In this document: positions 1 through 64,000 of the stretch, one piece after another
Layout: each line of letters opens with the position of its first letter
How positions within the stretch are numbered: position 1 is the stretch's first letter
Origin: an uncultured Sphingobacterium sp.
GTDB taxonomy: Bacteria; Bacteroidota; Bacteroidia; SpSt-205
Direction of reading: 5' to 3'
Length of the DNA: 64,000 nt
Assembly: GCA_964489015.1 (NCBI GenBank)
Contig: CAZAXD010000005.1
Span: 13,521 to 77,520 of the forward strand
Made by a program: the position numbers and the translations under genes
Notes under the pieces: generated by a model
What the model saw: the letters and a program-made list of their open reading frames with translations, nothing else
What the model was told of the DNA's origin: nothing
Database searches by the model: none

Positions 1-31
1 GGAGGGCGGCCGTGACGAGATAACGCATACC

Positions 32-805
32 TTACTCTTCTGCACCCAAGGACTGGAGCCACTCGACGATCTCGGAATGCCAACGCTTCTCGGCATAATA
101 GAGAGGCGTTTGGCCCTTGGCGTCCGCTGCGTTGATATCGGCGCCTTTTTCGGCGAGGAGCTTGGCGATATCGAGGTGACCGCGCCAGGCAGCTTCATGG
201 AGGGGTGTACGTCCTTCGTGGTCACGGCTGTGCGGTGAAGCGCCCTTAGCCAAAAGCAGTTCTACCATTTCGATATTGCCGCTGATGACAGACCAGTGGA
301 TAGGATGAACGCCCTTGAGAGTCTGACTATGAAGATCGGCTCCCTTTGCTAGCAAAAACTCCACTACCGGGATGTGTCCATTGTAAACGGCCAAGTGAAG
401 GGGCGTCGAGCCATTTTCGTTGGGCATATCTATGGTGGCGCCATGGTCTACGAGCAGGCGAACGATATCCAGGTAGCCCGCGTGGGCGGCAAGGTGCAAA
501 GGTCGGCTACCGGTGACGGTGGCTGCGTCGGGGTTCGCACCAGCTTTGAGAAGGTACTCTACCATAGTGGCGTGGTTGTGCCTGACAGCTACGTGAAGGG
601 GCGTTTCGCTGTTCTGATCAAGCTCGTTCGGGGAGAGTCCCTTACTAAGGAGCCAAGCCGCTGTCGGCACATGCCCCCCTCTGGCAGCCCAATGCAGCAG
701 CGTCGCGTCGTTAGCGTCCCGGATGGTGATCTCTTCGTCAGGAAGGTGGTGTTGGAGACCCTCTAAGTCCCCTTTGAGGAGAAAATCTTGAAGCTTGGTA
801 TCCAT
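32..805 (-). CDS. Ankyrin-repeat protein
   Basis: The 257-aa ORF contains multiple tandem ~33-aa ANK repeats (TPLHxAxxxGHxxxVxxLLxxGAxxN), for example TPLHVAVRHNHATMVEYLLKAGANPD and TPLHLAVYNGHIPVVEFLLAKGADLH. Confidence 0.8.
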   Translation of the reverse strand: MDTKLQDFLLKGDLEGLQHHLPDEEITIRDANDATLLHWAARGGHVPTAAWLLSKGLSPNELDQNSETPLHVAVRHNHATMVEYLLKAGANPDAATVTGSRPLHLAAHAGYLDIVRLLVDHGATIDMPNENGSTPLHLAVYNGHIPVVEFLLAKGADLHSQTLKGVHPIHWSVISGNIEMVELLLAKGASPHSRDHEGRTPLHEAAWRGHLDIAKLLAEKGADINAADAKGQTPLYYAEKRWHSEIVEWLQSLGAEE

Positions 806-840
806 GGCTTTGCCTTATCTTCGTCGCAAAGATAAGCAAG

Positions 841-1116
841 ATGCCTATTCTGCTGGCATGTACAGCGTTTGCGATTGGTTTTTACATCGTTCTTTCCCGA
901 GCTCAGGCGCTGTGGCTGCTGTTGGGCCTGGAGCTCATGCTAAACGCTAGTGCCCTGCTACTGGTAGCGACGGGCACGGTGGAGAGTTTAGCCGTTTTTC
1001 TACTGGTCTTATTTTTTGCGCTGGTGGAGGCTGCGGTAGGCCTGTTTCTTTTTGCTGGGTGGAAGCGTGCCACAGGTACGCATTCTCTAGAATCCTTGGT
1101 TACAGAGGAGCTATGA
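841..1116 (+). CDS. NuoK-like small membrane protein (NADH-quinone oxidoreductase subunit K / MrpC-like), orphan
   Basis: The 91-aa protein has three predicted TM helices. LLGLELMLNASALLLVATG aligns with the E. coli NuoK core LIGLEIMINASALAFVVAG, followed by a conserved acidic residue in ALVEAAVGL. No other nuo genes are adjacent. Confidence 0.5.
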   Translation: MPILLACTAFAIGFYIVLSRAQALWLLLGLELMLNASALLLVATGTVESLAVFLLVLFFALVEAAVGLFLFAGWKRATGTHSLESLVTEEL

Positions 1117-1835
1117 AGCCTTTCTGGGTGCGTCGTTTGTGGAGTCTGTGGTTTGCTTTCTGGCTTTTTGGCTACTTCCTGGTACTTTTTCCTGTTTACG
1201 CAGTGGTTTTATGGCGGCTCACCCCGGGGACGACTCGCTTGGGTCACCAGCTAAATCGATGGTGGGGCTTTTTGATTTTATTCATGGGGCGGATCCGGGT
1301 GCGGAAGCACGGTTTTTACTGGCCAGATCGGCCTTGTATCATTGTCGCTAATCACCGCAGCTACTTGGATATACCCGTTTGTTATACGAGCTTTCCGCCT
1401 AGTGTGGCTTTTTTAGGCAAGGTAGAGCTTGGGCGGATTCCTTTATATGGCTGGACTTATCGTCGCCTACATGTATTAGTCGATCGAAAGGACCCGCAAG
1501 CTCGTAAAAAGAGCCTACTGGCCGTTGCCAGAAAGCTCCAAGAGGGCCAATCTGTCTTGATATATCCGGAGGGTACGACCAAGCACCCGCGCCCCTTGGG
1601 TAAGTTTTATGATGGAGCTTTTGTATTAGCGCATGAGCTTCAGGTTCCTCTGCTGCCCATGGTAATCGTGGGTAGTGACCGGTGTCTAACGGCGGATGGG
1701 CGATTTCTCATGCAGCCGGGAGAGGTAGATTGTTTTTTTCATCCACTGCTAGAGCCTGATGAGCCGCCGGATAAGCTGCGAGAAAAAGTATACCTTTGGA
1801 TGCAGGAGACCTTAGTCCGCTATGAGGGTGGATGA
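1113..1835 (+). CDS. Lysophospholipid (1-acyl-sn-glycerol-3-phosphate) acyltransferase, PlsC family
   Basis: The acyltransferase HX4D motif (IIVANHRSYLD) and the PEGTR-like motif (IYPEGTT) are both present. The start is moved to the ATG at 1113 (MKPFWVRR..., hydrophobic N-terminus). The 5' part of the listed ORF from 1059 overlaps the upstream gene. Confidence 0.7.
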   Translation: MKPFWVRRLWSLWFAFWLFGYFLVLFPVYAVVLWRLTPGTTRLGHQLNRWWGFLILFMGRIRVRKHGFYWPDRPCIIVANHRSYLDIPVCYTSFPPSVAFLGKVELGRIPLYGWTYRRLHVLVDRKDPQARKKSLLAVARKLQEGQSVLIYPEGTTKHPRPLGKFYDGAFVLAHELQVPLLPMVIVGSDRCLTADGRFLMQPGEVDCFFHPLLEPDEPPDKLREKVYLWMQETLVRYEGG

Positions 1836-2118
1836 TAAGCTTTTGGATCAGCTTTGTGAGCTAGCCCGGCTCTCGATCGAGGGGGAGGAGAGAGCCGCGC
1901 TTCTGGCCGACCTAGCTCGGGTTCTAGACTTTGTCGAAAAAATCAACGAACTTCCTTTGGAGGGGGTGGAGCCGCTTTTATTTGTGGGGGAGCCGTCGGG
2001 CTACTTAAGGGAGGACGAGCCGGTAGCTCCGGCCGAGCTCGAGCCTTATGCAAGGAACGCTCCCCAGCATGATGGCCTTTACTGGCGAGTCCCTAAGTTT
2101 GGCGTAAAGGAAGTTTGA
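1822..2118 (+). CDS. gatC: Asp-tRNA(Asn)/Glu-tRNA(Gln) amidotransferase subunit C
   Basis: The 98-aa protein has a GatC-like pattern (LARLSIEGEE...DLARVLDFVEKINEL...VEPL) and the size typical of GatC. Confidence 0.7.
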   Translation: MRVDDKLLDQLCELARLSIEGEERAALLADLARVLDFVEKINELPLEGVEPLLFVGEPSGYLREDEPVAPAELEPYARNAPQHDGLYWRVPKFGVKEV

Positions 2119-3443
2119 CGCGCGAGGCGTTACAGGCCGTCCTGGCATCCGGCGCAGGGGCCAGCCTAGATTCCCGTACGGTCGCACCGGGCGAGGTTTT
2201 TTTTGGTGTTCCCGGCACGCATCAGCACGGGGGTGCCTATGCTCGACAAGCCTTAGACCGAGGCGCGGCGGCGGTCGTCGTACCTCCTGCCTTTGCGCAG
2301 GGACTACCTGCCTTGCAGGTCTTTGTACACCCAGACCCTGTAAGCCTTCTGCAGGAAGAGGCGTTTTTGCATCGGCAGCGCTTCCCAGCCTTACATGTGA
2401 TTGCGGTAGGCGGCTCTAATGGCAAGACTACGACGCGTGCCTTACTCTCGCAGATTTTCTCTCGGGTCGCCCCTACCCTCTTCACCCCAAAAAGCTGGAA
2501 TAACCACCTGGGTATTCCCCTGACACTTCTGCGTATACAGCCGGAGCACAGCTATGCCATCATTGAGATAGGCGATAATCGCCCGGGAGAGGTAGCCTTT
2601 CTGACTCGCCTTGTGCGGCCTACTTGGGGCGTCATCACCAACGTTGGGTCCGATCACTTAGAGGGCTACGGTTCCTACGAAGCTAATTTGTGGACCAAAT
2701 GGGAGCTCGTAGAAGCACTAGCCGAGCTTACGCCGGAGCCAGTTCTCTTTCTCAATAGCGAAGATGGCGGCCTACAGCGGATGCCTGTACCGGCTAATCT
2801 GAGACTAATTAGCTTTGGTTCGGGGGGCGCTGTGTGGGGGCATTGGACGACGCAGGGATGGGATTCATCGGTCCTTTCCGGGGAGGCGTATGGCGAGCCT
2901 TTCTCCCTACCAGTGCAGTTGTGGGGTTCCTACAATCGCCTCAATGTTTTAGCTGCTATAGCGGTCGCTCGCCATGCGGGTATTACATGGGAGGTAATCA
3001 AAGAAACCTTAGGTGCTTTTTCACCTGAGACGGGCCGCAGTCAGATTGTAAAACGGGGCGCGCAAGTGATAGTCTTTGAGGGCTACAACGCGAACCCCTC
3101 CTCGATGATGGCAAGTTTAGCGGCGCTTTGGGAAACGGTGAGGGGAAAACGGGTTGGCTTTGTACTGGGGCAGATGGAGGAGCTTGGCCAGTATGCGAAG
3201 GAGGCGCATGCGGCGATAGTGGGTCATTTGCTGGCCCGACAGGGTCAAATCGAAGGCGTAGCTTTGGTAGGTCCCCACTTTGCAGATATAGCCCTTCCGA
3301 CGGGGTGGAGCTGGTTCGGATCAGTTCAGGATCTTCTGCACCACTGGCCTACCTGTTTGGAGACGGCCCCGGTACTTTATCTCAAAGGCTCCCGCAAAGC
3401 CCAATTAGAGCGGGTGGTGGAAAGGCTGGTTGGCAGCTCGTGA
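2115..3443 (+). CDS. murF: UDP-N-acetylmuramoyl-tripeptide--D-alanyl-D-alanine ligase (Mur ligase family)
   Basis: The Mur ligase P-loop is present (IAVGGSNGKTTT). The MurF-like N-terminal substrate domain is present (DSRTVAPGEVFFGVPGTHQHGGAYARQALDRGAAAVVV). The protein is 442 aa. A TTG start is implied by the ORF track. Confidence 0.7.
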   Translation: MTREALQAVLASGAGASLDSRTVAPGEVFFGVPGTHQHGGAYARQALDRGAAAVVVPPAFAQGLPALQVFVHPDPVSLLQEEAFLHRQRFPALHVIAVGGSNGKTTTRALLSQIFSRVAPTLFTPKSWNNHLGIPLTLLRIQPEHSYAIIEIGDNRPGEVAFLTRLVRPTWGVITNVGSDHLEGYGSYEANLWTKWELVEALAELTPEPVLFLNSEDGGLQRMPVPANLRLISFGSGGAVWGHWTTQGWDSSVLSGEAYGEPFSLPVQLWGSYNRLNVLAAIAVARHAGITWEVIKETLGAFSPETGRSQIVKRGAQVIVFEGYNANPSSMMASLAALWETVRGKRVGFVLGQMEELGQYAKEAHAAIVGHLLARQGQIEGVALVGPHFADIALPTGWSWFGSVQDLLHHWPTCLETAPVLYLKGSRKAQLERVVERLVGSS

Positions 3444-3456
3444 GTATTTTTGACGC

Positions 3457-5073
3457 ATGGAGCGTTATCCTCGGCCCAGCAACGAACCGGTCCTTGCTTA
3501 TGCTCCAGGCTCGTCAGAACGTTTGGCGTTACAACAGGCCCTTGAGGCCGTGTACGCTGGTCACAAGCCTGTACGCAGTTATGTAGGAGCTCATTGGCTA
3601 GACGGCGAAACCGAGCTGCCCCTAACGCCGCCTCACCGACACCAGCACGTTATCGGGACAGCTTACAAGACAGGACCGGCAGCTGTTGAAAAAGCCATAG
3701 AAGCGGCCCTGCAGGCACACAAGACTTGGAGTCAGTGGCCCTTTGAGCGCCGAGCCGAGATCTTTCTCAAGGCAGCGGATCTCCTTTCGCACAAGTATCG
3801 GGCAGTAGCCAATGCTGCCTGTATGGTCGCTCAGTCTAAAACCGTCTTTCAGTCCGAGATAGACATCATTGCCGAGTTAGCAGATTTTTGGCGCTTTAAT
3901 GTGCATTATGCGGAATGGCTCCAAAGCTGGCAGCCCCGCAGCCCCGCCCTCACTTACAATCGATTAGATTATCGACCCTTGGAAGGCTTTGTAGTAGCTA
4001 TCACGCCTTTCAATTTCGCTTCTATCGCAGGAAACTTGCCCACGGCCCCAGCCCTAATGGGTAACGTCGTGCTATGGAAGCCGGCAGAAACGCAGCTCTA
4101 CTCGGCTGCAGTGATCTTAGAAGTGCTGTTAGAAGCCGGTTTGCCCGAGGGCGTTATAAACTTTTTAGTCGTGGATGGCCCTACCCTCTCCAAAGTAGCT
4201 TTGCATCATCCGGCTTTTGCTGGACTACATTTCACCGGGTCAACGGCTACGCTTAATCTTCTCTGGCAACAGATTAGCCAAAACCTCCCTCAGTATCGAA
4301 ATTATCCGCGCATCGTGGCGGAAACTGGTGGAAAAGACTTTGTCTGGGTGCACCACACGGCTGACCCCCAGGGGGTTGCGGCAGCGCTTGCCCGCGGTGC
4401 TTATGAATATCAGGGGCAGAAATGTTCGGCGGCTTCTCGGGCTTATTTGCCTCAGAGCCTAGCCGAAGACATTTTAGATCGGCTTATTGGAATGATGAAA
4501 GACTTCCGCATAGGCCCCCCAGAGGACTTTCAGAACTTCATCACAGCCGTCATTGACAAGAAGGCCTTTGATAAAATTACCACATATATCGAGCGGGGCA
4601 AGGCTGACCCAGAAGTGACCCTTGTCGCAGGTGGAAACTATGATGCGAAAGCAGGTTACTTTATCGAGCCTACACTGTTTCTTACGAAGAATCCCCATCA
4701 TGTCCTCATGATTGAGGAGATTTTCGGTCCTGTGCTAACGGTGTATGTGTATCCAGACGAGCAATGGGAGCCCAGCTTGGATCTAGTGAATGACACTTCG
4801 CCCTATGGTTTGACGGGTGCTATCTGGGCTCAGGATCGGGCTGTTTTGATGAAAGCAGAAGCGCGGCTTCGTTATGCTGCTGGCAATCTATACTTAAATG
4901 ATAAGCCTACCGGCGCGGTGGTAGACCAGCAGCCTTTTGGGGGGGCCCGAGCCTCCGGTACAAACGATAAAGCCGGCTCGCCCTGGAATCTCATGCGCTG
5001 GGTGAGCCCCCGAACGATCAAGGAAAACTTTTTGCCACCGCTCGACTATCGGTATCCGTTTATGGCGCCTTAG
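3457..5073 (+). CDS. L-glutamate gamma-semialdehyde (1-pyrroline-5-carboxylate) dehydrogenase, aldehyde dehydrogenase superfamily
   Basis: The 538-aa protein has the ALDH glutamate motif (ETGGKDF) and the catalytic cysteine context (EYQGQKCSAASR). The length and N-terminus are typical of the stand-alone P5C dehydrogenase (PruA/RocA type). Confidence 0.8.
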   Translation: MERYPRPSNEPVLAYAPGSSERLALQQALEAVYAGHKPVRSYVGAHWLDGETELPLTPPHRHQHVIGTAYKTGPAAVEKAIEAALQAHKTWSQWPFERRAEIFLKAADLLSHKYRAVANAACMVAQSKTVFQSEIDIIAELADFWRFNVHYAEWLQSWQPRSPALTYNRLDYRPLEGFVVAITPFNFASIAGNLPTAPALMGNVVLWKPAETQLYSAAVILEVLLEAGLPEGVINFLVVDGPTLSKVALHHPAFAGLHFTGSTATLNLLWQQISQNLPQYRNYPRIVAETGGKDFVWVHHTADPQGVAAALARGAYEYQGQKCSAASRAYLPQSLAEDILDRLIGMMKDFRIGPPEDFQNFITAVIDKKAFDKITTYIERGKADPEVTLVAGGNYDAKAGYFIEPTLFLTKNPHHVLMIEEIFGPVLTVYVYPDEQWEPSLDLVNDTSPYGLTGAIWAQDRAVLMKAEARLRYAAGNLYLNDKPTGAVVDQQPFGGARASGTNDKAGSPWNLMRWVSPRTIKENFLPPLDYRYPFMAP

Positions 5074-5091
5074 AATGTGTATTTTTGACTA

Positions 5092-6972
5092 GTGCTAGAG
5101 GCAGCTCGGGCGGTGCTTCAGCGCGTGTGGGGCTATGCGGACTTTCGGCCCCCGCAGATCCCGATCATACAAGCGGTCTTGGCGGGTCGGGATGTCTTGG
5201 CTTTGCTGCCTACCGGCGGGGGTAAATCTATCTGTTATCAGGTGCCGGGTCTAGTGAGGGGGGGCGTTACGCTTGTCATTTCACCCCTGATAGCCCTCAT
5301 GCGGGATCAAGTGGAGGGGTTACAGCGGCGGGGCCTTTCGGCTATTGCCTTGGATAGCTCCCTGCCCAAGCCCCTACAGGAAAAGGCCCTTGCGGATGCC
5401 CAGTCAGGACGTGTGCAGTTTTTGTATGTGTCGCCAGAGCGAGCAGCCTTAGGGACCTTTCGCGAGGCTTTACGCCAACTACCTCTGAGGCTTGTAGCTG
5501 TAGACGAAGCCCACTGCATCAGCCAATGGGGACACGACTTTCGAGGGGCCTATTTAGAGCTAGGACGCCTGCGGGGCTATATGCCTGCCGAGGTCCCATG
5601 GATAGCCCTCACGGCTACCGCCACGCCCCAAGTCAAAGCGGATATTCTAGCTTCGCTCGGGCTGCGGGATCCCGAGGTCTTTCAGCAGCCTTTTTACCGG
5701 CCCAACTTCTACTACGCCGTGGTGTACGATATCGACAAGGACAAGCGGCTAGTGCAATCGCTGAAAAAGTTACAAGGCGCTGGGATCGTGTATGTGAGCT
5801 CGCAGCGGACGGCGGTTCAGCTTGCGGAGAAGCTTCGGATGCAGGACTTTTCTGCCGCGGCCTATCATGCGAATATGCCGGCGAGCCAGCGGGCGGAGAT
5901 TCAGGCTGCTTGGACCCAAGACAAAGTAAGGATCATTGTAGCGACCTCCGCCTTTGGGATGGGCATAGACAAGCCAGACACTCGGTCTGTCATTCATTAC
6001 CATTTAGCTGCAGAGCCGGAAGCCTACCTGCAAGAGGTGGGACGGGCCGGCCGAGACGGGTCCCTGGCGTATGCGGTGACGCTCTATCATCCGCGGGATG
6101 CGTTGGATCTGGAGCAGCGTACCCAGGCGCGGTATCCGCCGTACCACCTATTGGCCACTTTGTATAACTACCTAGCCAAGGGAGTGCTAAGCGGGCCTCG
6201 GCGCTATACTTCGATCACGGCGCTAGCGCAGGAACTCAAAATAGAGCCGGCTACGCTGCAGCGGACTTTACATCTTTTGGAGCAGGAGGGCATTCTATGG
6301 GTGCGGGGTCTAGACAAGCACCGTGCCTACCTCAAGAGTCTTCTCTCCCCGGAAGCGTGGCAAGCCTCGGATCAGACACCGCTACAAGGGTGGATCTTGC
6401 GATTGGGCGGGGCTGCGCTCTTTGCAGAGGGAGCCTATGTAGATTTGGCAGAGTGGGCCTATCAGCTAGGGGTCTCGTATGAAGAGCTCTATGCGCAGCT
6501 GGAAATTTTGCGGGCAATGGGCTTTTTAAAGCATGATGCGATGCCTGCAGGTGAAGTGCGCCTGGGCATTCAGCAGCAGCCTACCCCTACCCTTTGGGAA
6601 GCCATCCGTCATAAGTACCAGCACCTCTTGCGTCAAGCCCAGGCTCGCATGCGTTTTATGCTGGGGTACTACCAGCAGCGGGCCACCTGCCGGGCCCAGT
6701 ACCTTTTGCGGTACTTTGAGGAAGAGCACGCGCCATGCGGTCAATGTGACGTATGCCGGGGCTATTACGTAGATCAGAAGCCAGATAAGGCGGCTATAAT
6801 GGTGGCAAAAGCCGTTTGTGGGCACTACCTTCGAGTCCCCAAGCCGATCACCCAGGTGCGGCAGTATCTGTATCAGCACTTCTCGAATGGAGCAGAAAAA
6901 GTGCTGGAAGCGCTCATCGCAGAGGGTCATATTGAAGTTTTGGACGACTGGCGTGTACGCTGGCGCGCTTAG
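5092..6972 (+). CDS. recQ: ATP-dependent DNA helicase RecQ
   Basis: Walker A ([15 protein letters not shown]) and the DEAH box ([15 protein letters not shown]) are present. The C-terminal RecQ zinc-binding cysteine cluster is present (CRAQYLL...CGQCDVC). GTG start. 626 aa. Confidence 0.85.
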
Positions 6973-7313
6973 GTCCACGGTCTAAGGCTTCGTACTAGCA
7001 AAAGCCCCCAGCCTAAGATGAGTAAGCTTCCCCCTGCTGGTGCTATCGCGGTAGCCCGCTCAAAGCCACCGAGGTATTTTAGATAGATGCTGCCCATAAA
7101 TAGCAGAATCCCCAGGGCAAAAAAGCTAACTATCAGTGCGTGCAAGGTTCCTCGCCCCTTTTTATCGCTGAGCCAGAGAAGGACAGGGGCGTGCACCAGC
7201 GCAAGGACGGCGGCCTGTCCGAGAGCAGGCACGGGTCGAGCATGGGCGTAAAGGGTGGCCCCTATTATGCCGCCTAACCCGTAAAAGGCGGCTACCAGGC
7301 GCAGCCAGGTCAT
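6969..7313 (-). CDS. Small integral membrane protein (DUF423-like)
   Basis: The 114-aa protein has four hydrophobic helices and glycine-rich segments. Its size and topology resemble YgdD/DUF423 proteins. The assignment is by shape only. Confidence 0.35.
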
Positions 7314-7378
7314 CGGACAAAGGTAAAACGGAACCTTAACTGCTTGTGTAGTGGGAAAAGTTTTACTTTTGCTTACAG

Positions 7379-7897
7379 ATGCGTCTAGGATGGTACCTCC
7401 TGCTAAGTTCCATCGTCACAGAGTGCGGCGGCTCTAAAAAATCTGCAGCCTCCGAAAAGGCTTCGGTGATGAGCCCAGACCTGTATGTCCGTATCGAGCG
7501 AACGCCCTGCTATGGGCGCTGCCCCATCGATGTCGTCGAAGCCTTCGCCGATGGAAAGGTCCGCTACGAAGGTAAGCGCTTCGTCCCAAGGCTCGGTATT
7601 TACCAGCGCCAGCTTTCTTCTAAAGAGCTAGACACTCTACGACGACTTTTAGTGGAGGCTAAGTTTGGCCAGTACGCTGACGTGTATGACAATCCGGGCA
7701 TCACGGATCTGCCTAGCTTGGAGCTGAAGTATCGCTTGGACGGTCAGGAGAAATCCATCACTTGCCGAACAGGCTGCCCGCCTGAGTTGCCAGACAAGAT
7801 CGAGCGCTTGCGAACCTTTTTAGCCGACCAAGGCTCCTTTCAAATGGAAAAAGGACCTGAAGAGGAGACGATCAGCGACCCTTCATCCGATGATTAG
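7379..7897 (+). CDS. Hypothetical lipoprotein
   Basis: The N-terminal signal peptide has a lipobox-like ...TECGGS. Two Cys-Pro containing motifs (TPCYGRCP, CRTGCPPELP) are present. The acidic C-terminal tail has no recognised catalytic motif. Confidence 0.4.
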   Translation: MRLGWYLLLSSIVTECGGSKKSAASEKASVMSPDLYVRIERTPCYGRCPIDVVEAFADGKVRYEGKRFVPRLGIYQRQLSSKELDTLRRLLVEAKFGQYADVYDNPGITDLPSLELKYRLDGQEKSITCRTGCPPELPDKIERLRTFLADQGSFQMEKGPEEETISDPSSDD

Positions 7898-8205
7898 TGC
7901 CCACCCTTCTGAAAGGAAAAAACGTTGGGGTTTGGGATACGCTTAGAAGGGTCCTTTATCTTTGGGGGTATAGGTGCTGTTCTGTGTCTTGTTTGGTCTG
8001 TGTGGCATGTCGTTCTAGCTTTTGAGCCTCATAGCAAAGCATTATCCTAAGAAGCACTTTGATGGTTAAATAGAGCGCCTTCCGCCAAGCTCTATGTAGC
8101 CTCTCAAGGCGCCCGTGGATAAAGCGCCTCAGCGCCTAATGCCAAATACCTGATGGCAGGCAGCCTAGGTCCTGCCAGGTGGCCTGACTTGCAAAATCTA
8201 CTTTC

Positions 8206-9450
8206 ATGCATATGCGGAAGGTGTGTGTAAACCGTTTTTCTCTGCTTTCACTGGGCTTGCTGATGAGTATTTATGCACAACTGCCGCCAAAGCCGGCGTA
8301 TCCATTTGGCATCAAACAGCCACACTGTGGTCACAGTTTGACAGACCCCCTATTTTATCCTTGGCCGGGACAGTTTGTAGAACTGGTGGTGGACATTAAT
8401 GGCCTACGAGGGTGGCAAATATTTCATCCGGCGCCCTTCGCTAATGTGCTAGTGGGCAAGGCAACGCTACCTGGGGCCTGGATCCGGTTTCATTGGGACC
8501 AGACGCTCGCCGCCTGTAACCCAAACTGCTACGATCCGAATTACAACCCGCGCTATGACATTGACAAGTGGGAGCTCCTAATCATTACCGAAAACTATCA
8601 GGGCGTAGCGGATTTCACGATGCAAAATACGCACACCAACCTCCTAAACTTTGTCCAGCATGCCTGGCAAAACGGGAACGGGGGTAACGGCACGCCGGTC
8701 CTCCTCTGGACGAATTGACCCTGCTTAGATGGGTCGGGCTGCTTCTTTACAGGCTACGGCATTCCAGAAGATAATAGCGGTGGCGCTTCGGGCTGGCGAC
8801 AAATGCTGGATTTTCTGGAGTTTCAGGGGGTGGGCAACCAGTACGGCTGGCAGAGACTTCAGGATTATGTCAACGCCAATAGACCCGCCGGCTGCCCACC
8901 GGTTTACATCATCCCCGGTAATCGCATGATGGCGCGCTTTTATGACGATGTGCAAAATAACCTAGTGCCTGGCATTACTAATGTGCGTCAGATTTTCACG
9001 GATGGTGTTCACCTCAATGACACCGGCGCTTACATGGTGACGATGATTCATTATGCGTGTCTCTTCAACAAAAGTCCTGTGGGTCTCAGCAACGCTATCC
9101 ATCCTAATGTCACCCTAGCACCTGCCTTGGCGGCGTACATTCAAAACATGGTCTGAGATGTCGTCACAAACTACCCGCGAAGCGGCGTTCAGGCCCAGGC
9201 GACTGCCATGAGCGGGCTGGGTCAAGGAGAGAAGGCCCCTTTGCAGGCGCACTATCAGGAGGGAATGCTCTACATCTCGGGAGAAGGCCTGAGGGAAGCA
9301 GAGTTTACGATCTATGCGATTACGGGGGAGTTGGTGCTTCGCAGCCGCTCGACGGTTATCGACGTGCAGGGCCTAAATGCCGGCCTATATATCGTGCAGG
9401 AGGTTCGTTACCCTGCGCCGTGCCCTGTGGCTCAAGCTGCGAGGGGATAG
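8206..9450 (+). pseudogene. Disrupted gene for a secreted SGNH-like hydrolase with a T9SS C-terminal sorting domain
   Basis: Three ORFs (8206-8718, 8803-9156, 9208-9450) are all in frame 1 and separated only by single TGA codons at 8716-8718 and 9154-9156. Translation reads straight through both. The first part has a signal peptide. The middle part has an SGNH block-V-like DGVHLNDTGAYMV. The last part has a T9SS CTD-like FTIYAITGELVLRSRSTVIDVQGLNAGLYIVQ that lacks the usual terminal strand. Confidence 0.45.
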
Positions 9451-9602
9451 GCCTACTTCTGTTGCTATCTATCGTTTTTTGCTTATACGGTTGTGATCGA
9501 GGCACCTTGCCTCCTGAAATTCTTTAGCATATTTATCTCATGTCTATTTATAAAAACCTTTCTCGTTTACTTCTGAGCGACGGAAAGTGAAAATGGATCT
9601 CG

Positions 9603-10454
9603 GTGGGCTTGACCGCCGTCGTTGCAGGACTCTTAACGGTTTGGGCCGTTTACGGCGCTAAGGATTATGGACTTGCTTTATTCGTTTTGACCCCTATTTT
9701 TATCGGAGCCAATTCGACCAATTTGTACGGCCTGAAGCGAGAAATTACCTTCCATCAAGCCCTGCTAGTTAGCATTTTGACACTCGCCGTTTACATGGTA
9801 GGGCTCTTAGTCTTTGCAATCGAAGGAATCCTTTGCATTGCAATGGCTGCGCCGATCGGCCTCCTATTGACTTTGGTCGGCAGTCTGATCGGTTACGTAA
9901 TAGTCAAAAAGAAACCAGGCAATGCCTCCGCGACAATGCTGGTCCTGGTTGGTATGATTCCGACAATGGCGTTCATAGAGAAAAATAACCCGCCCACCCT
10001 CATTCCGGTAACAACCGCAATGGAAATCGACGCCGACCCCCAGACAGTTTGGAAAAGCATAGTTGAATTTTCGCGGATTGACGAGCCAACCGAGTTTATC
10101 TTCAAGACGGGGATTGCTTATCTAGTAGACGCAAAAACGGAGGGAACAGGAGTCGGTGCTACTAGGTATTGCTACTTCTCGACGGGAAGGATTGTAGAGA
10201 TATTTACAGATTGGGAAGAGTCAAAACTCTTGGGATTTGACATAATAGAACAGCCCGCGCTAATGAAGGAATTGAGCTTCTGGGACGTAAACCCGCCACA
10301 CCTGCACGGTTATGTCGTTTCTAAGCGAGGACAGTTCAAGCTGACAGAACTGACAAATGGAAATACACTTTTAGAAGGAAAAAGCTGGTACCTTTTCAAC
10401 GTTCTGATCCATATTAAGAAAAAAGCCGAGCATAAAAAGAAAGGCGGCCTGTGA
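9603..10454 (+). CDS. Hypothetical membrane protein with a C-terminal SRPBCC/START-like soluble domain
   Basis: The N-terminal ~120 aa form four hydrophobic helices. The C-terminal ~160 aa are soluble with a polyketide-cyclase/START-like pattern (by recall only). The GC content is visibly lower (roughly 45-48 %) than in flanking genes. Confidence 0.4.
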   Translation: MGLTAVVAGLLTVWAVYGAKDYGLALFVLTPIFIGANSTNLYGLKREITFHQALLVSILTLAVYMVGLLVFAIEGILCIAMAAPIGLLLTLVGSLIGYVIVKKKPGNASATMLVLVGMIPTMAFIEKNNPPTLIPVTTAMEIDADPQTVWKSIVEFSRIDEPTEFIFKTGIAYLVDAKTEGTGVGATRYCYFSTGRIVEIFTDWEESKLLGFDIIEQPALMKELSFWDVNPPHLHGYVVSKRGQFKLTELTNGNTLLEGKSWYLFNVLIHIKKKAEHKKKGGL

Positions 10455-10670
10455 CGTAGAGTTCCTTTAGATGCAGTGATAAGCCGACCCACGAACTGGA
10501 TGCTCTTATAGAAGTTTAGAGGGGGTAGCAGTCTTTTGTGCTGAGATCTGTCGTTATAGCTATCGGTAGCCTTTCTGTTAGGCGAATATCTGCCAGCTCT
10601 GGATAAAGTCGGACCTTAACTCAGTGGGGGGCACTTTTGCTGGTCTTTGAAGTATAGGGTCGGGACTTAA

Positions 10671-12971
10671 CTACCACGATATCGTCACGCCTAGCATCGG
10701 TAAGATTGGCAGCTGATTATAGCGGCGGGCGGTGATGCGGTCGATGTAAAAGACGTTAGGCCGGTTGTAGACATTCAAAATCGAGGCCTGAAGCTCGAGC
10801 AGAGCGCGCCCCGTCAAGGTTACGCGGTACTTTAGCAGGAGATCCAAGCGGTGGTAAGCCGGGAGGTGGGCGGCGTTGTAGTTGGGGCTCAGGAGGATAG
10901 CTAAAGTGCCTTGCATGGTAGGATAGGGCGCCTGGGAACCTTGCTGAAAGAAGAGCAGCTTCTCAAAAAAGCCCAAGGTCTGAGTAAAAGGGAGGCCTGT
11001 GCCTAGGGTCCAGCGCAGCGAGGCTTCCCAGCGGCGCTCACGGCCACGAGGCACGCTTAGCACAGGGCCCCAGCTGTGACTGGTGACGAAATTGACCGTG
11101 TGACGGCGATCCCATAGAGGGAAATACGTTTGCCGAAAGTCCGTTCGGCGGTTGTACTGATAGCTGTAGGTGGCATAAATGTTGGTTTGGGGGCTTTGGT
11201 AGCGGAGGGTAGCATCCGCGCCGTAGGCGTAGCCTATCTCGGTGATGAAAGCCGGATCCTCGGGAAAGAGTCGCTCTCGGTTGACGTTAGTGAGTTGAAA
11301 GAAGCGCTTATACCAGCCTTCTAGGCTTAGGAGGAGTGCAGATCCGAGTTGGTATTCCCCACCTATGAGGGCGTGGTAGGCTTCTTGGAGGGGGTGCTGC
11401 AACTGCTGGTTAGCTGCAAGCTCTGGCGCCGTGAGAAAGCCTTGAAAGAGAATAACAATATCCCGGTCAGACACCGCGGCGACCCAGTTTTGGACATAGC
11501 GACCCGCTGCGGCTTGCAAGCTCCAGCGATCGGCGTTGTATTTGGCTCTTAAACGCGGCTCGATTGAGAAATAGCCGTAAGTATTGTAAAAGTGAAGCCG
11601 GAGGCTAGGCTCGATGAGGGCTTTTGTGCGGAAGGAAGGGTTGCCTTCCTCATCGAGGCTTTCTCGGCGAAAGACTTTCAGATAGCGAAAATAGCCGGCG
11701 CCTTCGGTATTGCTCTGGCGCTGCTGGGTGATGAAACCCAGGGCATTCGTGAAGAGAAAGTCCGTACTGAAGCCCCGTACTTCAATGCCATAGGCTAGCT
11801 CATTGGCCCCATAGAGGTACGAAAACGTAAAGCCGCCGTTGAAGCCGCCGATCTCGCTGTAACGAGGCCGTACTTCTTGCGGCACGGAAAAGGAGTTTTG
11901 GAAGCGGGAATAAGCAATGCTGCCCGTGATACGCACCCGGGTCCCTTGTGGAAGATTCGTAAAAGCTCCACCCACCCCCCACTGCTGCCAAGTATTGAGC
12001 CCCTGGGCGCCAAGGTCGACCCGATCGGTCTGCCGAAAGCCAAAAAGATTAAGCTGATCAGGCCCCCGGCCGAAAGTGATCTTGCCGTAAACATCCTGAA
12101 ATTGAAACGGCAGGGAGTCCTTGACATAGGGGTATAGGCGTGGGGTGCTTTGCTGGATATAACCCTGGCGCGCGCTCAGGATCCAGGAGCTATTGCGTAC
12201 GAAAGGGTTCGGTCCCTCTAATAGAGCCTGGCCTACAAAAGGGGTTACATACGCGCGCCCGCTAAATCGGTCAAAATTGCCGGGACGGGTGCGAATATCC
12301 ATAACCGAGGAGAGGCGGCCACCGTATCCGGCGCCGAAGCCTGCTGAGTAGAGATTGACCTGCCGAATGATATCGGTCTCAAACACGCTAAAAAGAGATA
12401 GTGTGTGAAAGGGGCTGTAAATGATAGCCCCGTCGAGGAGGGTAAGGTTTTGGATCGGAGTGCCGCCCCGAATATAAAGCTGCCCACCTTGGTCTCCCGT
12501 AAAGACCACCCCCGGCAAAACCTGCAAGTACTGAGCGATGTCAGGCACGCCGAAGCTCGGAAGCAGATACACCTGCCGAGGAGCAATCGGCGTCACGGCA
12601 ATGGTAACCCGAGATGGATCAATGCGGGCTGGGGCTAAGGCCTCGGTGATCTCAACGGATTGCAGTTCTATAGCCCGGGAAGCGGCTTGCAGTTTGAGGG
12701 TGATGACAGGACGACGACCATCTAGTACGACCTCTTGCCGAATCGTGTCTATGCCTATAGCACTGACCTGGAGCGTATAAGTCCCCGGCTTGATGTTATC
12801 AAGCGAAAAGAGGCCTTCGGCGTTTGTTAAGGTTCCCTTCCGTATCGGTAATAGCAAAACGGTTCCCCCTACGACCGGCTCCCCGTCTTCATCTAAAACT
12901 GAACCGCGGATGGTTACCTGTGCCCATCCGGCCAGAAGCCAAGCCGCCAACACGACTACAGACTTTCGCAT
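10671..12971 (-). CDS. TonB-dependent outer-membrane receptor (CarbopepD_reg + plug + barrel)
   Basis: The start is set at the ATG at 12971 (MRKSVVVLAAWLLAGWAQV signal peptide). A carboxypeptidase-regulatory-like domain is present (VTIRGSVLDEDGEPVVGGTVLL). Plug region and barrel are present. The barrel ends in an aromatic residue (...TISW). 766 aa. Confidence 0.8.
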   Translation of the reverse strand: MRKSVVVLAAWLLAGWAQVTIRGSVLDEDGEPVVGGTVLLLPIRKGTLTNAEGLFSLDNIKPGTYTLQVSAIGIDTIRQEVVLDGRRPVITLKLQAASRAIELQSVEITEALAPARIDPSRVTIAVTPIAPRQVYLLPSFGVPDIAQYLQVLPGVVFTGDQGGQLYIRGGTPIQNLTLLDGAIIYSPFHTLSLFSVFETDIIRQVNLYSAGFGAGYGGRLSSVMDIRTRPGNFDRFSGRAYVTPFVGQALLEGPNPFVRNSSWILSARQGYIQQSTPRLYPYVKDSLPFQFQDVYGKITFGRGPDQLNLFGFRQTDRVDLGAQGLNTWQQWGVGGAFTNLPQGTRVRITGSIAYSRFQNSFSVPQEVRPRYSEIGGFNGGFTFSYLYGANELAYGIEVRGFSTDFLFTNALGFITQQRQSNTEGAGYFRYLKVFRRESLDEEGNPSFRTKALIEPSLRLHFYNTYGYFSIEPRLRAKYNADRWSLQAAAGRYVQNWVAAVSDRDIVILFQGFLTAPELAANQQLQHPLQEAYHALIGGEYQLGSALLLSLEGWYKRFFQLTNVNRERLFPEDPAFITEIGYAYGADATLRYQSPQTNIYATYSYQYNRRTDFRQTYFPLWDRRHTVNFVTSHSWGPVLSVPRGRERRWEASLRWTLGTGLPFTQTLGFFEKLLFFQQGSQAPYPTMQGTLAILLSPNYNAAHLPAYHRLDLLLKYRVTLTGRALLELQASILNVYNRPNVFYIDRITARRYNQLPILPMLGVTISW

Positions 12972-13065
12972 ACCGCAAGGTACAAAGCCCCGACCGAATG
13001 ACCCTCCCATCCTATGTAAGCTTCCTAAGTGGAACTTACCCGACTTTATTTTTGTTTTTATCCTC

Positions 13066-13479
13066 ATGATACGCAACAATGTTGCAATACTCTCCCTCCT
13101 AATTTGGGGAGGTGTAGCCTGTAGCCAGCAGGCGGGTAAAGCGCCGAGCGAAGCAAGTACTACCATGGAAGCGATTCGCCTAAGTGCCCAGGAGGCTTAT
13201 GCAAAGTGGAAAGCTAGTCCCGATGAGATCGTGATTTTGGATGTGCGAACGTTTGAGGAGTACCAAAGCGGGCACATCCAAGGCGCCCAACATTTAGATT
13301 TTTATGCGAATTTTGAGGAGGCCGTGCAGAGACTTCCGAAGGACAAGACCTATTTTTTACATTGCGTCTCGGGTCGACGCAGTGGCCTAGGCACGGAGAT
13401 TATGCGCAAGTATGGGTTTCGCGCCTATAACATTGGTGGTTTTGCGGAGGTAGCCCGTGCCGGCTTTCCTACAGAGTGA
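13066..13479 (+). CDS. Rhodanese-domain sulfurtransferase, predicted lipoprotein
   Basis: The start is moved to the ATG at 13066 (MIRNNVAILSLLIWGGVACSQQ lipobox). Rhodanese fold with an active-site Cys loop CVSGRRS. The upstream 92 codons of the listed ORF overlap the TonB receptor gene and are rejected. Confidence 0.7.
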   Translation: MIRNNVAILSLLIWGGVACSQQAGKAPSEASTTMEAIRLSAQEAYAKWKASPDEIVILDVRTFEEYQSGHIQGAQHLDFYANFEEAVQRLPKDKTYFLHCVSGRRSGLGTEIMRKYGFRAYNIGGFAEVARAGFPTE

Positions 13480-13501
13480 AAAACCTAAACCTAGATAGCC
13501 T

Positions 13502-13816
13502 ATGCGTATCACAGCGACAGAAGCTTTGGAGAAACATCGGGCTCAGCCCGATAAGGTCGTCCTTTTGGACGTGCGAACGCCAGCGGAGTATAGGAGCTTG
13601 CGAATCTCTAGCTCTCAAAATGCAGACTTCTACAATGGCTTTGACCGGCAAGTCCAGAAGCTGGACAAAAGCAAAACGTACATTCTGTACTGCGCTTCGG
13701 GGGGACGCAGTCAAGCTGCCATGGGGCTCATGAAAAGCCTCGGCTTCTCAGAGGTCTACAATGCGGGGGGTATTGGTGAGCTGATTCAGGCTGGCTTTCC
13801 TTATGAACGAGACTAA
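13502..13816 (+). CDS. Single-domain rhodanese sulfurtransferase
   Basis: The 104-aa protein has VVLLDVRTPAEY and the active-site loop CASGGRS. Confidence 0.75.
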   Translation: MRITATEALEKHRAQPDKVVLLDVRTPAEYRSLRISSSQNADFYNGFDRQVQKLDKSKTYILYCASGGRSQAAMGLMKSLGFSEVYNAGGIGELIQAGFPYERD

Positions 13817-13830
13817 GCCTATCCATTCAA

Positions 13831-15204
13831 ATGCTAACAAGTATGCTAGTCAAACAGTTTCTGGATGAGCCTTTGGCTCAATATGGATACGCCATCGTGA
13901 GTAATGGTGAAATGGCCGTTATCGATCCGGGTCGTAATAGCCAGCCTTACTTTGAGTTGGCGGAGTCCCTTAGAGCTAAGATTGTGGCTTCGCTTCTGAC
14001 GCATCCCCATGCTGACTTTGTAAGCAGTTACTACGAAATAGCGCAAAAGACCGGCGCGACCATCTATGCTAGTGAGCTGATGGGACTATCCGTCCTTCAC
14101 AAAGGGCTAAAAGATGGAGATGAGATTCAGATCGGGCTGGCTAAGCTCAAGGCTTTCCTAACTCCAGGTCACTCGCCGGACAGCATGACGTATGTGCTGT
14201 ATGATGAAGAGGGCCGAGAGTATGCCGCTTTTACGGGGGACTGGCTTTTCATCGGTGATGTGGGTCGGGCCGATTTACGCTCCAAGGCCGGCAACATCAA
14301 AAAGCAGCGCGAAGATCAAGCTCGAGACATGTATCACAGCCTGCGACGCATGTTTGCCATCCTGCGGCCGCAGACGCTCGTCTATCCGGCCCATGGCGCC
14401 GGCACCTTGTGCGGTAAAGCCCTCAAGTCTTTCAATGCGAGTACCATCGGCGCGGAGCGGCTGGATAATTGGGCCGTGATCCTAGCGCATACCCCCGATG
14501 AAGCGACCTTCGTCGAAGCGCTCGTGACTGGGCAACCGCACATCCCAAAGTACTTCCCTAATAGCGTGGAGGTCAATCGTCAAGGGCCAATCGGCTATAA
14601 GGAGGCCTTAGCGGCGATCCAAAACGGTGGCGTGCTCACCGCAGAAGCGGCCGCTAAGCTAGACCGACAAGCGCTCATTATCGACGCGCGTCCTGCTGCC
14701 CTTTTCCGCAAAGGTCACCTCAAGGGTGCTATCAACATCCCGCTTGGAAAAAGCTTTAATACCTGGCTGGGGACTATCGTAGACCCTAAGGAGCCGTACT
14801 ACCTCATCGTTTCGAGCGAGATAGCCCGGAAAAACGCTTTAGACCAGGTACTGTCCATCGGTTATGAGCAGAATCTACGAGGGGTGTACCTGGCGTCTGA
14901 ATATAGTGAAGAAACGGGCCCCGAGGTCTTTCCGAATGTGGACCTTCTCCGTCATGACGGCAAAGCCTACACGGTGGTTGACGTGCGGGACCCTGAAGAG
15001 GTGAGTACCAAACCGGGCATAGCCCATAGCCTCAAGATTCGGCTAGCAGACCTTCGCGAGTCGCTGCAGACCATCCCCGATGATCGCCCTGTGGTGGTCC
15101 ACTGTGCAGGCGGCTATCGCTCGGCCGTAGGAAGTAGTATCCTCTTAGCTGCCGAGAAAAGGCCCGTTTACGACGTAGGCGAAGCGATCACGCAGATTTT
15201 GTAA
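13831..15204 (+). CDS. MBL-fold persulfide-dioxygenase-like domain fused to two rhodanese domains (CstB-like)
   Basis: The metallo-beta-lactamase HxHxDH motif is present (LLTHPHADF). Two downstream rhodanese modules follow, the last with the active-site Cys (VVHCAGGYRSA). This architecture matches the S. aureus CstB persulfide dioxygenase-sulfurtransferase. Confidence 0.7.
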   Translation: MLTSMLVKQFLDEPLAQYGYAIVSNGEMAVIDPGRNSQPYFELAESLRAKIVASLLTHPHADFVSSYYEIAQKTGATIYASELMGLSVLHKGLKDGDEIQIGLAKLKAFLTPGHSPDSMTYVLYDEEGREYAAFTGDWLFIGDVGRADLRSKAGNIKKQREDQARDMYHSLRRMFAILRPQTLVYPAHGAGTLCGKALKSFNASTIGAERLDNWAVILAHTPDEATFVEALVTGQPHIPKYFPNSVEVNRQGPIGYKEALAAIQNGGVLTAEAAAKLDRQALIIDARPAALFRKGHLKGAINIPLGKSFNTWLGTIVDPKEPYYLIVSSEIARKNALDQVLSIGYEQNLRGVYLASEYSEETGPEVFPNVDLLRHDGKAYTVVDVRDPEEVSTKPGIAHSLKIRLADLRESLQTIPDDRPVVVHCAGGYRSAVGSSILLAAEKRPVYDVGEAITQIL

Positions 15205-16273
15205 GCGCCGGCTGCGGTTTGCTGATAGGTCGACTAGACCAGGGCGCTGGCACAAGCCAGCGCTTCTTTTTTTGTTTCCACCACAAACGAAAGGCGTCCC
15301 ATAGGCCCCAGCGTTCCCGAACGTATTTCCACGTGCTAGGCAACGATAGCCAGAAATAGTGCGATACCTCCCACCCAAAGCTCGGCTCGAAATAGCAGTT
15401 TATCGTACACCCTGTACAGAAGGAAAAGCGCCCCTCTAGCTGCCGAAGATGCCTGGCAGGCGCGCTGTGCCATACGTCATATAGTTTGCCAGCGATAGGC
15501 AGCGCATAACCGGCTTCGGCAGCATGATAACACGGAAAGAGTAGCTCGTTGAAGGGGGAAATAACGACGACGGCGGAGCTCGCCCGGCAGTAGGGGTCTT
15601 GCGGATCGTTGCCCCCCGCCTCCCGAAGCGCTAAGAAGGCTTCATTTACATAAACGTGGGGCTCTTTGGCCCATGCACGCAGGGCCTGCAAAGTACTCGG
15701 CGCTAAATCGCCGCCTATCCCTCGGTAAGAGAAGAGCGGATTAAGAATAAGGGTAAGACCCGTTGGTCGAATGAAGCGATCGTATACCGCAGCGATATGT
15801 TGCCAGTTTTCATTCGTCACGGTAAAAAGAATATCCGGCCGTTCGCCTATTTCAAGCGCTATCTGGATACTCTTTTCTACGAAGGCAAAGCAGGGTACAC
15901 CGCCCCGCATCGCATCGTGCGTTTGAGCCTCGGCCGCGTCCAGGGAGAAGTGTAGCAGGTCGACCTTGCCCCGCAGCTCATGGGCGCGCTTCGGGTATAA
16001 AAGGGCATTGGTCGTCACGGTGGTTAGAAACCCGAGATCCTGAGCCATCGCTAGAAATCGAGGTAAGTCCCGATGTAAAAGCGGCTCTCCGCCTGTAAAG
16101 TCGATGATTTGAACGCCTAATCGGTGCAGATCGCGCAAATTTTGGTAGACATCGGCAAGACTGACGTAAGGCGAGGGCTTTTCCCAAATGTCACAAAAGT
16201 GACAGGCGGCATTGCAGCGGTAGGTAAGGTAATAGTTACATAAGACAGGATGACTAAAGAGAGACCAGCGCAT
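15188..16273 (-). CDS. Radical SAM domain protein (possible SPASM-type C-terminus)
   Basis: The CX3CX2C cluster is present (YRCNAACHFC). The C-terminus is Cys-rich (FCTGCTINCY). The start is chosen at MRWSLF and is uncertain. The ORF could extend to 16348. Confidence 0.55.
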   Translation of the reverse strand: MRWSLFSHPVLCNYYLTYRCNAACHFCDIWEKPSPYVSLADVYQNLRDLHRLGVQIIDFTGGEPLLHRDLPRFLAMAQDLGFLTTVTTNALLYPKRAHELRGKVDLLHFSLDAAEAQTHDAMRGGVPCFAFVEKSIQIALEIGERPDILFTVTNENWQHIAAVYDRFIRPTGLTLILNPLFSYRGIGGDLAPSTLQALRAWAKEPHVYVNEAFLALREAGGNDPQDPYCRASSAVVVISPFNELLFPCYHAAEAGYALPIAGKLYDVWHSAPARHLRQLEGRFSFCTGCTINCYFEPSFGWEVSHYFWLSLPSTWKYVRERWGLWDAFRLWWKQKKKRWLVPAPWSSRPISKPQPALTKSA

Positions 16274-16550
16274 CTCGAAGGGTAAACGCTTGAGGAGGCT
16301 CAATGAAATGCGGACGTAATTCTGCCCAAAACGTGCGAAAAAGCTCACTGTTTCGATAGGTTTCGAGGGCTTCTAAGGAGGCCCATCGACTAATCGAGTA
16401 AAAAACGCCGCTCCTTTCGCTATCCAGATGCAAAGCTAATCCCTCGCAACCTGCAAACGCCCGAACCTTAGGGGCCTGGGCTAAGAGCTTCTGGGCGATG
16501 GGCTCCCGCAGATCGGGCGGAAAGACCATGCGGACGATTCTCACGATCAT
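16254..16550 (-). CDS. ABM (antibiotic-biosynthesis-monooxygenase/Dabb)-like small protein
   Basis: The 98-aa protein has a beta-alpha-beta ferredoxin-like pattern (VRMVF...FYSISRWASLEALETY) typical of ABM domains. The assignment is weak and by recall. Confidence 0.35.
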   Translation of the reverse strand: MIVRIVRMVFPPDLREPIAQKLLAQAPKVRAFAGCEGLALHLDSERSGVFYSISRWASLEALETYRNSELFRTFWAELRPHFIEPPQAFTLRDALVSL

Positions 16551-17224
16551 GGTAAGCGCCAGTCAATAGGCTCAAGGTCGTATCTCTCTAGGAAGGCATT
16601 GACTTGGGAGAACGGCCGGGACCCAAAGAATCCCTTATCGGCGGAGTAGGAGGAGGGATGAGCGGCTTCGAGGACGAGGTGACGAGTCGTATCAATGAGG
16701 GCGCGCTTAGAGCGGGCATAGCTTCCCCACAGCAGAAAGGCTACATGCGCCTGGGTCTGGGAGATAATGCGGATCACACGATCCGTAAACGTCTCCCAGC
16801 CTTTATTGCGATGAGAGGCAGGCTGATGAGCCTCAACGGTGAGGATGGCATTGAGTAAAAAGACCCCTTGCTTGGCCCAGGGGGTAAGGTCGCCAGTGGT
16901 CGGCATCGGGAGGCCAAGGTCAGCAACGAGTTCTTTGAAGATATTCTGCAGCGAAGGCGGCGGCGGTACCCCGGGCGGTACCGAAAAGCATAACCCATGC
17001 GCCTGCCCAGGGCCGTGATACGGATCTTGGCCCAAGATTACGACCCGGACCTGCGGAAGGGGACACAACTCAAAAGCTCGAAATATCTGAGGGCCCGGTG
17101 GATAGATGACCTTGCCTTTGCGCTTCTCATCCTTGATGAAGGCGACAAGCGCTTGAAAGTACGGCTTCTCAAACTCCTCGGCCAGAGCCACCTTCCAGGA
17201 GGGTTCAATAGCTACTTCGGCCAC
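16547..17224 (-). CDS. ung: Uracil-DNA glycosylase (family 1)
   Basis: The catalytic water-activating loop GQDPYHGPGQAHGLCFSV is present. The HPSS leucine-intercalation region is present (AAHPSSYSADKGFFG). It aligns along the full length with E. coli Ung. The start is moved to the GTG at about 17224 to avoid overlapping the upstream TonB receptor. Confidence 0.8.
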   Translation of the reverse strand: MAEVAIEPSWKVALAEEFEKPYFQALVAFIKDEKRKGKVIYPPGPQIFRAFELCPLPQVRVVILGQDPYHGPGQAHGLCFSVPPGVPPPPSLQNIFKELVADLGLPMPTTGDLTPWAKQGVFLLNAILTVEAHQPASHRNKGWETFTDRVIRIISQTQAHVAFLLWGSYARSKRALIDTTRHLVLEAAHPSSYSADKGFFGSRPFSQVNAFLERYDLEPIDWRLP

Positions 17225-17259
17225 CAAGCAAAGATAGGCCTTCTCCAGGCAATAACCGC

Positions 17260-19611
17260 CTACTGGAAGGAGAAATTGTACGTGATGGCCGGTACCCAAC
17301 GGAAAAGGTAAAGGTTATAAGCCCGCTGAAGGTTGGGGTTATTCTCGTCTTGCCGGAGGCGAAGCGCCCACATATTCCGACGGCCGTACACATTGTATAG
17401 TGAGAAGTTCCAGCTAGAAGTCCAACGGCGTCCCTCTTTTTTAGGCGCGGTCCAGGTGATCGAGATATCAACCCGATGATAATCGGGCATGCGGCGGCTA
17501 TTGCGGTCGTTGTAAACGGCTACCGTCTGGCCATCATACTCGTACTTGGCTACGGGAATGGTAATAGGGCGTCCTGTGGCGTAGATACCCGTGAGGCCAA
17601 TATCCCACTGGGAGGAGAGCGGATACTGTAAAACGAGCGTAGCACTGTGTGGACGGTCTACGTAGTTGGGAAAGGGATTGGCTGCAATTTGCGGGATATA
17701 ACGAAAGCTCCGGCTATACGTATAACTAAGCCAGCCGGTGAGCTTGCCGGTGCGCTTCTGGATCATCCACTCCGAACCATAAGCCCAGCCACGGCCTTGG
17801 ACGAGGTCCCGTTCTAAGAGAGGATTCAAGAAGATATCTGCGCCGGAGCGAAAATCTAGAAGGTTTTCCATCCAGCGGTAAAAGAGCTCCCAGCTTATAT
17901 CCCAAGCGTGATTTTTCCATCGGGGTATGCCCTGCAGTGCTAAGGCGACTTGGTAACCATCTTGGCGCCGGACATTCCGAGTGGTGGGCCACCAGATGTC
18001 CGTAGGCAAACCCACGGGAGAAAATGTAGCCACGTGCAGAAACTGCTGTATGCGGCCAAAGGCAGCCTTGAGCGCCCAAGCGTCAGATAGGCCGTAACGC
18101 ACGCTCAGCCGTGGCTCAAGTCCCCCGCTGAACGTCGCCGGTTCCCAGTTGCCATAGCGAAGGGTATCTTGCACCTCGCGGTTGGGAGAGAAGGTATACA
18201 GGTTGGCTGGCCCGAATAACCCAAACCCCGCATAACGGAGACCGCCTTCTACTAGCCACCGAACTGAAGCGCGCCAGCTTGCTTGCAAGTACAGGCTGCC
18301 TTCTAAGCCGCGTAGGGTCGGCACGCTGTAGGGCCGCACATTGGATGAGTCGGAAGTCGGCTCCAACCGTCCAGGTAAGAAGCGGTGATGCGTGAGGCCC
18401 GCTCCCCACCGCAGGCGTATTTTTTCGGACATAAAGTAGTCCATGTCCGTACGCCAGCTTAGATCCTCGATCCCGGCGCCGTATTTGGCCTGGTTATTGC
18501 CCTGCTCGACGAGAAAAGCGTAGTCGTATTTCGCATAGGCTAATACCGTATTCGCAAAGAGACGCTGCGAAAGGATCCAGTTCCATCGGAGCGTCGTCGT
18601 CGCATTTCCCCAGTTGAAGTCTAAAAAGTCGCCACTCTTAAAGGCGTCCCGGCCCAAGTAACCCGATACGAAAAGACGATGCTTGTCTGATACGTTGAGA
18701 TTGATCTTGGCTGTGAGGTCGTAAAAGTAAAGGGCCGAGCTTCGTAGCCCGGGGTCCCGAGCCAGTAGCAGAAACAAATCAGCATAGCTACGGCGGGCCG
18801 TAATGAGGACGCCTGCCCGATCTTTCAAAAGCGGCCCTTCTAGACATAGTCGGGAGGAAATGAGACCGATTCCACCGCTGGCCCGCCAAGAAGGCGCACT
18901 GCCTTCGCGCAGCCGCACGTCTAGCGCACTAGAAAGGCGCCCCCCATATTCTGGAGGCATGTAGCCCTTATACAGTCGCGCATCTTGGAGAGCGTCTGCG
19001 TTGAAAGCAGAGAAGATTCCCCCAATATGGCCGGGATTGTAAACGATCGCCTCGTCGAGCAAAACTAGATTTTGGTCAAAGCTACCCCCTCGCACGAAAA
19101 AGCTGCTGCTGCCATCACCTGCGGTCGTGACGCCTGGCAAAAAGCTAAGAGATCGTAGTACATCGACCTCTCCAAAAAAAGCAGGAAGCTTACGTAGCTG
19201 CTGAACCTCTAAGCGGTTTTCGCTCATGGCCCCTGTCTCAAAGCGGCGCTGTTCATAGGTTTCTACGATCTCGACGGTGCCGAGCATCACCCCTTCCTCT
19301 GAGAGGGCAAAGTCATGCTGGAGGTTTTTATTTAGGGTGAGGCGTAGGGTATCGGATTGGTACCCTACAAAAGCCGCCACTACGGTGTAGGTACCGGCGG
19401 GCAGCTTGATAGCGTAGTAACCGTAAGCATTGGTAAGGGTACCTGTGCCGCGCTCAACGATAAGTACACGAGCTCCCGCTAGCGCCTCGCGATTGGCGGC
19501 GTCGCGTATGTACCCGCTGAGCGTGTAACTCGGCGTTTGGGCTTGAGCTATCAGTAAAAAGGCAATTAGGCCCAACCGGGGCCCTAGCATGGAAATCGCG
19601 GCGTTAGGCAT
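17260..19611 (-). CDS. TonB-dependent outer-membrane receptor (CarbopepD_reg + plug + barrel)
   Basis: The start is at the ATG at 19611 (MPNAAISMLGPRLGLIAFLLIAQAQ). The N-terminal CarbopepD_reg-like domain is present (YTLSGYIRDAANREALAGARVLIVERGTGTLTNAYGYYAIKLPAGTY). Plug region and barrel are present. 783 aa. Confidence 0.8.
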   Translation of the reverse strand: MPNAAISMLGPRLGLIAFLLIAQAQTPSYTLSGYIRDAANREALAGARVLIVERGTGTLTNAYGYYAIKLPAGTYTVVAAFVGYQSDTLRLTLNKNLQHDFALSEEGVMLGTVEIVETYEQRRFETGAMSENRLEVQQLRKLPAFFGEVDVLRSLSFLPGVTTAGDGSSSFFVRGGSFDQNLVLLDEAIVYNPGHIGGIFSAFNADALQDARLYKGYMPPEYGGRLSSALDVRLREGSAPSWRASGGIGLISSRLCLEGPLLKDRAGVLITARRSYADLFLLLARDPGLRSSALYFYDLTAKINLNVSDKHRLFVSGYLGRDAFKSGDFLDFNWGNATTTLRWNWILSQRLFANTVLAYAKYDYAFLVEQGNNQAKYGAGIEDLSWRTDMDYFMSEKIRLRWGAGLTHHRFLPGRLEPTSDSSNVRPYSVPTLRGLEGSLYLQASWRASVRWLVEGGLRYAGFGLFGPANLYTFSPNREVQDTLRYGNWEPATFSGGLEPRLSVRYGLSDAWALKAAFGRIQQFLHVATFSPVGLPTDIWWPTTRNVRRQDGYQVALALQGIPRWKNHAWDISWELFYRWMENLLDFRSGADIFLNPLLERDLVQGRGWAYGSEWMIQKRTGKLTGWLSYTYSRSFRYIPQIAANPFPNYVDRPHSATLVLQYPLSSQWDIGLTGIYATGRPITIPVAKYEYDGQTVAVYNDRNSRRMPDYHRVDISITWTAPKKEGRRWTSSWNFSLYNVYGRRNMWALRLRQDENNPNLQRAYNLYLFRWVPAITYNFSFQ

Positions 19612-19960
19612 AATGCTGGGTAAAGAGAAATCTCTGACGCAAAACAAAATTACATCCTCTTTGTATTTCGCCTCATAATCCTACGAAAAACGTATCTTTG
19701 TACCAGATGTCTCGCTACGTATCTTTTCTGCTGCCCTGCAGAGCGGTCGAGCTAGTGGGGTTTAGCGCGCTTTGCGGTAGGCGTATCTCTGAGGTGCCCC
19801 CTCCTATTCACCTAAAGAGGATCTTTGGTCCTGCTAATGGCCTTGTTGCGTTCTGGAACCTCATAGCGGATGGGGTCTGGCCCTCTTACAGAAACCCCTT
19901 AGAAGGGTCAAAGACCCCGCTTGTGCACGCTTCCACTGCTAATCCATATTTTGAGCGTTT

Positions 19961-20164
19961 ATGAGATGGATCAGTCTAGTTTCTTTAGTGGTAGCTTTGA
20001 CAGGGTGCGGCCTGTTTCGGGATCCACGAGCCAACTGCAATCATCCTAAGCACGAGGCTTACCTACGAGAGCAGCAGGCTTCTCGCTTAGCAAAGCAGAC
20101 CCGCTCCCAAAAGAAGCCCGCTAAATATTCTCGTAAAGCGCCTAAAAGCTGTCCTAATCCGTAG
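19961..20164 (+). CDS. Small basic lipoprotein (hypothetical)
   Basis: The signal peptide has lipobox LTGC. The rest is a lysine-rich 67-aa product. This is a low-confidence gene. Confidence 0.3.
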   Translation: MRWISLVSLVVALTGCGLFRDPRANCNHPKHEAYLREQQASRLAKQTRSQKKPAKYSRKAPKSCPNP

Positions 20165-20167
20165 GTC

Positions 20168-22372
20168 ATGCTCCGCGTTCTCTGGGCACTTCTGGGGTTA
20201 GTTTGGGCCCAGGGGCAAATAGAGTTGGTAGGACTTATCCGAGCAGCGGAGGAGGCTGCCCCTCATGAGGTTCCAGGCCTCGTTCAGAGAATGCTGCCTC
20301 TTGCTCGAGCGGCTTGTGCTAGCCGCCCTCAGGATACCCTGTGTCTAAAATATGCCCCACAGGTTCTCGACTTGTGGGCTTATGCGCTCTTTTTTGAGGG
20401 AAAGCTCGATTCAGCTCTCCTGCTAAGTGACTCCGCCTACAAGCTCTTAGAGCGGACGGGTTACATCCGAGAAGCCGCTAGCGTTTTAGGCAATGTTGCT
20501 TATTATCACCATCAAAAGGGGCAAATTGTGTCTGCTATCGAGGCCAACTACAAAGTCCTCGAGCTGGCAAAGACCCTGGATGACACGAGGCTACTGTTTT
20601 ATACCTCCAATAACTTAGCTGCTATCTTTCAGGAGATAGGCATAGAAGACAGCGCGACGCGCTTTTACTTGAAGGCGTTGGACTATGGGGAAAAGCTCGG
20701 CGCTAAAGACCTGGTGGCCACTGTACTGAATAACTTAGCGAAGTTTTACTACGATCAGGGTCTATGCCAAAGCGCGCTGAGTTATGCCAAGCGGGCGCTA
20801 GCCCTTCGTATGGAGAGTGGTGACACGGCGGGGGCCGCTATCACCTACGCCAACCTAGGCGCCTATTATCAGGAGCTAGGCCGAGTAGATTCTGCGAAGG
20901 CTGCTTTACAAGCCGCATTATACTGGTCTCGGCGCTCTAATTACAAGAACGCACAAGCGCTGGCCCTGATCAATCTAAGTCGGCTTTATGCGGACGCAGG
21001 CCTTTGGGATTCTGCCCGGACTTGTCTAGATCAGCTTCTCGAGTTTCGAAAAAATGCTTCAGAATCCGAACGATTTCGTGCCTATCTGGCCATGCTAAGC
21101 TTTTACTATCGCCAGTCAGAGGCTAAGCCCACTCTGCGGCGTACACTCTCTCAGCAGGCCCTTCATTGGCGCACGCAAGCGCTGCCCCTCTTGCCACATG
21201 TCAAGGAAGTAGATCTCGTACGGAACTTTTATTCTGCAACCTATCGGATCTTTGCCAACCTTGGCGATACGGTTAGGGCTTTTCGGGATTACATGATCTA
21301 CATTGCGCTTTCCGATAGCCTGCTTTCTAAAGAATCTAGACGTTCTGCCATCGAGTCTCGTTACCAGTATGAATGGCAGCAGCGCGAGCGCAGCTTACTA
21401 GCCCAGCAGATTCAGTTAGAGGAGCGACGAAAGCGCCAGCTTGTCTGGCTGGGGGTTATGGGTATCCTGCTTTTGGTGGTGGGACTAGGGGCTTTCTGGT
21501 TTTATCGGCTTTATCGTCAAATGCAGTTGCAGCGGGATGTTATTGCAGAAAGCAGTGCTCGTCTGCAAGAGGCGCATGCTGTGATCAAGGCACAGCATGA
21601 CGAGCTGCGCCAAAGCTTACGCTATGCGCAGCGCATTCAGCGAGCCCTTCTCCCCGATCCGATGCGCATGCAGCAGCTGCCCTTTACTTGCCGAATATGG
21701 TTTCAGCCGCGGGGCGAGGTAGGAGGGGACTTTTACTGGCTACGTCGGATAGGAGAAGGCGACCGCTACCTTATAGCCATAGGCGATTGTACCGGTCATG
21801 GCGTGCCTGGCGGGTTTATGACCATGATGCTGATAGCACTTCTAGAAACGGCTCTAGAACAAGAAGCCATTGATCTATCGGGGGCAGCGGCTTTTATCAG
21901 TCATCGTTTGCGCGAGCACCTGCATGCCGATAAGCACGAGGGGGTTCAGGATGGGGCTGAGCTCGTTTTAATAGAACTAGATCTACGCTCGGCCAAGATG
22001 CGCTACATCAACGCTGGTGGGAGTATGCGGGGCTGGTGGGTCAGCCCAGCGTGTTTAGAGGAGATTCGTCCTACAGGGCCTGGCCTCGGCTATAATCCAC
22101 TCGGACGCCCTATGGCTTGGACCGAGTGCCCAGTCGACATATCCGCCGGGGGACGTCTATACCTCTTTTCGGATGGCTATCGCGACCAGCTCAGCCCAGC
22201 AGGACGAAAGTTTCCATGGAAACACCTTCAAAGGGATTTGCCTTCGTTCCAGCGGGAACCTATTGTTTCTGTCCAAGACCAGCTAATTACTCGATGGGAG
22301 CAGCACCGGGGCGGTACGGCCCAGGTCGATGATGTAACTGTGTGCCTTTTAGAGCTACCGCCGCTCAGCTAG
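20168..22372 (+). CDS. TPR-repeat sensor protein with transmembrane helix and C-terminal PP2C/SpoIIE-type phosphatase domain
   Basis: The signal peptide is MLRVLWALLGLVWAQGQ. About 350 aa of TPR-like repeats follow. There is one TM helix (LVWLGVMGILLLVVGLGAFWF) and a coiled coil. The SpoIIE/PP2C motifs are GGDFYW...IAIGDCTGHGVPGG and, at the end, DDVTV. Confidence 0.75.
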   Translation: MLRVLWALLGLVWAQGQIELVGLIRAAEEAAPHEVPGLVQRMLPLARAACASRPQDTLCLKYAPQVLDLWAYALFFEGKLDSALLLSDSAYKLLERTGYIREAASVLGNVAYYHHQKGQIVSAIEANYKVLELAKTLDDTRLLFYTSNNLAAIFQEIGIEDSATRFYLKALDYGEKLGAKDLVATVLNNLAKFYYDQGLCQSALSYAKRALALRMESGDTAGAAITYANLGAYYQELGRVDSAKAALQAALYWSRRSNYKNAQALALINLSRLYADAGLWDSARTCLDQLLEFRKNASESERFRAYLAMLSFYYRQSEAKPTLRRTLSQQALHWRTQALPLLPHVKEVDLVRNFYSATYRIFANLGDTVRAFRDYMIYIALSDSLLSKESRRSAIESRYQYEWQQRERSLLAQQIQLEERRKRQLVWLGVMGILLLVVGLGAFWFYRLYRQMQLQRDVIAESSARLQEAHAVIKAQHDELRQSLRYAQRIQRALLPDPMRMQQLPFTCRIWFQPRGEVGGDFYWLRRIGEGDRYLIAIGDCTGHGVPGGFMTMMLIALLETALEQEAIDLSGAAAFISHRLREHLHADKHEGVQDGAELVLIELDLRSAKMRYINAGGSMRGWWVSPACLEEIRPTGPGLGYNPLGRPMAWTECPVDISAGGRLYLFSDGYRDQLSPAGRKFPWKHLQRDLPSFQREPIVSVQDQLITRWEQHRGGTAQVDDVTVCLLELPPLS

Positions 22373-23248
22373 GAGGTAACCTAAGCCCCACCGGTCAAAA
22401 GTTCTCTGGGTCCTATACCCTAAAGTTGAGAGACGCGTTTGAAGCGGCTGTGGGTCGCCATGGTATTCGATATGCCAAAAGCGGACCCGACGCAAAGTAT
22501 CGGCCGGCGTCACGCCTAAAAGCGCCAATTCGCATCCTTCGCAGTCAAGCTTGACATAATCTACCTCCTCTACCTGTAGGTGGTCTAAGAGCGTCTGGAG
22601 GCTATAAACCCGCACTTGGACCTGCTTATCAAACGCAATGAGCTTTTTGGTGAGGGTGGTGGGCTGGAGGCTATTGGCATCCGGCTCTATAGACGAGACG
22701 TGGAACGTAGCTTCTCCATCCTCTGCGCCCAGAGCGGCGGGTAAGAGAGTAATGAGGTTCTCTATCTGCATGCGGCGGATATTGGCCTGAGCGAGTTCGT
22801 AATTAGGCGGATACGGCTCCAGGGCTATCACGTGCTGGGCGCCGCGCAGGGCAAAGTATATGGCCGAGTCCCCATTATAAGCGCCTACGTCTATGACGGT
22901 CTTCCCAGCGAAAGTGTCCCCGTAATCCTTTCGGATGAAAATCTCGTAAAGCGTCATTAGGTCCATCCCCTCGGCTAGTCTTGTATGAAAGAAGCGGCCG
23001 GGAGCAAGCTCCCAAGCTAATGTCTGCGCGTCTAGCACGGTGGGTTGCCAGCCTGCTTTCCGGAGCTGAAGGAGTCCGTAGACGTTAGGAAGCCAGATTC
23101 GAAGGGAAACGGCCTTTCCCCCGAGACGGAGGGGAAGGGTAGATTGGCCAAGCAGGGCACGCCACCAAAGCTTGAAAGGCCGATCCGTGATTTGGCCTAA
23201 GTCAGACCAGGCTCGTAGGAGCTTCAGTAAATAGATATAGCGCATCAT
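22355..23248 (-). CDS. FkbM-family SAM-dependent methyltransferase
   Basis: The SAM-binding glycine motif is VIDVGAYNGDSAIYFALRG. The remainder is FkbM-like. The start is set at MMRYIY (23248). The low-complexity 5' extension of the listed ORF overlaps the recombinase gene and is rejected. Confidence 0.6.
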   Translation of the reverse strand: MMRYIYLLKLLRAWSDLGQITDRPFKLWWRALLGQSTLPLRLGGKAVSLRIWLPNVYGLLQLRKAGWQPTVLDAQTLAWELAPGRFFHTRLAEGMDLMTLYEIFIRKDYGDTFAGKTVIDVGAYNGDSAIYFALRGAQHVIALEPYPPNYELAQANIRRMQIENLITLLPAALGAEDGEATFHVSSIEPDANSLQPTTLTKKLIAFDKQVQVRVYSLQTLLDHLQVEEVDYVKLDCEGCELALLGVTPADTLRRVRFWHIEYHGDPQPLQTRLSTLGYRTQRTFDRWGLGYLLAERR

Positions 23249-23268
23249 AATTTTGAGGGAGAAGCGTT

Positions 23269-24129
23269 TTAGGCACGGGGATGATATTTTTTGTAAGCTT
23301 CTTTTAGCTGAGCGGGAGAGATGACTAGATATTTCTGCGTGGTGGCGAGGCTGCTGTGACCGAGCATGTCTCTTACGGCTTCTACGGGCAGCCCCCGGTC
23401 TAGCAAATGCGTGGCGATGCTGTGCCGCAGGGCATGGGGGTGCGTTCCGAGGCGAGCCCGGATGATGCGATGCACCGCGCGGCTGTAGAGAGGACGCCCC
23501 GCTGGGGTGCATAGGAGGCGGGCATGGCTGGGATGAAGCCGGCTTCGCTCGGCCAGGTAATGCCGCAGAAGCATCTCTAAACGGGGATAAAGGGGCAACA
23601 CGCGCCAACGCTGCCCCTTGCCTAATATGTGTATCTGTCCGAGTTCAAAATGAATCGAACGAACTTCCAGTGCTAAAGCCTCACTGCGTCGGAGCCCTAA
23701 GCCATATAGCAGTTCAATTAAGACGCGGTCACGTAGGTTGACGAGATCCGTGTCCGTTTCTTGGTCTAGAGCTGATAGCCTAGCTTGTAGCGAGGGTTCG
23801 CTCAGTGCTTTAGGTAAAGCTGGCGACACGCTAGGGGTTTCTAGTCGGAAGGGAAGGCCTTCCCTTCCTGAGATGGTCTTCACAAACTGATCAAATCGCC
23901 TTAAGGTCGTGGCTTTACGGGCGCGAGTAGTGGGATTATCGAAGGTGCTGAGCCAGGCCCGAAGCATATTAGGCCGTACTGCTTGCCAGCCTTCTACGCT
24001 TCCCAAAATATCCACTCCATAAACCTCTTGGCAAAAGTGTTGCCATCCCACGAGATCGCGCCGATACGCTTCTATGGTGCGGGGACTTTTGCCCTCTATC
24101 TCGAGGCGCTGTAAAAAGGCGTCCAACAC
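23269..24129 (-). CDS. Tyrosine site-specific recombinase (XerC/XerD-like integrase)
   Basis: The N-terminal SAM-like core-binding domain is present (SPRTIEAYRRDL). The catalytic residues are present: R in GLRRSEAL, HxxR in HALRHS, and the Tyr nucleophile in ATTQKYL. The start is uncertain: GTG at about 24129, or TTG at 24192. Confidence 0.7.
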   Translation of the reverse strand: MLDAFLQRLEIEGKSPRTIEAYRRDLVGWQHFCQEVYGVDILGSVEGWQAVRPNMLRAWLSTFDNPTTRARKATTLRRFDQFVKTISGREGLPFRLETPSVSPALPKALSEPSLQARLSALDQETDTDLVNLRDRVLIELLYGLGLRRSEALALEVRSIHFELGQIHILGKGQRWRVLPLYPRLEMLLRHYLAERSRLHPSHARLLCTPAGRPLYSRAVHRIIRARLGTHPHALRHSIATHLLDRGLPVEAVRDMLGHSSLATTQKYLVISPAQLKEAYKKYHPRA

Positions 24130-24161
24130 CAAACAAAAGTACGTTTCCTCATCTTTGCAGC

Positions 24162-25013
24162 GTGGGGTACGTCGTTGGCTGTATCGTGACAAGTGCTTTG
24201 CTCCTGGTGTGGCTCCGGCTGTGGCGATTGCCTGTCTTTAGCCTGGTCACAGCTAATTACTTGGTGGCGGTGGCGGCCGCCCTCCTCTTGAGGCCCTTGG
24301 CGAAGGAGCCGCTTGAGCGGCTTCCCCTCGTGGGGTGGCTACACCTGGTGGGGCTAGGTGTGTTGTTTATAACGGTCTTTTTCCTAACGGGTCGTGTTGC
24401 GCGAGAGATGGGGGTAGGCATAGCTGGCATGCTCTCAAAGCTCTCTCTCGTTCTCCCGATTGCTTACTCTGTGCTATTCCTGGGAGAGCCGTTTTCTTTT
24501 AGGCAGGGTGTAGGCGTGGGTTTAGCTTTGGGGGCTATTATCCTTGTGCATGTGCCTTACTTACAAAGAGGTGGGCTACTACGGCTCTGGCAGGCGATGC
24601 GGCTCGGCCTTCTTTTATGGGTAGGCAATGGGGTTATAGACATCGCTTTCAAGTCTGGGCAGGTGTACTGGACGGAAATCCCAGCGGAAAATATTCCCCC
24701 CCTGATTATGGGCACGGCTGGCCTGTTAGGACTGGTCATACATGGCTTGCAGGGCGAATGGCGATCTCTAATCAGTGTCCGTTTGTGGATAGGCGCCTTA
24801 GTATTGGGTCTTACGAATATTGCTTCGGTTATTTTTTACGTCATGGGGCTTCAGACCTTACCAGGGGTGATATTCTTCTTGATCCTGAACCTGGGTATTG
24901 TCATGCTGTCTGGTTTTTTGGGTGTGCTTCTTTTTCGAGAGCGCTTGACGTGGGCAGTTGCCAGCGGCTATCTGCTGGGTCTTTTAGCGATAGGTCTTAT
25001 AAGTTGGTCCTAA
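24162..25013 (+). CDS. DMT/EamA-like 10-TM permease
   Basis: Ten hydrophobic helices. EamA-like motifs sit at the domain ends (VLFLGEPFS). 283 aa. Confidence 0.45.
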   Translation: MGYVVGCIVTSALLLVWLRLWRLPVFSLVTANYLVAVAAALLLRPLAKEPLERLPLVGWLHLVGLGVLFITVFFLTGRVAREMGVGIAGMLSKLSLVLPIAYSVLFLGEPFSFRQGVGVGLALGAIILVHVPYLQRGGLLRLWQAMRLGLLLWVGNGVIDIAFKSGQVYWTEIPAENIPPLIMGTAGLLGLVIHGLQGEWRSLISVRLWIGALVLGLTNIASVIFYVMGLQTLPGVIFFLILNLGIVMLSGFLGVLLFRERLTWAVASGYLLGLLAIGLISWS

Positions 25014-25762
25014 AATGAAGAAGGCCCCCTTTTGGGGGCCGACCGGCTGGACTGACAAGATCGCAACTGATGTGTGAAGAGCAAGAGCCTTCTAAGGGCG
25101 CTTTCGCTCACATCCAGTTTTTGCGTAGAAGATCTAAACTTCTCTATGAATACGAGGGGATCGGGAAACAAACTATTTACTAGCTCAGCTTCTTGCTCTA
25201 ACTCGTCGAAATGAGGGGAGCGCTCCGCCGTGTATTTGATAAGGTACCGGTGCACAAAATGGTTACGCCCCTCGCCAGGAGCTTGGGGCAAAGGATGAGC
25301 GTACAACTCCTGCGGTAAAGATACTTTGAGCCTGCATAACGCAAACAGCCAAGCGGGAATAAGGGGTAGTTCAGAAAACGGAAGATACCGCGCCCACACC
25401 CGCCCGCAGCTGGGTGGAGCAATGACCCCGCGCCCCTCCCATTGAAAATCAACCCCCTCCAACACCTTGCGGGGAAGCTCTGTCAGCTCAGCACGAAAAT
25501 AGTAGTGCGCGCCTCGAGACGTGCGGTAATAGGCACACTCCGTGTTTTGAAGCAGTTGATGCAGGGAGGTATGCAGCAGGGTGCTGCCATCCACATCGAC
25601 AACGAGAAGGCCCAGGCCCGTAAGAATGCCAACATCTGCACCTTCAGGCCAGGTGGCGGGATTATACTTATACGCCTGCCAGCCCGCTGCTAGCGGACGC
25701 TTGCCCTGGGCAGGGTATACCCTGTACCCGTCTCGGACCAGGCGCTCAACTGTTACCGTCAT
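25010..25762 (-). CDS. Bifunctional DNA primase/polymerase (Prim-Pol) N-terminal domain protein
   Basis: It resembles archaeo-eukaryotic primase-like Prim-Pol domains found on plasmids, phages and integrative elements: YPAQGKRPLAAGWQAY, the acidic LLVVDVDG, and the downstream aromatic/His block. Confidence 0.5.
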   Translation of the reverse strand: MTVTVERLVRDGYRVYPAQGKRPLAAGWQAYKYNPATWPEGADVGILTGLGLLVVDVDGSTLLHTSLHQLLQNTECAYYRTSRGAHYYFRAELTELPRKVLEGVDFQWEGRGVIAPPSCGRVWARYLPFSELPLIPAWLFALCRLKVSLPQELYAHPLPQAPGEGRNHFVHRYLIKYTAERSPHFDELEQEAELVNSLFPDPLVFIEKFRSSTQKLDVSESALRRLLLFTHQLRSCQSSRSAPKRGPSSF

Positions 25763-25934
25763 GATTGTGTATCTTGACTACGCGTTTTAGATATTCCGCA
25801 CGATGCACAAACGTCTTGTGCCCTATGTCAATATAAGGAACCTTGTACCCTTTTAAGTGCCTGCGTACAGTAGCCGTACAAATTCCCAGCTCCTTCGCAA
25901 GCCGGGGAAGGTGGGTATACTCGCCCAGGTCCAT
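25746..25934 (-). CDS. Excisionase-family helix-turn-helix DNA-binding protein
   Basis: The 62-aa protein has the HTH_17/Xis-like pattern LPRLAKELGICTATVRRHLKGYKVPYIDIGHKTFVHRAEYLKRV. It overlaps the Prim-Pol gene start by about 17 nt. Confidence 0.5.
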   Translation of the reverse strand: MDLGEYTHLPRLAKELGICTATVRRHLKGYKVPYIDIGHKTFVHRAEYLKRVVKIHNHDGNS

Positions 25935-26297
25935 ATGGTAAATTTAGCACTACAACCATTACAATTAGCATGCCATAGCCAAGCACTCTGCCCGCCTCAC
26001 CACCCTTAGCACCGCTCCCCAAGGCCCCCAGCCTCCCCATAAAACAGAACAGGCCGCCAAAAGCGTTAGAACGCCAAAAAGAGCCGTTTTACCCCTATCA
26101 CTCGTGTGATCCCGCCCAGGCCCGAAAACCCCGCTCAAATCGGCTCTGAATACCGCTGGCCGCTTCCCTATCCGCTGCCCCGCGCCCGCTGCTAGGCATC
26201 TGCATCGGTGGTAAGCGCGCGCGGATATCTGCTCAAATCTGCGGCTTCGTGCACAAGATCTGTCACACAAAGCACTCATAAGTCCCTGTCCGCCAAT

Positions 26298-26540
26298 GGG
26301 TTCCGTCTCTGATACACATCAAGTGTCGCGTTCGCTAACCCTCTTATATCTTTTTTTTATAGTGTATCTATTTGGAAAGAGATACACTTGATGTGTATCA
26401 GGCTCGGAAGTCGCTGTCCTACAGCCACTTATGAAACGTATTTGTAACAGATAGTGAGCACGAAGAAGGGTCAAAGAGCACTTCAAGTGTAACACCCCTC
26501 TGCTTCTTGGTTTGAGGGTGTATCTAAATAGATACACTTA
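26298..26540. promoter_or_regulatory. Array of inverted heptamer sites GTGTATC/GATACAC (iteron- or operator-like)
   Basis: GTGTATCtatttggaaagaGATACACttgatGTGTATC lies at about 26359-26396. A second palindrome GTGTATCtaaataGATACAC lies at about 26518-26537. An outer 18-bp inverted repeat pairs CTGATACACATCAAGTGT at about 26300 with ACACTTGATGTGTATCAG at about 26385. All lie in a 1 kb non-coding region next to the Xis/Prim-Pol genes. Confidence 0.6.
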
Positions 26541-26897
26541 AACCCACTCCAAAAAGTTTTTTGCAACATCATGGCATTTGCACTTTATGGCGAGCGAGTA
26601 GAGGGCGTGCATGAGCTTGGGAAAGTTATATTTTGTGGCATGCTAAGTATGGCGAGGGGTTCTAGGGTGCCCCGCGTGGTACAGAATTTGATGAGTATTC
26701 CAGGGAAACACAAACTTCAATGCCTATGAAAACGCAAGTAGAACGGTATGAAGCCGTTCGGAGCCGTGTGGGGACGAGCCTACTGCTAGGCGTGAACACC
26801 TTTGCGAGGCCCTCTCGTCCCTGCCCGCGGGCGAGCGAGTGGAGGCACTGAGGGAAATGGCTTTGCTCGGCTACGCATCACACGCTTCACAACGTTC

Positions 26898-26924
26898 AGC
26901 AGCTTCCTCGTGCTGAGCAGCTCA
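26898..26924. promoter_or_regulatory. Perfect 27-bp palindrome about 50 bp upstream of the S8 peptidase start
   Basis: The sequence is cctcgtgctgagc-a-gctcagcacgagg (13-bp arms). It is followed by aaaaagagg rather than a T-run, so it is not a canonical terminator on either strand. A candidate operator or RNA stem. Confidence 0.5.
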
Positions 26925-26976
26925 GCACGAGGAAAAAGAGGGTCCCCTTGGTTGCATGAAAAGCTTACCTTAGGCT

Positions 26977-29900
26977 ATGCGCTGGTGGATCGTGGGATGG
27001 ATAGGCGCTATGTGGGCTCAGAGCTTCTGTGTAGCGGTGGCCCCTCAGCAAAAAGAACTGGCGCGGGTCCTGCGTCAAAATCGACTCGCTGCGCCGGTCC
27101 GTCAGGGACCCTTATGGAAAGGTCTTTCGCGAGTAACTCCATTAGTAGCTGATACGAGTTTGACAGACCTGAGCCACTGGTTTGTGCTCTCGTTTCAGGG
27201 AGAGGACAGCGCTGCGGTGGTGCAGCGGTTACTACAAAGCGGATACTTCTGGGTGGTGGAGCCCAATCACCGCCGCCGATTGTGTGCAGACCTGTATGGG
27301 TGGCATCATGCAATCATGGGTACGGCGCAAGCCTGGACCCGCACGATGGGACACGCGAACGTTCCGATCGCTATCATCGACACCGGGCTAGATACTGCTT
27401 TAGGGGCCTTTACAGGACAGTACTGGGTCAATGCCCCAGAGGATCTTAACGGCAATGGTCGCTTGGATTCTGCAGACCTCAATGGGCTCGATGACGACGG
27501 TAACGGCTGGATCGATGATGTGATCGGGTATGACTTTACGGACCAGGCTCGGGGTATTGCTGCGGGAGATGCTTGGACACCCGACCCGATCCCTGTAGAT
27601 GAGAATGGGCATGGCACCGCTGTAACGAGCTTGATCGCTGCGCGATCGGATAGAGGGCCGATAAGCGGCTTAGCGCCAGGTTGTCGGATTCTGGTGATAC
27701 GGGCTTTTAGTGCAGACGGCTACGGGGAGGATGATGATATCGCGCGAGGTGTACTTTATGCAGTAGAGCGGGGAGTTCGGGTCATCAACTGCAGCTTTGG
27801 CGATGAAGCCCCTTCGCAAATGATGCACGCTGTGATCCGGTATGCGGCTGCGCGTGGCGTGGTGGTGGTAGCCTCTTCTGGCAATGGCAGTGGAGGACGT
27901 CCCCACTTTCCCTCAAGCTTTCCCGAGGTAATTAGTGTGGGTGCCGCAAGCTATGACCCTGAGAGTGGTCGGCCCTTTTTGTGGCCCTTCTCGGGGTATA
28001 GCCGGGTAGACTGGATAGCACCTGGTGACCGAATTCCCGTTCTCCTACCAGGGGCCCAGGTGGCTAGCCTAAGTGGGACGAGCCTCAGTGCGGCGCTCAC
28101 AAGTGCGGCGATAGCTCTGTTACTAAGCCGCTTTCCCGGGCTAACCCCGGAAGCCGTCCGCGCTACACTAGCTGCTTCTGCTCAAGACTTAGGCGGGCCG
28201 GGCTGGGATGTGTATACAGGCGCAGGCCTGCTTAGGCTTTTGCCCGGCTTAGACCAGCCACACGAAGGGCTCATTCAGTGGCTCGAACCGGCGCCTCATA
28301 CAACGGCGCCGCTCGCGCCTGTGGCGCTTCGACTCCGGATTTATCATAGCCTCCTGGTAGGTTGGGAAGTGGCCCAAGCTAGAAGCTTGCAGGGGCCCTG
28401 GCTCGTGATCGCTAGAGGTCATCGCCCCGCTTGGGATACAAGCTTTACATGGCAACCGTCTAGCGAGGGTCAGTGGTATTTGCGCCTCTCTGCTATGCTT
28501 CGGAATGGTCAAGCGCAAGCGAGCATCCTTCCCTTAGAGGCTGTGCAAGGAGGTTTGCGCTTTGAGCAGGCTGAGATAGGCCCTGCATGGCGGGAGGGTT
28601 TCCAGGGCCGTGTGGCTAACTACCTACTCAATGCGTCCGCTCCAGTCTGTGTGGAGAGCGCCTCTGACCGATTATGTGCCGATAAAATCGATACCATTGG
28701 CGCGATCTTTTTAGGCATCAGGCCTTCCACGGCCTGGACCTTTCAAGCGCTTGGGGGCTTGGATACACCCCAGGTCATGCGCAGCACGCCGCCCCCCGCC
28801 TATGAAGCGCTAGCCTTTGATGCCTACGCCATTCGAAATATATCGGCGCCTGCTGGTTTTTACTGGCCTTATCCGCTCCCAGACTGGGGTGGGGATGGGC
28901 TGCCCGATTACGCTGCTGCGGTTTATGACGAGCAGGGGTATTTTCAGCATGTCGTTTATATAGAACGACGAGGGGCGGTGTATGAAGCGTACGACAGTCT
29001 GACGGCGAGGCCTATGCTTATCCGGGACGTGAGAGACTGGGATGCCGATGGTCAGCCAGACTTGCTAGGCGTGTGGGTAGACAGCTTCTTTGTGTGTAGC
29101 GGTAGTCCGCCCAAAGAGATCGTATGGCGAGGGGCCGGTCGGGCTGCCCGCTTAGACGCCAACCAGACCATCTGGCGACGCACGGAAAACGGGCACTACG
29201 AGCGCGTCTCTCAGCAGGGACAGGTCCTGGCGCGCTTGCTGGATACCACTACCTGGCAAGGCTCTACCACGATCCCTCGGCTGCTGCTGCTGCCTGCTGC
29301 TTCAGAGACTCTCTGGGTTTTTGGCAATTATTCAGGTTGGATTTTTGCCTATCGGGGGTCCTCGCTGGTAGAAGCTTATCCTACTAGCCTATGGGGGGTA
29401 GGCTCCTATCTCGAGGCTGTCGAGCTAAACGGCGATAATCAGAGCGAATTAGTTTATCTGGGGCAGCGGCCTGGGGCCAAACTGTGGGAGCTAGGCATCT
29501 TAGGCGGGCGACCTTGGCAGCACATAGCTCAAAGCGTATTTTGGTACGAGGGTGATTATGCGCCTAGACTCTTTCTGCGCGCCGATACGGTCCTGCTGTG
29601 GTTGCCTCCGTACGTGTACGTTGGCCAGCTTAGTATGAGTGGTATCCGCTGGTGGGCTTATGGACCGGCGGCTTGGGGCGCCTTTGGGCCACTAAGAGAA
29701 GGTTGGCTTCTTGGTCTCGACTCAGTCCCTTGTGTGGTAGAATATACCCCGCCTGTCCTCCTAGCGCCGGCCTGGATTCGGGTAGGAGCGTTAGGCGTGA
29801 ATGCCGTAGACCTTAGTTGGTCTCCAGTCGGCAGTGCTACAGGCTATGAGCTCTGGCGTATAACTGGTAATCAAGCCACTTTGGTTTATGCAGGTGCTCA

Positions 29901-30822
29901 GACGGATTACGTGGACACAGGGCTGGTAGCGGGGCGATATGCTTATGCCGTTCGGGCCATTGGCGGGGCCTTTGGTGAGGTCCGCGTGGTGAACTTAGGC
30001 CCCCGTCCCTGCCTAAGCGTGATAGACCTAAAGCCCCACCTTGGTCAGGTGATCCTCCAGGGTAATAGCAGTTGGTGGCAAAACGGTGAGTCTGCTTTTA
30101 CCTTGGAACCAGGGAACCTAAAACCTCTTTTGGCGCTGGGCAGTGGCCCTACGTGGATTTTACAATTTGCAGAGCCTTTGCAGGCAGGGGCTTACCGGCT
30201 AGTCATCGATACGCTTCTCCAAGATGAAGACGCCCGCTATTTAGACCCTGCATGTGATACGGTACTTCTCATTGTGCCGGCCTTACCTGGCGATACCTGT
30301 CCAAAAGCCATTACATGGGAGGCTGTTGACGAGCGCAGCATAGCAGTGACTTTTTCCCAGGCGCCGGGTCCTAGAGCAGAGGAGCTTACCTCATATACGA
30401 TACTCCCGGCCGGCCAAGTGGAAGCTATCACACGAATCACGCCTACCCGTTTACAGCTTCAGTTGTCCGTTTCTCCGAGTCGGGTGCCGTTTAGTTTAGT
30501 CTGGGCTTGGGACTCTACGTGTAAGGGTACGATAGCTTTTTCGCCCTTGGCCGAGAAGCTAGTAGAGTGGGCGCTCTTTCCCAATCCTATCCGTCGGCAG
30601 CATCGAGCCGTATTTTTTGGGGGGCTGCCGCCCGGGACCACTGTACAAATCTTGTCAGCAGATGGTGCACTCTGCACTCGTCTGAGAAAAGCTAAAGGGG
30701 AAACTTTATTGAGCTGGGATTTGCATACGCTACAGGGCGAGAGGCTGGCCCCTGGCGTTTACGTCGTAATCGCTGAGTACGCCGGCCAGCGCTTCTATGA
30801 TAAGCTGGTGGTCTTAGAGTAG
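26977..30822 (+). CDS. Large secreted subtilisin-like S8 serine peptidase with Fn3-like region and T9SS C-terminal sorting domain
   Basis: The signal peptide is MRWWIVGWIGAMWAQS. The S8 catalytic triad is in canonical order: D in IAIIDTGLD, H in NGHGTAVTSLIAA, S in SGTSLSAALTSAAIALL. An Fn3-like segment is present (VDLSWSPVGSATGYELWR). The C-terminus is a T9SS CTD (TTVQILSADGALCTRL...LAPGVYVVIAEYAGQRFYDKLVVLE). 1281 aa. Confidence 0.8.
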   Translation: MRWWIVGWIGAMWAQSFCVAVAPQQKELARVLRQNRLAAPVRQGPLWKGLSRVTPLVADTSLTDLSHWFVLSFQGEDSAAVVQRLLQSGYFWVVEPNHRRRLCADLYGWHHAIMGTAQAWTRTMGHANVPIAIIDTGLDTALGAFTGQYWVNAPEDLNGNGRLDSADLNGLDDDGNGWIDDVIGYDFTDQARGIAAGDAWTPDPIPVDENGHGTAVTSLIAARSDRGPISGLAPGCRILVIRAFSADGYGEDDDIARGVLYAVERGVRVINCSFGDEAPSQMMHAVIRYAAARGVVVVASSGNGSGGRPHFPSSFPEVISVGAASYDPESGRPFLWPFSGYSRVDWIAPGDRIPVLLPGAQVASLSGTSLSAALTSAAIALLLSRFPGLTPEAVRATLAASAQDLGGPGWDVYTGAGLLRLLPGLDQPHEGLIQWLEPAPHTTAPLAPVALRLRIYHSLLVGWEVAQARSLQGPWLVIARGHRPAWDTSFTWQPSSEGQWYLRLSAMLRNGQAQASILPLEAVQGGLRFEQAEIGPAWREGFQGRVANYLLNASAPVCVESASDRLCADKIDTIGAIFLGIRPSTAWTFQALGGLDTPQVMRSTPPPAYEALAFDAYAIRNISAPAGFYWPYPLPDWGGDGLPDYAAAVYDEQGYFQHVVYIERRGAVYEAYDSLTARPMLIRDVRDWDADGQPDLLGVWVDSFFVCSGSPPKEIVWRGAGRAARLDANQTIWRRTENGHYERVSQQGQVLARLLDTTTWQGSTTIPRLLLLPAASETLWVFGNYSGWIFAYRGSSLVEAYPTSLWGVGSYLEAVELNGDNQSELVYLGQRPGAKLWELGILGGRPWQHIAQSVFWYEGDYAPRLFLRADTVLLWLPPYVYVGQLSMSGIRWWAYGPAAWGAFGPLREGWLLGLDSVPCVVEYTPPVLLAPAWIRVGALGVNAVDLSWSPVGSATGYELWRITGNQATLVYAGAQTDYVDTGLVAGRYAYAVRAIGGAFGEVRVVNLGPRPCLSVIDLKPHLGQVILQGNSSWWQNGESAFTLEPGNLKPLLALGSGPTWILQFAEPLQAGAYRLVIDTLLQDEDARYLDPACDTVLLIVPALPGDTCPKAITWEAVDERSIAVTFSQAPGPRAEELTSYTILPAGQVEAITRITPTRLQLQLSVSPSRVPFSLVWAWDSTCKGTIAFSPLAEKLVEWALFPNPIRRQHRAVFFGGLPPGTTVQILSADGALCTRLRKAKGETLLSWDLHTLQGERLAPGVYVVIAEYAGQRFYDKLVVLE

Positions 30823-30838
30823 ACCTGGCATAAAGTTT

Positions 30839-31492
30839 GTGACTTCACCCACTGCTATGCTAGCGCGTATTGTCCTGATGGTAGGGGCTTTGAGCTTAGG
30901 GCTCGCCCAGGTCTCTGACAAAGAGGCTAAAAAAGAGATTCAGCGAAAAGCTATCAAAGAAGCCCGAAAAGAGGCTAAAAAGTTCAAAAAACAGGGTTAT
31001 GATGTCATGCCAGGCTCGCTGCCCATGGAAAAGCAGCTTGAGTACACCTGGATCAAGCTGTATCAGCGCGATGAGAAGGGCCAACCCCTGTACTTAAGCG
31101 CTGATGGGAATGCTGTGGCAGAAACCCGGACAGCGGCGGAGATGCAAGCGCTCGAAGCCGCCAAGCTCAACCTTGCTGGCCAACTCGAGACGTTCATCCG
31201 GGCTATCATCGAGGCAAATATTGCCAATGCCCAGCTTAATGCCGAAGAAGCGGCTTCTGTAACGGAGTTTCTCACAGCAGCTAAGAATATCATCGTTACT
31301 TCCATCTCACAGGTAGATCCGGCCTTCAAGATTTACCGTAACCTTTCTAATAGAAACGTGGAGGTCAATGTCAAGCTGCTGGTGAGTCGGGATCAGGTTG
31401 TACAAGAAGCCAAAAAGCGAGTTCGGGAAGAGCTGCGGGAAAGGCTCAGGGGCTTGCAAGACAAAGTAGACAAGCTGCTGCCATTGCAGTAA
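30839..31492 (+). CDS. Secreted Lys/Ala-rich coiled-coil protein (hypothetical, possibly LPP20/LpoB-like fold)
   Basis: It has a signal peptide, a lysine-rich repeat (KEAKKEIQRKAIKEARKEAKKFKK) and an alanine-rich helical core. It is the first gene of a tightly packed four-gene same-strand cluster. Confidence 0.45.
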   Translation: MTSPTAMLARIVLMVGALSLGLAQVSDKEAKKEIQRKAIKEARKEAKKFKKQGYDVMPGSLPMEKQLEYTWIKLYQRDEKGQPLYLSADGNAVAETRTAAEMQALEAAKLNLAGQLETFIRAIIEANIANAQLNAEEAASVTEFLTAAKNIIVTSISQVDPAFKIYRNLSNRNVEVNVKLLVSRDQVVQEAKKRVREELRERLRGLQDKVDKLLPLQ

Positions 31493-31495
31493 CCT

Positions 31496-32341
31496 ATGCG
31501 GGTCATCTGGGTGGTGGGGCTCGTCTGGGCCCAGGTCAAGGTCGTCAGTGGTACAGCCAGCGTCGAACTGCGTCCTGGCTGGTCTATGGAGCGGGCGCAG
31601 CGAGAAGCCTACCAACTAGCGATCCTCAATGCGCTCCAGACGGGCTTCCCCACCCAAGTCGCCCAAGCTAGTAAGTACCTTCTTCAAAACCGAACCGAGG
31701 GTCAGTCAGCCCAGACTACGACATACTTCTTTCTCACGGCAGACCAGTACCTTGGCGCCGAATGGCTCGAGACCTTGTCTGCTAAATACGAGACCCAGAT
31801 AGAGCGCGGCACGGTCGTAGTCACTTGCAGAGTAAAAGGTCGAGCCCGTGCCCGCGAAGTGCCGGCTATTCCCGTGGAGGTACGTCCTTTGCGCTGTCAA
31901 GATACAGCTTGCTTTACCCTCGATTTTAAGGACGGGGACCCCTTTTATCTGTATGTTCGCGTGCCGGTAGCTGGCTTCGTGCAGGTATTCTGGGAAGAAG
32001 GGGGCGCGATTTATCGCCTTTTGCCGTATCAGGGTATGCGCGTACAAGCGGTGCCCGTCCGACCAGATACGACCTATCTCTTCTTTTCTTTACGCACAGG
32101 CAGCCGTTCTGAAGCCTTCTGGACAGATGAGCTCATTCTCACGGCAGAGCAGCCAGAGGTGTTACATCGGCTGTATTTTCTGTTTTCGCCGAATCCTTTA
32201 GCTGCTCCGCCAGAACGGTACGATGACCGGCGCGGCTTTCATGGGGTAGACATGCAAGCTTTTCATGAATGGCTCTTGAGCGAGCGCCTTCGAGATGAAA
32301 AACTAACCTTGAAAATCCTAGATATAAGCATACGAAAATGA
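31496..32341 (+). CDS. Secreted hypothetical protein (caspase-associated; DUF4384-like by recall)
   Basis: The signal peptide is MRVIWVVGLVWAQV. The gap to the upstream gene is 4 nt. It overlaps the downstream WD40-caspase gene by 4 nt, which suggests translational coupling. Confidence 0.45.
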   Translation: MRVIWVVGLVWAQVKVVSGTASVELRPGWSMERAQREAYQLAILNALQTGFPTQVAQASKYLLQNRTEGQSAQTTTYFFLTADQYLGAEWLETLSAKYETQIERGTVVVTCRVKGRARAREVPAIPVEVRPLRCQDTACFTLDFKDGDPFYLYVRVPVAGFVQVFWEEGGAIYRLLPYQGMRVQAVPVRPDTTYLFFSLRTGSRSEAFWTDELILTAEQPEVLHRLYFLFSPNPLAAPPERYDDRRGFHGVDMQAFHEWLLSERLRDEKLTLKILDISIRK

Positions 32342-34167
32342 AAAGGTTCTGGTGTCTCTTGGGAGTCCTTGCATGGGCTCAACCGTATAAAGATCTGGAA
32401 GGGCATGCGGGTCCTATCAACGCCGTAGCCTTTACCTACGATAGTCACTATTTACTATCAGCGGGTAGCGACCGGCAAGTCGTTTTATGGTCGATCCCAG
32501 GTGGAGATCTCGTTAGCCGATTTCAGGGGGCTACGGCTAGCGTAAACGGTTTGGCGCTACTGCCCGATAGTTCTGGTGTATTTTGGGGCGCCTCCAGCGA
32601 TGGGAAGTTGTATCAGTGGCGGATTCGGAAACCCTCAGAGTGGCGAGCGGAGAACTGGTCTCGGGTTTCTCGTGACAAAGCCGTGGACCTATCTAAGCGC
32701 CTTCAAAAAACGGGACCGCCTATTTTATGGGAAGCGGTGACTATCCATCCCCGAAAGCCGCTCTTGTTTGCCTTAAGCCGGTACGGCCGGCTAGTCAGTT
32801 GGGACATCCAAGAAGAGTGGCTCCAGACGTATACCGACACGGCAGAGGTTGCTTATGCTTTAGCGATGCCGACCCATGGCAAGGTCCTGTACTTAGCGAG
32901 TGGCAGCGGAGCCATATATGCCTTGGACCCTAGTGATCTATCAACCAAAGAGGTTTTACGGGGACATCGAGATGGGGTGAGAGGGCTGGCGATTAGTTAT
33001 GATGATCGCTTGCTAGCTAGCGCGGGCTTAGATGGCAAAGTGATGGTCTGGCAATTACCGGAGGGTTTGCGGATACGGACGCTAGAGGGGCATAAGGACG
33101 GGGTTCGAGCAGTTAGCTTTAGCCCAGATGGTCGATATTTAGCGAGTGCGGGACGGGATGGACTCTTGTGCATCTGGGATGTGGCGACGGGTCAGCTAGC
33201 GAAAAGCCTTTCCTTGCCGAGTTCTCTGTGGGCGGTAGCCTTTAGCCCCAATGGCCAATATCTCGTCGCTGGCGGTAGTGAGGGCTTTTTGCGTCTGTGG
33301 CGTATCGACCAGCTTGGAATTCGCCCGGCCCAAATCCTTTCACCTCGGGATGAACTCTACACCCCTCCCCTTGTGCTCGAAGACGATGTGCCGGTCTGCC
33401 AAAAACCGCGTCCTTATCGGTACGCCTATATCATCGGCAATGAGGACTATCGTTTGTTTCAGCCCACTTTTACCCCGGCTATGAATGTCCCATATGCCGT
33501 TCGGGATGCGTACACCTTTCGGGTCTACGCCGAGCAGATCTTGGGGATACCCCCGCAGAATATTGTTTTTCTTCAAAATGCCACGAGTGCCCAGATGCGC
33601 CGCGAGCTAGACAAGCTATTGATTTTAGCCCAGGCGAGTCGGGGAGAAGCCGAGATATTCTTTTATTATGCGGGGCATGGCGTGCCTCATCCAGAGACAA
33701 AGGAGAGCTATCTCTTGCCAACCGATGCTTCGCCGCGGCAGCCGGAGGAGGGTGGCCTTCGCTTGACGGATATTATTCGGCAATTGGCAGAGAGCGGTGC
33801 CCATCGGGTGTGGCTTGTGGTCGATGCGTGCTTTAGCGGGGGCGCGCGCGAAGAGAGCCCCCTAGCTAGCCGAGGTATCCGCATTCGCCCGCGTCCCATT
33901 CAGCTGCGAGGGCCAACGGTACTATTGGCCGCTAGTAGTGCCGACCAGGAGGCTCTTCCCTATCACCAAGCCCAGCATGGGCTCTTTACCTACTTCCTGC
34001 TAAAAGCGCTGCGAGAGTCCTGCGGGTCTAAGTCTTTAAAAGCTATCTTCGAACAGGCTCGTCTGGAGACGACCCGGTATGGTCTGCTTCTGCATGAGAA
34101 GCTTCAGGAGCCTACTCTCTTAGTCAGTCCTGCTTTGCCCGAAACCGTCCTTTCAGAAAGCTGGTAG
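32338..34167 (+). CDS. Secreted WD40-repeat / caspase-like (peptidase C14) fusion protein
   Basis: The signal peptide is MKRFWCLLGVLAWAQP. There are at least six WD40 repeats (...LASAGLDGKVMVWQL, LASAGRDGLLCIWDV, LVAGGSEGFLRLWRI). The C-terminal caspase fold has the catalytic His in FFYYAGHGVPH and Cys in LVVDACFSGGA. Confidence 0.75.
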   Translation: MKRFWCLLGVLAWAQPYKDLEGHAGPINAVAFTYDSHYLLSAGSDRQVVLWSIPGGDLVSRFQGATASVNGLALLPDSSGVFWGASSDGKLYQWRIRKPSEWRAENWSRVSRDKAVDLSKRLQKTGPPILWEAVTIHPRKPLLFALSRYGRLVSWDIQEEWLQTYTDTAEVAYALAMPTHGKVLYLASGSGAIYALDPSDLSTKEVLRGHRDGVRGLAISYDDRLLASAGLDGKVMVWQLPEGLRIRTLEGHKDGVRAVSFSPDGRYLASAGRDGLLCIWDVATGQLAKSLSLPSSLWAVAFSPNGQYLVAGGSEGFLRLWRIDQLGIRPAQILSPRDELYTPPLVLEDDVPVCQKPRPYRYAYIIGNEDYRLFQPTFTPAMNVPYAVRDAYTFRVYAEQILGIPPQNIVFLQNATSAQMRRELDKLLILAQASRGEAEIFFYYAGHGVPHPETKESYLLPTDASPRQPEEGGLRLTDIIRQLAESGAHRVWLVVDACFSGGAREESPLASRGIRIRPRPIQLRGPTVLLAASSADQEALPYHQAQHGLFTYFLLKALRESCGSKSLKAIFEQARLETTRYGLLLHEKLQEPTLLVSPALPETVLSESW

Positions 34168-34182
34168 TCGTACCTTCGCGCC

Positions 34183-34686
34183 GTGTCTTGGCGGGTTTTC
34201 TGGAGATACGCAGTCATGGCCATAGCGGCTTTGGCTATTTCGGTTCTGGGCCTGCCGCAGCTTCATATCGTTGTATGGGAGACTCGGCAAGCCCAAAACA
34301 TCTACTTCTGGGGTGGACACACAGCGCTTCAGGCAAGTGTATCGGTTGTAGCCTACCTTTTGGCGGTCACATGGGCCTTGGTGGCGGCTGGCTTCTTGGG
34401 ATTAGCGTATTACCGGCTACTGCGAAGCGATAGGCGTGCTATTGCTGGACTCAACTGGGGCGCTTTTTTTATCGCGGTCGAGCTAGCCTTTTTACTGGGA
34501 ATAGGCGAGGAGATTTTATCGGATTTGCGGGGACAGGGCTTTCATGCAGACAGTTATGCGAGCTGGGGCGGAGGGATCTCCTTGGGTCTATTGATAGCGC
34601 TTTTATTTGTGCCCGGTTGGGTAAAACGGGCTTACTTTTCACCTAAAAAGAGAGAGCAGGTGACGGGTCCTTCAGACCCATCCTAG
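34183..34686 (+). CDS. Small integral membrane protein (hypothetical), last gene of the caspase cluster
   Basis: The 167-aa protein has four hydrophobic helices and no recognised motif. Confidence 0.4.
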   Translation: MSWRVFWRYAVMAIAALAISVLGLPQLHIVVWETRQAQNIYFWGGHTALQASVSVVAYLLAVTWALVAAGFLGLAYYRLLRSDRRAIAGLNWGAFFIAVELAFLLGIGEEILSDLRGQGFHADSYASWGGGISLGLLIALLFVPGWVKRAYFSPKKREQVTGPSDPS

Positions 34687-34700
34687 GGGCGGTTCGCTGC

Positions 34701-36383
34701 CTAGTTATAAAGGTCCCACAACACACCGAAGCTAAAAGCTCGGCCAGGCCACGGATAGGGGTAGCTCCAGAAGCTTCCGGGTACTAGTAGCCCTTCTGTG
34801 GCATTTTCTACTCGTAGGTAGACCAGCACGCGCCCCAGGTGCACGGTAAAAAAGGCATCGACACCGAGCCAGCCACCCTGGATGGGCACGGCTGGATCGC
34901 TATAAAAGAGGGCATAAGCGGGCTCATAGCGGGGTGGCTTGTAAGAGGTACTGCCTCGCAAGCGAAGCCCTAGTCGATAGACGGGCTTACGCCCCGGAAG
35001 CTGCCACCGACCATACAGGCCAAGCCAGCCACTAAGTAGCGGTACTTGTCGAAACCAAAACTGAAGGCTATCGGGTCCAGTGGCCTGCTGGATGCTTAGC
35101 GTGGGCCATACGCCAAACCAGCGTCTTTCCCAGCGCCCCTCTGCTCGCATCCCATACCAGGCGATCACGGCGCTAGGCTGATAGAGGCGACTGCCCTGTG
35201 CCAGGACAGGATATCGTTGGACGAGCCCCCATCCCGTCAGCCTAAGGGGGGGTAGCGTGTCCTGGCTTAGCGTAAAGCCCCCTTCTGCTAAGAGGGTTTG
35301 CGTGTTTTGGGGGTTAGGTAGCGGATAAGCTTGATAGTAAAACCAGGGGAGATTCTGGGAACTGTAACTGGTTTGAACCTGAAGTCGGTTATTGCCTAGG
35401 CGCAGACCTAATCGCCATTCGGGCGGCGGTGCGGCGGCAGAGAGCCAGCGCTGATAGGCTAGCTCAAGGCGGGCTCTGGGCCATTCTAAGGAAGAGAGGA
35501 ACTTTAGGCCGGTATGAGAAAAGAATCGCCATCCGATTCCCCGACCTTGCCAGGTCAAGTAGTGAGCTGCTAATTGGGCGGACCCCACCTGCGCACGCAG
35601 GCCTAGCTGAGTTTCTAGAGCCTGCACGTAAGTCGAGAAGGTATGCGTATCCACGCCGAAAGGCGAAACCGGCGCTCGACTAGGCTCGCCTCGCCAGCCG
35701 CCGCGCCGTTCTGCAACCCGACCATGAAGGCCAACGTAGGCCTTATTGACCTTGAGTCCGGCCTCAGTCTCTAAGAGGCGGTACCAGGTTTGCCATAGGC
35801 TACTGACGAAGTAGACAGGTTGCCGCTCTTTTTGGAAAGCAGCCTCTAGCCCCCCGGCTGGATCATATAAGCTTCCGCCATTGATTTGGTCTAAGAGCTG
35901 ATTCCACAGCGTTTGGACCTGAATGTACCAGCGCGATGTGTACTTGTACAAGCTCAGGCCGGCGCTGTAGTGGTCGGTCGTTTGGCCTAGGTACTCACCG
36001 GTGCGGGTTCTCCGCTGGTAGATGCCCTGGATACCCGCTGTAGGCGAGAAGTTTTGGGCATGATTCACAAAAAGTAACTGGGTTCGGCGGCTCGATTGAT
36101 CGAAGCGTAAGCGGGTGTAGGGCTTTTGGGTATAAGAGGGGGTCATAGAGCAAAGCAGATAAGCCTCTTGTTGACTAGGCCAAAGACCAGGGGAGAGCAC
36201 ACTACGCGGCGGAGCTATCGGAATGCCGTAGGGTTTGAAGTAACCTAGCCGCCAGAGCGGCATAGCTACTGTGTCCAAGGGGTCATAATAAGGTAAGCGC
36301 ACAGGGTCATAAATAGGCCCAGCGCGGTAGCTCGTATCGGGAAAGGCTGGGTACAGCTGGGTGACCTGAGCCCAGACGAGCAC
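34701..36383 (-). CDS. Hypothetical secreted / outer-membrane protein
   Basis: The 560-aa protein has a GTG start and a short ...LVWAQV signal-like N-terminus. It is rich in Tyr/Trp/Gly and beta-strand-like. No motif was recognised. Confidence 0.45.
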   Translation of the reverse strand: MLVWAQVTQLYPAFPDTSYRAGPIYDPVRLPYYDPLDTVAMPLWRLGYFKPYGIPIAPPRSVLSPGLWPSQQEAYLLCSMTPSYTQKPYTRLRFDQSSRRTQLLFVNHAQNFSPTAGIQGIYQRRTRTGEYLGQTTDHYSAGLSLYKYTSRWYIQVQTLWNQLLDQINGGSLYDPAGGLEAAFQKERQPVYFVSSLWQTWYRLLETEAGLKVNKAYVGLHGRVAERRGGWRGEPSRAPVSPFGVDTHTFSTYVQALETQLGLRAQVGSAQLAAHYLTWQGRGIGWRFFSHTGLKFLSSLEWPRARLELAYQRWLSAAAPPPEWRLGLRLGNNRLQVQTSYSSQNLPWFYYQAYPLPNPQNTQTLLAEGGFTLSQDTLPPLRLTGWGLVQRYPVLAQGSRLYQPSAVIAWYGMRAEGRWERRWFGVWPTLSIQQATGPDSLQFWFRQVPLLSGWLGLYGRWQLPGRKPVYRLGLRLRGSTSYKPPRYEPAYALFYSDPAVPIQGGWLGVDAFFTVHLGRVLVYLRVENATEGLLVPGSFWSYPYPWPGRAFSFGVLWDLYN

Positions 36384-36391
36384 AAGACAGC

Positions 36392-37219
36392 TTAGAGCGC
36401 CTGCACTAACTCTGTGAATATCCGGGTTAGTTTAGGTTCGGCTTCGTTGGCGACGTGGATGATTTCTTCTAGGGACACGGGCTTGAGGTTGTCTGGGTCT
36501 CCGATGTCTGTCACGATAGACATGGCAAAGACACGCATACCCATGTGATTGGCCACAATGCATTCGGGGATAGTAGACATGCCCACGACATCAGCACCAA
36601 TGATGCGTAAATACCGGTACTCGGCTCGGGTTTCTAGATTGGGACCGGCTACAGCGGCGTATACCCCTTCCTGGAGGGAAAATCCTAAGCACTGGGCAAT
36701 CGATCTTGCTTTTTCGATAAGCTGAGCGTCATAAGGCTGACTCATATCAGGGAAGCGGGGGCCAAGCTGATCGAGGTTGATACCGCGAAGGGGGTTTTCC
36801 GGTAAGAGGTTGATATGATCCCGAATGATCATGAGATCACCCAGCTTGTAGGTGAGGTTGACAGCACCGGCGGCATTGGAAAGCAGGAGGGTGTGGACCC
36901 CTAGGAGCTTCATGATGCGAATCGGATAGGTAATCTGATACATGGTATAGCCCTCATAATAATGGAAGCGTCCCTGCATGGCGACGACCTTCTTGCCAGC
37001 CAGCCGCCCAAAAATTAGCCGCCCAAAGTGGCTCTCTACGGTACTAATCGGAAAATGCGGAATAAAGTTATACGCTAGCTGAACTTCCTTCTCGATACTT
37101 TCAGCCAAGCGCCCTAGGCCTGTGCCTAAGACAATTCCGACTTCTACCTCATCCTGGTAGTAGCGTCGAATATATTCGAGCGTTTCTTGAAAGTGTTTAT
37201 AAGCTTCTGGCGTGCCCAT
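36392..37219 (-). CDS. Purine nucleoside phosphorylase (PNP-I/PunA type, inosine-guanosine)
   Basis: The 275-aa protein has the phosphate-binding N-terminus (VGIVLGTGLGRLAESIE) and PunA-type purine-site residues (MSTIPECIVANHMGMRVFAMSIVTD). Confidence 0.8.
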   Translation of the reverse strand: MGTPEAYKHFQETLEYIRRYYQDEVEVGIVLGTGLGRLAESIEKEVQLAYNFIPHFPISTVESHFGRLIFGRLAGKKVVAMQGRFHYYEGYTMYQITYPIRIMKLLGVHTLLLSNAAGAVNLTYKLGDLMIIRDHINLLPENPLRGINLDQLGPRFPDMSQPYDAQLIEKARSIAQCLGFSLQEGVYAAVAGPNLETRAEYRYLRIIGADVVGMSTIPECIVANHMGMRVFAMSIVTDIGDPDNLKPVSLEEIIHVANEAEPKLTRIFTELVQAL

Positions 37220-38288
37220 AGGCAGATAAAAGTTTGTAGAGGCTCCGCACTTTTTCTAAATCTTCTGGCGCGAAGGGCTCCATATGAATTCGCATGGCGT
37301 ACAAAGGTAGCGTATCGATCTCATAGAGCAGGGGACTATTATACAGTCTAGCCAGGTCTTTTTCCGTGGTCAAAAGTAGGAGATCGGCTAGCTCAAAGCG
37401 CTTTTGCAATCGGCGGTAGCTGTGACGCAGGCGCTTAATATCTTTTTCTGCATAGTGGTGATGGTCAGGAAAGGTATGAATCTCGGTTAGATATCCGCCG
37501 GCCTCTTTGACCATGTCCCGAAAGCTAGTGGGAACAGCGATACCGCAAAAAAGCAGGACTGACTTACGTTGCAGGAGCGAAAGGGGTTGACTGCCTTTGG
37601 TGGGGTGCCAGAGGTCTAGCGGTTTATAGATAAACCGGGCGGTGACTTTTCCGTGGAGAGGTATGCGGATCTTTTTGGGTCTAGCGTGCTTTTGATTGAG
37701 GACTAATAGATCTGCCCGCTGGTAAGCCCGAAGCGGTTCTCTGAGATAGCCTAGGGGGAATAGCCAGTCTTTCCAGGGGGGGCGCATGAGATCCATGAGT
37801 AGAATATCGGCATCTCGGACTAGCTGTCGATGTTGAAAGCCGTCATCCAATACGAGGATTTGGGTGTCGGGGTACTTCTCTAGCAAAGCGAGGCCAGCTT
37901 GGTGACGACTCGGGCCTACATAAACAGGCACTTCTGGAAAGCGGAGCTTGATTTGGACGGGTTCATCGCCAAATTGCAGGGCGGGCTCTGCGCAGGAGAG
38001 AGAGACCTCCGCAGTAGCTCGGCTCTGGCGACCGTAGCCGCGACTCAGATAGCCGACCTTGAGACCTTGCTCGCGAAGGGTTTGAATGAGAAAAAGGGTG
38101 AAAGGCGTTTTGCCGGTGCCGCCAAGGGTGAGATTCCCTACGCTAATCACGATACGGGGCAAGCGTCGAGTAGGCAGGAGCTTCCGGTCATATAACGCAT
38201 TTCGTACCAGGAGGATGAAGCCAGAAACCAGAGCCGCCACGAGACGTAACGGGAGCAGAGCCACCCAAAGGGTTCTTTTTAGCTTCAT
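37197..38288 (-). CDS. lpxK: Tetraacyldisaccharide 4'-kinase
   Basis: The LpxK P-loop is present (VGNLTLGGTGKTPFTLFL). An N-terminal membrane anchor helix is present. 363 aa. Confidence 0.8.
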   Translation of the reverse strand: MKLKRTLWVALLPLRLVAALVSGFILLVRNALYDRKLLPTRRLPRIVISVGNLTLGGTGKTPFTLFLIQTLREQGLKVGYLSRGYGRQSRATAEVSLSCAEPALQFGDEPVQIKLRFPEVPVYVGPSRHQAGLALLEKYPDTQILVLDDGFQHRQLVRDADILLMDLMRPPWKDWLFPLGYLREPLRAYQRADLLVLNQKHARPKKIRIPLHGKVTARFIYKPLDLWHPTKGSQPLSLLQRKSVLLFCGIAVPTSFRDMVKEAGGYLTEIHTFPDHHHYAEKDIKRLRHSYRRLQKRFELADLLLLTTEKDLARLYNSPLLYEIDTLPLYAMRIHMEPFAPEDLEKVRSLYKLLSAYGHARSL

Positions 38289-38290
38289 GG

Positions 38291-39301
38291 ATGGTCAAAG
38301 TTCGTAGCTTTGTGCGAATGGAGTCCTTTCCGATTCGGCACGATTGGCATCGGGAAGAGGTTGTTGCCCTGTACCGAAAGCCGCTTTTAGAACTGCTGCA
38401 GACCGCAGCGGCTGTTCATCGCCAGTATCAGAAATCGGGTCAGGTTCAGGCCTGCACGCTTTTGTCTATCAAGACAGGCGGTTGTCCCGAAGATTGTGCT
38501 TACTGTGCGCAGAGCGTGCGCTACCAGACTGGCCTCACCGTTCAGCGGCTGCTGGATGTCGAGGAGGTGGTAGCCGCCGCCCAAAGGGCCCAAGCGAATG
38601 GGTCTACACGCTTTTGCATGGGGGCCGCTTGGCGGGAGGTGCGTACCAACCGGGACTTTGATAAGGTGCTAGAGATGATTCGGCGGGTTCGAGCATTAGG
38701 CTTAGAGGTCTGCGGCACCTTCGGCATGCTCACGACCGAGCAGGCCCAAGCGCTAAAGGAGGCCGGTCTTACTGCGTACAATCATAACCTCGACACCTCT
38801 GCCGATTATTATGGACAGGTCATTACGACTCGGTCTTATGCGGATCGCCTAGAGACTCTAAGAGCGGCGCGGGCGGCAGGTCTGACGCTTTGTACCGGGG
38901 GTATCCTTGGTTTGGGAGAAGGCGAGGAGGATCGCATAGATTTGTTGCATACCCTATGCACTATGCATCCCCATCCCGAGTCCGTTCCGATAAATGCCTT
39001 AGTGCCAATTCCTGGCACGCCTTTAGCCGAACAGCCGCCCGTATCGATATGGGAGATGGTCCGCATGATAGCCACGGCGCGGGTGCTTATGCCCAAAAGC
39101 TATATTCGTCTCGCGGCGGGACGTGAGCGCTTTTCGGATGTGGAGCAGGCGCTCTGTTTCGTAGCGGGGGCCAACTCCATTTTTGTAGGCGAAAAGCTCC
39201 TAACGACCCCGAACGCTGCGCTGGAAGCGGATGCAGCGCTTTTTGCGGTTTTGGGGCTGACACTTATGCCTGCCTTCGCGGACAGTTTACCGGCGAGCTA
39301 G
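38291..39301 (+). CDS. bioB: Biotin synthase
   Basis: It aligns closely with E. coli BioB. Matching segments include the radical-SAM cluster LLSIKTGGCPEDCAYCAQS, plus YNHNLDTS, RFCMGAAWR and AGANSIF. The true start may be the ATG at about 38318. Confidence 0.9.
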   Translation: MVKVRSFVRMESFPIRHDWHREEVVALYRKPLLELLQTAAAVHRQYQKSGQVQACTLLSIKTGGCPEDCAYCAQSVRYQTGLTVQRLLDVEEVVAAAQRAQANGSTRFCMGAAWREVRTNRDFDKVLEMIRRVRALGLEVCGTFGMLTTEQAQALKEAGLTAYNHNLDTSADYYGQVITTRSYADRLETLRAARAAGLTLCTGGILGLGEGEEDRIDLLHTLCTMHPHPESVPINALVPIPGTPLAEQPPVSIWEMVRMIATARVLMPKSYIRLAAGRERFSDVEQALCFVAGANSIFVGEKLLTTPNAALEADAALFAVLGLTLMPAFADSLPAS

Positions 39302-39312
39302 ACCTTTGGCCT

Positions 39313-40275
39313 ATGTGGTGCCTCCTCATAGTGGGGCTGGTCTGGGCCCAAGTCCTGCCAAATCTTGGCGGGCAGCGGGTGGGCATCTCAGCGCTAACCT
39401 TTCTTAAGATCGACCCCTCCCCTAGGTCGGTGGGAATGGCCGGTGCGTTTGTACCCATGGGGTCTGACCCCTTCGCCGCCTATTGGAATCCCGGGGCTCT
39501 CACGCGACTCCATGGAGGTTTGGGGGCCTCTCACGCTTTCTGGATCGCCGGCCTGGATTACACCTACGCGACCTTTTCCTGGCCCTGGCGTGCGTCACAC
39601 CGCTTAGGTGGTCAGGTGCAGTTTCTGACGAGCGGCCCTATTGAACGGCGTACCGAGTGGCAATCGCAGGGCACCGGCGAATACTTCTCCGCCACTTACT
39701 GGGCTATCGGCCCGACCTATGCTTATGAGTTTAGCGACCGCTTTTCCGCCGGTGGGAGCTTCAAGCTTGTGCGTGAGGCTTTGGATCTTTTTCAGGCGAC
39801 GACCTGGGTCGTGGATATGGGGCTTTTGTACTGGACTGACGTACGTGATTTTCGATTTGGGGTGCTGGTGCAAAATTTTGGGCCTAATTCCCGCCTGCGC
39901 ACACGTGATCAGCGTTATAGAGGTCTTGGTTTAGGGACCTACCCTCCGCCGACACTTTTTGCCTTGGGAGCCGCCATTTGCCTCTGGCATCGTGAAAAAC
40001 ATCGCTTGGAGGCAGCCCTGCAGCTCAATCATCCTAATGACAATGCGGAAAATCTTCGTTTCGGGCTGGAGTACACGTATGCTTCTATTTTATTTTTACG
40101 GGCCGGACAGAAGGTGGGGGTTCGTGAGCAGAGCGTGCCCACAGCTGGGATAGGCATTCAGCGGGGCTGGGGCAGGGGACGCCTGCGTATAGATTATGCA
40201 GCCGAATGGATAGGTCCTCTGGGCCTCAAACATCGCATAGGTGTCGTATGGCAAAGAGAAGCCTCTTCTTCATAG
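39313..40275 (+). CDS. PorV/PorQ-family T9SS-associated outer-membrane beta-barrel protein (FadL-like)
   Basis: The signal peptide is MWCLLIVGLVWAQ. The family-typical N-terminal motif is present (ISALTFLKIDPSPRSVGMAGAFVPMGSDPFAAYWNPGAL). The protein is 320 aa, closer to PorQ than PorV in size. The assignment is from memory of the family signature. Confidence 0.5.
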   Translation: MWCLLIVGLVWAQVLPNLGGQRVGISALTFLKIDPSPRSVGMAGAFVPMGSDPFAAYWNPGALTRLHGGLGASHAFWIAGLDYTYATFSWPWRASHRLGGQVQFLTSGPIERRTEWQSQGTGEYFSATYWAIGPTYAYEFSDRFSAGGSFKLVREALDLFQATTWVVDMGLLYWTDVRDFRFGVLVQNFGPNSRLRTRDQRYRGLGLGTYPPPTLFALGAAICLWHREKHRLEAALQLNHPNDNAENLRFGLEYTYASILFLRAGQKVGVREQSVPTAGIGIQRGWGRGRLRIDYAAEWIGPLGLKHRIGVVWQREASSS

Positions 40276-41429
40276 CCCTGCTGCTAAGTGGCTGCGGCGA
40301 CCCCTGGGGCCGCAAGACCAAGCTAGACTTTATCGACGTACCCCAATATGATAATGCGCTGGTAAGCTATGTGCCTGTTTTGCCTTATTGGCAGGGCTTT
40401 GTGGCGCCAGTGGACCTGTGTATAGGCTACGATAGGCTGATTTATGTAGCGGATTCTGGTGCCAATGCCATTGTTTGTCTAGATGAAGCAGGTCGCGAAT
40501 TAGGGCGGTATAGCTTGCCTGGGGTTCATGCGGTGGCTCAAGACCGACGATTAGATTTGTTAGCAGCGGCTTTTGTAGATACGGTAATAGCGGGGCAGCG
40601 TTATCGGTTCGATGCTATATATCGGCTGTCTCTCTACGACGGGGCCGGTTATGGGCTAAGTCGGGCCCGAGTCGTGCGGCGCCTGGTGCATCCCTTTTAT
40701 TTTCAGACGACCTTTGGCCTCAGTGATACGGCGGTACGGTTTCGTCGCATAGCAGTTTTGGGTGATAATGGCTATTACGTCACACGCACCGGCCCTGATA
40801 ATGATCCTGGTAAGTTTGGCGGGCCTGATAATACGGTACTTCGGTTTGATGCCGGCGACACTTGGCTAGAGGCGGTTATTGTGGAGGGGGCGCTAGGTTC
40901 GCAACCGGACTTCTTTCAGGCGCCGTGGGGGCTCGTAGGGCGAGCTCGTCCTCCGCAATCGCCGCTTGTTTCACAAGAGGAAGATTTTTGGGTAGGATTA
41001 GTAGGGCCTGGTGTGCCGCTGCGCGTGCATCATATTGTACGCAGTGTAGGAGAACAAGGAGCTTTTTATCAGGTAGATATGCGATGGGTAGTAGGGGACA
41101 CGAGCCGGGCCGAAGGCTTCTTAGCGGTACCTGGCCGCTTTCAAAGGCCTGAGGGCCTTTCCCTCACGAGTGGTAGTCAGCCTTACCTTATCGTAGCTGA
41201 CGCAGGGCTAGATTCCGTTTTTATTTTCACGCTGCAGGGGCTAGAGGGGGTTAGCCCCCCGCCGGCCGCTACGAGTCGGAAGCTAGTCAGGGTCTCTTTT
41301 GGCGGTCAGGGCAGTGGCCCTCTGCAAATGCGCAGCCCTTGCGCTGTAGCTTTTGAAAATCGCCTATTATACGTTTGCGATCGAGGTAATAAACGAATTA
41401 TGCGCTTGCGCTTAACAACAGATTTTTGA
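40248..41429 (+). CDS. NHL-repeat / six-bladed beta-propeller lipoprotein
   Basis: The start is at MAKRSLFFIALLLSGCG (lipobox). There are repeated YVADSGANAIVCLD / LYVCDRGNKRIMRL NHL-like blades. Confidence 0.55.
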   Translation: MAKRSLFFIALLLSGCGDPWGRKTKLDFIDVPQYDNALVSYVPVLPYWQGFVAPVDLCIGYDRLIYVADSGANAIVCLDEAGRELGRYSLPGVHAVAQDRRLDLLAAAFVDTVIAGQRYRFDAIYRLSLYDGAGYGLSRARVVRRLVHPFYFQTTFGLSDTAVRFRRIAVLGDNGYYVTRTGPDNDPGKFGGPDNTVLRFDAGDTWLEAVIVEGALGSQPDFFQAPWGLVGRARPPQSPLVSQEEDFWVGLVGPGVPLRVHHIVRSVGEQGAFYQVDMRWVVGDTSRAEGFLAVPGRFQRPEGLSLTSGSQPYLIVADAGLDSVFIFTLQGLEGVSPPPAATSRKLVRVSFGGQGSGPLQMRSPCAVAFENRLLYVCDRGNKRIMRLRLTTDF

Positions 41430-41456
41430 TACCTTTGCGGCGAAACCGGCTGCAGC

Positions 41457-42311
41457 ATGAAGTGGATTTTGAGTCGCTATGAGTGGGATGCCAGAAAATT
41501 AGCCTACGTGCGGTCGCCCGTTCGATTGAGCTGGCGCGGTGGTGTGCGCCTCTGGCTCCGTACGCTCTTAATGGGTGCTTTGTTTGTCGGGGCGGGCTAT
41601 CCCTGGTGGTTACAGTACTTTGAAAAGCAAGCAGAAGCTGTCAATGAGCGTCTGAAGCAGGACCTCCAGGCTAAACGCATGATCATGGGCGGGCTAGTAG
41701 TACGTTTAGCGCGCCTGCAAGAACGGTATAATCAATTTTATGCGCCGCTCGTAAATGTGGCTCTAATCTCTCCAGCTGAGTGGGAGGGGGCGGTGGGTGG
41801 GAGCGGTATACCGCGTGAGCTGGAGGAGGCGCTCGCCTACCATCTGGGTATCCTAAAGCGATCTTATGAAAATCTAGCCCAGGCCATGACCCTGCAAGCG
41901 GAGGCTCTCAAGCGGTATCCTTGCCTTATGCCTGTGCAGGGCAGTCTCTGTAGCGGTTTTGGGTATCGACGAGATCCTTTTCACGGGCACTGGCAAATGC
42001 ACACCGGCGTGGACATTAGCGCACCCTATGGAGCCCCCATCAGGGCTACGGCGCCCGGTTTGATAATCACCGCTGGTTGGGATTACGGCGGCGGATATGG
42101 CATTCAGGTCGAGATCGACCACCAAAATGGCTACGTCACGAAGTATGCCCATTTATCTCGGGTAGCTGTGCAGGCGGGGGACTCGGTCCAGCGGGGTGAT
42201 GTGATTGGGTATGTGGGCTCGACGGGTTATTCGGTGGCCCCTCATCTTCATTATGAGGTTATTTATAAAGGGGCCAAGCTTGACCCGCGAAAATACTTAC
42301 TTTTGCTTTAA
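41457..42311 (+). CDS. M23-family metallopeptidase (peptidoglycan endopeptidase)
   Basis: The M23 zinc motifs are HTGVDISAPYGAPIRA and GSTGYSVAPHLHYEV. An N-terminal TM helix and coiled coil are present. Confidence 0.8.
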   Translation: MKWILSRYEWDARKLAYVRSPVRLSWRGGVRLWLRTLLMGALFVGAGYPWWLQYFEKQAEAVNERLKQDLQAKRMIMGGLVVRLARLQERYNQFYAPLVNVALISPAEWEGAVGGSGIPRELEEALAYHLGILKRSYENLAQAMTLQAEALKRYPCLMPVQGSLCSGFGYRRDPFHGHWQMHTGVDISAPYGAPIRATAPGLIITAGWDYGGGYGIQVEIDHQNGYVTKYAHLSRVAVQAGDSVQRGDVIGYVGSTGYSVAPHLHYEVIYKGAKLDPRKYLLLL

Positions 42312-42314
42312 GGT

Positions 42315-42731
42315 ATGTATCACAAGCTCATCCTAGCGGGGCGCTTGGGGCGTGATGCGGAGCTCCGCCCAGTCGGAGAGAGTCAGGTTATACGCTTCTC
42401 AGTACCGTTATCGCGAGGGCGGGGCGATAAAGAAGAGACTTTATGGGTGGAGTGTAGCTACTTTCGGGGACCTGGCGAAAGTACCGAGGTGCTCAAGCTT
42501 CTCAAAAAGGGTACGATCGTCCTGGTGGAAGGCACACCCTGGGTGCGCCAGTACGTACGTAGTGACAATACGCCTGGTGTCGCCTTTGAATGCCGGGTTG
42601 CCAATTTGCGTGTACTCAGCCTTCCGCCGCGGCCTGGAGAGGTAGCGGCAGAAAGCGCACCGAGTATCCCTGCAGAAGAGCCTGACTTGCCATCTGTCTC
42701 GATCGACGAGGCTGACGACCTCCCTTTCTGA
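42315..42731 (+). CDS. ssb: Single-stranded DNA-binding protein
   Basis: The OB-fold N-terminus is present (KLILAGRLGRDAELRPVGESQVIRFSV). The acidic C-terminal tail ends in DDLPF (SSB client-binding tip). Confidence 0.8.
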   Translation: MYHKLILAGRLGRDAELRPVGESQVIRFSVPLSRGRGDKEETLWVECSYFRGPGESTEVLKLLKKGTIVLVEGTPWVRQYVRSDNTPGVAFECRVANLRVLSLPPRPGEVAAESAPSIPAEEPDLPSVSIDEADDLPF

Positions 42732-42741
42732 GCGTCTAGCG

Positions 42742-44010
42742 CTGCGGCTAAGCCGATACCTAAGGCCGCCAGCGCCTGTACTGGTAGCCTTCAGCGGAGG
42801 CCCCGATTCTGTGGCCCTCACCCTCCTCCTTTTAGAAGCCGGTTACAGGCCGGTGCTGGCCTACGTTAATCACAATCTGCGCGGACTTGCTTCTAAGCAG
42901 GAAGAGGATTTTGTTCGGGCCTTTGCCGATTACTGGCGACTGCCTTTGGAAGTTCATGGGCTTGAGTCCGAAATGTGGTCTAAGGGCCGAGGCCTACAAG
43001 CCACAGCTCGGCAGCTTCGCTATACATGGATGGAAACGCTTCTGGATGCGCATAGTTTAGCTTGGGGGCTTACGGCCCATACCTTGGAAGACCAAGTAGA
43101 AACCCTGCTTTATCGACTAGTCCGAGGTAAAGAACCCTTTTTATGGCGAGGTATTCCCTTTCGACGAGGACGCTGGCTGCGTCCGCTGCTGGAAGAGTCT
43201 CGAGCCGATCTGGTGCGCTATCTCCGAGCTCGAGGCCAAGCCTACTGGCTAGACGGCTCTAACTACCAGCTTAAGTACCTTCGCAACCGACTACGCTGGC
43301 AGGTTGTACGCCCTCTGCTGTACCTTAATCCGAACTTGACTTCACACCTCATGCAGCTTTATCGCTTACACGCCCTTCAGCGACGACGTTTAGTACGCTT
43401 TTATGAGCATCTAGTCGCTCGCTATGTGGAGCCTAGACCTTTTGGCTTCATTGTGAAACCGGGGCTGGCCTGGGATGTATTTTTCTGGCTGGGGCGTCAG
43501 TGGCGGCTCAGTTGGACCCTCGCTCAAGCCCTGTACGACTTGTATCGTCACCGCTCTTCTGGGGCTTATCGAACGATTGGTAATACGCTTTACATCAAGA
43601 CCCCTGAGGGGCTAGAAGTGGGAGAAGAACGGCTATGGTCAGTAGACTGGCTCCCCCTAGAGCTTACGGGCCCTGGCGCCTGGGAATGGGGCCTGTGGGA
43701 GCTTCGTCTTTTGGCAGAGCCGCCTAAGGCGTCACCCTTTGTACGGATAACGGCGGCCTGGTTACCAGTACGTATTCGGCTCTGGCAGCCGGGTGACCGC
43801 ATGCGGCCGGCCGGCTTACGTGGTGCGTCTAAGTGTCTTAGCGATATTTGGCCTGAGATTGGGTGGTATGGCTTTCGGCGACGCCATGCATTTGTACTAG
43901 AGCATCTGGGTGAGATTATATACGCAGCAGGTTATCGCCCCGCCGAGGGATATACACAACCTTCGCCGCCTTTTCTGTATTTTGTTTATCGCTATGCCCA
44001 GTCAAGATAA
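42742..44010 (+). CDS. tilS: tRNA(Ile)-lysidine synthetase
   Basis: The PP-loop SGGPDS (at about 42793-42810) lies upstream of the GTG start listed at 42811. The true start must therefore be an upstream non-ATG codon (for example CTG at about 42742), so the boundary is uncertain. The TilS-like central and C-terminal regions are present. Confidence 0.65.
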   Translation: MRLSRYLRPPAPVLVAFSGGPDSVALTLLLLEAGYRPVLAYVNHNLRGLASKQEEDFVRAFADYWRLPLEVHGLESEMWSKGRGLQATARQLRYTWMETLLDAHSLAWGLTAHTLEDQVETLLYRLVRGKEPFLWRGIPFRRGRWLRPLLEESRADLVRYLRARGQAYWLDGSNYQLKYLRNRLRWQVVRPLLYLNPNLTSHLMQLYRLHALQRRRLVRFYEHLVARYVEPRPFGFIVKPGLAWDVFFWLGRQWRLSWTLAQALYDLYRHRSSGAYRTIGNTLYIKTPEGLEVGEERLWSVDWLPLELTGPGAWEWGLWELRLLAEPPKASPFVRITAAWLPVRIRLWQPGDRMRPAGLRGASKCLSDIWPEIGWYGFRRRHAFVLEHLGEIIYAAGYRPAEGYTQPSPPFLYFVYRYAQSR

Positions 44011-46087
44011 GATTTCCCCAAAGCCTAGCCTTGATCTTACTCGCCCGGAGTATTATCGAAACCGAGAGCTTAGCTGGTTAGCTTTCAATGAGCGTGTGCT
44101 AGAAGAAAGCCTCCATGAGGTGCATCCAATCCTAGATCGGCTGCGTTTTTTATCGATCTTTTATAACAACCTAGACGAGTTTTTTATGATCCGGGTGGCT
44201 GCCTTGCGGGATCAAATTCGGGCGGGCGTTCGAGAGAAGAGCCCGGATGGACTCACGCCGCGACAAACTCTACAGCGCATTCGCGAAAAGGTAGAGCAGC
44301 TCATAGCGAGGGCCGAGGATATTCTCGAGAAGATCTATCTACCTGCTTTAGAAGCAGAGGATATTTACATTTACAGAGGCGCTCGCGTCCGTCAGTTCCC
44401 CCGGCGACAATTAGAGCGGCGCTTTTGGGATCAGGTTTTTCCCCTGCTTACGCCGTTAGCGCTGGACCCCGCCCACCCATTGCCGCCCTTGCGCGGTCTA
44501 GAGCTCATCATGTGGGTGTACTTGGAAGGGGGGATGGCGCTCCTGCCGTTGCCTAATCAGTTGCCTCGTTTACTGTCCTTTCATACGGCGGAGCGATATG
44601 TGTTTGTGCCGATCGAAGAAGTGGTAAGCGTTTTTCTAAAGGATGTCTTTCGGGCGCGCAAGGTACTGGGCTACGGTCTTTTCCGTCTTACGCGGGATGC
44701 GGATATCGAGATCTCAGAAGTCGAAGCGGATGACCTGCTAGAGCTAGTAGAGCGAGAGCTTCGGCGTCGACGCATGGGGGATATCGTACGGGTAGAGATA
44801 GGACCAGGCATGGCTGCCGAAGCGCTGCATCGGCTCAAGGAGGAGCTTGAGTTTAGCGAGGAAGAGGTCTATCGGGTAGGTAGCCTGCTGGGGATAGAAC
44901 GCCTCAGCAGCCTGATTCAGGAAATAGATGAGCCACGCCTTTTGCATCGGCCGCTGGTTCAAGCGATACCCACCGCCCTCCAAGGCACTACGAACCTTTT
45001 TGAGAGCATTGCTCAGCGAGATATTCTGCTACATCACCCGTATGATAGCTTTATGCCGGTGGTAGAGTTTATTCGAGTGGCTGCCCGAGACCCGGCGGTC
45101 GTGGCGATTAGACAAACCCTCTACCGCACCACGGGCGAAAAATCCCTCATCGTGGCCGCGCTCAAGGAGGCTATCGAGCGCGGCAAACAGGTTACAGTTT
45201 TGATTGAGCTAAAGGCCAGATTTGATGAAGAGACTAATATCTACTGGGCTAGAGAGCTAGAAAAAGCTGGTGCTAATGTGGTCTACGGTATGCTGGGCTT
45301 GAAGATTCATGCTAAAGCGGCTCTTGTAATCCGTCAGGAGGGAGACGGCCTTCGGCTATATGCCCACCTTAGTACTGGCAACTACAACGAACGTACGGCT
45401 AATCTTTATACAGATTTAGGGCTATTGACAGCCAATCCGGAAATAACTCGGGACGTTCTAGAGTTTTTCAATTACATGACTGGTAATACAGGTCAGTCTT
45501 CCTGGCGGCGCATAGCCGTGGCGCCAGAAAACATGCGTGAGGTCTTTTTAGAGGAGATAGCCCGCTGCATAGCCGCGCGAGAGGCTGGCTGGACTAGTCA
45601 AATCACGCTTGTGATGAATGCCCTGGTGGATGCCGATATGATCCGCGCGCTTTACAAGGCCTCTTTAGCCGGGGTGCGCGTTGTGCTTTTTGTGCGAGGG
45701 ATCTGCTGCCTAGTACCTGGTACGCCTGTCAGTGAGAATATAGAGGTGCGTAGCATTGTGGGGCGATTTCTGGAGCACTGTCGGCTCTTTGTCTTCCAGG
45801 CTGGGGATGAGGTGCAGGTATGGTCTGGGAGTGCAGACTGGATGCCTAGAAACCTGGACCGACGGGTCGAGCTGGTCTACCCCTTACTGGACCCAGAGGT
45901 GCGTCAGCAGGCCTTAGGTATCATAGAGGTGCTCATGCAAGATACCCAGCAGGCTTGGGTGTTGCGATCTGATGGCAGCTATGTGCGGCGGTCGGCCCTT
46001 GAGCCCCAGTCCCCGCTCTTTAGTGCACAGGAGTACTTTATGCGACAGCGTCGTCGTCCCACTTCCTTTGTAAATTCAGGCGTCTAA
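43994..46087 (+). CDS. ppk: Polyphosphate kinase 1
   Basis: The start is set at MPSQDK (43994). The canonical PPK1 N-terminus is present (YYRNRELSWLAFNERVLEE). PLD-like HKD-type domains are present (LKIHAKAALV). The gene overlaps the tilS 3' end by 17 nt. Confidence 0.85.
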   Translation: MPSQDKISPKPSLDLTRPEYYRNRELSWLAFNERVLEESLHEVHPILDRLRFLSIFYNNLDEFFMIRVAALRDQIRAGVREKSPDGLTPRQTLQRIREKVEQLIARAEDILEKIYLPALEAEDIYIYRGARVRQFPRRQLERRFWDQVFPLLTPLALDPAHPLPPLRGLELIMWVYLEGGMALLPLPNQLPRLLSFHTAERYVFVPIEEVVSVFLKDVFRARKVLGYGLFRLTRDADIEISEVEADDLLELVERELRRRRMGDIVRVEIGPGMAAEALHRLKEELEFSEEEVYRVGSLLGIERLSSLIQEIDEPRLLHRPLVQAIPTALQGTTNLFESIAQRDILLHHPYDSFMPVVEFIRVAARDPAVVAIRQTLYRTTGEKSLIVAALKEAIERGKQVTVLIELKARFDEETNIYWARELEKAGANVVYGMLGLKIHAKAALVIRQEGDGLRLYAHLSTGNYNERTANLYTDLGLLTANPEITRDVLEFFNYMTGNTGQSSWRRIAVAPENMREVFLEEIARCIAAREAGWTSQITLVMNALVDADMIRALYKASLAGVRVVLFVRGICCLVPGTPVSENIEVRSIVGRFLEHCRLFVFQAGDEVQVWSGSADWMPRNLDRRVELVYPLLDPEVRQQALGIIEVLMQDTQQAWVLRSDGSYVRRSALEPQSPLFSAQEYFMRQRRRPTSFVNSGV

Positions 46088-46683
46088 TGCACTACCCGAT
46101 CGTAGAACATTTTCTAAGTGTACAGGGGGAAGGGTACTGGGTGGGACAGCCGGCGTACTTTATTCGGCTAGGGGGGTGTCCAGTCGGCTGTAGCTGGTGT
46201 GATACGCGGCATTCTTGGCCGTTAGCAGGCTGGCCTCGGTACAGCGTAGAAACGATTTTGGGTTGGGTCGCGCCTCATGCGGTACGTCATATCGTGGTCA
46301 CTGGCGGTGAGCCCACGATACACGACCTATCATTTCTAGTCGAGGCGCTTCAAACCCGGGGGTATTTTGTTCAGATAGAAACGGCGGGGATTGGTCCCTT
46401 GCCAACTGTGCGGCCGGATTGGATTACCTTTTCACCTAAGCGCTTCAAAGCACCGTTGGAGACTTACTACGCAGAGGCTGATGAACTCAAGGTCATCATC
46501 CATGCCCAGAGCGATCTGCGATGGGCCGAAGCACAGTGTACTCGATTTGGTCATCAAAAGCCGGCCTTTCTCCAACCGGACAGTTACCAGCCTGGGGCCG
46601 TAGAGTGGATACTGGCCCACCTCCGATCCCATCCCCACTGGCGCTTGAGCTTGCAGATACACCGTATTTTGGCTTTGCCTTGA
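46087..46683 (+). CDS. queE: 7-carboxy-7-deazaguanine synthase (radical SAM, queuosine pathway)
   Basis: The QueE-type cluster is present (LGGCPVGCSWCDT). The protein is short (198 aa) and QueE-like. Its start overlaps the ppk stop. Confidence 0.7.
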   Translation: MHYPIVEHFLSVQGEGYWVGQPAYFIRLGGCPVGCSWCDTRHSWPLAGWPRYSVETILGWVAPHAVRHIVVTGGEPTIHDLSFLVEALQTRGYFVQIETAGIGPLPTVRPDWITFSPKRFKAPLETYYAEADELKVIIHAQSDLRWAEAQCTRFGHQKPAFLQPDSYQPGAVEWILAHLRSHPHWRLSLQIHRILALP

Positions 46684-46874
46684 GCGTGCACTATTCTTGC
46701 CTGCCTTTCCTAAAGCCTATGTAGTAGTCCTTCAACGGGCAGTCCGAAGGCACTAGAAATAACGATCGACTACATGGCAAGCCTTACTTATGGTTTCTGC
46801 TGAGCTTTCCGTTTTAGCATAGTATTTTAGGAGGTGCGGAGAATGTTTGTGCCTTTGCGTTTAGGTTCTATTGT

Positions 46875-48791
46875 ATGCAACGCTCAACGATAATCTCTTT
46901 GGTCGGGATCGTGGTCATGGGGCTTACGGGGCCCTCTGAGACGGCCCGTGCGTATTACAGCAAAGCTGTGGAGTACCATCAGCGTAAAGACTACCAGGCA
47001 GCCGTGCAGCAGCTAAATCTATCGATCCAAGAAGCACCTGATTTTTGAGAAGCATGGATTTTATATGTGCCTACGCTGCGTAATCAGCTGAAAGCGGACT
47101 CCCTATTACAGCTGGGGCGGGCTCTTCGGGGGCTCATGCCTGATTCGCGAACAGCCCGGGCTTTGAGTTACTACCTAGAAGGCCATGGGTACTACTACAA
47201 GATGTGGTATGACTCTGCCAAGGCAGCCTTTGCAACCTTTTTGCGGTGGCCTTCTAAGCAGTTGCCCGAGGAAATTTATGAGGAGGCTGGCCGGCTAGCT
47301 GAGCAGGCGTTGGAGGTGGCTAAGATCGTCCAAGACTCCATCCAGTCTCGTCCCAAACTTTTGCCCGCTTCCGTGAATACCGGTTATGAAGAGACCTTCC
47401 CCCGACTAACCGCGGATGGTCGTAAGCTGTTTTTTACTACCACGAGACCCAAGCGGGGCAGTTCGTCAACTAAAGAGGGGGATGAAGACATATACTGGGG
47501 TCAGCGTGATGCCACAGGACAGTGGCTGCCCGCTCAGCCCATAGGGGACCCGTCAATACATCTAAACATGATGGGGCAGCCTTTTTCTCTTCGGATGGGC
47601 AATGGGTATGCTTCGGGCGCTGCTGGGCTTTGGATGGCCTAGGCAGTTGTGACATGTATATCTCCTATTTAGAGGGGGAGAAATGGCTGCCTCCGCAAAA
47701 CATGGGAGCCCCTGTCAATAGCTCCAACTGGGATACCCAGCCTTGCATTTCGCACGACCGGAAGCGAATATACTTCTCATCGGATCGGCCAGGCGGTTAG
47801 GTGATGCAGACATTTGGTACATAGAATGGCGAAATGGTGCCTGGCAGGAGCCCGTCAATATAGGCGCCCCTATCAACACACCCGGAAATGAATACCATCC
47901 CATGGTAACGGCAGATGGTAGAACGCTTTACTTCAATTCTGATCGGCATCCTGGCTTAGGCGGCCTTGATATTTTTGTGAGCTATTATACAGACACAGGT
48001 TGGACAAACCTAAAAATCTAGGCGCGCCTATCAATACGCCCGCTGATGAGAGAGGGATCTTTGTGGATGCTTCCGGTAAGATAGCCTATGCCTCGCTGGA
48101 AAGGCCGAAAGGTTTCGGGAAAGCGGATATTTACAGCTTTGAACTTCCGCCGGCGGTACGGCCCTATCAGTTAGCGACCTATGTGTGGAGCTTTGTGCGT
48201 GATAAAGAGTCGCGTCAGCCCTTACAAGCGCGAGTCATCATTATCAACCTGGCGAAGCAGGACACCTTGCGTGACTTAGGTAGTAATAAAGCAAGTGGCG
48301 AGTTTGTAACCTCGCTGCCGCTCCAGGAGCGCTATGGGCTATTTGTAGAGGTGCCAGGTTATTTGTCTTACACTGCACATTTTGACCTCATGCGGGCTGA
48401 TACCGCTTATGAGATAGAGGTGTGGTTAGAAAAGCCCAAGAAAGGAAGTCGGCTAACCCTGCAGAATGTCTTTTTTGACTTTGACAAAGCGACGCTGAAG
48501 CCTGAGTCTCGGACAGAGCTCATGGAAGTGGTGCGCTTTCTGCGGGAAAATCCTAAGGTGCGGGTAGAGGTCGAGGGTCACACGGATAGTGTCGGCCGAG
48601 CGGATTACAACCTGCAGCTTTCTCAGCGGCGAGCCGAAGCGGTACGGTCTTTTCTAGTAGAGCAGGGCGTCGATCCAAGTCGGTTGACAGCGCGGGGTTA
48701 CGGTTCTAATCGGCCCGTAGCAGACAATCGTACCGAGACTGGGCGAGCCCAAAATCGTCGCGTAGAACTCCTCTTCGTAGACGCACCCTGA
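46875..48791 (+). pseudogene. Decayed paralog of the downstream TPR-PD40-OmpA gene
   Basis: There are five collinear ORF fragments. One (46875-47046) ends in a TGA. The others start at 47067 (frame 3), 47522 (frame 2), 47743 (frame 1) and 48000 (frame 3). Each aligns segment by segment with 48946-50868. Examples are TADGRKLFFTTTRPK vs TADGRRLYFTSRRPK, and EGHTDSVGRADYNLQLSQRRAEAV vs QGHTDSVGSAAYNLQLSQRRAEAV. At least three frameshifts and one nonsense codon are present. Confidence 0.6.
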
Positions 48792-48877
48792 AAAGGTAGG
48801 AGCGGCCGTTCGTTGCCCTAAGGAATTAACGTCTATTTTATCCTGCTCAAGGCTACTATTTTTGCTGAGAGGCCTGC

Positions 48878-48908
48878 ATAAAGCGCCCCCGTAAGGGGGC
48901 GCTTTGTT
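48878..48908 (+). terminator. Rho-independent terminator-like hairpin
   Basis: The sequence is agcgccccc-gtaa-gggggcgct, a 9-bp GC-rich stem, followed by ttgtttgggg. It lies between the pseudogene and the intact paralog. Confidence 0.5.
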
Positions 48909-48945
48909 TGGGGCTTGGTGCGATGATTTGTTGTATCTTAGTAAA

Positions 48946-50868
48946 GTGATACGTTTCCTCTTTGTAATAATAGCCTGGGCCCTGGCTCAGCCGCCCAGGG
49001 GCATCTCCAAGCGGGCGTACGAACTGTATAATCAGGCTATTCGCTCTATGCAGGCGCGGCGCATGGCAGAAGCGCGCAGCCTTTTAGAACAAGCTCTGCG
49101 GCTCGAGCCGCAGTACGAAGAGGCCTGGGTGCTATTAGGGCGGGTTGCGCTCTCGGAACGTGACCCGATAGGTCTTCTGGAGGCAGGTCAGGGGCTTTTG
49201 AGATTAGGCAAAGGTTCCCCAGAGGCTAAGCCCTGGGGATGGTACTTCCAAGGGAAGGCTTATCTCATCCAAGAGCGTTATGCAGATGCGGCAGCGATTT
49301 TAGATAGTACTGTTCGGCAGGGAGCCGGTATACTTCCCAAGCGGGTTTATGAGGAGGCGGCTCTGCTTCAGGTGCAGAGCCGACACGCAGCGCAGTTTCG
49401 GGCGAATCCCGTTCCGCTGCGCCTTGAAAATTTAGGTCCTGCGGTGAATAGCCCTTATGATGAGTATCTGCCGAGCCTAACAGCGGATGGTCGGCGATTG
49501 TATTTTACCTCTCGCCGCCCTAAGTCGGGGGTGCCAGTCAATCCGTTGCAGGGGCCCGATGAGGACCTGTATTGGTCTGAGCGGGAAGGAACGGACTGGC
49601 TAGCCTGCAAGCCGCTGGGCTCCCCTATCAATACCCCCCAAAACGAGGGGGCGGCCTTTTTTTCAGCTGATGGCCAATGGGCTTTTTTGACCCTTTGCGA
49701 CCGAAAGGACGGATTCGGTTCCTGTGATCTGTACTTCTCTCGTCTAGAGGGTGAAGAGTGGTTACCCCCTCAAAACTTAGGGCCTCTCGTGAATAGTCCT
49801 GAATGGGAGTCCCATCCGAGCCTAACACATGATCGCAGGCGCTTGTACTTTGCCTCCGGGCGAAAAGGGGGAGCAGGGGGGGCGGATATTTGGTACACGG
49901 AGTGGCGCGAGGGGGCCTGGCAGCCGCCTGTCAATCTCGGTCCTCCTATCAATACGCCCGGCAATGAGTATTCCCCCATGATCGCAGCCGATGGGCGCAC
50001 CCTTTACTTTGCCTCCGATTATCACCCAGGGCTAGGGGGCATGGATTTATTTGTAGCTTACCTTACGGATACAGGCTGGACCCAGCCACGAAACTTAGGT
50101 TATCCGCTCAATACGGCTGGAGACGAACAGACATTGTGTGTGGATGCAGCGGGGCAGATGGCGTATGTTGCGCTACAGCGGGCGGAGGGCCTAGGGCGAC
50201 TAGATATTTATCGCTTTCCACTCTGGCCGGAGGCTCGGCCGCAAGAGGTGGCTACTTATGTACGAGGTCTTGTTCGGGATAAAGCCTCGGCTAAGCCTTT
50301 AGAGGCCCGCATTTTCATCGTGGATCTGGCGCGGCGAGATACGGTGCGCAGCCTCTCCAGCAACAGGGTCTCTGGTGAATTTCTGACGTCTCTACCGCTG
50401 GGGCGGCGCTATGCGTTGTATGCTCAGGCGCCCGGTTATTTATTTTATAGTGGCCACTTTGACTTGACTCAGCTAGACACGGCCTATGAACTGGTGGTAG
50501 TTTTAGAGCGTCCCGTGCGCGGTAGTCAGCTCATGCTACAAAATATCTTTTTTGACTTTGATAAGGCGACCCTCAAGCCAGAGTCCGAGGTCGAGCTGCG
50601 GGAGGTCGTTAGATTGCTCTTAGCCTATCCTCGGGCTCGGGTAGAGATCCAGGGGCATACGGATAGTGTGGGCAGTGCCGCTTATAATCTGCAGCTCTCT
50701 CAGCGACGCGCGGAAGCCGTGCGCGACTTTCTGATTTCCCAAGGCATAGCGGCGGATCGTTTGACAGCGCGGGGTTACGGTCACACTCGTCCCATTGCCG
50801 ATAATCGCACAGAGGAAGGCCGGGCTCGCAACCGCCGTACCGAACTCGTTTTCTTAGAAGTACCTTAG
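48946..50868 (+). CDS. TPR - PD40 (WD40-like/TolB-type beta-propeller) - OmpA C-terminal domain protein
   Basis: GTG start at VIRFLFVIIAWALAQP. N-terminal TPR region. Repeated PD40 blades (INTPGNEYSPMIAADGRTLYFASD). C-terminal OmpA-like peptidoglycan-binding domain (LQNIFFDFDKATLKPES...GHTDSVGSAAYNLQLSQRRAEAVRDFL...GYG...NRRTE). Confidence 0.75.
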   Translation: MIRFLFVIIAWALAQPPRGISKRAYELYNQAIRSMQARRMAEARSLLEQALRLEPQYEEAWVLLGRVALSERDPIGLLEAGQGLLRLGKGSPEAKPWGWYFQGKAYLIQERYADAAAILDSTVRQGAGILPKRVYEEAALLQVQSRHAAQFRANPVPLRLENLGPAVNSPYDEYLPSLTADGRRLYFTSRRPKSGVPVNPLQGPDEDLYWSEREGTDWLACKPLGSPINTPQNEGAAFFSADGQWAFLTLCDRKDGFGSCDLYFSRLEGEEWLPPQNLGPLVNSPEWESHPSLTHDRRRLYFASGRKGGAGGADIWYTEWREGAWQPPVNLGPPINTPGNEYSPMIAADGRTLYFASDYHPGLGGMDLFVAYLTDTGWTQPRNLGYPLNTAGDEQTLCVDAAGQMAYVALQRAEGLGRLDIYRFPLWPEARPQEVATYVRGLVRDKASAKPLEARIFIVDLARRDTVRSLSSNRVSGEFLTSLPLGRRYALYAQAPGYLFYSGHFDLTQLDTAYELVVVLERPVRGSQLMLQNIFFDFDKATLKPESEVELREVVRLLLAYPRARVEIQGHTDSVGSAAYNLQLSQRRAEAVRDFLISQGIAADRLTARGYGHTRPIADNRTEEGRARNRRTELVFLEVP

Positions 50869-51377
50869 CTTAGACGCACATCTAAGGAATAGCGCGCTAG
50901 GGACTCATAAGTCGCGCCATCTGGCTTGAGGATTGACCGAAAAAGATGCGCTTCTGCAAAAGCCAGCGGTTGGGGGGCTGGCATGCGCAGGGAAAGCTGT
51001 TGGATAGGTCTGCGGGCGCGTGCTATCGTAATATGGGGACGGAACGATTTGGGGTTAGGCAAGCCGACTGCCTCGTGGAGTCTATCTGCTAGAGCGCGCA
51101 AGCGCAGGTCCTCCTCGAGCACTACCCAGAGGGTTCGATGCACCCAATGTAGAGAATGCGGGGTAAGCTGGTATGCCCTTTCGCCGTTGAGTATGGCCTC
51201 CAGTCGCGTACAAAGTTGGGGCACATCCTTTTCGGGATAGTCCCCTATAAAAAGTAGGGTTAGGTGCAGTTGGTCGGGGGGTATATAGCGGGTGCCGTTG
51301 GGCAAAGCTAACGGGTAAGCTTGTAGAATCCAGGCCCGACTAGCCAAGGTCGGAATCAGACCTAAGAAAATCCGCAT
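50865..51377 (-). CDS. thpR: RNA 2',3'-cyclic phosphodiesterase (2H phosphoesterase, LigT/ThpR family)
   Basis: Two H-x-T/S-x motifs are present (HLTLLF and HITIAR) in a 170-aa protein. Confidence 0.7.
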   Translation of the reverse strand: MRIFLGLIPTLASRAWILQAYPLALPNGTRYIPPDQLHLTLLFIGDYPEKDVPQLCTRLEAILNGERAYQLTPHSLHWVHRTLWVVLEEDLRLRALADRLHEAVGLPNPKSFRPHITIARARRPIQQLSLRMPAPQPLAFAEAHLFRSILKPDGATYESLARYSLDVRLS

Positions 51378-51488
51378 AACGCTTTAAGTAGATATGGCGC
51401 GTCCCTACCTATGCAAATATAGGCTTTCTTATCTGATCGATCGCGAGCGTTCAAGGTATAGTGAACGATTTTCCCTTATCTTTGACTT

Positions 51489-53753
51489 ATGCGGTGGATA
51501 TTAGTGGCCGGCTGGCTTTGGGCGCAAGGGGGGGTGGCGATTGGACAATGGGGGGCCTATTACTGCCCATTGTATGTGAAGCAGGTGGGGTATACGCCAG
51601 GGTACATTTGGGGATTGTCTTCGGAGGGCGTTTTTGTGGTAGAGGAGCAGACGAGGTCTTATCAAGAGCTTAGTAAAGCTCGCGGCCTTTATGCGAATGT
51701 GCCTAATGCCCTATATGCGGATCCGTACAGTGGGCAGATTTTTCTTGGTTATGGAGATGGCATGATTGAATACGGCGCCTCACCCCAATCCCTGGCGCGC
51801 CTCAGTGTCATAGCGTCCAATTCCTTTTTTAGCGCGAAGCGCATATGGGACTTTGCAGCTTTGAGAGACTCGCTTGCGATAGCGACAGATTTTGGAATTG
51901 TGATCTGGGATAAACGAAGGCGCCAGGTGGTTGCAAGTATCACGCAGTTCCCGGCTAAAGGTTTTGGTACGGCAGTTAGACGGGTGCTATGGGTTGAGGG
52001 TGCGTTGTGGGCCATAGCTGAAGAGGGGTTGTATCGATTGCCTTTAGGCGGCGCCTGGCTTGCTAGCTGGCAGAAAGTCAGTGGAAGTGGATATCGTCTG
52101 CCGGATACCCTATATGCGAGTTGGGCCTATACGCCTCACGGACTGTTGGTGGGGCTAAGGGACTCCTTATACCGTTGGAATGGGCAAGACTGGGAGCCGT
52201 TTAGGCCATCGGAATTCACATTTCGTGGCAGGGTACTGGCGTTATTTGGCAATGAAGAGGTCTGGGCTATTTCAACGGAGGCAGCGGCTGACACGTTTGC
52301 GTATTACATTACTAGGGATGGTCGTCTTCGGCGCTTGTGGAATCCTAGTGCTCCGACGCTCTGGTGCAGTTCGGATTTGCGTCTTTTGGTGCTAGGATCC
52401 GGTTGGGGAGCGGGCGCCACGATTGCTATAGGTGATGAGGTGGTAGGACTGGAGCAGTATGCGCGCTTACGCGATGCGCAAACTACACATGTGCATCCAA
52501 CTGCTAAGGGCCTCTGGTTTGTTCATGGTGGCTCTGGCTTTTGGGGAGTAAATTATGGGAATCACCTCACCTTTTATCCGCATGGTGCAATGGCAGGCCT
52601 TTTGGTCGCGCCTAATTACCTGTCTCTCGGTATAAATGCTTCTGGCTTTTTTACTATAGAGTCAGATGGAGAGGGCGTATGGTTAGGCGGACTGGGGGGG
52701 ATCGTGTATGTGTCTGAGTCTGATTCTAGGCAGTTGCGATACTTTGGATCTTCTAATGTACCGGTATGGGACGGTCTTTTTCCTGATAGCTTAGGCCGAC
52801 CTACGTATTTCTGTTTTTCTGCACTTCATCGGGATATGCGCGGCTACCTCTGGGTGGGGAAGCTCTGGGGGAATCGCAACCTAAGCCTGTACACGCCGCA
52901 GGGTCAATGGTTAGTCCTCCCTTATATGGACGGCAGCGTCTTACAAATCGTAGAGGATCGCCGAGGGTATAAATGGATTCTATACCGTGGAGGCCAGATT
53001 CGGGTTATCGATGACCGGGGTGATCCCGCCAACCCTGCGGGGTTTAGAACCGTTTTGCTAAATGCGGGGAGCGGTGCCTTAGCGGGTCTACCCGATCAAG
53101 AGATTCGCTGTATAGCTGCGGATCGAAATAATGCTATCTGGCTCGGGACCGAGCGCGGGGTGGCAGTTTTGTATGGAGATCCGTTTAGTGCGACCCTCAG
53201 CTTATCTCTACCGGTCGTTGATAACCGATACCTTTTGGAGGAGGAGGTTATCACGACCATTGCTGTCGATGGTCAAAATCGCAAATGGTTTGGCACCGTG
53301 GGCAGTGGCGTGTATGTCATCAGCCCCGAAGGAAACCGTCAGCTCGCTACTTTCAACGTGGAAAATAGCCCTCTTCCCGATAACTATGTCTATCAGATCA
53401 AACCATGGGATCTGACGGGGGAAGTTTTTCTAGTCACGGCGCAAGGCGTAGTGAGTTATCGAGATTGGGCCACCGAGCCGTCAGAGAGTCTGGATTCCCT
53501 TTACATATTCCCGAATCCGGTGGGACGAAATTTTGAGGGTCTAGTTGGGATTCGGGGGCTGTCAGAGGGCGCCACGGTACGGATCTTTACCGCAGATGGT
53601 CAGCTTATTCGTTATCTAATGGGATTTGGGGGCCAGGCCGTTTGGGATCTCAAGACCACGGATGGCCAGCGTGTCTCGCCGGGTATTTATCTGGTGGCTG
53701 CTCTGGATGCAGATGGACAGCGCAGTCGCATCGGGAAAATTGTTGTTTTCTAA
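51489..53753 (+). CDS. Secreted beta-propeller (two-component-regulator-propeller-like) protein with T9SS C-terminal sorting domain
   Basis: The signal peptide is MRWILVAGWLWAQG. About 650 aa are Trp/Gly-rich propeller-like repeats. The C-terminus is a T9SS CTD (ATVRIFTADGQLIRYL...SPGIYLVAALDADGQRSRIGKIVVF). Confidence 0.65.
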   Translation: MRWILVAGWLWAQGGVAIGQWGAYYCPLYVKQVGYTPGYIWGLSSEGVFVVEEQTRSYQELSKARGLYANVPNALYADPYSGQIFLGYGDGMIEYGASPQSLARLSVIASNSFFSAKRIWDFAALRDSLAIATDFGIVIWDKRRRQVVASITQFPAKGFGTAVRRVLWVEGALWAIAEEGLYRLPLGGAWLASWQKVSGSGYRLPDTLYASWAYTPHGLLVGLRDSLYRWNGQDWEPFRPSEFTFRGRVLALFGNEEVWAISTEAAADTFAYYITRDGRLRRLWNPSAPTLWCSSDLRLLVLGSGWGAGATIAIGDEVVGLEQYARLRDAQTTHVHPTAKGLWFVHGGSGFWGVNYGNHLTFYPHGAMAGLLVAPNYLSLGINASGFFTIESDGEGVWLGGLGGIVYVSESDSRQLRYFGSSNVPVWDGLFPDSLGRPTYFCFSALHRDMRGYLWVGKLWGNRNLSLYTPQGQWLVLPYMDGSVLQIVEDRRGYKWILYRGGQIRVIDDRGDPANPAGFRTVLLNAGSGALAGLPDQEIRCIAADRNNAIWLGTERGVAVLYGDPFSATLSLSLPVVDNRYLLEEEVITTIAVDGQNRKWFGTVGSGVYVISPEGNRQLATFNVENSPLPDNYVYQIKPWDLTGEVFLVTAQGVVSYRDWATEPSESLDSLYIFPNPVGRNFEGLVGIRGLSEGATVRIFTADGQLIRYLMGFGGQAVWDLKTTDGQRVSPGIYLVAALDADGQRSRIGKIVVF

Positions 53754-53755
53754 GC

Positions 53756-54268
53756 ATGCAGGTCGTTGTTTTGAGTGGCGCGCTAGCACGGAATGAAGTG
53801 TTTCACCGGCGGGTGCGCGGCCCGTTTCAGGGCGGTAAGCGCCTAATCTGGGCAACTGGTGCGGCCGAGTCGCTCTTATCTCGGCGTCTAAGTGCAGCGC
53901 TGTCAGAACAGGGTATCCCGAACCGCTGGTTGCCTCTTTACCAGCGTCCCGGCCTTTGGCAAGAGGTGCTGACTCGTCCCTGGCATGAGACGACCCTTGC
54001 GGCCTTTTTAGAGCCAGTCGATGTGCTGGTGCTTAGTGCGCCTCACGCGCACCTATATGAGTTATGGCGTCACCTTCAGCGTGAAGCCCTCATTCAAGAG
54101 ACTCGTTTTGTGGCGAGCTCTTTACGAAATCCACTTTTACAAGAGCAGCCGATGCTGCGTGAGTCGGCCGAGCTTTTGCATTGGGCTCAGGTACATGAAG
54201 AGCTTGAGCAGGACCTGGCGTATGCGCGCGAGTGGTTTCCTTGTCGTTTAACCGCTTACATCGCATGA
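53756..54268 (+). CDS. Hypothetical protein
   Basis: Start chosen at MQVVVLSGAL. No motif was recognised. The N-terminal part of the listed ORF (from 53642) overlaps the upstream gene. Confidence 0.3.
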   Translation: MQVVVLSGALARNEVFHRRVRGPFQGGKRLIWATGAAESLLSRRLSAALSEQGIPNRWLPLYQRPGLWQEVLTRPWHETTLAAFLEPVDVLVLSAPHAHLYELWRHLQREALIQETRFVASSLRNPLLQEQPMLRESAELLHWAQVHEELEQDLAYAREWFPCRLTAYIA

Positions 54269-54795
54269 CGCAGGTTGAGCAGAAGACCTCCTTTTTGGTT
54301 CTTAGACGTTTTCCTTTTCAGGAGAGAGGGACTTTAGCCCATGTGTATAGTCCCTCCATGGGGCGTTTAGCGGTAGTCGCCCGGGGCAAAGTTGCGCGGG
54401 GGCCGCTGCTTGCGGGAGCGCTTTTAGTAGGGCGGCTCTATTATCGACCGCATCGCGAGGTGCAGCAGCTCGTAGAAGCAGACTGGGAGGTCGTGTACCA
54501 GAGGCTCTGGTATGAAGCGCCGCGTACTCGTTGCCTCCTTGTAGCACTGGAACTGCTGGATAAGGTTTTAGTGGCCCCGGATTCGGACTTATTTGGTCTA
54601 GTGCGGTGGGGTTTATTGCAGCTTGATCAGGCGCCCTCTGTCGAAAGCGCCCTTCGGCTGGCTGCGGTTACCTGGCTCAAGGCCCTGGGGGGCGCCGGTC
54701 TGACGCCAGATGCATCCTGGTCGGCTATTCAGTGTGCTTATGAGCAGGTCGTGCCCGCTTGGCGTCCGCTCGAGTCGCTTAGGTTCTTAAGCTAA
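54265..54795 (+). CDS. recO: DNA repair protein RecO (short form)
   Basis: The N-terminal OB-fold pattern typical of RecO is present (SFLVLRRFPFQERGTLAHVYSPSMGRLAVVARG). Start chosen at MTQVEQ. It is shorter than E. coli RecO. Confidence 0.5.
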   Translation: MTQVEQKTSFLVLRRFPFQERGTLAHVYSPSMGRLAVVARGKVARGPLLAGALLVGRLYYRPHREVQQLVEADWEVVYQRLWYEAPRTRCLLVALELLDKVLVAPDSDLFGLVRWGLLQLDQAPSVESALRLAAVTWLKALGGAGLTPDASWSAIQCAYEQVVPAWRPLESLRFLS

Positions 54796-54807
54796 CTTTG
54801 TGCTTCT

Positions 54808-56745
54808 ATGTCCAGTGAAAACCTGATAGTGCCTCGTGCGCTGCTGGCTCAGGTAGAGACGCCTGAGGATTTGCGGCGCTTAGATCGGTCGCAGCTACCG
54901 CAGTTGGCTGCGGAACTGCGTGCGTTCTTGATTGAGCATGCCTCACAGTTTGGTGGACATTTTGGGGCCAGCTTAGGCGTGGTTGAGCTTACGGTGGTGC
55001 TTCATTATGTATACGATACGCCGCGCGACCTTCTGGTTTGGGATGTAGGCCATCAAGCCTATGGCCATAAGGTCTTGACAGGCCGCCGAAAAGTCTTTCA
55101 TACAAATCGACTCAAGGACGGGATAGCCGGTTTCCCTAAGCGAGACGAATCGATATACGACACCTTTGGCGTAGGCCATTCCTCTACCTCTATTTCAGCA
55201 GCGGTAGGTATGGTCGAAGCGCTCAAGCATCAAAACCAGATGGAGCGTAAAGTCGTGGCCGTGATTGGTGACGGGGCGCTCACTGCTGGCATGGCTTATG
55301 AGGGCCTTAACAACGCCGGTGCTCTGCATAGTGACCTGCTGATCATCCTAAATGACAATCAGATGTCTATCGACCCGAATGTTGGTGCTATTCGGGATTA
55401 CCTGGCGGGCCTCACGACTTCTAAAACCTACAATCGTTTGCGGGATGACATCTGGCGTTTTCTGACGAAACTGCAGGAGACCTTAGGGGTGAGCGTTCGG
55501 GACTATGTAGCCAGATTAGAGGAAATGCTATTGTTTTTCTTTTCGCGGCCGGCTGTATTCTTTGAGAGCCTGGGCCTTCGGTACTTTGGTCCGGTCAATG
55601 GTCATGATGTGCAGGGGCTCGTGGATATCTTGTCAGACCTTCGTCAGCTGCCAGGTCCTAAGGTCTTGCATGCGCGGACAGTGAAAGGAAAGGGCTTTGC
55701 TCCGGCAGAGGAGGACCAGGTCAAGTGGCATGCCCCGGCGTTTCGTTTTGATATCGAGACAGGAGAGCCCCTGGATCCGCCCACTTCCAAGCCCCAACCT
55801 CCTAAGTATCAAGATGTCTTTGGCGAAACGGTTATCGAGCTGGCCCTGCAAGACCCTCGTGTGGTGGCCGTAACGCCGGCCATGCTTTCGGGTTCGGGCC
55901 TTACTAAGATGCGACAACTCATGCCGGACCGTTGCTATGACGTGGGTATTGCCGAACAGCACGCCGTCACCTTTAGCGCAGGAATGGCCACCCAAGGCCT
56001 CAAGGTATTCTGTAATATCTACTCCACCTTTTTACAGCGGGCTTATGATCAGGTGATTCACGACGTGGCCATTCAAAACCTGCCTGTCATCTTTTGTTTG
56101 GACCGGGCTGGGGCTGTAGGGGCTGATGGGGCCACTCATCAGGGGCTCTACGATATTGCTTACCTGCGTCCTATCCCGAATCTTATTCTAAGCGCGCCGC
56201 TCAACGAAGCAGAGCTTCGCAATCTCATGTACACGGCGCTAAAGGCCGAACAGCCCTTCGTGATTCGGTACCCCCGCGGGAATGGCGTTCTCTTAGAGTG
56301 GCGCACCCCTCTGGAAGAGGTGCCGATTGGTCGGGGTCGCCTTCTGGTAGAGGGTGAAGCCGTAGCTATCTTGTCTTACGGGCATATTGGAAATGAAGTG
56401 GCCAAAGCCTTGGCTGAGCTTCAGGCGGCCGGCTACTATCCAGCCCATTACGATCTGCGCTTTGCCAAGCCCCTAGATGAAGCGCTGTTAGAAACCGTTG
56501 CCCAGAAGTATCGTTACCTCATCACCGTGGAGGACGGTGTGCGAATAGGAGGTGTAGGCTCGGCTGTGCTTGAGTGGCTCAGCGATCGAGGGTATACGGT
56601 GCCAGTCGTACGTTTAGGGGCCCCTGACCTTGTTATGGAGCATGCTACCCAGGCCCAGCAATATGCTTGGGCCGGTTATGACGCTGCTCACATCACACAA
56701 GTTGTCATCCAAACCTTCGAAAGACTCACTGCTCGTATTAGATGA
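54808..56745 (+). CDS. dxs: 1-deoxy-D-xylulose-5-phosphate synthase
   Basis: The thiamine-diphosphate motif is present (GDGALTAGMAYEGLNNAG). The N-terminal HxGHQ-type region is present (VGHQAYGHKVLTGRR). Transketolase-like pyrimidine and C-terminal domains are present. 645 aa. Confidence 0.9.
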   Translation: MSSENLIVPRALLAQVETPEDLRRLDRSQLPQLAAELRAFLIEHASQFGGHFGASLGVVELTVVLHYVYDTPRDLLVWDVGHQAYGHKVLTGRRKVFHTNRLKDGIAGFPKRDESIYDTFGVGHSSTSISAAVGMVEALKHQNQMERKVVAVIGDGALTAGMAYEGLNNAGALHSDLLIILNDNQMSIDPNVGAIRDYLAGLTTSKTYNRLRDDIWRFLTKLQETLGVSVRDYVARLEEMLLFFFSRPAVFFESLGLRYFGPVNGHDVQGLVDILSDLRQLPGPKVLHARTVKGKGFAPAEEDQVKWHAPAFRFDIETGEPLDPPTSKPQPPKYQDVFGETVIELALQDPRVVAVTPAMLSGSGLTKMRQLMPDRCYDVGIAEQHAVTFSAGMATQGLKVFCNIYSTFLQRAYDQVIHDVAIQNLPVIFCLDRAGAVGADGATHQGLYDIAYLRPIPNLILSAPLNEAELRNLMYTALKAEQPFVIRYPRGNGVLLEWRTPLEEVPIGRGRLLVEGEAVAILSYGHIGNEVAKALAELQAAGYYPAHYDLRFAKPLDEALLETVAQKYRYLITVEDGVRIGGVGSAVLEWLSDRGYTVPVVRLGAPDLVMEHATQAQQYAWAGYDAAHITQVVIQTFERLTARIR

Positions 56746-58025
56746 CCCTCCTCGTAACAAGCATATTCATTCTAGGTTATCTACTGATTGCTCTAGAGTA
56801 TCGTATCAATATTGATAAGGCGGCTACCGCTATCTTCATAGGAGTACTAAGCTGGCTAACGCTATTTATAGGCCATTTAGCTTTAGGTCAAAGTCTGGCC
56901 CCGCTCGAGGCAGGCCTCATGCATCATTTAGCGGAAGCGGCTTCTATACTCTTCTTTTTGCTCGGCGCTATGACGATAGTCGAGGTGATTGACTCCTATG
57001 ATGGATTTCGCTTTGTTCTGCGATTACTTCGAGTTAGGTCCTTATGGGGATTTTTGGTTTTAGCCACTACTTTGACTTTTTTCCTCTCGGCTACGATAGA
57101 TAACCTCACCACGACGCTCGTAATGGGCTCGATCTTGCAGCGCGTAATACCTGCTGAAAACCGAAATGTCCGACTACTGGCTTTGTCCCTTATCGTATTA
57201 GCCTCTAACGCAGGGGGCGCTTGGAGTCCTTTGGGCGATGTCACGACTACCATGCTCTGGATCAAAGGATGTATCACCGAAAAAAATATCATACTGAAAA
57301 TCTTTTTGCCCAGCTTGGTTTCAGTAGCTATCCCATTATTGATATTAGGCCGTCTTCTTCGAGGGGCTCAGTTAGAGATTCCTACGCAGGCGGACTCGGA
57401 ACTGCCGAAGCGTAGCAGCCTCGTGATCTTTCTGGTGGGATTAGGGGGCATTTTAGCCGTGCCTGCGATGAAGATTTTTCTAGGGCTACCCCCTTTCATG
57501 GGGATGCTTCTATCGATGGCAATAGTGTGGATGATAACAGAACTCTTTTATCAGCGGTTCAAAAGCACCATAGATGATCCCGCTCGGCTGCGAATCGATA
57601 GTGCCTTGCAGGTCATCGACACACCCAGCCTCCTCTTCTTCTTAGGTATTCTCTTGGCAGTCGGTGCCTTATCAGAGGTGGGTATACTAAGGGGCATGGC
57701 CAACTTTCTAATAAATAAGATTGGAAACATGGATGTAGTGATCTACATTTTAGGCCTGATCTCGGCTATCGTCGATAATGTGCCCTTAGTGGCGATTGTC
57801 ATAGAGATGTTTCCACTCAGCACCTTTCCGACCGATCACCGCATTTGGGAATTTTTGGCGTATTGTGTGGGGGTTGGGGGCAACCTCCTGATTATCGGTT
57901 CTGCAGCAGGCGTAGTCGCCATGGGTATAGAGAAGATCGAATTTTTCTGGTACCTTAAGCGTATTAGCTGGATAGCTTTCCTGAGCTATACGGCAGGAGC
58001 TCTTTTTTATGTGCTTTTAGTCTAG
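56742..58025 (+). CDS. ArsB/NhaD-superfamily permease (NhaD-type Na+/H+ antiporter-like)
   Basis: The 427-aa protein has about 11-12 TM helices and a duplicated architecture with conserved DN motifs (IDNLTTTL, VDNVPLVAIV). Confidence 0.55.
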   Translation: MTLLVTSIFILGYLLIALEYRINIDKAATAIFIGVLSWLTLFIGHLALGQSLAPLEAGLMHHLAEAASILFFLLGAMTIVEVIDSYDGFRFVLRLLRVRSLWGFLVLATTLTFFLSATIDNLTTTLVMGSILQRVIPAENRNVRLLALSLIVLASNAGGAWSPLGDVTTTMLWIKGCITEKNIILKIFLPSLVSVAIPLLILGRLLRGAQLEIPTQADSELPKRSSLVIFLVGLGGILAVPAMKIFLGLPPFMGMLLSMAIVWMITELFYQRFKSTIDDPARLRIDSALQVIDTPSLLFFLGILLAVGALSEVGILRGMANFLINKIGNMDVVIYILGLISAIVDNVPLVAIVIEMFPLSTFPTDHRIWEFLAYCVGVGGNLLIIGSAAGVVAMGIEKIEFFWYLKRISWIAFLSYTAGALFYVLLV

Positions 58026-58850
58026 CTGTGCTTTAATGGCTTCTGCCAATAGGTTCTGGATAGGCGACCGCCTAAAGTGGTAGGTCTTTTGGTGTGTGAT
58101 CGTTTCAATAGGGCAGAGGCCCTGGATGACATTGGTTGTAAAGACGGCTTGAGCGGAGGCCAAAAGGTCTGTAGTGATGGGGGTCTCGACGCAAGGGAGG
58201 CCGAGCGTTTGGGCAAGGGTTAGGATATTGCGGCGAAAGACGCCTGCCACGATTCCCTCGCTTAGAGGGGGGGTATAGAGCGTGTGCCCATCCCATAGAA
58301 AGAAATTCGCTCGGGCGGTTTCGGTATAGGTACCTGAAGCTGCTGTGAGCAGCGCATCCGAAAAGCCGTGCGCTTGAGCGTACGCGCTACTCTGCACGTA
58401 TCCTATAGCACTCAGGGTCTTGTAAGCACTCCACGGCGTAAGCAGGCTAAGGGCATGCGGGTACACAATGAGGTTTTGCGGGGGCCCTAGCGGGTAAGTC
58501 GTCGTAGGCGTTAGGGGGGAAACCTGAATCCAGACGCGGCTTTGGGGGGTAGGCGGGGTATAAGCTCCCTCGCCGAGGCGGGCAACGACGATTTTGATTC
58601 GGCTTTCCGGGAAGCGCCTAGCTAGGCGATGCACAGCTTGCCACACCTCGCTGTCGGGGCAGGGCGGTTTCAATCCCAGAGCCCTAAGCCCCACTGCTAA
58701 ACGCGCTTGATGATCAGCCGCAAAGCAAACGCATCCCTTTCGCACCCGCACTGTTTCAAAGAGCCCATCCCCAAAGATCAGACCCCGATGCGGCGGGCTA
58801 ACTTTTCGCCAAGAGCCTTTGATAGAGTGGGTCCACCACATGGGCAGCAA
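58017..58850 (-). CDS. Class IV aminotransferase-fold protein (aminodeoxychorismate lyase-like)
   Basis: The PabC/class-IV N-terminal pattern is present (GLIFGDGLFETVRV). The protein is about 270 aa. The start is uncertain. Confidence 0.5.
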   Translation of the reverse strand: MLPMWWTHSIKGSWRKVSPPHRGLIFGDGLFETVRVRKGCVCFAADHQARLAVGLRALGLKPPCPDSEVWQAVHRLARRFPESRIKIVVARLGEGAYTPPTPQSRVWIQVSPLTPTTTYPLGPPQNLIVYPHALSLLTPWSAYKTLSAIGYVQSSAYAQAHGFSDALLTAASGTYTETARANFFLWDGHTLYTPPLSEGIVAGVFRRNILTLAQTLGLPCVETPITTDLLASAQAVFTTNVIQGLCPIETITHQKTYHFRRSPIQNLLAEAIKAQLD

Positions 58851-59361
58851 AGGTCGTGAGAGCTTCTAAGGCTTTTTGGACAGACCAGCCGCGCTCACCA
58901 GCATAGTTAGAGATCAGCCTTAGGCTATATAAAGGGATCTGGTGAAGCAGCGCAAACCGAAAATAGGCAGCGTTTTCCTGGGTCTCGATAGCGGCCCTGG
59001 GATAGGATCGCCTCCAAAAACGCGCTTCTCGGCGGGTTGCGCTGACGCTTTGCAAGGTGAGCCCCTCTACGAGAGGTAAGCCTACGGAAGGGCCCGTCTG
59101 CCTGAGTTCCAGCGGAAAGCCCTCAAATAAGCTAGGAGGGAGGGGGGCTGCATGGCGAACGGCTCGTCGCACGAGGTCCCCCCACCGCTCGGCCTGTACT
59201 TGTACCGCGGTATACGGAAGAAGGCCCCGATGATAAGAACCAGCCAAGCCCACTGCGATAAGGACCTTAGGCGTCTCGTTACTACCCTGCCATAACTGCC
59301 AGAGCGTCTCCGTAGTGCGAACCGCCCCTACGCCCGTTTGTAAGACCTTCACACTGGGCAT
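58798..59361 (-). CDS. MTA/SAH-nucleosidase-family hydrolase (futalosine hydrolase MqnB-like)
   Basis: It aligns with E. coli MtnN blocks: TGVGAV, AVGLAGS, ETQENAAYFRFA, LRLISNYAG. The start is set at MPSVKVLQ (about 59361). The short length is typical of MqnB. Confidence 0.5.
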   Translation of the reverse strand: MPSVKVLQTGVGAVRTTETLWQLWQGSNETPKVLIAVGLAGSYHRGLLPYTAVQVQAERWGDLVRRAVRHAAPLPPSLFEGFPLELRQTGPSVGLPLVEGLTLQSVSATRREARFWRRSYPRAAIETQENAAYFRFALLHQIPLYSLRLISNYAGERGWSVQKALEALTTFAAHVVDPLYQRLLAKS

Positions 59362-59429
59362 AGCAGTCTGTATCGCCTGCGCTTCCCAGCGGCTAGGACT
59401 ACACAGCCAAATACACAAGGCGTCGTAAC

Positions 59430-60686
59430 TTAAGAAAGCTCCAAGCCAACGACGAGGATGTCGTCGGTTTGTACATGATCGGCTTGCCACGAAGCGATCG
59501 TAGCCGCAAGCGTCTCCTTTTGGCTACTAATAGGTAAATTTTGAAGGTCTCGTAAGTACTCCAGCCAAGCGCGGGAGCCCCAACGCTTCCCCTGGGAACC
59601 GCCCCGCTGGTCATAAACGCCGTCCGTATAGAAGTACAAGCGGTCCCCGGGGGCAAGCTCGATCGTGATCTCCTGGGCGGCGTGTCCGACGAGCTCCCCA
59701 AAGCTAAAGGGATGGGGATCGAGGCGGGTAACTACACCGCCTCGGACCCAAGCAGCTTTCCCCTTGAGCGCCACGTAATGAAGCTTACGGCGATTGAGGT
59801 CGATAAGGGCGATGGTACCATCTACCGTGAGAGAATGGGGAAGCTTCTGTCGGAAAAGAAGACCCAGCCGGCTGTCTAGCTCTTCGGCCAGCATTTCAGG
59901 ACTCCATAGGCCTTTATCTTGGACCAAATGCTGAAGCTCTTGGATAAATAATGTACTCACAAACGCTCCGCTCACACCATGACCGATACTGTCCCCCACA
60001 AATACAATCAAACGGCCTTTCTCCTCGTGCATCCACACAAAATCCCCGCTTACCATCTGAAGCGGTTTATATAGCACAAAGTAGGGTACACTGTACGGTG
60101 TAGCAGACCCTTCTAATAGGGGCGGCATGAGCATCGTTTGCAGCTGACCAGCGAAGTGGAGATTTTGTCTGATTTCTTCGGACAGGAGCGCGCTTTCTTG
60201 GCGTAGCTGCGCTTCGAGGTCTTTTTGGCGGGTGATGTCCACCCGCATGGAGATGTATCGGTAAGGGTAACCCTCACTGTCTAACAGGGGGCCGACTGTG
60301 GCCAACACCCAGTAGTGGGAGCCATCCTTGCGGCGGTTTTTGACCTCACCCTGCCAGATCTTGCCGGCCTTGATAGTGTCCCAGAGCTCCTTGAAGACAC
60401 TCTTGGGCATATCGGGGTGGCGTATGATATTATGGGGCTTTCCAATCAACTCATCCATCGTATAGCCCGAGACCTCGCAGAACTTTTTATTGGCGTAGGT
60501 GATAATACCCCGTGTGTCGGTTTCAGTGACTAAGGCAAATTGGTTAACAAGCGCTGTGCGGTCACGAAGCTCACGCTGATAGGCCGCCATCTGCTCAGAG
60601 ATCTGGGCGTAGGAACTCTCATACTGGGAGAGGTGGGAAGAAAGTTCTTGAACGAGCTTGACAATGTCACTGGATAGAATACTCAT
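59430..60686 (-). CDS. PAS-domain PP2C/SpoIIE-type serine phosphatase (tandem copy A)
   Basis: An N-terminal coiled coil and a PAS fold are present (GIITYANKKFCEVSGYTMDELIGKPHNIIRHPDM...DGSHYWV). The C-terminal PP2C has the motifs DFVWMH...FVGDSIGHGVSGAF and, at the end, DDILVVGLE. Confidence 0.75.
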   Translation of the reverse strand: MSILSSDIVKLVQELSSHLSQYESSYAQISEQMAAYQRELRDRTALVNQFALVTETDTRGIITYANKKFCEVSGYTMDELIGKPHNIIRHPDMPKSVFKELWDTIKAGKIWQGEVKNRRKDGSHYWVLATVGPLLDSEGYPYRYISMRVDITRQKDLEAQLRQESALLSEEIRQNLHFAGQLQTMLMPPLLEGSATPYSVPYFVLYKPLQMVSGDFVWMHEEKGRLIVFVGDSIGHGVSGAFVSTLFIQELQHLVQDKGLWSPEMLAEELDSRLGLLFRQKLPHSLTVDGTIALIDLNRRKLHYVALKGKAAWVRGGVVTRLDPHPFSFGELVGHAAQEITIELAPGDRLYFYTDGVYDQRGGSQGKRWGSRAWLEYLRDLQNLPISSQKETLAATIASWQADHVQTDDILVVGLELS

Positions 60687-62386
60687 AACGCGGGCTGATC
60701 AGGGCACCAGACAAATTTAGGAATAATTTAGGAATAATTGCTAGCATACTTTGGGGAGACCCTGAAGCTTGGGCGGCCTATCCTAAACCAGCCACAGCGC
60801 ACACCCGCCCTTAGACCACCTCAAGCCCTACCACCAAGATATCATCGGTTTGGGGGTGGTCCTTTTGCCAAGCGCTAATGGCTTCTTCGATGCTTTCACG
60901 CTGCCCTAGAAAGGGAACGCTTTGAATGTCTTTGAGAAACTCCATCCAGGAGCGGGACCCCCATCGTCTATCTCGGGGCCCTCCTTTCTGATCATAAACG
61001 CCGTCCGTATAGAAGTACAAGCGGTCCCCGGGGGCAAGCTCGATCGTGATCTCCTGGGCGGCGTGTCCGACGAGCTCCCCAAAGCTAAAGGGATGGGGAT
61101 CGAGGCGGGTAACTACACCGCCTCGGACCCAAGCAGCTTTCCCCTTGAGCGCCACGTAATGAAGCTTACGGCGATTGAGGTCGATAAGGGCGATGGTACC
61201 ATCTACCGTGAGAGAATGGGGAAGCTTCTGTCGGAAAAGAAGACCCAGCCGGCTGTCTAGCTCTTCGGCCAGCATTTCAGGACTCCATAGGCCTTTATCT
61301 TGGACCAAATGCTGAAGCTCTTGGATAAATAATGTACTCACAAACGCTCCGCTCACACCATGACCGATACTGTCCCCCACAAATACAATCAAACGGCCTT
61401 TCTCCTCGTGCATCCACACAAAATCCCCGCTTACCATCTGAAGCGGTTTATATAGCACAAAGTAGGGTACACTGTACGGTGTAGCAGACCCTTCTAATAG
61501 GGGCGGCATGAGCATCGTTTGCAGCTGACCAGCGAAGTGGAGATTTTGTCTGATTTCTTCGGACAGGAGCGCGCTTTCTTGGCGTAGCTGCGCTTCGAGG
61601 TCTTTTTGGCGGGTGATGTCCACCCGCATGGAGATGTATCGGTAAGGGTAACCCTCACTGTCTAACAGGGGGCCGACTGTGGCCAACACCCAGTAGTGGG
61701 AGCCATCCTTGCGGCGGTTTTTGACCTCACCCTGCCAGATCTTGCCGGCCTTGATAGTGTCCCAGAGCTCCTTGAAGACACTCTTGGGCATATCGGGGTG
61801 GCGTATGATATTATGGGGCTTTCCAATCAACTCATCCATCGTATAGCCCGAGACCTCGCAGAACTTTTTATTGGCGTAGGTGATAATACCCCGTGTGTCG
61901 GTTTCAGTGACTAAGGCAAATTGGTTAACAAGCGCTGTGCGGTCACGAAGCTCACGCTGATAGGCCGCCATCTGCTCAGAGATCTGGGCGTAGGAACTCT
62001 CATACTGGGAGAGGTGGGAAGAAAGTTCTTGAACGAGCTTGACAATGTCACTGGATAGAATACTCATAACGCGGGCTGATCAGGGCACCAGACAAATTTA
62101 GGAATAATTTAGGAATAATTGCTAGCATACTTTGGGGAGACCCTGAAGCTTGGGCGGCCTATCCTAAACCAGCCACAGCGCACACCCGCCCTTAGACCAC
62201 CTCAAGCCCTACCACCAAGATATCATCGGTTTGGGGGTGGTCCTTTTGCCAAGCGCTAATGGCTTCTTCGATGCTTTCACGCTGCCCTAGAAAGGGAACG
62301 CTTTGAATGTCTTTGAGAAACTCCATCCAGGAGCGGGACCCCCATCGTCTATCTCGGGGCCCTCCTTTCTGATCATAAACGCCGTC
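59608..62386. repeat. Perfect direct tandem duplication, 2 x 1381 bp
   Basis: Lines 59581-60989 are identical, as far as can be read, to lines 60962-62370 at an offset of exactly 1381 bp. This includes the 124-bp intergenic spacer with its internal aatttaggaataa x2 mini-repeat. The repeat ends fall inside the phosphatase ORFs. Confidence 0.85.
60811..62067 (-). CDS. PAS-domain PP2C/SpoIIE-type serine phosphatase (tandem copy B, chimeric)
   Basis: Residues 1 to about 371 are identical to copy A. The last about 47 residues are identical to the C-terminus of copy C. Confidence 0.75.
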   Translation of the reverse strand: MSILSSDIVKLVQELSSHLSQYESSYAQISEQMAAYQRELRDRTALVNQFALVTETDTRGIITYANKKFCEVSGYTMDELIGKPHNIIRHPDMPKSVFKELWDTIKAGKIWQGEVKNRRKDGSHYWVLATVGPLLDSEGYPYRYISMRVDITRQKDLEAQLRQESALLSEEIRQNLHFAGQLQTMLMPPLLEGSATPYSVPYFVLYKPLQMVSGDFVWMHEEKGRLIVFVGDSIGHGVSGAFVSTLFIQELQHLVQDKGLWSPEMLAEELDSRLGLLFRQKLPHSLTVDGTIALIDLNRRKLHYVALKGKAAWVRGGVVTRLDPHPFSFGELVGHAAQEITIELAPGDRLYFYTDGVYDQKGGPRDRRWGSRSWMEFLKDIQSVPFLGQRESIEEAISAWQKDHPQTDDILVVGLEVV

Positions 62387-63405
62387 TGTATAGAGATAGA
62401 GTCGGTCTTTAGGGGCCAATTCTATGATAGTTTCTTTGATGGGTCTATTTTGCAGTTCGCCAAAGCTGAAGGGATAGGACTCGAGACGAGTGATAACGCC
62501 ATTGCCACAATGAGCGGCCTTGCCTTTTAGGGCGACGTAGTGGAGCTTACGGCGGCTCAGGTCGAGCATGGCAATCGTGCCATCCACAGTAACGGACTGC
62601 GACAGTTTTTGACGGAATAGCTGCCCTAGTCGCCTATCGAGCTCCTTGCTAGCAGTTCGGGGCTCCAGAGCCCTCGGTCGATGACAAAGCATCGCAACTC
62701 TCGTATGAACAAAGCGCTTACGAAAGCCCCGCTGACGCCATGACCGATGCTATCTCCTACGAAGAGCACGATGCGGCCTTTGTCCTGGTGAGCCCAGGCA
62801 AAGTCCCCACTAACCCAACGGAGCGCTTTATGCAAGACAAAGTAGGGTAAGTCGATAAAATGACGCTCTGCCAGGAGGGGAGGCATGAGGGCTTTCTGCA
62901 GGTGGGCAGCGAAAGCCAGATTTTGCAAGATTTCCTCAGCTAGCTCTTTTTGGTGGGTGATATCGACTCGTACGGATACATACCATTGAGGATGCCCCTC
63001 TGCATCTAAGACAGGTCCAACGGTGGCTAAGACCCAATAAGAAGAGCCGTCTTTACGTCGATTTTTGATTTCTCCTTGCCAGATTTGGCCTGCTTTGAGG
63101 GTTTCCCAGAAGTTTTTGAAGACTTCTTTGGGCATGTCGGGTTGTCGTACGATATTGTGGGGTTTGCCGAGGAGTTCTTCTAACGTATAGCCGGAGACCT
63201 CGCAAAATTTGGGATTGGCATACTGGATCACGCCGCGGGTGTCGGTTTCGCTAATGAGGGCAAAGCGATCTAGAATAGCGAGGCGGTCGCGTAGCTCCTG
63301 CTGGGACGATCGTAGCTTTTTGGAAAAATCGTCCATCACCTCCTGCATCATACGCAGGGGATCCTGGGTAGCATCGTAAACGGTCATGGACAGAAACTTT
63401 TTCAA
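62192..63405 (-). pseudogene. PAS-PP2C phosphatase paralog (tandem copy C), frameshifted
   Basis: The N-terminal ORF (63405-62626) has a divergent PAS and PP2C start. The C-terminal ORF (62692-62192) is in another frame, and they overlap. The break is right after GLWSPELLA. This is either a true frameshift or a sequencing error. Confidence 0.5.
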
Positions 63406-64000
63406 AATGAATTAGACACAATAACCATGTCAGAGTGACGAAGGGGCCGGACAAGCATGGAAGCGAAGCTCGCGTACTAATTATTTTTGCTTTATGCCCT
63501 TCGAAACCCTAGCCCAGTGTCAAGATTTCAATGCAATTTGTAATGAAAAAACACACACCCCTTGCTGCTACTGCGGCGCACAATTGGGGGGTGTGCGCTT
63601 ACTGACTGTATGAGATAAAATACAAGATGGGTTTTGGGAAGGTTGCTTGAAGGGGTGGTAAACGGAACTTTGGTTCGGAGGCATAAGAAAACGTTCCCTA
63701 AGAGAGGGCCAAATCTGTCACTATAGGACTAGCGACGAGATTCGTAAACAGCCTTGCCTATTTGGTAAAATAGCCTAATTCCAACTAGGTCACAAGTGGA
63801 CCCTTTAGCATGTAATAAGTAAATGCAAAGCACTACGTGAAAAAACAGCTTAGCAGATCGAAGCCTGATGCCGTTCTAAGGCCAGGTGCCGTATTTGCGC
63901 AGGGGGGCCGAGTTCGCTTCTTGTGTCTTAAACGGCTTGGAGGCGGTGTTTTTGCTGGAGGTAAGCCTGGAGAATATCGTGATAGCTAGAGTGGCGGGCG

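Follow-up and report, generated by a model that had tools for sequence, protein, structure and literature searches.

A three-gene module of Bacteroidota encoding a predicted exported WD40-caspase and two Lpp20-fold partner proteins

Introduction

Among described proteins, those closest to the protease reported here are the orthocaspases, or bacterial "metacaspases", which share with it the C14 fold and a His/Cys dyad and for which a basic P1 residue is expected (PMC3501461, PMC7475262, PMC6426788). WD40 is the commonest accessory domain of bacterial caspase homologues (10.9% of the 671 surveyed), and DUF4384 is another known accessory domain of these proteins (PMC3501461, PMC7475262, PMC6426788). 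N-terminal helices, described as possible signal peptides, were already noted in a 2012 survey. Most discussion of bacterial caspase homologues treats them as proteases of the cytoplasm that act in cell death or stress, and a substrate or partner is known for hardly any of them.

Three further groups of proteins bear comparison. MALT1 is a eukaryotic, cytosolic paracaspase that carries death and Ig domains and is activated by oligomerization in the CBM complex; it is specific for Arg. Gingipains and other clan CD enzymes are extracytoplasmic Cys proteases of a caspase-like clan found in Bacteroidota, and the gingipains, members of family C25 that cleave specifically at Arg or Lys, carry a T9SS C-terminal domain and reside at the cell surface. 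Finally, Helicobacter pylori Lpp20 (HP1456), HP1454, and Tip-alpha, together with the flagellar proteins FlgP and FlgT, are lipoproteins or flagellar-motor accessories, and the Helicobacter operon contains no protease.

Results

Organization of the locus

The window (the entire 64,000-nt stretch of DNA analyzed) comes from a heat-loving Bacteroidia bacterium whose close relatives form a hot-spring clade. An ORF check confirmed the coordinates and common strand that a previous sequence-only reading had given for four genes, here called g1 to g4. The features considered in this work are as follows.

S8 subtilase, 26977..30822, + strand: 1281 aa, Pfam S8 score 133.6 bits; context only
g1, 30839..31492, + strand: predicted exported Lpp20-fold protein; likely ATG start at 30857, 211 aa
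g2, 31496..32341, + strand: predicted exported protein with an Lpp20/FlgT_N-like N-domain (residues ~15-120) and a DUF4384 beta-sandwich (~144-232 and beyond)
g3, 32338..34167, + strand: signal peptide (aa 1-14), WD40 region (aa ~17-325), linker, and C14 caspase (aa 361-609)
Codon of catalytic His447 (FFYYAGHG), 33676..33678, + strand: invariant in family alignments; aligned to YYAGHG of MALT1 and SGHG of AtMC9
Codon of catalytic Cys498 (DACFSGG), 33829..33831, + strand: invariant; aligned to LLDMC of MALT1 and to the mutated Cys of AtMC9 (DSAHSGG)
g4, 34183..34686, + strand: small four-helix inner-membrane protein; lineage-specific add-on

The g1 and g2 genes are separated by 3 nt, g2 and g3 overlap by 4 nt (ATGA), and g3 and g4 are 15 nt apart. 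The overlap suggests that g2 and g3 are coupled in translation. The earlier reading had spoken of 4-nt overlaps in the plural, which is correct for the orthologous loci L088, L089, and L172 (two each); the window has one. When the S8 gene and g1 to g4 were compared with their counterparts in L087, an 84% relative, dN/dS was ≤0.07 for all five wherever it could be computed (0.02 for g1 and 0.07 for g4), with synonymous sites near saturation. The five are therefore real coding genes, and they are under strong purifying selection. A scan for sigma-70 promoters and terminators returned no more than was expected from shuffled sequence, the sigma-70 model being unsuited to Bacteroidota.

The WD40-caspase g3

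The C-terminal part of g3 matches Pfam Peptidase_C14 (PF00656) over residues 361-577 with a score of 68.4 bits (cut-off 21.4, E = 1e-18), and ten members of the wider family score between 60 and 93 bits. The residues His447 and Cys498, which lie in the motifs YYAGHG (443-448) and DACFSGG (496-502), are invariant in 25 full-length homologues with identities down to 31%, and a profile alignment places them on catalytic positions in both MALT1 and metacaspase-9, bearing out the intact dyad that had been read from the sequence. When a profile of the caspase domain was compared with solved structures, the best match was the MALT1 paracaspase (E = 2.3e-6), and metacaspase-1 was also found (E = 4e-5). 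The g3 family shares with MALT1 the YYAGHG His motif, a PVD motif, and D-x-C at the catalytic Cys, but only ~90 residues align.

Paracaspases and metacaspases have an Asp at position -2 from the catalytic Cys, and so does g3 (Asp496, invariant), which makes cleavage after Arg or Lys probable. This assignment draws on that single motif together with what the S1 pocket looks like in MALT1 and TbMCA2. A basic P1 preference has been described for bacterial caspase homologues (PMC6426788). Arg504, Arg512, and Gly513, all invariant, follow Cys498 and are candidate autoprocessing sites.

The N-terminal part of g3 matches the WD40 profile (PF00400) at 149 bits. At least six blades had been proposed; seven are readable in the sequence, four of which pass the Pfam per-repeat threshold, and distant homologues have canonical WD40 repeats in the same alignment columns. 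As judged from these repeats, this part of g3 is a seven-blade propeller. The signal peptide, which is predicted to be cleavable, is kept in all 25 homologues and ends between Ala and an invariant Gln15, in agreement with the earlier proposal that g3 is exported. A lipobox is absent from g3. PADLOC returned only generic caspase and WD40-type domain matches for this protein, and its assignment as an EACC1-associated caspase was rejected (NF047832, 76.3 bits versus a cut-off of 140).

The view of this locus as something other than a textbook system needs tempering, as WD40-caspase fusions are well known in bacteria (PMC3501461, PMC7475262) and g3 is less exotic than was implied. It nevertheless differs from known orthocaspases in several ways. 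The cyanobacterial type has an N-terminal p20-like domain and is cytoplasmic or membrane-anchored, an architecture not found in g3, where the order is reversed, with the propeller N-terminal and the caspase C-terminal. In addition, g3 as a whole is predicted to be Sec-exported, DUF4384 is on a separate protein (g2), and a second Lpp20-fold partner is conserved. Unlike the gingipains, g3 is a C14 protease without a T9SS tail, and its last residue is an invariant Trp.

The partner proteins g1 and g2

The most likely start codon of g1 is ATG 30857, not GTG 30839; starting there yields a protein of 211 aa, the length seen in nearly all orthologues. Behind its signal peptide, g1 has a long helix rich in Lys and Glu that leads into a beta-alpha-alpha-beta-beta core, and its predicted structure matches the Lpp20 fold. 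A search of g1 against Pfam LPP20 (PF02169) found nothing at E ≤0.1; the LPP20 profile does match 2 of 21 members of the g1 family (best E = 3e-6). Profile searches of the PDB placed Lpp20 at a nonsignificant E of 4.1 for g1 and likewise gave nothing significant for g2. Against DUF4384 (PF14326), g2 itself scores 16.9 bits versus a cut-off of 27, and 23 of 27 g2 family members are matched (best E = 2.4e-12); NCBI names the g2 orthologues DUF4384 proteins. The g2 model contains a beta-sandwich, for which the matches to Ig-like beta-sandwiches are generic. Taken together, the profile searches of the families and the structure models show that the earlier LPP20 and DUF4384 guesses were right at the level of family and fold.

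The signal peptides of g1 and g2 are conserved in orthologues and also end between Ala and Gln (Gln13 is invariant in g2), so all three of the export signals originally noted, including that of g3, are real. A Gln after the signal peptidase cut is the Bacteroidetes Q-rule (PMC5837995, PMC10653852). In neither g1 nor g2 is the signal peptide followed by a lipobox Cys, in which they differ from the H. pylori proteins, and their identity to Lpp20, HP1454, Tip-alpha, FlgP, and FlgT is 9-13%. An S-C motif is present in three distant g1-like members (L013, L021, and L027). Neither the TIGR04183 nor the type B profiles detected a T9SS C-terminal sorting domain in g1, g2, or g3, and PADLOC had no match for g1, g2, or g4.

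Conservation of g1, g2, and the caspase across Bacteroidota

The order g1-g2-g3(-g4) recurs in L087, L088, L089, L172, L009, L002, and the metagenome loci L090-L097, and the flanking genes differ among the close-clade loci, in which synonymous sites are near saturation. When loci were anchored on g1, a caspase of the g3 family was present within 8 kb in 16 of the 20 that could be assessed, a g2-like gene in 14, and both in 13; by chance, a nearby caspase would be expected at ~2% of g1 loci if a 4-Mb genome has ~5 such caspases. When loci were anchored on the caspase, 14 of 29 had a g1 or g2-like gene; in roughly half of this set, neither partner gene was within reach. In one lineage of 66% orthologues (L007, L170, and L171), g3 stands alone between dnaB and a P-type ATPase gene, so adjacency of g1, g2, and g3 is not obligatory. 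What precedes the caspase in the protein is exchanged across the phylum, where the same caspase domain and partner families are combined with WD40, LRR, TPR, MORN, WG, CARDB, or PEGA modules.

Judged by gene content, the conserved unit is three genes (g1, g2, and the caspase) and not four. The expectation that the genes stay together in relatives, with dedicated secreted partners, holds for g1-g2-g3 through both synteny and phylum-wide linkage; that of a four-gene operon tied to the subtilase does not, as the fourth gene belongs to a narrow clade and the S8 gene is beside the module only in L087 (S8 identity 75%) and L088 (51%). Cultured bacteria that could serve as hosts for genetics include Flexithrix dorotheae and Chondrinema litorale, both with g1, Xanthovirga aplysinae, with the triad (L053), and Prevotella sp. 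P6B1, with a caspase of the g3 family. The neighborhood of g1, g2, and a caspase is missing from the operon survey in PMC3501461, and our literature searches found no description of a module of g1, g2, and an exported caspase, only unrelated Legionella and Helicobacter work linking LPP20 with caspase, and none on C14 peptidases in Bacteroides or WD40 orthocaspases in Bacteroidetes.

The flanking genes g4 and S8

The hydropathy of g4 shows four hydrophobic segments, as expected of the polytopic membrane protein it was said to be. Its orthologues lie directly 3' of g3 in L087 (68%), L088 (50%), L089 (41%), and L008 (partial), and motifs are conserved across these four. The gene is absent from L009 (g3 identity 64%) and L002 (g3 identity 48%), its protein forms 3 representative clusters among 1.84 billion proteins, and searches of Pfam, NCBIfam, and PADLOC returned nothing. 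This distribution marks g4 as a lineage-specific gene that was added recently and occurs in a narrow clade only.

The upstream gene does encode an S8 protease of the size first reported. The T9SS tail ascribed to it scores below threshold (TIGR04183, 20.2 bits versus a cut-off of 23), and with a match to the PorZ C terminus (E = 1.6e-8) such a tail is probable. The S8 gene is not beside the module in L089, L172, L009, or L002, nor in any of the 80 wider loci, and is a neighbor by recent descent that lies outside the conserved module. The supposed mobile-element remnant corresponds to a genuine insertion of 1.8 kb, upstream of S8, but has no relation to the module. A xerC/D-like gene was rejected as a sign of a mobile element, being conserved in L087.

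Discussion

We consider it reasonably likely that g3 acts in the periplasm as a caspase-like protease, probably one specific for Arg/Lys, in concert with two partners of the Lpp20 fold. Signal peptidase I would cut g1, g2, and g3 between Ala and Gln, and the three proteins would be kept in the periplasm after export because they have neither a lipobox nor a T9SS tail. The protease would cleave after Arg or Lys, and its N-terminal repeat module would pick the ligand or substrate. The two partners, the second of them probably coupled to g3 in translation through the 4-nt overlap, would bind each other and the protease; Lpp20-fold proteins typically interact with one another and self-associate (PMC11756786), and do so beneath the outer membrane. 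The g1/g2 complex may tether the protease, gate it, or be processed by it, making its activity local and conditional, and g1 may use its Lys-rich helix as a bait or to bind membranes.

A role in envelope biogenesis or maintenance, in which the housekeeping task of the module would be to mature or remodel a component of the outer membrane or one associated with peptidoglycan, is possible but somewhat unlikely, and it overlaps the reading we favor without excluding it. It draws on the strong purifying selection, on outer-membrane biogenesis genes that recur beside the module in the close clade, namely Porin_10 and lpxK in the window and L087, lpxB 10 nt after g4 and LptE in L089 and L172 (with BamA and OmpH also in L089), and AsmA beside the relocated g3, and on the action of Lpp20-fold relatives at the outer membrane (PMC11756786). 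However, outer-membrane genes are common, the association comes from a tally of neighbors, and the flanks differ in the wider family.

A surveillance or conflict function is unlikely. The variable N-terminal repeats would act as a receptor for a foreign or danger ligand in the periplasm (for example parts of a phage, toxins, or damaged components of the envelope), and binding would free the caspase from g1/g2 to cleave an effector or envelope target. The combination of a constant protease domain with swapped receptor-type repeats (WD40, LRR, TPR, MORN, WG, and CARDB) would fit such a role, as would tandem caspase paralogues in several loci (e.g. L027, L070, and L078), recurrent CHASE2 sensor proteins nearby, the patchy distribution of the module, and the 28 caspase homologues of Haliscomenobacter (PMC3501461). 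Yet the module has a single copy in the hot-spring clade, where it is inherited vertically amid housekeeping genes (lpxB, lpxK, purE, and fabD), it evolves very slowly (as the g1 dN/dS attests), and it has no mobile-element linkage; no system-specific PADLOC model exceeded threshold, and the module was rejected as a PADLOC defense system. It is decidedly unlikely that the triad is a periplasmic pattern-recognition protease whose swappable receptors sense a foreign or danger ligand and unleash a caspase held by an Lpp20-fold scaffold; if it were, the way in which receptors are joined to caspases in immunity, both in eukaryotes and in the bacterial cytoplasm, would have a parallel in the periplasm.

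We find it very unlikely that g3 is a general degradative or nutritional protease digesting periplasmic or imported polypeptides, with g1 and g2 as unrelated co-transcribed envelope proteins. Bacteroidota have many exported proteases, the S8 protease adjoins the module, and an S9 peptidase gene follows a distant homologue in L006, but the strong, order-independent linkage of g1/g2 to the caspase across the phylum speaks for dedicated partners, the repeat modules point to specific recognition, and caspase-fold enzymes are typically limited, site-specific proteases. Most improbable is the original proposal of a four-gene operon tied to the upstream subtilase, as a cascade processing T9SS cargo or a checkpoint with the S8 enzyme: the S8 gene, with its probable T9SS tail, precedes g1 on the same strand by 16-34 nt and the order S8-g1-g2-g3-g4 is retained in L087 and L088, but the S8/g1 gap is 269 nt in L088, the S8 gene is not beside the module elsewhere, no T9SS component recurs among module neighbors, and the lack of a T9SS C-terminal domain on g1, g2, and g3 both excludes them as T9SS cargo and leaves the cascade unsupported.

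With g3 read as a periplasmic protease with two partners, the locus points to phylum-wide exported caspases that have two dedicated, cleanly linked partner families, and g1 and g2 become candidate interactors or substrates of the caspase. It also places DUF4384, and a "hypothetical" family of 360 members, in a genomic context for the first time. Should the interchangeable N-terminal modules be receptors, these proteins would represent a new kind of envelope surveillance; if they are not, the module would still be an uncharacterized periplasmic processing machine in a major phylum.

Gene layout and coding status

The sequence-only reading had placed four ORFs on one strand directly downstream of a subtilase gene, and its coordinates agree exactly with a six-frame ORF list. 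The genes (g1-g4, with g3 encoding a WD40-caspase (C14) fusion) and their neighbors are arranged as follows.

26977-30822, S8 subtilase (S8) of 1281 aa, upstream of g1
30839-31492, + strand, g1
31496-32341, + strand, g2
32338-34167, + strand, g3
34183-34686, + strand, g4
Downstream of g4, convergent, a Porin_10 gene

There is a 3-nt gap between g1 and g2, a 4-nt ATGA overlap between g2 and g3, and a 15-nt gap between g3 and g4, and the base composition around these genes is unremarkable. When these genes were compared with L087, one of the relatives' loci that hold homologues (84% g3 identity), dN/dS was at most 0.07 for all five wherever it could be calculated, and synonymous sites were close to saturated; for g3, dS was saturated and not computable (pN 0.093 versus pS 0.755). 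Because dN/dS is low, we conclude that g1 and g4, which lack a family assignment, are real coding genes. Judged from sequence, the g1 start is probably the ATG at 30857, which gives a protein of 211 aa, the length of nearly all g1 orthologues and of the gene calls in related contigs; the g1 signal peptide is the same whichever start is chosen. The g4 product has four hydrophobic segments, its annotated start agrees with the N termini of four orthologues, and the motifs LPQ, VWE, WGG, NW.A.F, EE.L.DLR, and HADS are conserved in these proteins. Only three representative g4 clusters were found among 1.84 billion proteins. Neither a tRNA gene nor an Rfam family at gathering threshold was found in the 64-kb window (1-64000).

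g1, g2, and g3 carry conserved export leaders

The g1, g2, g3, S8, and other window proteins begin with very short hydrophobic leaders that close in (V/L/A)-W-A↓Q, and the g3 family keeps an invariant Gln15, the g2 family an invariant Gln13. Such leaders follow the Q-rule described for signal peptidase I substrates in Bacteroidetes (PMC5837995, PMC10653852). Because orthologues carry them too, the signal peptides predicted earlier for g1-g3 are not artefacts of start choice. Across the window, leaders ending in W-A-Q are unusually short at 13-17 aa (for example, at 26977, 31496, 32338, 34701 (- strand), and 39313), and this very uniform signal might offer an easy way to predict the secretome of the lineage.

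g3 joins a propeller to a caspase domain with an intact dyad

The g3 protein matches the Pfam families WD40 (149 bits) and Peptidase_C14 (68.4 bits against a cut-off of 21.4, residues 361-577). Seven WD40 units are readable within residues 17-325; blades 2-4 are degenerate, with a clade-specific insertion, and more distant homologues have canonical repeats in those columns. The caspase domain forms the C terminus and closes on an invariant Trp, and both a T9SS sorting domain and a lipobox are absent from the protein. His447 (FFYYAGHG), Cys498 (DACFSGG), and Asp496 are invariant in an alignment of 25 full-length homologues with 84% to 31% identity, almost all of which come from MAGs of Bacteroidia or Bacteroidales.

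When a caspase-domain profile built from 28 loci was searched, the best solved relative was the MALT1 paracaspase (E 2.3e-6), followed by yeast metacaspase-1 and a second metacaspase-1. The MALT1 alignment sets YYAGHG on YYAGHG and D-A-C on D-M-C, and in a single-sequence search the g3 dyad residues match Arabidopsis metacaspase-9 at its GHG and at its (mutated) Cys. These two matches rule out misalignment and bear out the proposal that the g3 His/Cys dyad corresponds to catalytic residues.

g1 and g2 belong to Lpp20-fold families

The g1 protein has no match in Pfam, NCBIfam, or PADLOC, and its 361 database homologues are all annotated as hypothetical. Its AlphaFold model (pLDDT 86.5) opens at the N terminus with a long Lys/Glu-rich helix and continues into a beta-alpha-alpha-beta-beta core. 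The g2 model (pLDDT 77.5) combines an Lpp20/Tip-alpha-like N-domain with a beta-sandwich that resembles macroglobulin (MG) and other Ig-like domains, and the three invariant cysteines of g2 would be compatible with an extracytoplasmic protein. The earlier suggestion of LPP20 and DUF4384 for these partners holds at the level of family and fold, but neither protein itself passes a curated profile threshold (g2 scores 16.9 bits against DUF4384, below the threshold of 27). Pfam LPP20 is matched by 2 of 21 divergent g1 family members (best E 3e-6) and DUF4384 by 23 of 27 g2 family members (best E 2.4e-12), with FlgT_N matched by four; several g2 orthologues are named "DUF4384 domain-containing protein" by NCBI.

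The triad, not the four-gene set, is conserved

The order S8-g1-g2-g3-g4 is found in L087 and in L088 (71% g3 identity). Without S8, g1-g2-g3-g4-lpxB is present in L089 and L172 (64%), and g4 is missing from both purE-g1-g2-g3 in L009 (64%) and g1-g2-g3 in L002 (48%). In one lineage (L007, L170, and L171; 66%), g3 occurs by itself, with dnaB on one side and a P-type ATPase gene on the other. Among WD40-caspase homologues at 31-37% identity, L010 has g1 and g2 upstream, whereas L003 and L006 do not have them there.

Scanning genomes with the caspase motifs as seed gave at least 80 Bacteroidota loci; of the first 600 candidates, 426 were confirmed. All loci listed have the caspase domain at the C terminus, behind an N-terminal part of 170 to 860 aa that, in ten examples, consists of MORN, CARDB, PEGA, WG repeats, BspA-type LRR, or TPR. 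Many of these loci also contain g1 and g2-like genes, as identified by iterated profiles and clustering; the genes are mostly adjacent and co-oriented, and several orders occur. Among cultured species, Xanthovirga aplysinae has the triad, and g1 is encoded by Flexithrix dorotheae and Chondrinema litorale. For the reciprocal test, metagenomes were scanned with g1 as seed. Among the 20 loci that extend 3.5 kb or more to both sides, the caspase was present in 16, a g2-like gene in 14, and both in 13; 14 of the 29 assessable caspase-anchored loci have a g1 or g2-like gene. The chance expectation for this linkage is built on an assumed caspase copy number. Based on the synteny in the close clade and across the phylum, the conserved unit is the triad of g1, g2, and a g3-type caspase; the proposed conserved operon stands to this extent, and g4 and the S8 subtilase fall outside it.

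lpxB lies on the same strand 10-11 nt after g4 in L089:11850-13425 and L172:9342-10917. LptE is within 10 kb in both loci, and L089 also has BamA and OmpH; the window itself has lpxK two genes downstream, on the other strand. The module may be weakly associated with outer-membrane biogenesis genes.

In the wider Bacteroidota set, a family of ~490 aa (or ~880 aa) adjoins the g1, g2, and caspase genes at the following positions and in about 20 more loci.

L042:4788-6260
L048:11550-13010
L070:10865-12388
L080:1100-2569
L113:8607-11237

Its conserved C-terminal DCEDR...H...CDPTY motif looks, by sequence, like a Cys-His-Asp (transglutaminase or papain-like) core. Four ~490-aa members had no Pfam match, the ~880-aa forms matched only marginally, at an SBBP beta-propeller repeat, and the family has no full-length Pfam assignment. 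The same parts appear to be built into larger, rearranged loci elsewhere (L113, L118, L120, L133, L135, L143, L147, and L164), which combine a 268-aa protein without a Pfam assignment, a CHASE2 protein, g1, the 880-aa family, and two caspase genes; most also have a 511-aa DUF4384 protein, a cluster-mate of which is LPP20-like. Recurrent neighbors of these kinds (Fib_succ_major, CHASE2, the 490/880-aa family, and larger LPP20+DUF4384 proteins) are absent from the window.

An insertion upstream of the subtilase gene

The window has a 1.8-kb insertion (25155-26946) relative to the otherwise collinear L087 (20597-25154 corresponds to L087 37-4596, and 26947-39997 to L087 4610-17633). Two ORFs lie in or near it.

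25010-25762, - strand, Prim-Pol N-domain ORF of 250 aa, mostly inside the insertion
23269-24192, - strand, XerC/D-type tyrosine recombinase (Phage_integrase and SAM-like N domain)

The insertion is probably a decayed integrated element. Its inverted repeat is imperfect and has arms of 82 nt (26245-26326 and 26384-26465), a search for flanking direct repeats gave none above 13 nt, and the last ~145 nt of the Prim-Pol ORF (25010-25154) fall in sequence that L087 also has. At 26904-26934, on the edge of the insertion and 43 nt before the S8 start codon, there is a perfect 15-nt palindrome, TTCCTCGTGCTGAGC G GCTCAGCACGAGGAA, which may act as a terminator for the inserted element or as an S8 operator. 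The XerC/D-type gene is kept at the same place in L087, beside an EamA gene; it is therefore chromosomal and was ruled out as a mobile-element marker.

Discussion

Earlier papers already describe WD40-caspase fusions, accessory DUF4384, and bacterial caspase homologues with possible signal peptides (PMC3501461, PMC7475262). Three features appear to be undescribed so far: the reversed domain order in a fully exported protein, a caspase family that spans the phylum and exchanges its N-terminal modules, and the dedicated g1/g2 partnership. The g1-g2-caspase neighborhood is absent from the operon survey of PMC3501461, and the triad was not found in targeted literature searches, a provisional result with most subscription-journal papers outside their scope.

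Our analyses demonstrate three co-inherited exported proteins: one combines a catalytically intact caspase fold with an N-terminal repeat module that is swappable, and the other two are its Lpp20-fold partners. The g1-g3 proteins would reside in the periplasm, since a further sorting signal is absent. The protease is predicted to cut after Arg or Lys, given an Asp at position -2 relative to the Cys, an arrangement shared with paracaspases and metacaspases; its putative S1 pocket is assigned after the MALT1 and TbMCA2 structures. Bacterial caspase homologues cleave at basic residues (PMC6426788). The repeat module may pick the ligand or substrate, and a g1-g2 complex could tether, gate, or be cut by the protease. 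The Lpp20-fold proteins Lpp20, HP1454, FlgP, and FapH bind one another and self-associate under the outer membrane (PMC11756786), and DUF4384 is fused directly to a caspase domain elsewhere (PMC7475262).

Envelope processing as a housekeeping task, surveillance or defense, and bulk proteolysis are all candidate roles, and our data do not single out one of them. Housekeeping is favored by slow evolution, single-copy vertical inheritance, and outer-membrane-biogenesis neighbors in the hot-spring clade. Surveillance or defense is kept alive by module swapping, tandem paralogues, and CHASE2 neighbors in the wider family. The triad is less a surprise than a good lead that can be tested.

What the first reader, a model, noticed from the sequence alone, without database searches (positions are those of the whole stretch)
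59430..63405. Perfect 1381-bp tandem duplication creating a mosaic array of three PAS-PP2C phosphatase genes
Three consecutive minus-strand genes encode PAS + SpoIIE/PP2C phosphatases. Copies A (59430-60686) and B (60811-62067) share a body of about 1.1 kb that is 100 % identical at the DNA level. Copies B and C share an identical 3' end plus the upstream spacer. The result is two perfect 1381-bp repeat units laid over three genes. B is a chimera of A's body and C's C-terminus. C's body is divergent and frameshifted. This pattern indicates a very recent unequal-crossover or gene-conversion event and a locus prone to copy-number change. The differing C-terminal 47 residues may alter partner specificity.
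Basis: seen in the sequence. Interest (0 to 1): 0.7.

Follow-up and report, generated by a model that had tools for sequence, protein, structure and literature searches.

The report
Recent tandem duplication making chimeric phosphatase gene
A 1381-bp stretch spanning parts of two old neighbouring sensor-phosphatase genes has been copied head to tail without a single difference, creating a third, hybrid gene; this is a clean but ordinary example of how bacterial gene families grow, and it rests on one metagenome assembly.

Summary
Window 59611-61005 is identical, base for base, to 60992-62386. That gives two perfect 1381-bp units plus a 14-bp overlap, laid over three minus-strand PAS + PP2C (SpoIIE-type) genes. 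A (59430-60686) and C (62192-63405) are old paralogs: 64% amino-acid identity, synonymous sites saturated. B (60811-62067) is an exact hybrid of A's promoter-bearing spacer and first 1076 bp with C's last 195 bp.

The join lies in GACGGCGTTTATGA, which encodes the DGVYD motif. This is the longest exact in-register match between A and C. That points to one microhomology-mediated unequal exchange (an 'anti-Lepore' topology), not gene conversion.

C carries a 1-base deletion near 62647 but is otherwise well conserved.

Syntenic loci in related hot-spring Bacteroidia MAGs hold one or two divergent copies and never a near-identical pair. Copy number at this locus therefore does vary, and this event is lineage-specific and recent.

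The proteins look like Aer/MmoS-type FAD-PAS redox sensors joined by a coiled coil to a SiaA/RsbP-like phosphatase.

The 27 substitutions in B's tail are conservative and sit at variable positions. Nothing supports a change of partner specificity.

The sequence exists in only one NCBI contig. Reads could not be checked, so an assembly loop artefact or a different true copy number remains possible. This is a new member of a known kind, of modest interest.

The parts
59430..60686 (-). Gene A: intact 418-aa PAS - coiled-coil - PP2C (SpoIIE-type) phosphatase. Ortholog of the single or first copy in related genomes (76% aa identity to L001/L002).
   Evidence: ORF; Pfam PAS_3 1.7e-20 and SpoIIE 9.7e-25; identity matrix and tree; AlphaFold model with pLDDT 90.
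59611..60991 (.). Repeat unit 1 (1381 bp): A codons 1-359, the 124-bp spacer and the last 181 bp of B.
   Evidence: Exact self-match at offset 1381.
60992..62372 (.). Repeat unit 2 (1381 bp), 100% identical to unit 1: B codons 1-359, the 124-bp spacer and the last 181 bp of C.
60811..62067 (-). Gene B: intact 418-aa chimera. Residues 1-360 are identical to A. Residues 361-418 are identical to C's C-terminus (27 substitutions relative to A).
   Evidence: Called as a separate protein in the source record (cluster of 2 members on one contig).
62192..63405 (-). Gene C: divergent paralog (64% aa identity to A) interrupted by a 1-base deletion. A probable recent pseudogene, or a sequencing error. 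The likely real start is the ATG at 63387.
   Evidence: Overlapping ORFs 62626-63405 and 62192-62692. The repaired reading frame aligns end to end with A. pS 0.85 and pN 0.23 versus A. Only 1 of 34 invariant family columns is violated.
62644..62655 (-). Frameshift site in C: CTGCTAGCAAGG, where ...GCN AAG GAG... is expected. The first frame stops 8 codons later, at 62626-62628.
   Evidence: Sequence; repair test; alignment to A.
59611..59624 (-). Junction microhomology GACGGCGTTTATGA (codes D-G-V-Y-D), copy in A. Parental site 1.
60992..61005 (-). Same 14-mer in B: the novel join (A-type sequence 5' of it on the coding strand, C-type 3' of it).
62373..62386 (-). Same 14-mer in C. Parental site 2.
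60687..60810 (-). Spacer upstream of A. It holds a Bacteroidota-type -7 promoter motif TAAATTTG (60712-60719) 26 nt before the ATG, and an 11-bp direct repeat ATTATTCCTAA x2.
   Evidence: Sequence. TAnnTTTG is enriched in the window (47 found against 26.5 expected) and typically precedes gene starts.
62068..62191 (-). Identical spacer upstream of B with the same TAAATTTG (62093-62100). B therefore inherited A's putative promoter.

Best explanation
The ancestral locus was X - C - A - PNP-like - aminotransferase IV, with two old tandem paralogs. Each encoded a cytoplasmic sensor phosphatase: an Aer/MmoS-type PAS domain (probably FAD-binding), a coiled-coil linker and a PP2C domain.

A single recent unequal exchange between misaligned sister chromosomes joined C's 3' end to A's body. 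The join fell at the 14-bp microhomology GACGGCGTTTATGA inside the conserved DGVYD motif. This duplicated 1381 bp head to tail. The duplicated unit carries A's promoter-bearing spacer, so the product is a complete, probably expressed third gene, B: A residues 1-360 plus C residues 361-418. The topology C - (A/C hybrid) - A matches that of the human anti-Lepore globin duplication.

B keeps A's sensor, linker and switch helices. It most likely acts as extra dosage of A and can probably heterodimerise with it. Its C-terminal helices differ only conservatively.

The two perfect 1.4-kb repeats are now a substrate for homologous loss or further amplification. The array is therefore either very young or held by selection.

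Shown: the repeat, the chimera, the junction, the age contrast between the A/C split and the new duplication, and the comparative copy numbers.

Inferred: the molecular pathway (template switching or slipped misalignment rather than RecA crossover), expression of B, FAD binding, the phosphatase substrate, and any fitness effect.
For: - Exact 1395-bp self-match at offset 1381.
- The junction 14-mer is the longest exact in-register match between genes A and C. The next longest are 13 and 11 bp. Flanking homology is only 83% over the best 35 bp. That is below what classical homologous recombination is classed by in PMC-indexed preprint 10.64898/2026.05.22.727201 (>=35 bp at >=92%; 5-25 bp counts as the microhomology class).
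- Microhomology-mediated tandem duplication is reported as the dominant route to tandem duplications across life (10.64898/2026.02.28.708716).
- A and C are saturated at synonymous sites (pS 0.85) with pN 0.23, whereas the units differ at 0 of 1381 bp.
- Synteny holds on both flanks: gene X upstream and PNP_UDP_1 plus Aminotran_4 downstream.
- The related genomes examined at this interval show 1 or 2 copies. Their paralogs are at most 77% identical at the DNA level, and none has a B-like chimera.
- C's best hit among 5.8 billion proteins is its own neighbour A.
- Both A and B were called as genes on the same 106,965-bp NCBI contig.
- Protein nature: Pfam; PDB sequence hits to MmoS 3ewk (3e-41), Aer PAS 8dik (1e-33) and SiaA PP2C 6k4e (9e-32); fold matches to SiaA (TM 0.91), RssB, SpoIIE and RsbX; a model with a long linker helix at residues 152-185 and switch helices at 237-257 and 263-278, all inside the A-derived part.
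- The coiled-coil and switch mechanism for RsbU/RsbP-type phosphatases is described in PMC12143880.
- All 27 tail substitutions lie at variable columns.
Against: - Only one assembly holds this sequence. It is not in the gene-position index, so there is neither read-level nor independent-assembly support.
- A 1381-bp perfect repeat is longer than short reads. If the contig came from short reads, the number of loop traversals (the copy number) was chosen by the assembler. The sample may also mix genomes with and without the duplication.
- No STAS or anti-sigma kinase partner, and no RsbQ-like hydrolase, is encoded in the 64-kb window. The pathway served is unknown.
- Expression from the TAAATTTG motif is inferred only.
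Confidence: 0.75

Rival explanations
1. Assembly artefact or unresolved loop. The assembler traversed a repeat loop that does not exist in any single genome as written. Examples: junction k-mers from a minor strain variant or from PCR/library chimeras between the paralogs, or a long-read mis-join later polished to identity.
For: The source is a single metagenome-type NCBI contig of 106,965 bp with no second assembly. Perfect identity of the two units is what a collapsed-then-expanded repeat would also show. The unit (1381 bp) exceeds short-read length, so the copy number cannot be resolved by k-mers.
Against: The two breakpoints fall at exactly homologous codons of two genes that are only about 65% identical, within a 14-bp shared word. 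That word is shorter than usual assembly k-mers, so the graph would not branch there without real reads containing the join. Assemblers normally collapse tandem repeats rather than expand them. The product is a clean in-frame gene. No other perfect repeat exists in the 64-kb window.
Confidence: 0.18
2. Gene conversion within a pre-existing three-gene array. Three old paralogs existed, and one long shifted-register conversion tract overwrote B's body and C's 3' end with A's body and B's 3' end.
For: Tandem paralog arrays of up to three PAS-PP2C genes exist in relatives (L052/L053). Conversion between tandem paralogs is common in general.
Against: It needs a 1395-bp tract copied in a register shifted by exactly one gene period, including two non-homologous spacers. 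No sign of earlier homogenisation exists between A and C (pS saturated). No relative has three genes inside the X-PNP interval. A single duplication explains every feature with one event.
Confidence: 0.04
3. The duplication is real and is maintained by selection. Two versions are possible. It could be an adaptive amplification for a higher dose of the A-type sensor phosphatase. Or it could replace the inactivated C with a working gene that carries C's tail.
For: Unselected perfect 1.4-kb tandem repeats are lost quickly by homologous recombination (established knowledge of bacterial duplications). Yet this form is the consensus of the assembled population. C is frameshifted while B re-uses C's 3' end. 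The family shows repeated lineage-specific expansions.
Against: There are no population, expression or fitness data. Zero differences fit a neutral, very young event equally well. The order in time of C's frameshift and the duplication is unknown.
Confidence: 0.2

Closest known systems
Microhomology-mediated tandem duplication / unequal exchange between tandem paralogs (anti-Lepore haemoglobin and opsin-array type hybrids)
   Same: A head-to-tail duplication whose single new junction lies at homologous positions of two neighbouring paralogs. It yields parent - hybrid - parent. The junction sits in a short exact homology (14 bp), within the 5-25 bp class.
   Different: A bacterial metagenome contig with no read or population evidence. 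The parents are far more diverged (about 65% nt identity) than the globin or opsin pairs. The anti-Lepore and opsin comparison comes from my own knowledge, not from a tool.
RsbP, the energy-stress PAS - coiled-coil - PPM phosphatase of Bacillus subtilis (with RsbQ)
   Same: The same three-part architecture. The long linker helix and the alpha1/alpha2 switch helices are predicted. The mechanism of linker-controlled dimeric activation is described for this class (PMC12143880, PMC3183031).
   Different: No adjacent alpha/beta-hydrolase (RsbQ) and no RsbV/RsbW-like genes in the window. The PAS domain is of the Aer/MmoS FAD type rather than the RsbP-PAS class. The phylum is Bacteroidota. A related genome does pair one such gene with a hydrolase (L052).
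SiaA PP2C domain of Pseudomonas aeruginosa (PDB 6k4e) and other SpoIIE/RsbU-family phosphatases (RssB, SpoIIE, RsbX)
   Same: The best sequence and fold match for residues 156-414: E 9e-32, 30% identity, TM 0.91. The conserved metal-binding Asp columns are present.
   Different: SiaA has a membrane/HAMP N-terminus. Here the sensor is a cytoplasmic PAS domain. The substrate is unknown.
FAD-binding PAS domains of E. coli Aer (8dik), MmoS (3ewk) and NifL (2gj3)
   Same: 46-54% identity to the Aer PAS, with the HNxxRHPDMP motif invariant in the family.
   Different: The output is a phosphatase, not a chemoreceptor or kinase. Copy C has Q in place of the invariant H. The cofactor is not demonstrated.

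Membership tests
PPM/PP2C phosphatase, SpoIIE-type (PF07228) | Pfam SpoIIE domain above the gathering score | tested here: met
   A 88.1 bits and B 80.3 bits against a cut-off of 25. C only scores in two pieces (19.6 and 49.5 bits) because of the frameshift.
PPM/PP2C phosphatase, SpoIIE-type (PF07228) | Conserved metal-binding aspartates and glycines (SGDF, GDxxGHG, DG, TDG, DD motifs) | tested here: met
   D232, G231, G237, D289 and D409 are invariant. D215, D296, D355, G356 and D408 are at least 90% conserved in 61 relatives and are present in A, B and repaired C.
PPM/PP2C phosphatase, SpoIIE-type (PF07228) | PP2C fold | tested here: met
   Model pLDDT 90.2. Foldseek match to SiaA-PP2C at TM 0.91; also RssB, SpoIIE and RsbX.
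PPM/PP2C phosphatase, SpoIIE-type (PF07228) | Mn2+/Mg2+-dependent phosphoserine phosphatase activity | not testable with these tools
   Needs an enzyme assay.
RsbP/RsbQ energy-stress module | PAS - coiled-coil - PPM architecture | tested here: met
   PAS at residues 52-150, helix at 152-185, PP2C at 200-418.
RsbP/RsbQ energy-stress module | Adjacent RsbQ-type alpha/beta-hydrolase gene | tested here: not met
   The neighbours are gene X, a PNP_UDP_1-family gene and an aminotransferase IV gene. A hydrolase neighbour is seen only in another genome (L052).
RsbP/RsbQ energy-stress module | RsbV/RsbW-type (STAS / anti-sigma kinase) partners nearby | tested here: not met
   No STAS or HATPase anti-sigma domain among 47 translated ORFs of the window, nearly all of those of at least 120 aa. 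Small ORFs under 120 aa were not scanned, and the rest of the genome is unseen.
Aer/MmoS/NifL-type FAD-binding PAS | Close sequence and fold similarity to solved FAD-PAS domains, including the RHPDMP motif | tested here: met
   E 1e-33 to 8dik and 3e-41 to 3ewk. R89, H90 and P91 are invariant. C has H90Q.
Aer/MmoS/NifL-type FAD-binding PAS | FAD bound and redox-responsive | not testable with these tools
   Needs purified protein.
Tandem segmental duplication by unequal / microhomology-mediated exchange | Two identical units head to tail with no intervening sequence | tested here: met
   59611-60991 = 60992-62372, 0 mismatches.
Tandem segmental duplication by unequal / microhomology-mediated exchange | Unit ends lie at short homology present once at each parental site | tested here: met
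   The 14-mer occurs at 59611, 60992 and 62373 and is the longest in-register A/C match.
Tandem segmental duplication by unequal / microhomology-mediated exchange | Unduplicated state in relatives | tested here: inconclusive
   Syntenic loci in other species have 1-2 diverged copies and no chimera. No genome of the same species was available, and C has no ortholog anywhere.
Tandem segmental duplication by unequal / microhomology-mediated exchange | Junction and copy number supported by sequencing reads | not testable with these tools
   No reads. There is a single assembly.

The most novel reading that the evidence does not exclude
The array is a snapshot of ongoing birth-and-death evolution of redox-sensing PAS-PP2C phosphatases in a natural hot-spring Bacteroidia population. 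A microhomology-mediated duplication, kept at high frequency by selection, has just created a promoter-equipped hybrid gene. That gene salvages the C-terminal module of a freshly inactivated paralog. This would be a rare in-the-wild capture of the very first step of paralog innovation by module shuffling in a signalling family.
Probability: 0.15. Interest if true: 0.45.

Novelty: new member of a known kind. Interest (0 to 1): 0.3.

Why it matters
If reads confirm it, this is a tidy natural example of how a bacterial signalling-gene family expands. One microhomology event at a conserved catalytic motif gives an in-frame hybrid gene with its own promoter, next to a decaying older paralog.

It flags the locus as copy-number unstable. 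That matters for MAG curation, since the true copy number may be collapsed or mis-stated, and for strain-level population studies.

It does not reveal a new mechanism or a new kind of system. Both the proteins (FAD-type PAS - PP2C sensors) and the duplication route are well-known kinds.

Tried and rejected
- Exact-protein look-ups of A, B, P0001 and the window's DXS in the gene-position index all returned nothing. The source contig, its name or assembler, and other assemblies of the same strain could not be retrieved.
- The genome and metagenome scans found only other species, at most 76-81% aa identity. There is no same-species two-gene allele.
- I looked for remnants of a further PAS-PP2C copy in the 530-bp gap upstream of C and found none.
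- I looked for recent duplicates or conversion tracts in relatives' arrays. None exceeded 77% nt identity between the genes.
- I considered programmed frameshifting for C and rejected it. There is no slippery heptamer at CTAGCAAGGAG, and a -1 shift would be needed (sequence; inference).
- I considered that C had long been a pseudogene and rejected it. pN is much lower than pS against A, dN/dS is about 0.1 against orthologs of A, and only 5 of 84 conserved columns are violated.
- Rfam and tRNA scans of the window were empty.
- The sigma-70 promoter and terminator scan gave nothing meaningful in the spacers.
- A second structure prediction for B was not run. AlphaFold is insensitive to 27 conservative changes.
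Full report
**1. Observation**

A scan of the window against itself at offset 1381 shows one uninterrupted exact match of 1395 bp: 59611-61005 = 60992-62386. This is two perfect 1381-bp units (59611-60991 and 60992-62372) plus a third copy of the first 14 bp (62373-62386). On either side the identity at that offset falls to 56-74% in the homeologous coding sequence, then to background.

The ORF list gives three consecutive minus-strand genes:
- A, 59430-60686 (418 aa).
- B, 60811-62067 (418 aa).
- C, split into 62626-63405 (259 aa) and 62192-62692 (166 aa).

All carry PAS_3 plus SpoIIE/PP2C domains. A and B are identical over codons 1-359 and protein residues 1-360. The 124-bp spacers upstream of A and of B are identical. 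The last 195 bp of B and of C are identical.

A and B differ at 79 of the last 181 bases, giving 27 substitutions in residues 361-418. Otherwise the description is accurate.

**2. Anatomy of the join**

All three genes contain GACGGCGTTTATGA on the coding strand, encoding the D-G-V-Y-D of the PP2C 'TDG' motif. Upstream of it B equals A. Downstream of it B equals C.

This 14-mer is the longest exact in-register match between genes A and C; the next are 13 and 11 bp. The best 35-bp window around it is only 83% identical. By the criteria used in a recent tool paper for bacterial tandem duplications, this is a microhomology junction and not a classical homologous-recombination one. Those criteria are an HR signature of >=35 bp at >=92% identity and a microhomology class of 5-25 bp (10.64898/2026.05.22.727201). 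Microhomology-mediated tandem duplication is reported as the dominant way tandem duplications form (10.64898/2026.02.28.708716).

The resulting order on the coding strand is C - hybrid (5' A / 3' C) - A. This is the topology of the duplication product of unequal exchange between tandem paralogs, as in anti-Lepore haemoglobin (my own knowledge).

**3. Age**

A and C are old paralogs. They share 64% aa identity. The proportion of synonymous differences is 0.85, which is saturated, and pN is 0.23. Against that background, 0 differences in 1381 bp marks one very recent event.

There is no sign of earlier homogenisation between A and C. Gene conversion within a pre-existing three-gene array would need a 1395-bp tract copied in a register shifted by exactly one gene period, across non-homologous spacers. 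I rate it unlikely.

**4. Comparative context**

The source is one NCBI contig of 106,965 bp, on which A, B and the N-terminal piece of C were all called as proteins. It is not retrievable from the position index.

The nearest relatives are hot-spring Bacteroidia/Bacteroidota MAGs and JGI metagenome contigs, at no more than 76-81% aa identity.

Synteny is conserved on both sides:
- A 152-aa gene X lies upstream. Its C-terminus ...ARHSSY(H/Q)DILQAY... is recognisable at window 63936-64000.
- A PNP_UDP_1-family gene plus a class-IV aminotransferase lie downstream.

Within that interval relatives have one PAS-PP2C gene (L001/L002, L006, L007, L020-L028, some with an extra distant PP2C-only gene) or two (L003, L004, L005, L008). 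Another genome has three on one contig in a different context (L052/L053). Paralogs inside other genomes are at most 77% identical at the DNA level, and none is a chimera.

A is the ortholog of the L001-type gene (76%). C is a long-branch orphan, sister to the whole A clade. Its best hit among 5.8 billion proteins is its own neighbour A.

The family therefore shows repeated lineage-specific gain and loss at this locus. That supports 'prone to copy-number change'. The present duplication is specific to this lineage.

**5. Copy C**

The frameshift is a single missing base in CTGCTAGC[N]AAGGAG (62644-62655). Inserting one base restores an uninterrupted 398/404-aa protein that aligns with A to the end.

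C violates only 1 of 34 invariant and 4 of 50 near-invariant family columns, which is within the range of intact members. dN/dS against orthologs of A is about 0.1. C was therefore functional until recently, or the frameshift is an error.

Two features are notable:
- H90Q in the otherwise invariant RHPDMP motif of the PAS domain.
- An 11-residue deletion in the coiled-coil linker.

A second tandem pair in the window, 46875-48791 beside 48904-50868, also has one copy broken by several frameshifts. This suggests real decay of redundant paralogs rather than random indel error.

**6. What the proteins are**

- The PAS domain matches the FAD-binding PAS domains of MmoS (3ewk, 3e-41), E. coli Aer (8dik, 1e-33, 46-54% identity) and NifL.
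- The C-terminal half matches the SiaA PP2C domain (6k4e, 9e-32, TM 0.91), then RssB, SpoIIE and RsbX.
- The AlphaFold model (pLDDT 90.2) has an N-terminal helix, the PAS fold, a long linker helix (152-185), and a PP2C domain with the two 'switch' helices at 237-257 and 263-278.

This is the RsbP-like architecture. For it, a coiled-coil linker and switch-helix dimer mechanism has been described (PMC12143880, PMC3183031).

The most likely function is a cytoplasmic redox or energy sensor that dephosphorylates a partner-switching substrate. That is inference. No STAS, anti-sigma kinase or RsbQ-like hydrolase gene is in the 64-kb window. I therefore do not file it as an RsbP/RsbQ module.

**7. Consequence of the chimera**

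The duplicated unit includes the whole spacer. The spacer carries TAAATTTG, a match to the Bacteroidota -7 element TAnnTTTG, 26 nt upstream of each ATG. This motif is enriched in the window (47 found against 26.5 expected) and commonly precedes gene starts. B thus probably has A's promoter.

B keeps A's sensor, linker and switch helices. The swapped part is two C-terminal helices (371-381, 386-401) and the last strand with the invariant DD motif. All 27 differences sit at variable alignment columns. Most are conservative, and many of B's residues are common in relatives.

B is therefore best seen as a second dose of A with a mildly different tail. The suggestion of altered partner specificity has no support.

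**8. Artefact question**

I could not test this, as there are no reads and no second assembly.

Arguments for a real event:
- The breakpoints are at exactly homologous codons of genes only about 65% identical.
- They fall in a shared word shorter than normal assembly k-mers, so the join must be present in reads.
- Assemblers collapse tandem repeats rather than expand them.
- The product is in frame.
- No other perfect repeat occurs in the window.

Arguments for caution:
- A 1.4-kb perfect repeat cannot be counted by short reads.
- The true copy number, and the fraction of the population carrying the duplication, are unknown.

My estimates are about 0.75 for a real recent duplication, about 0.18 for an artefact or mis-stated structure, and about 0.04 for conversion.

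**9. Verdict**

This is a clean, recent, microhomology-mediated tandem duplication creating a hybrid paralog in a family that often varies in copy number. It is a new member of known kinds and of modest interest (0.3).

Noticed in passing
window 46875-48791 (+), beside 48904-50868 (+): A tandem upstream paralog of the intact 654-aa TPR-PD40-OmpA gene. It is broken into at least five overlapping ORF pieces (several frameshifts) and is about 65% nt identical to the intact copy. This is a second decayed tandem paralog in the same window.
   Followed up: partly
window 63406-63935 (-): An unusually long (about 530 bp) non-coding gap between the conserved upstream gene X and gene C; relatives have about 60 bp here. 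It contains a strong GC hairpin followed by a U-run at about 63544-63600 (terminator-like). There is no Rfam hit, no PAS-PP2C remnant and no match in related loci.
   Followed up: partly
L052 4923-11254 and L053 (GCA_053497655.1 / GCA_053497415.1): A related genome carries three diverged PAS-PP2C genes on one contig. The second is overlapped at its stop by an alpha/beta-hydrolase gene (8226-9434). This pairing is reminiscent of RsbP/RsbQ in Bacillus, here in Bacteroidota.
   Followed up: no
window 62192-63405 (-), protein C: C has Gln in place of the His that is invariant in 61 relatives within the Aer-type RHPDMP PAS motif. It also has an 11-residue deletion in the coiled-coil linker. It may have had altered cofactor binding or signalling before the frameshift.
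   Followed up: partly
window-wide; e.g. 2094, 3445, 5080, 7364, 41430, 42298, 48857, 51477, 54793 (+): TAnnTTTG (the Bacteroidota -7 promoter motif) is enriched, 47 found against 26.5 expected. It often lies 5-40 nt upstream of gene starts.
   Followed up: partly
window 23269-25762 (-): A tyrosine integrase (23269-24192) and a Prim-Pol-domain gene (25010-25762) sit close together. This may be a remnant of a small integrated element.
   Followed up: no
window 20168-22372 (+); 32338-34167 (+); 32-805 (-): Other signalling or eukaryote-like domain proteins: a 734-aa TPR-SpoIIE phosphatase (27% identical to A in the PP2C part), a WD40-caspase (Peptidase_C14) protein, and an ankyrin-repeat protein.
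   Followed up: no
L029 7412-8646 and L030 10001-11235: The A-like orthologs in two JGI metagenome contigs align in two overlapping pieces (residues 1-210 and 201-417). This suggests frameshifts there too, either sequencing error or independent inactivation.
   Followed up: no
window 60724-60745 and 62105-62126 (-): An 11-bp direct repeat ATTATTCCTAA x2 lies immediately upstream of the -7-like motif in both spacers. It could be a regulator binding site. It is not conserved upstream of orthologs in relatives.
   Followed up: partly
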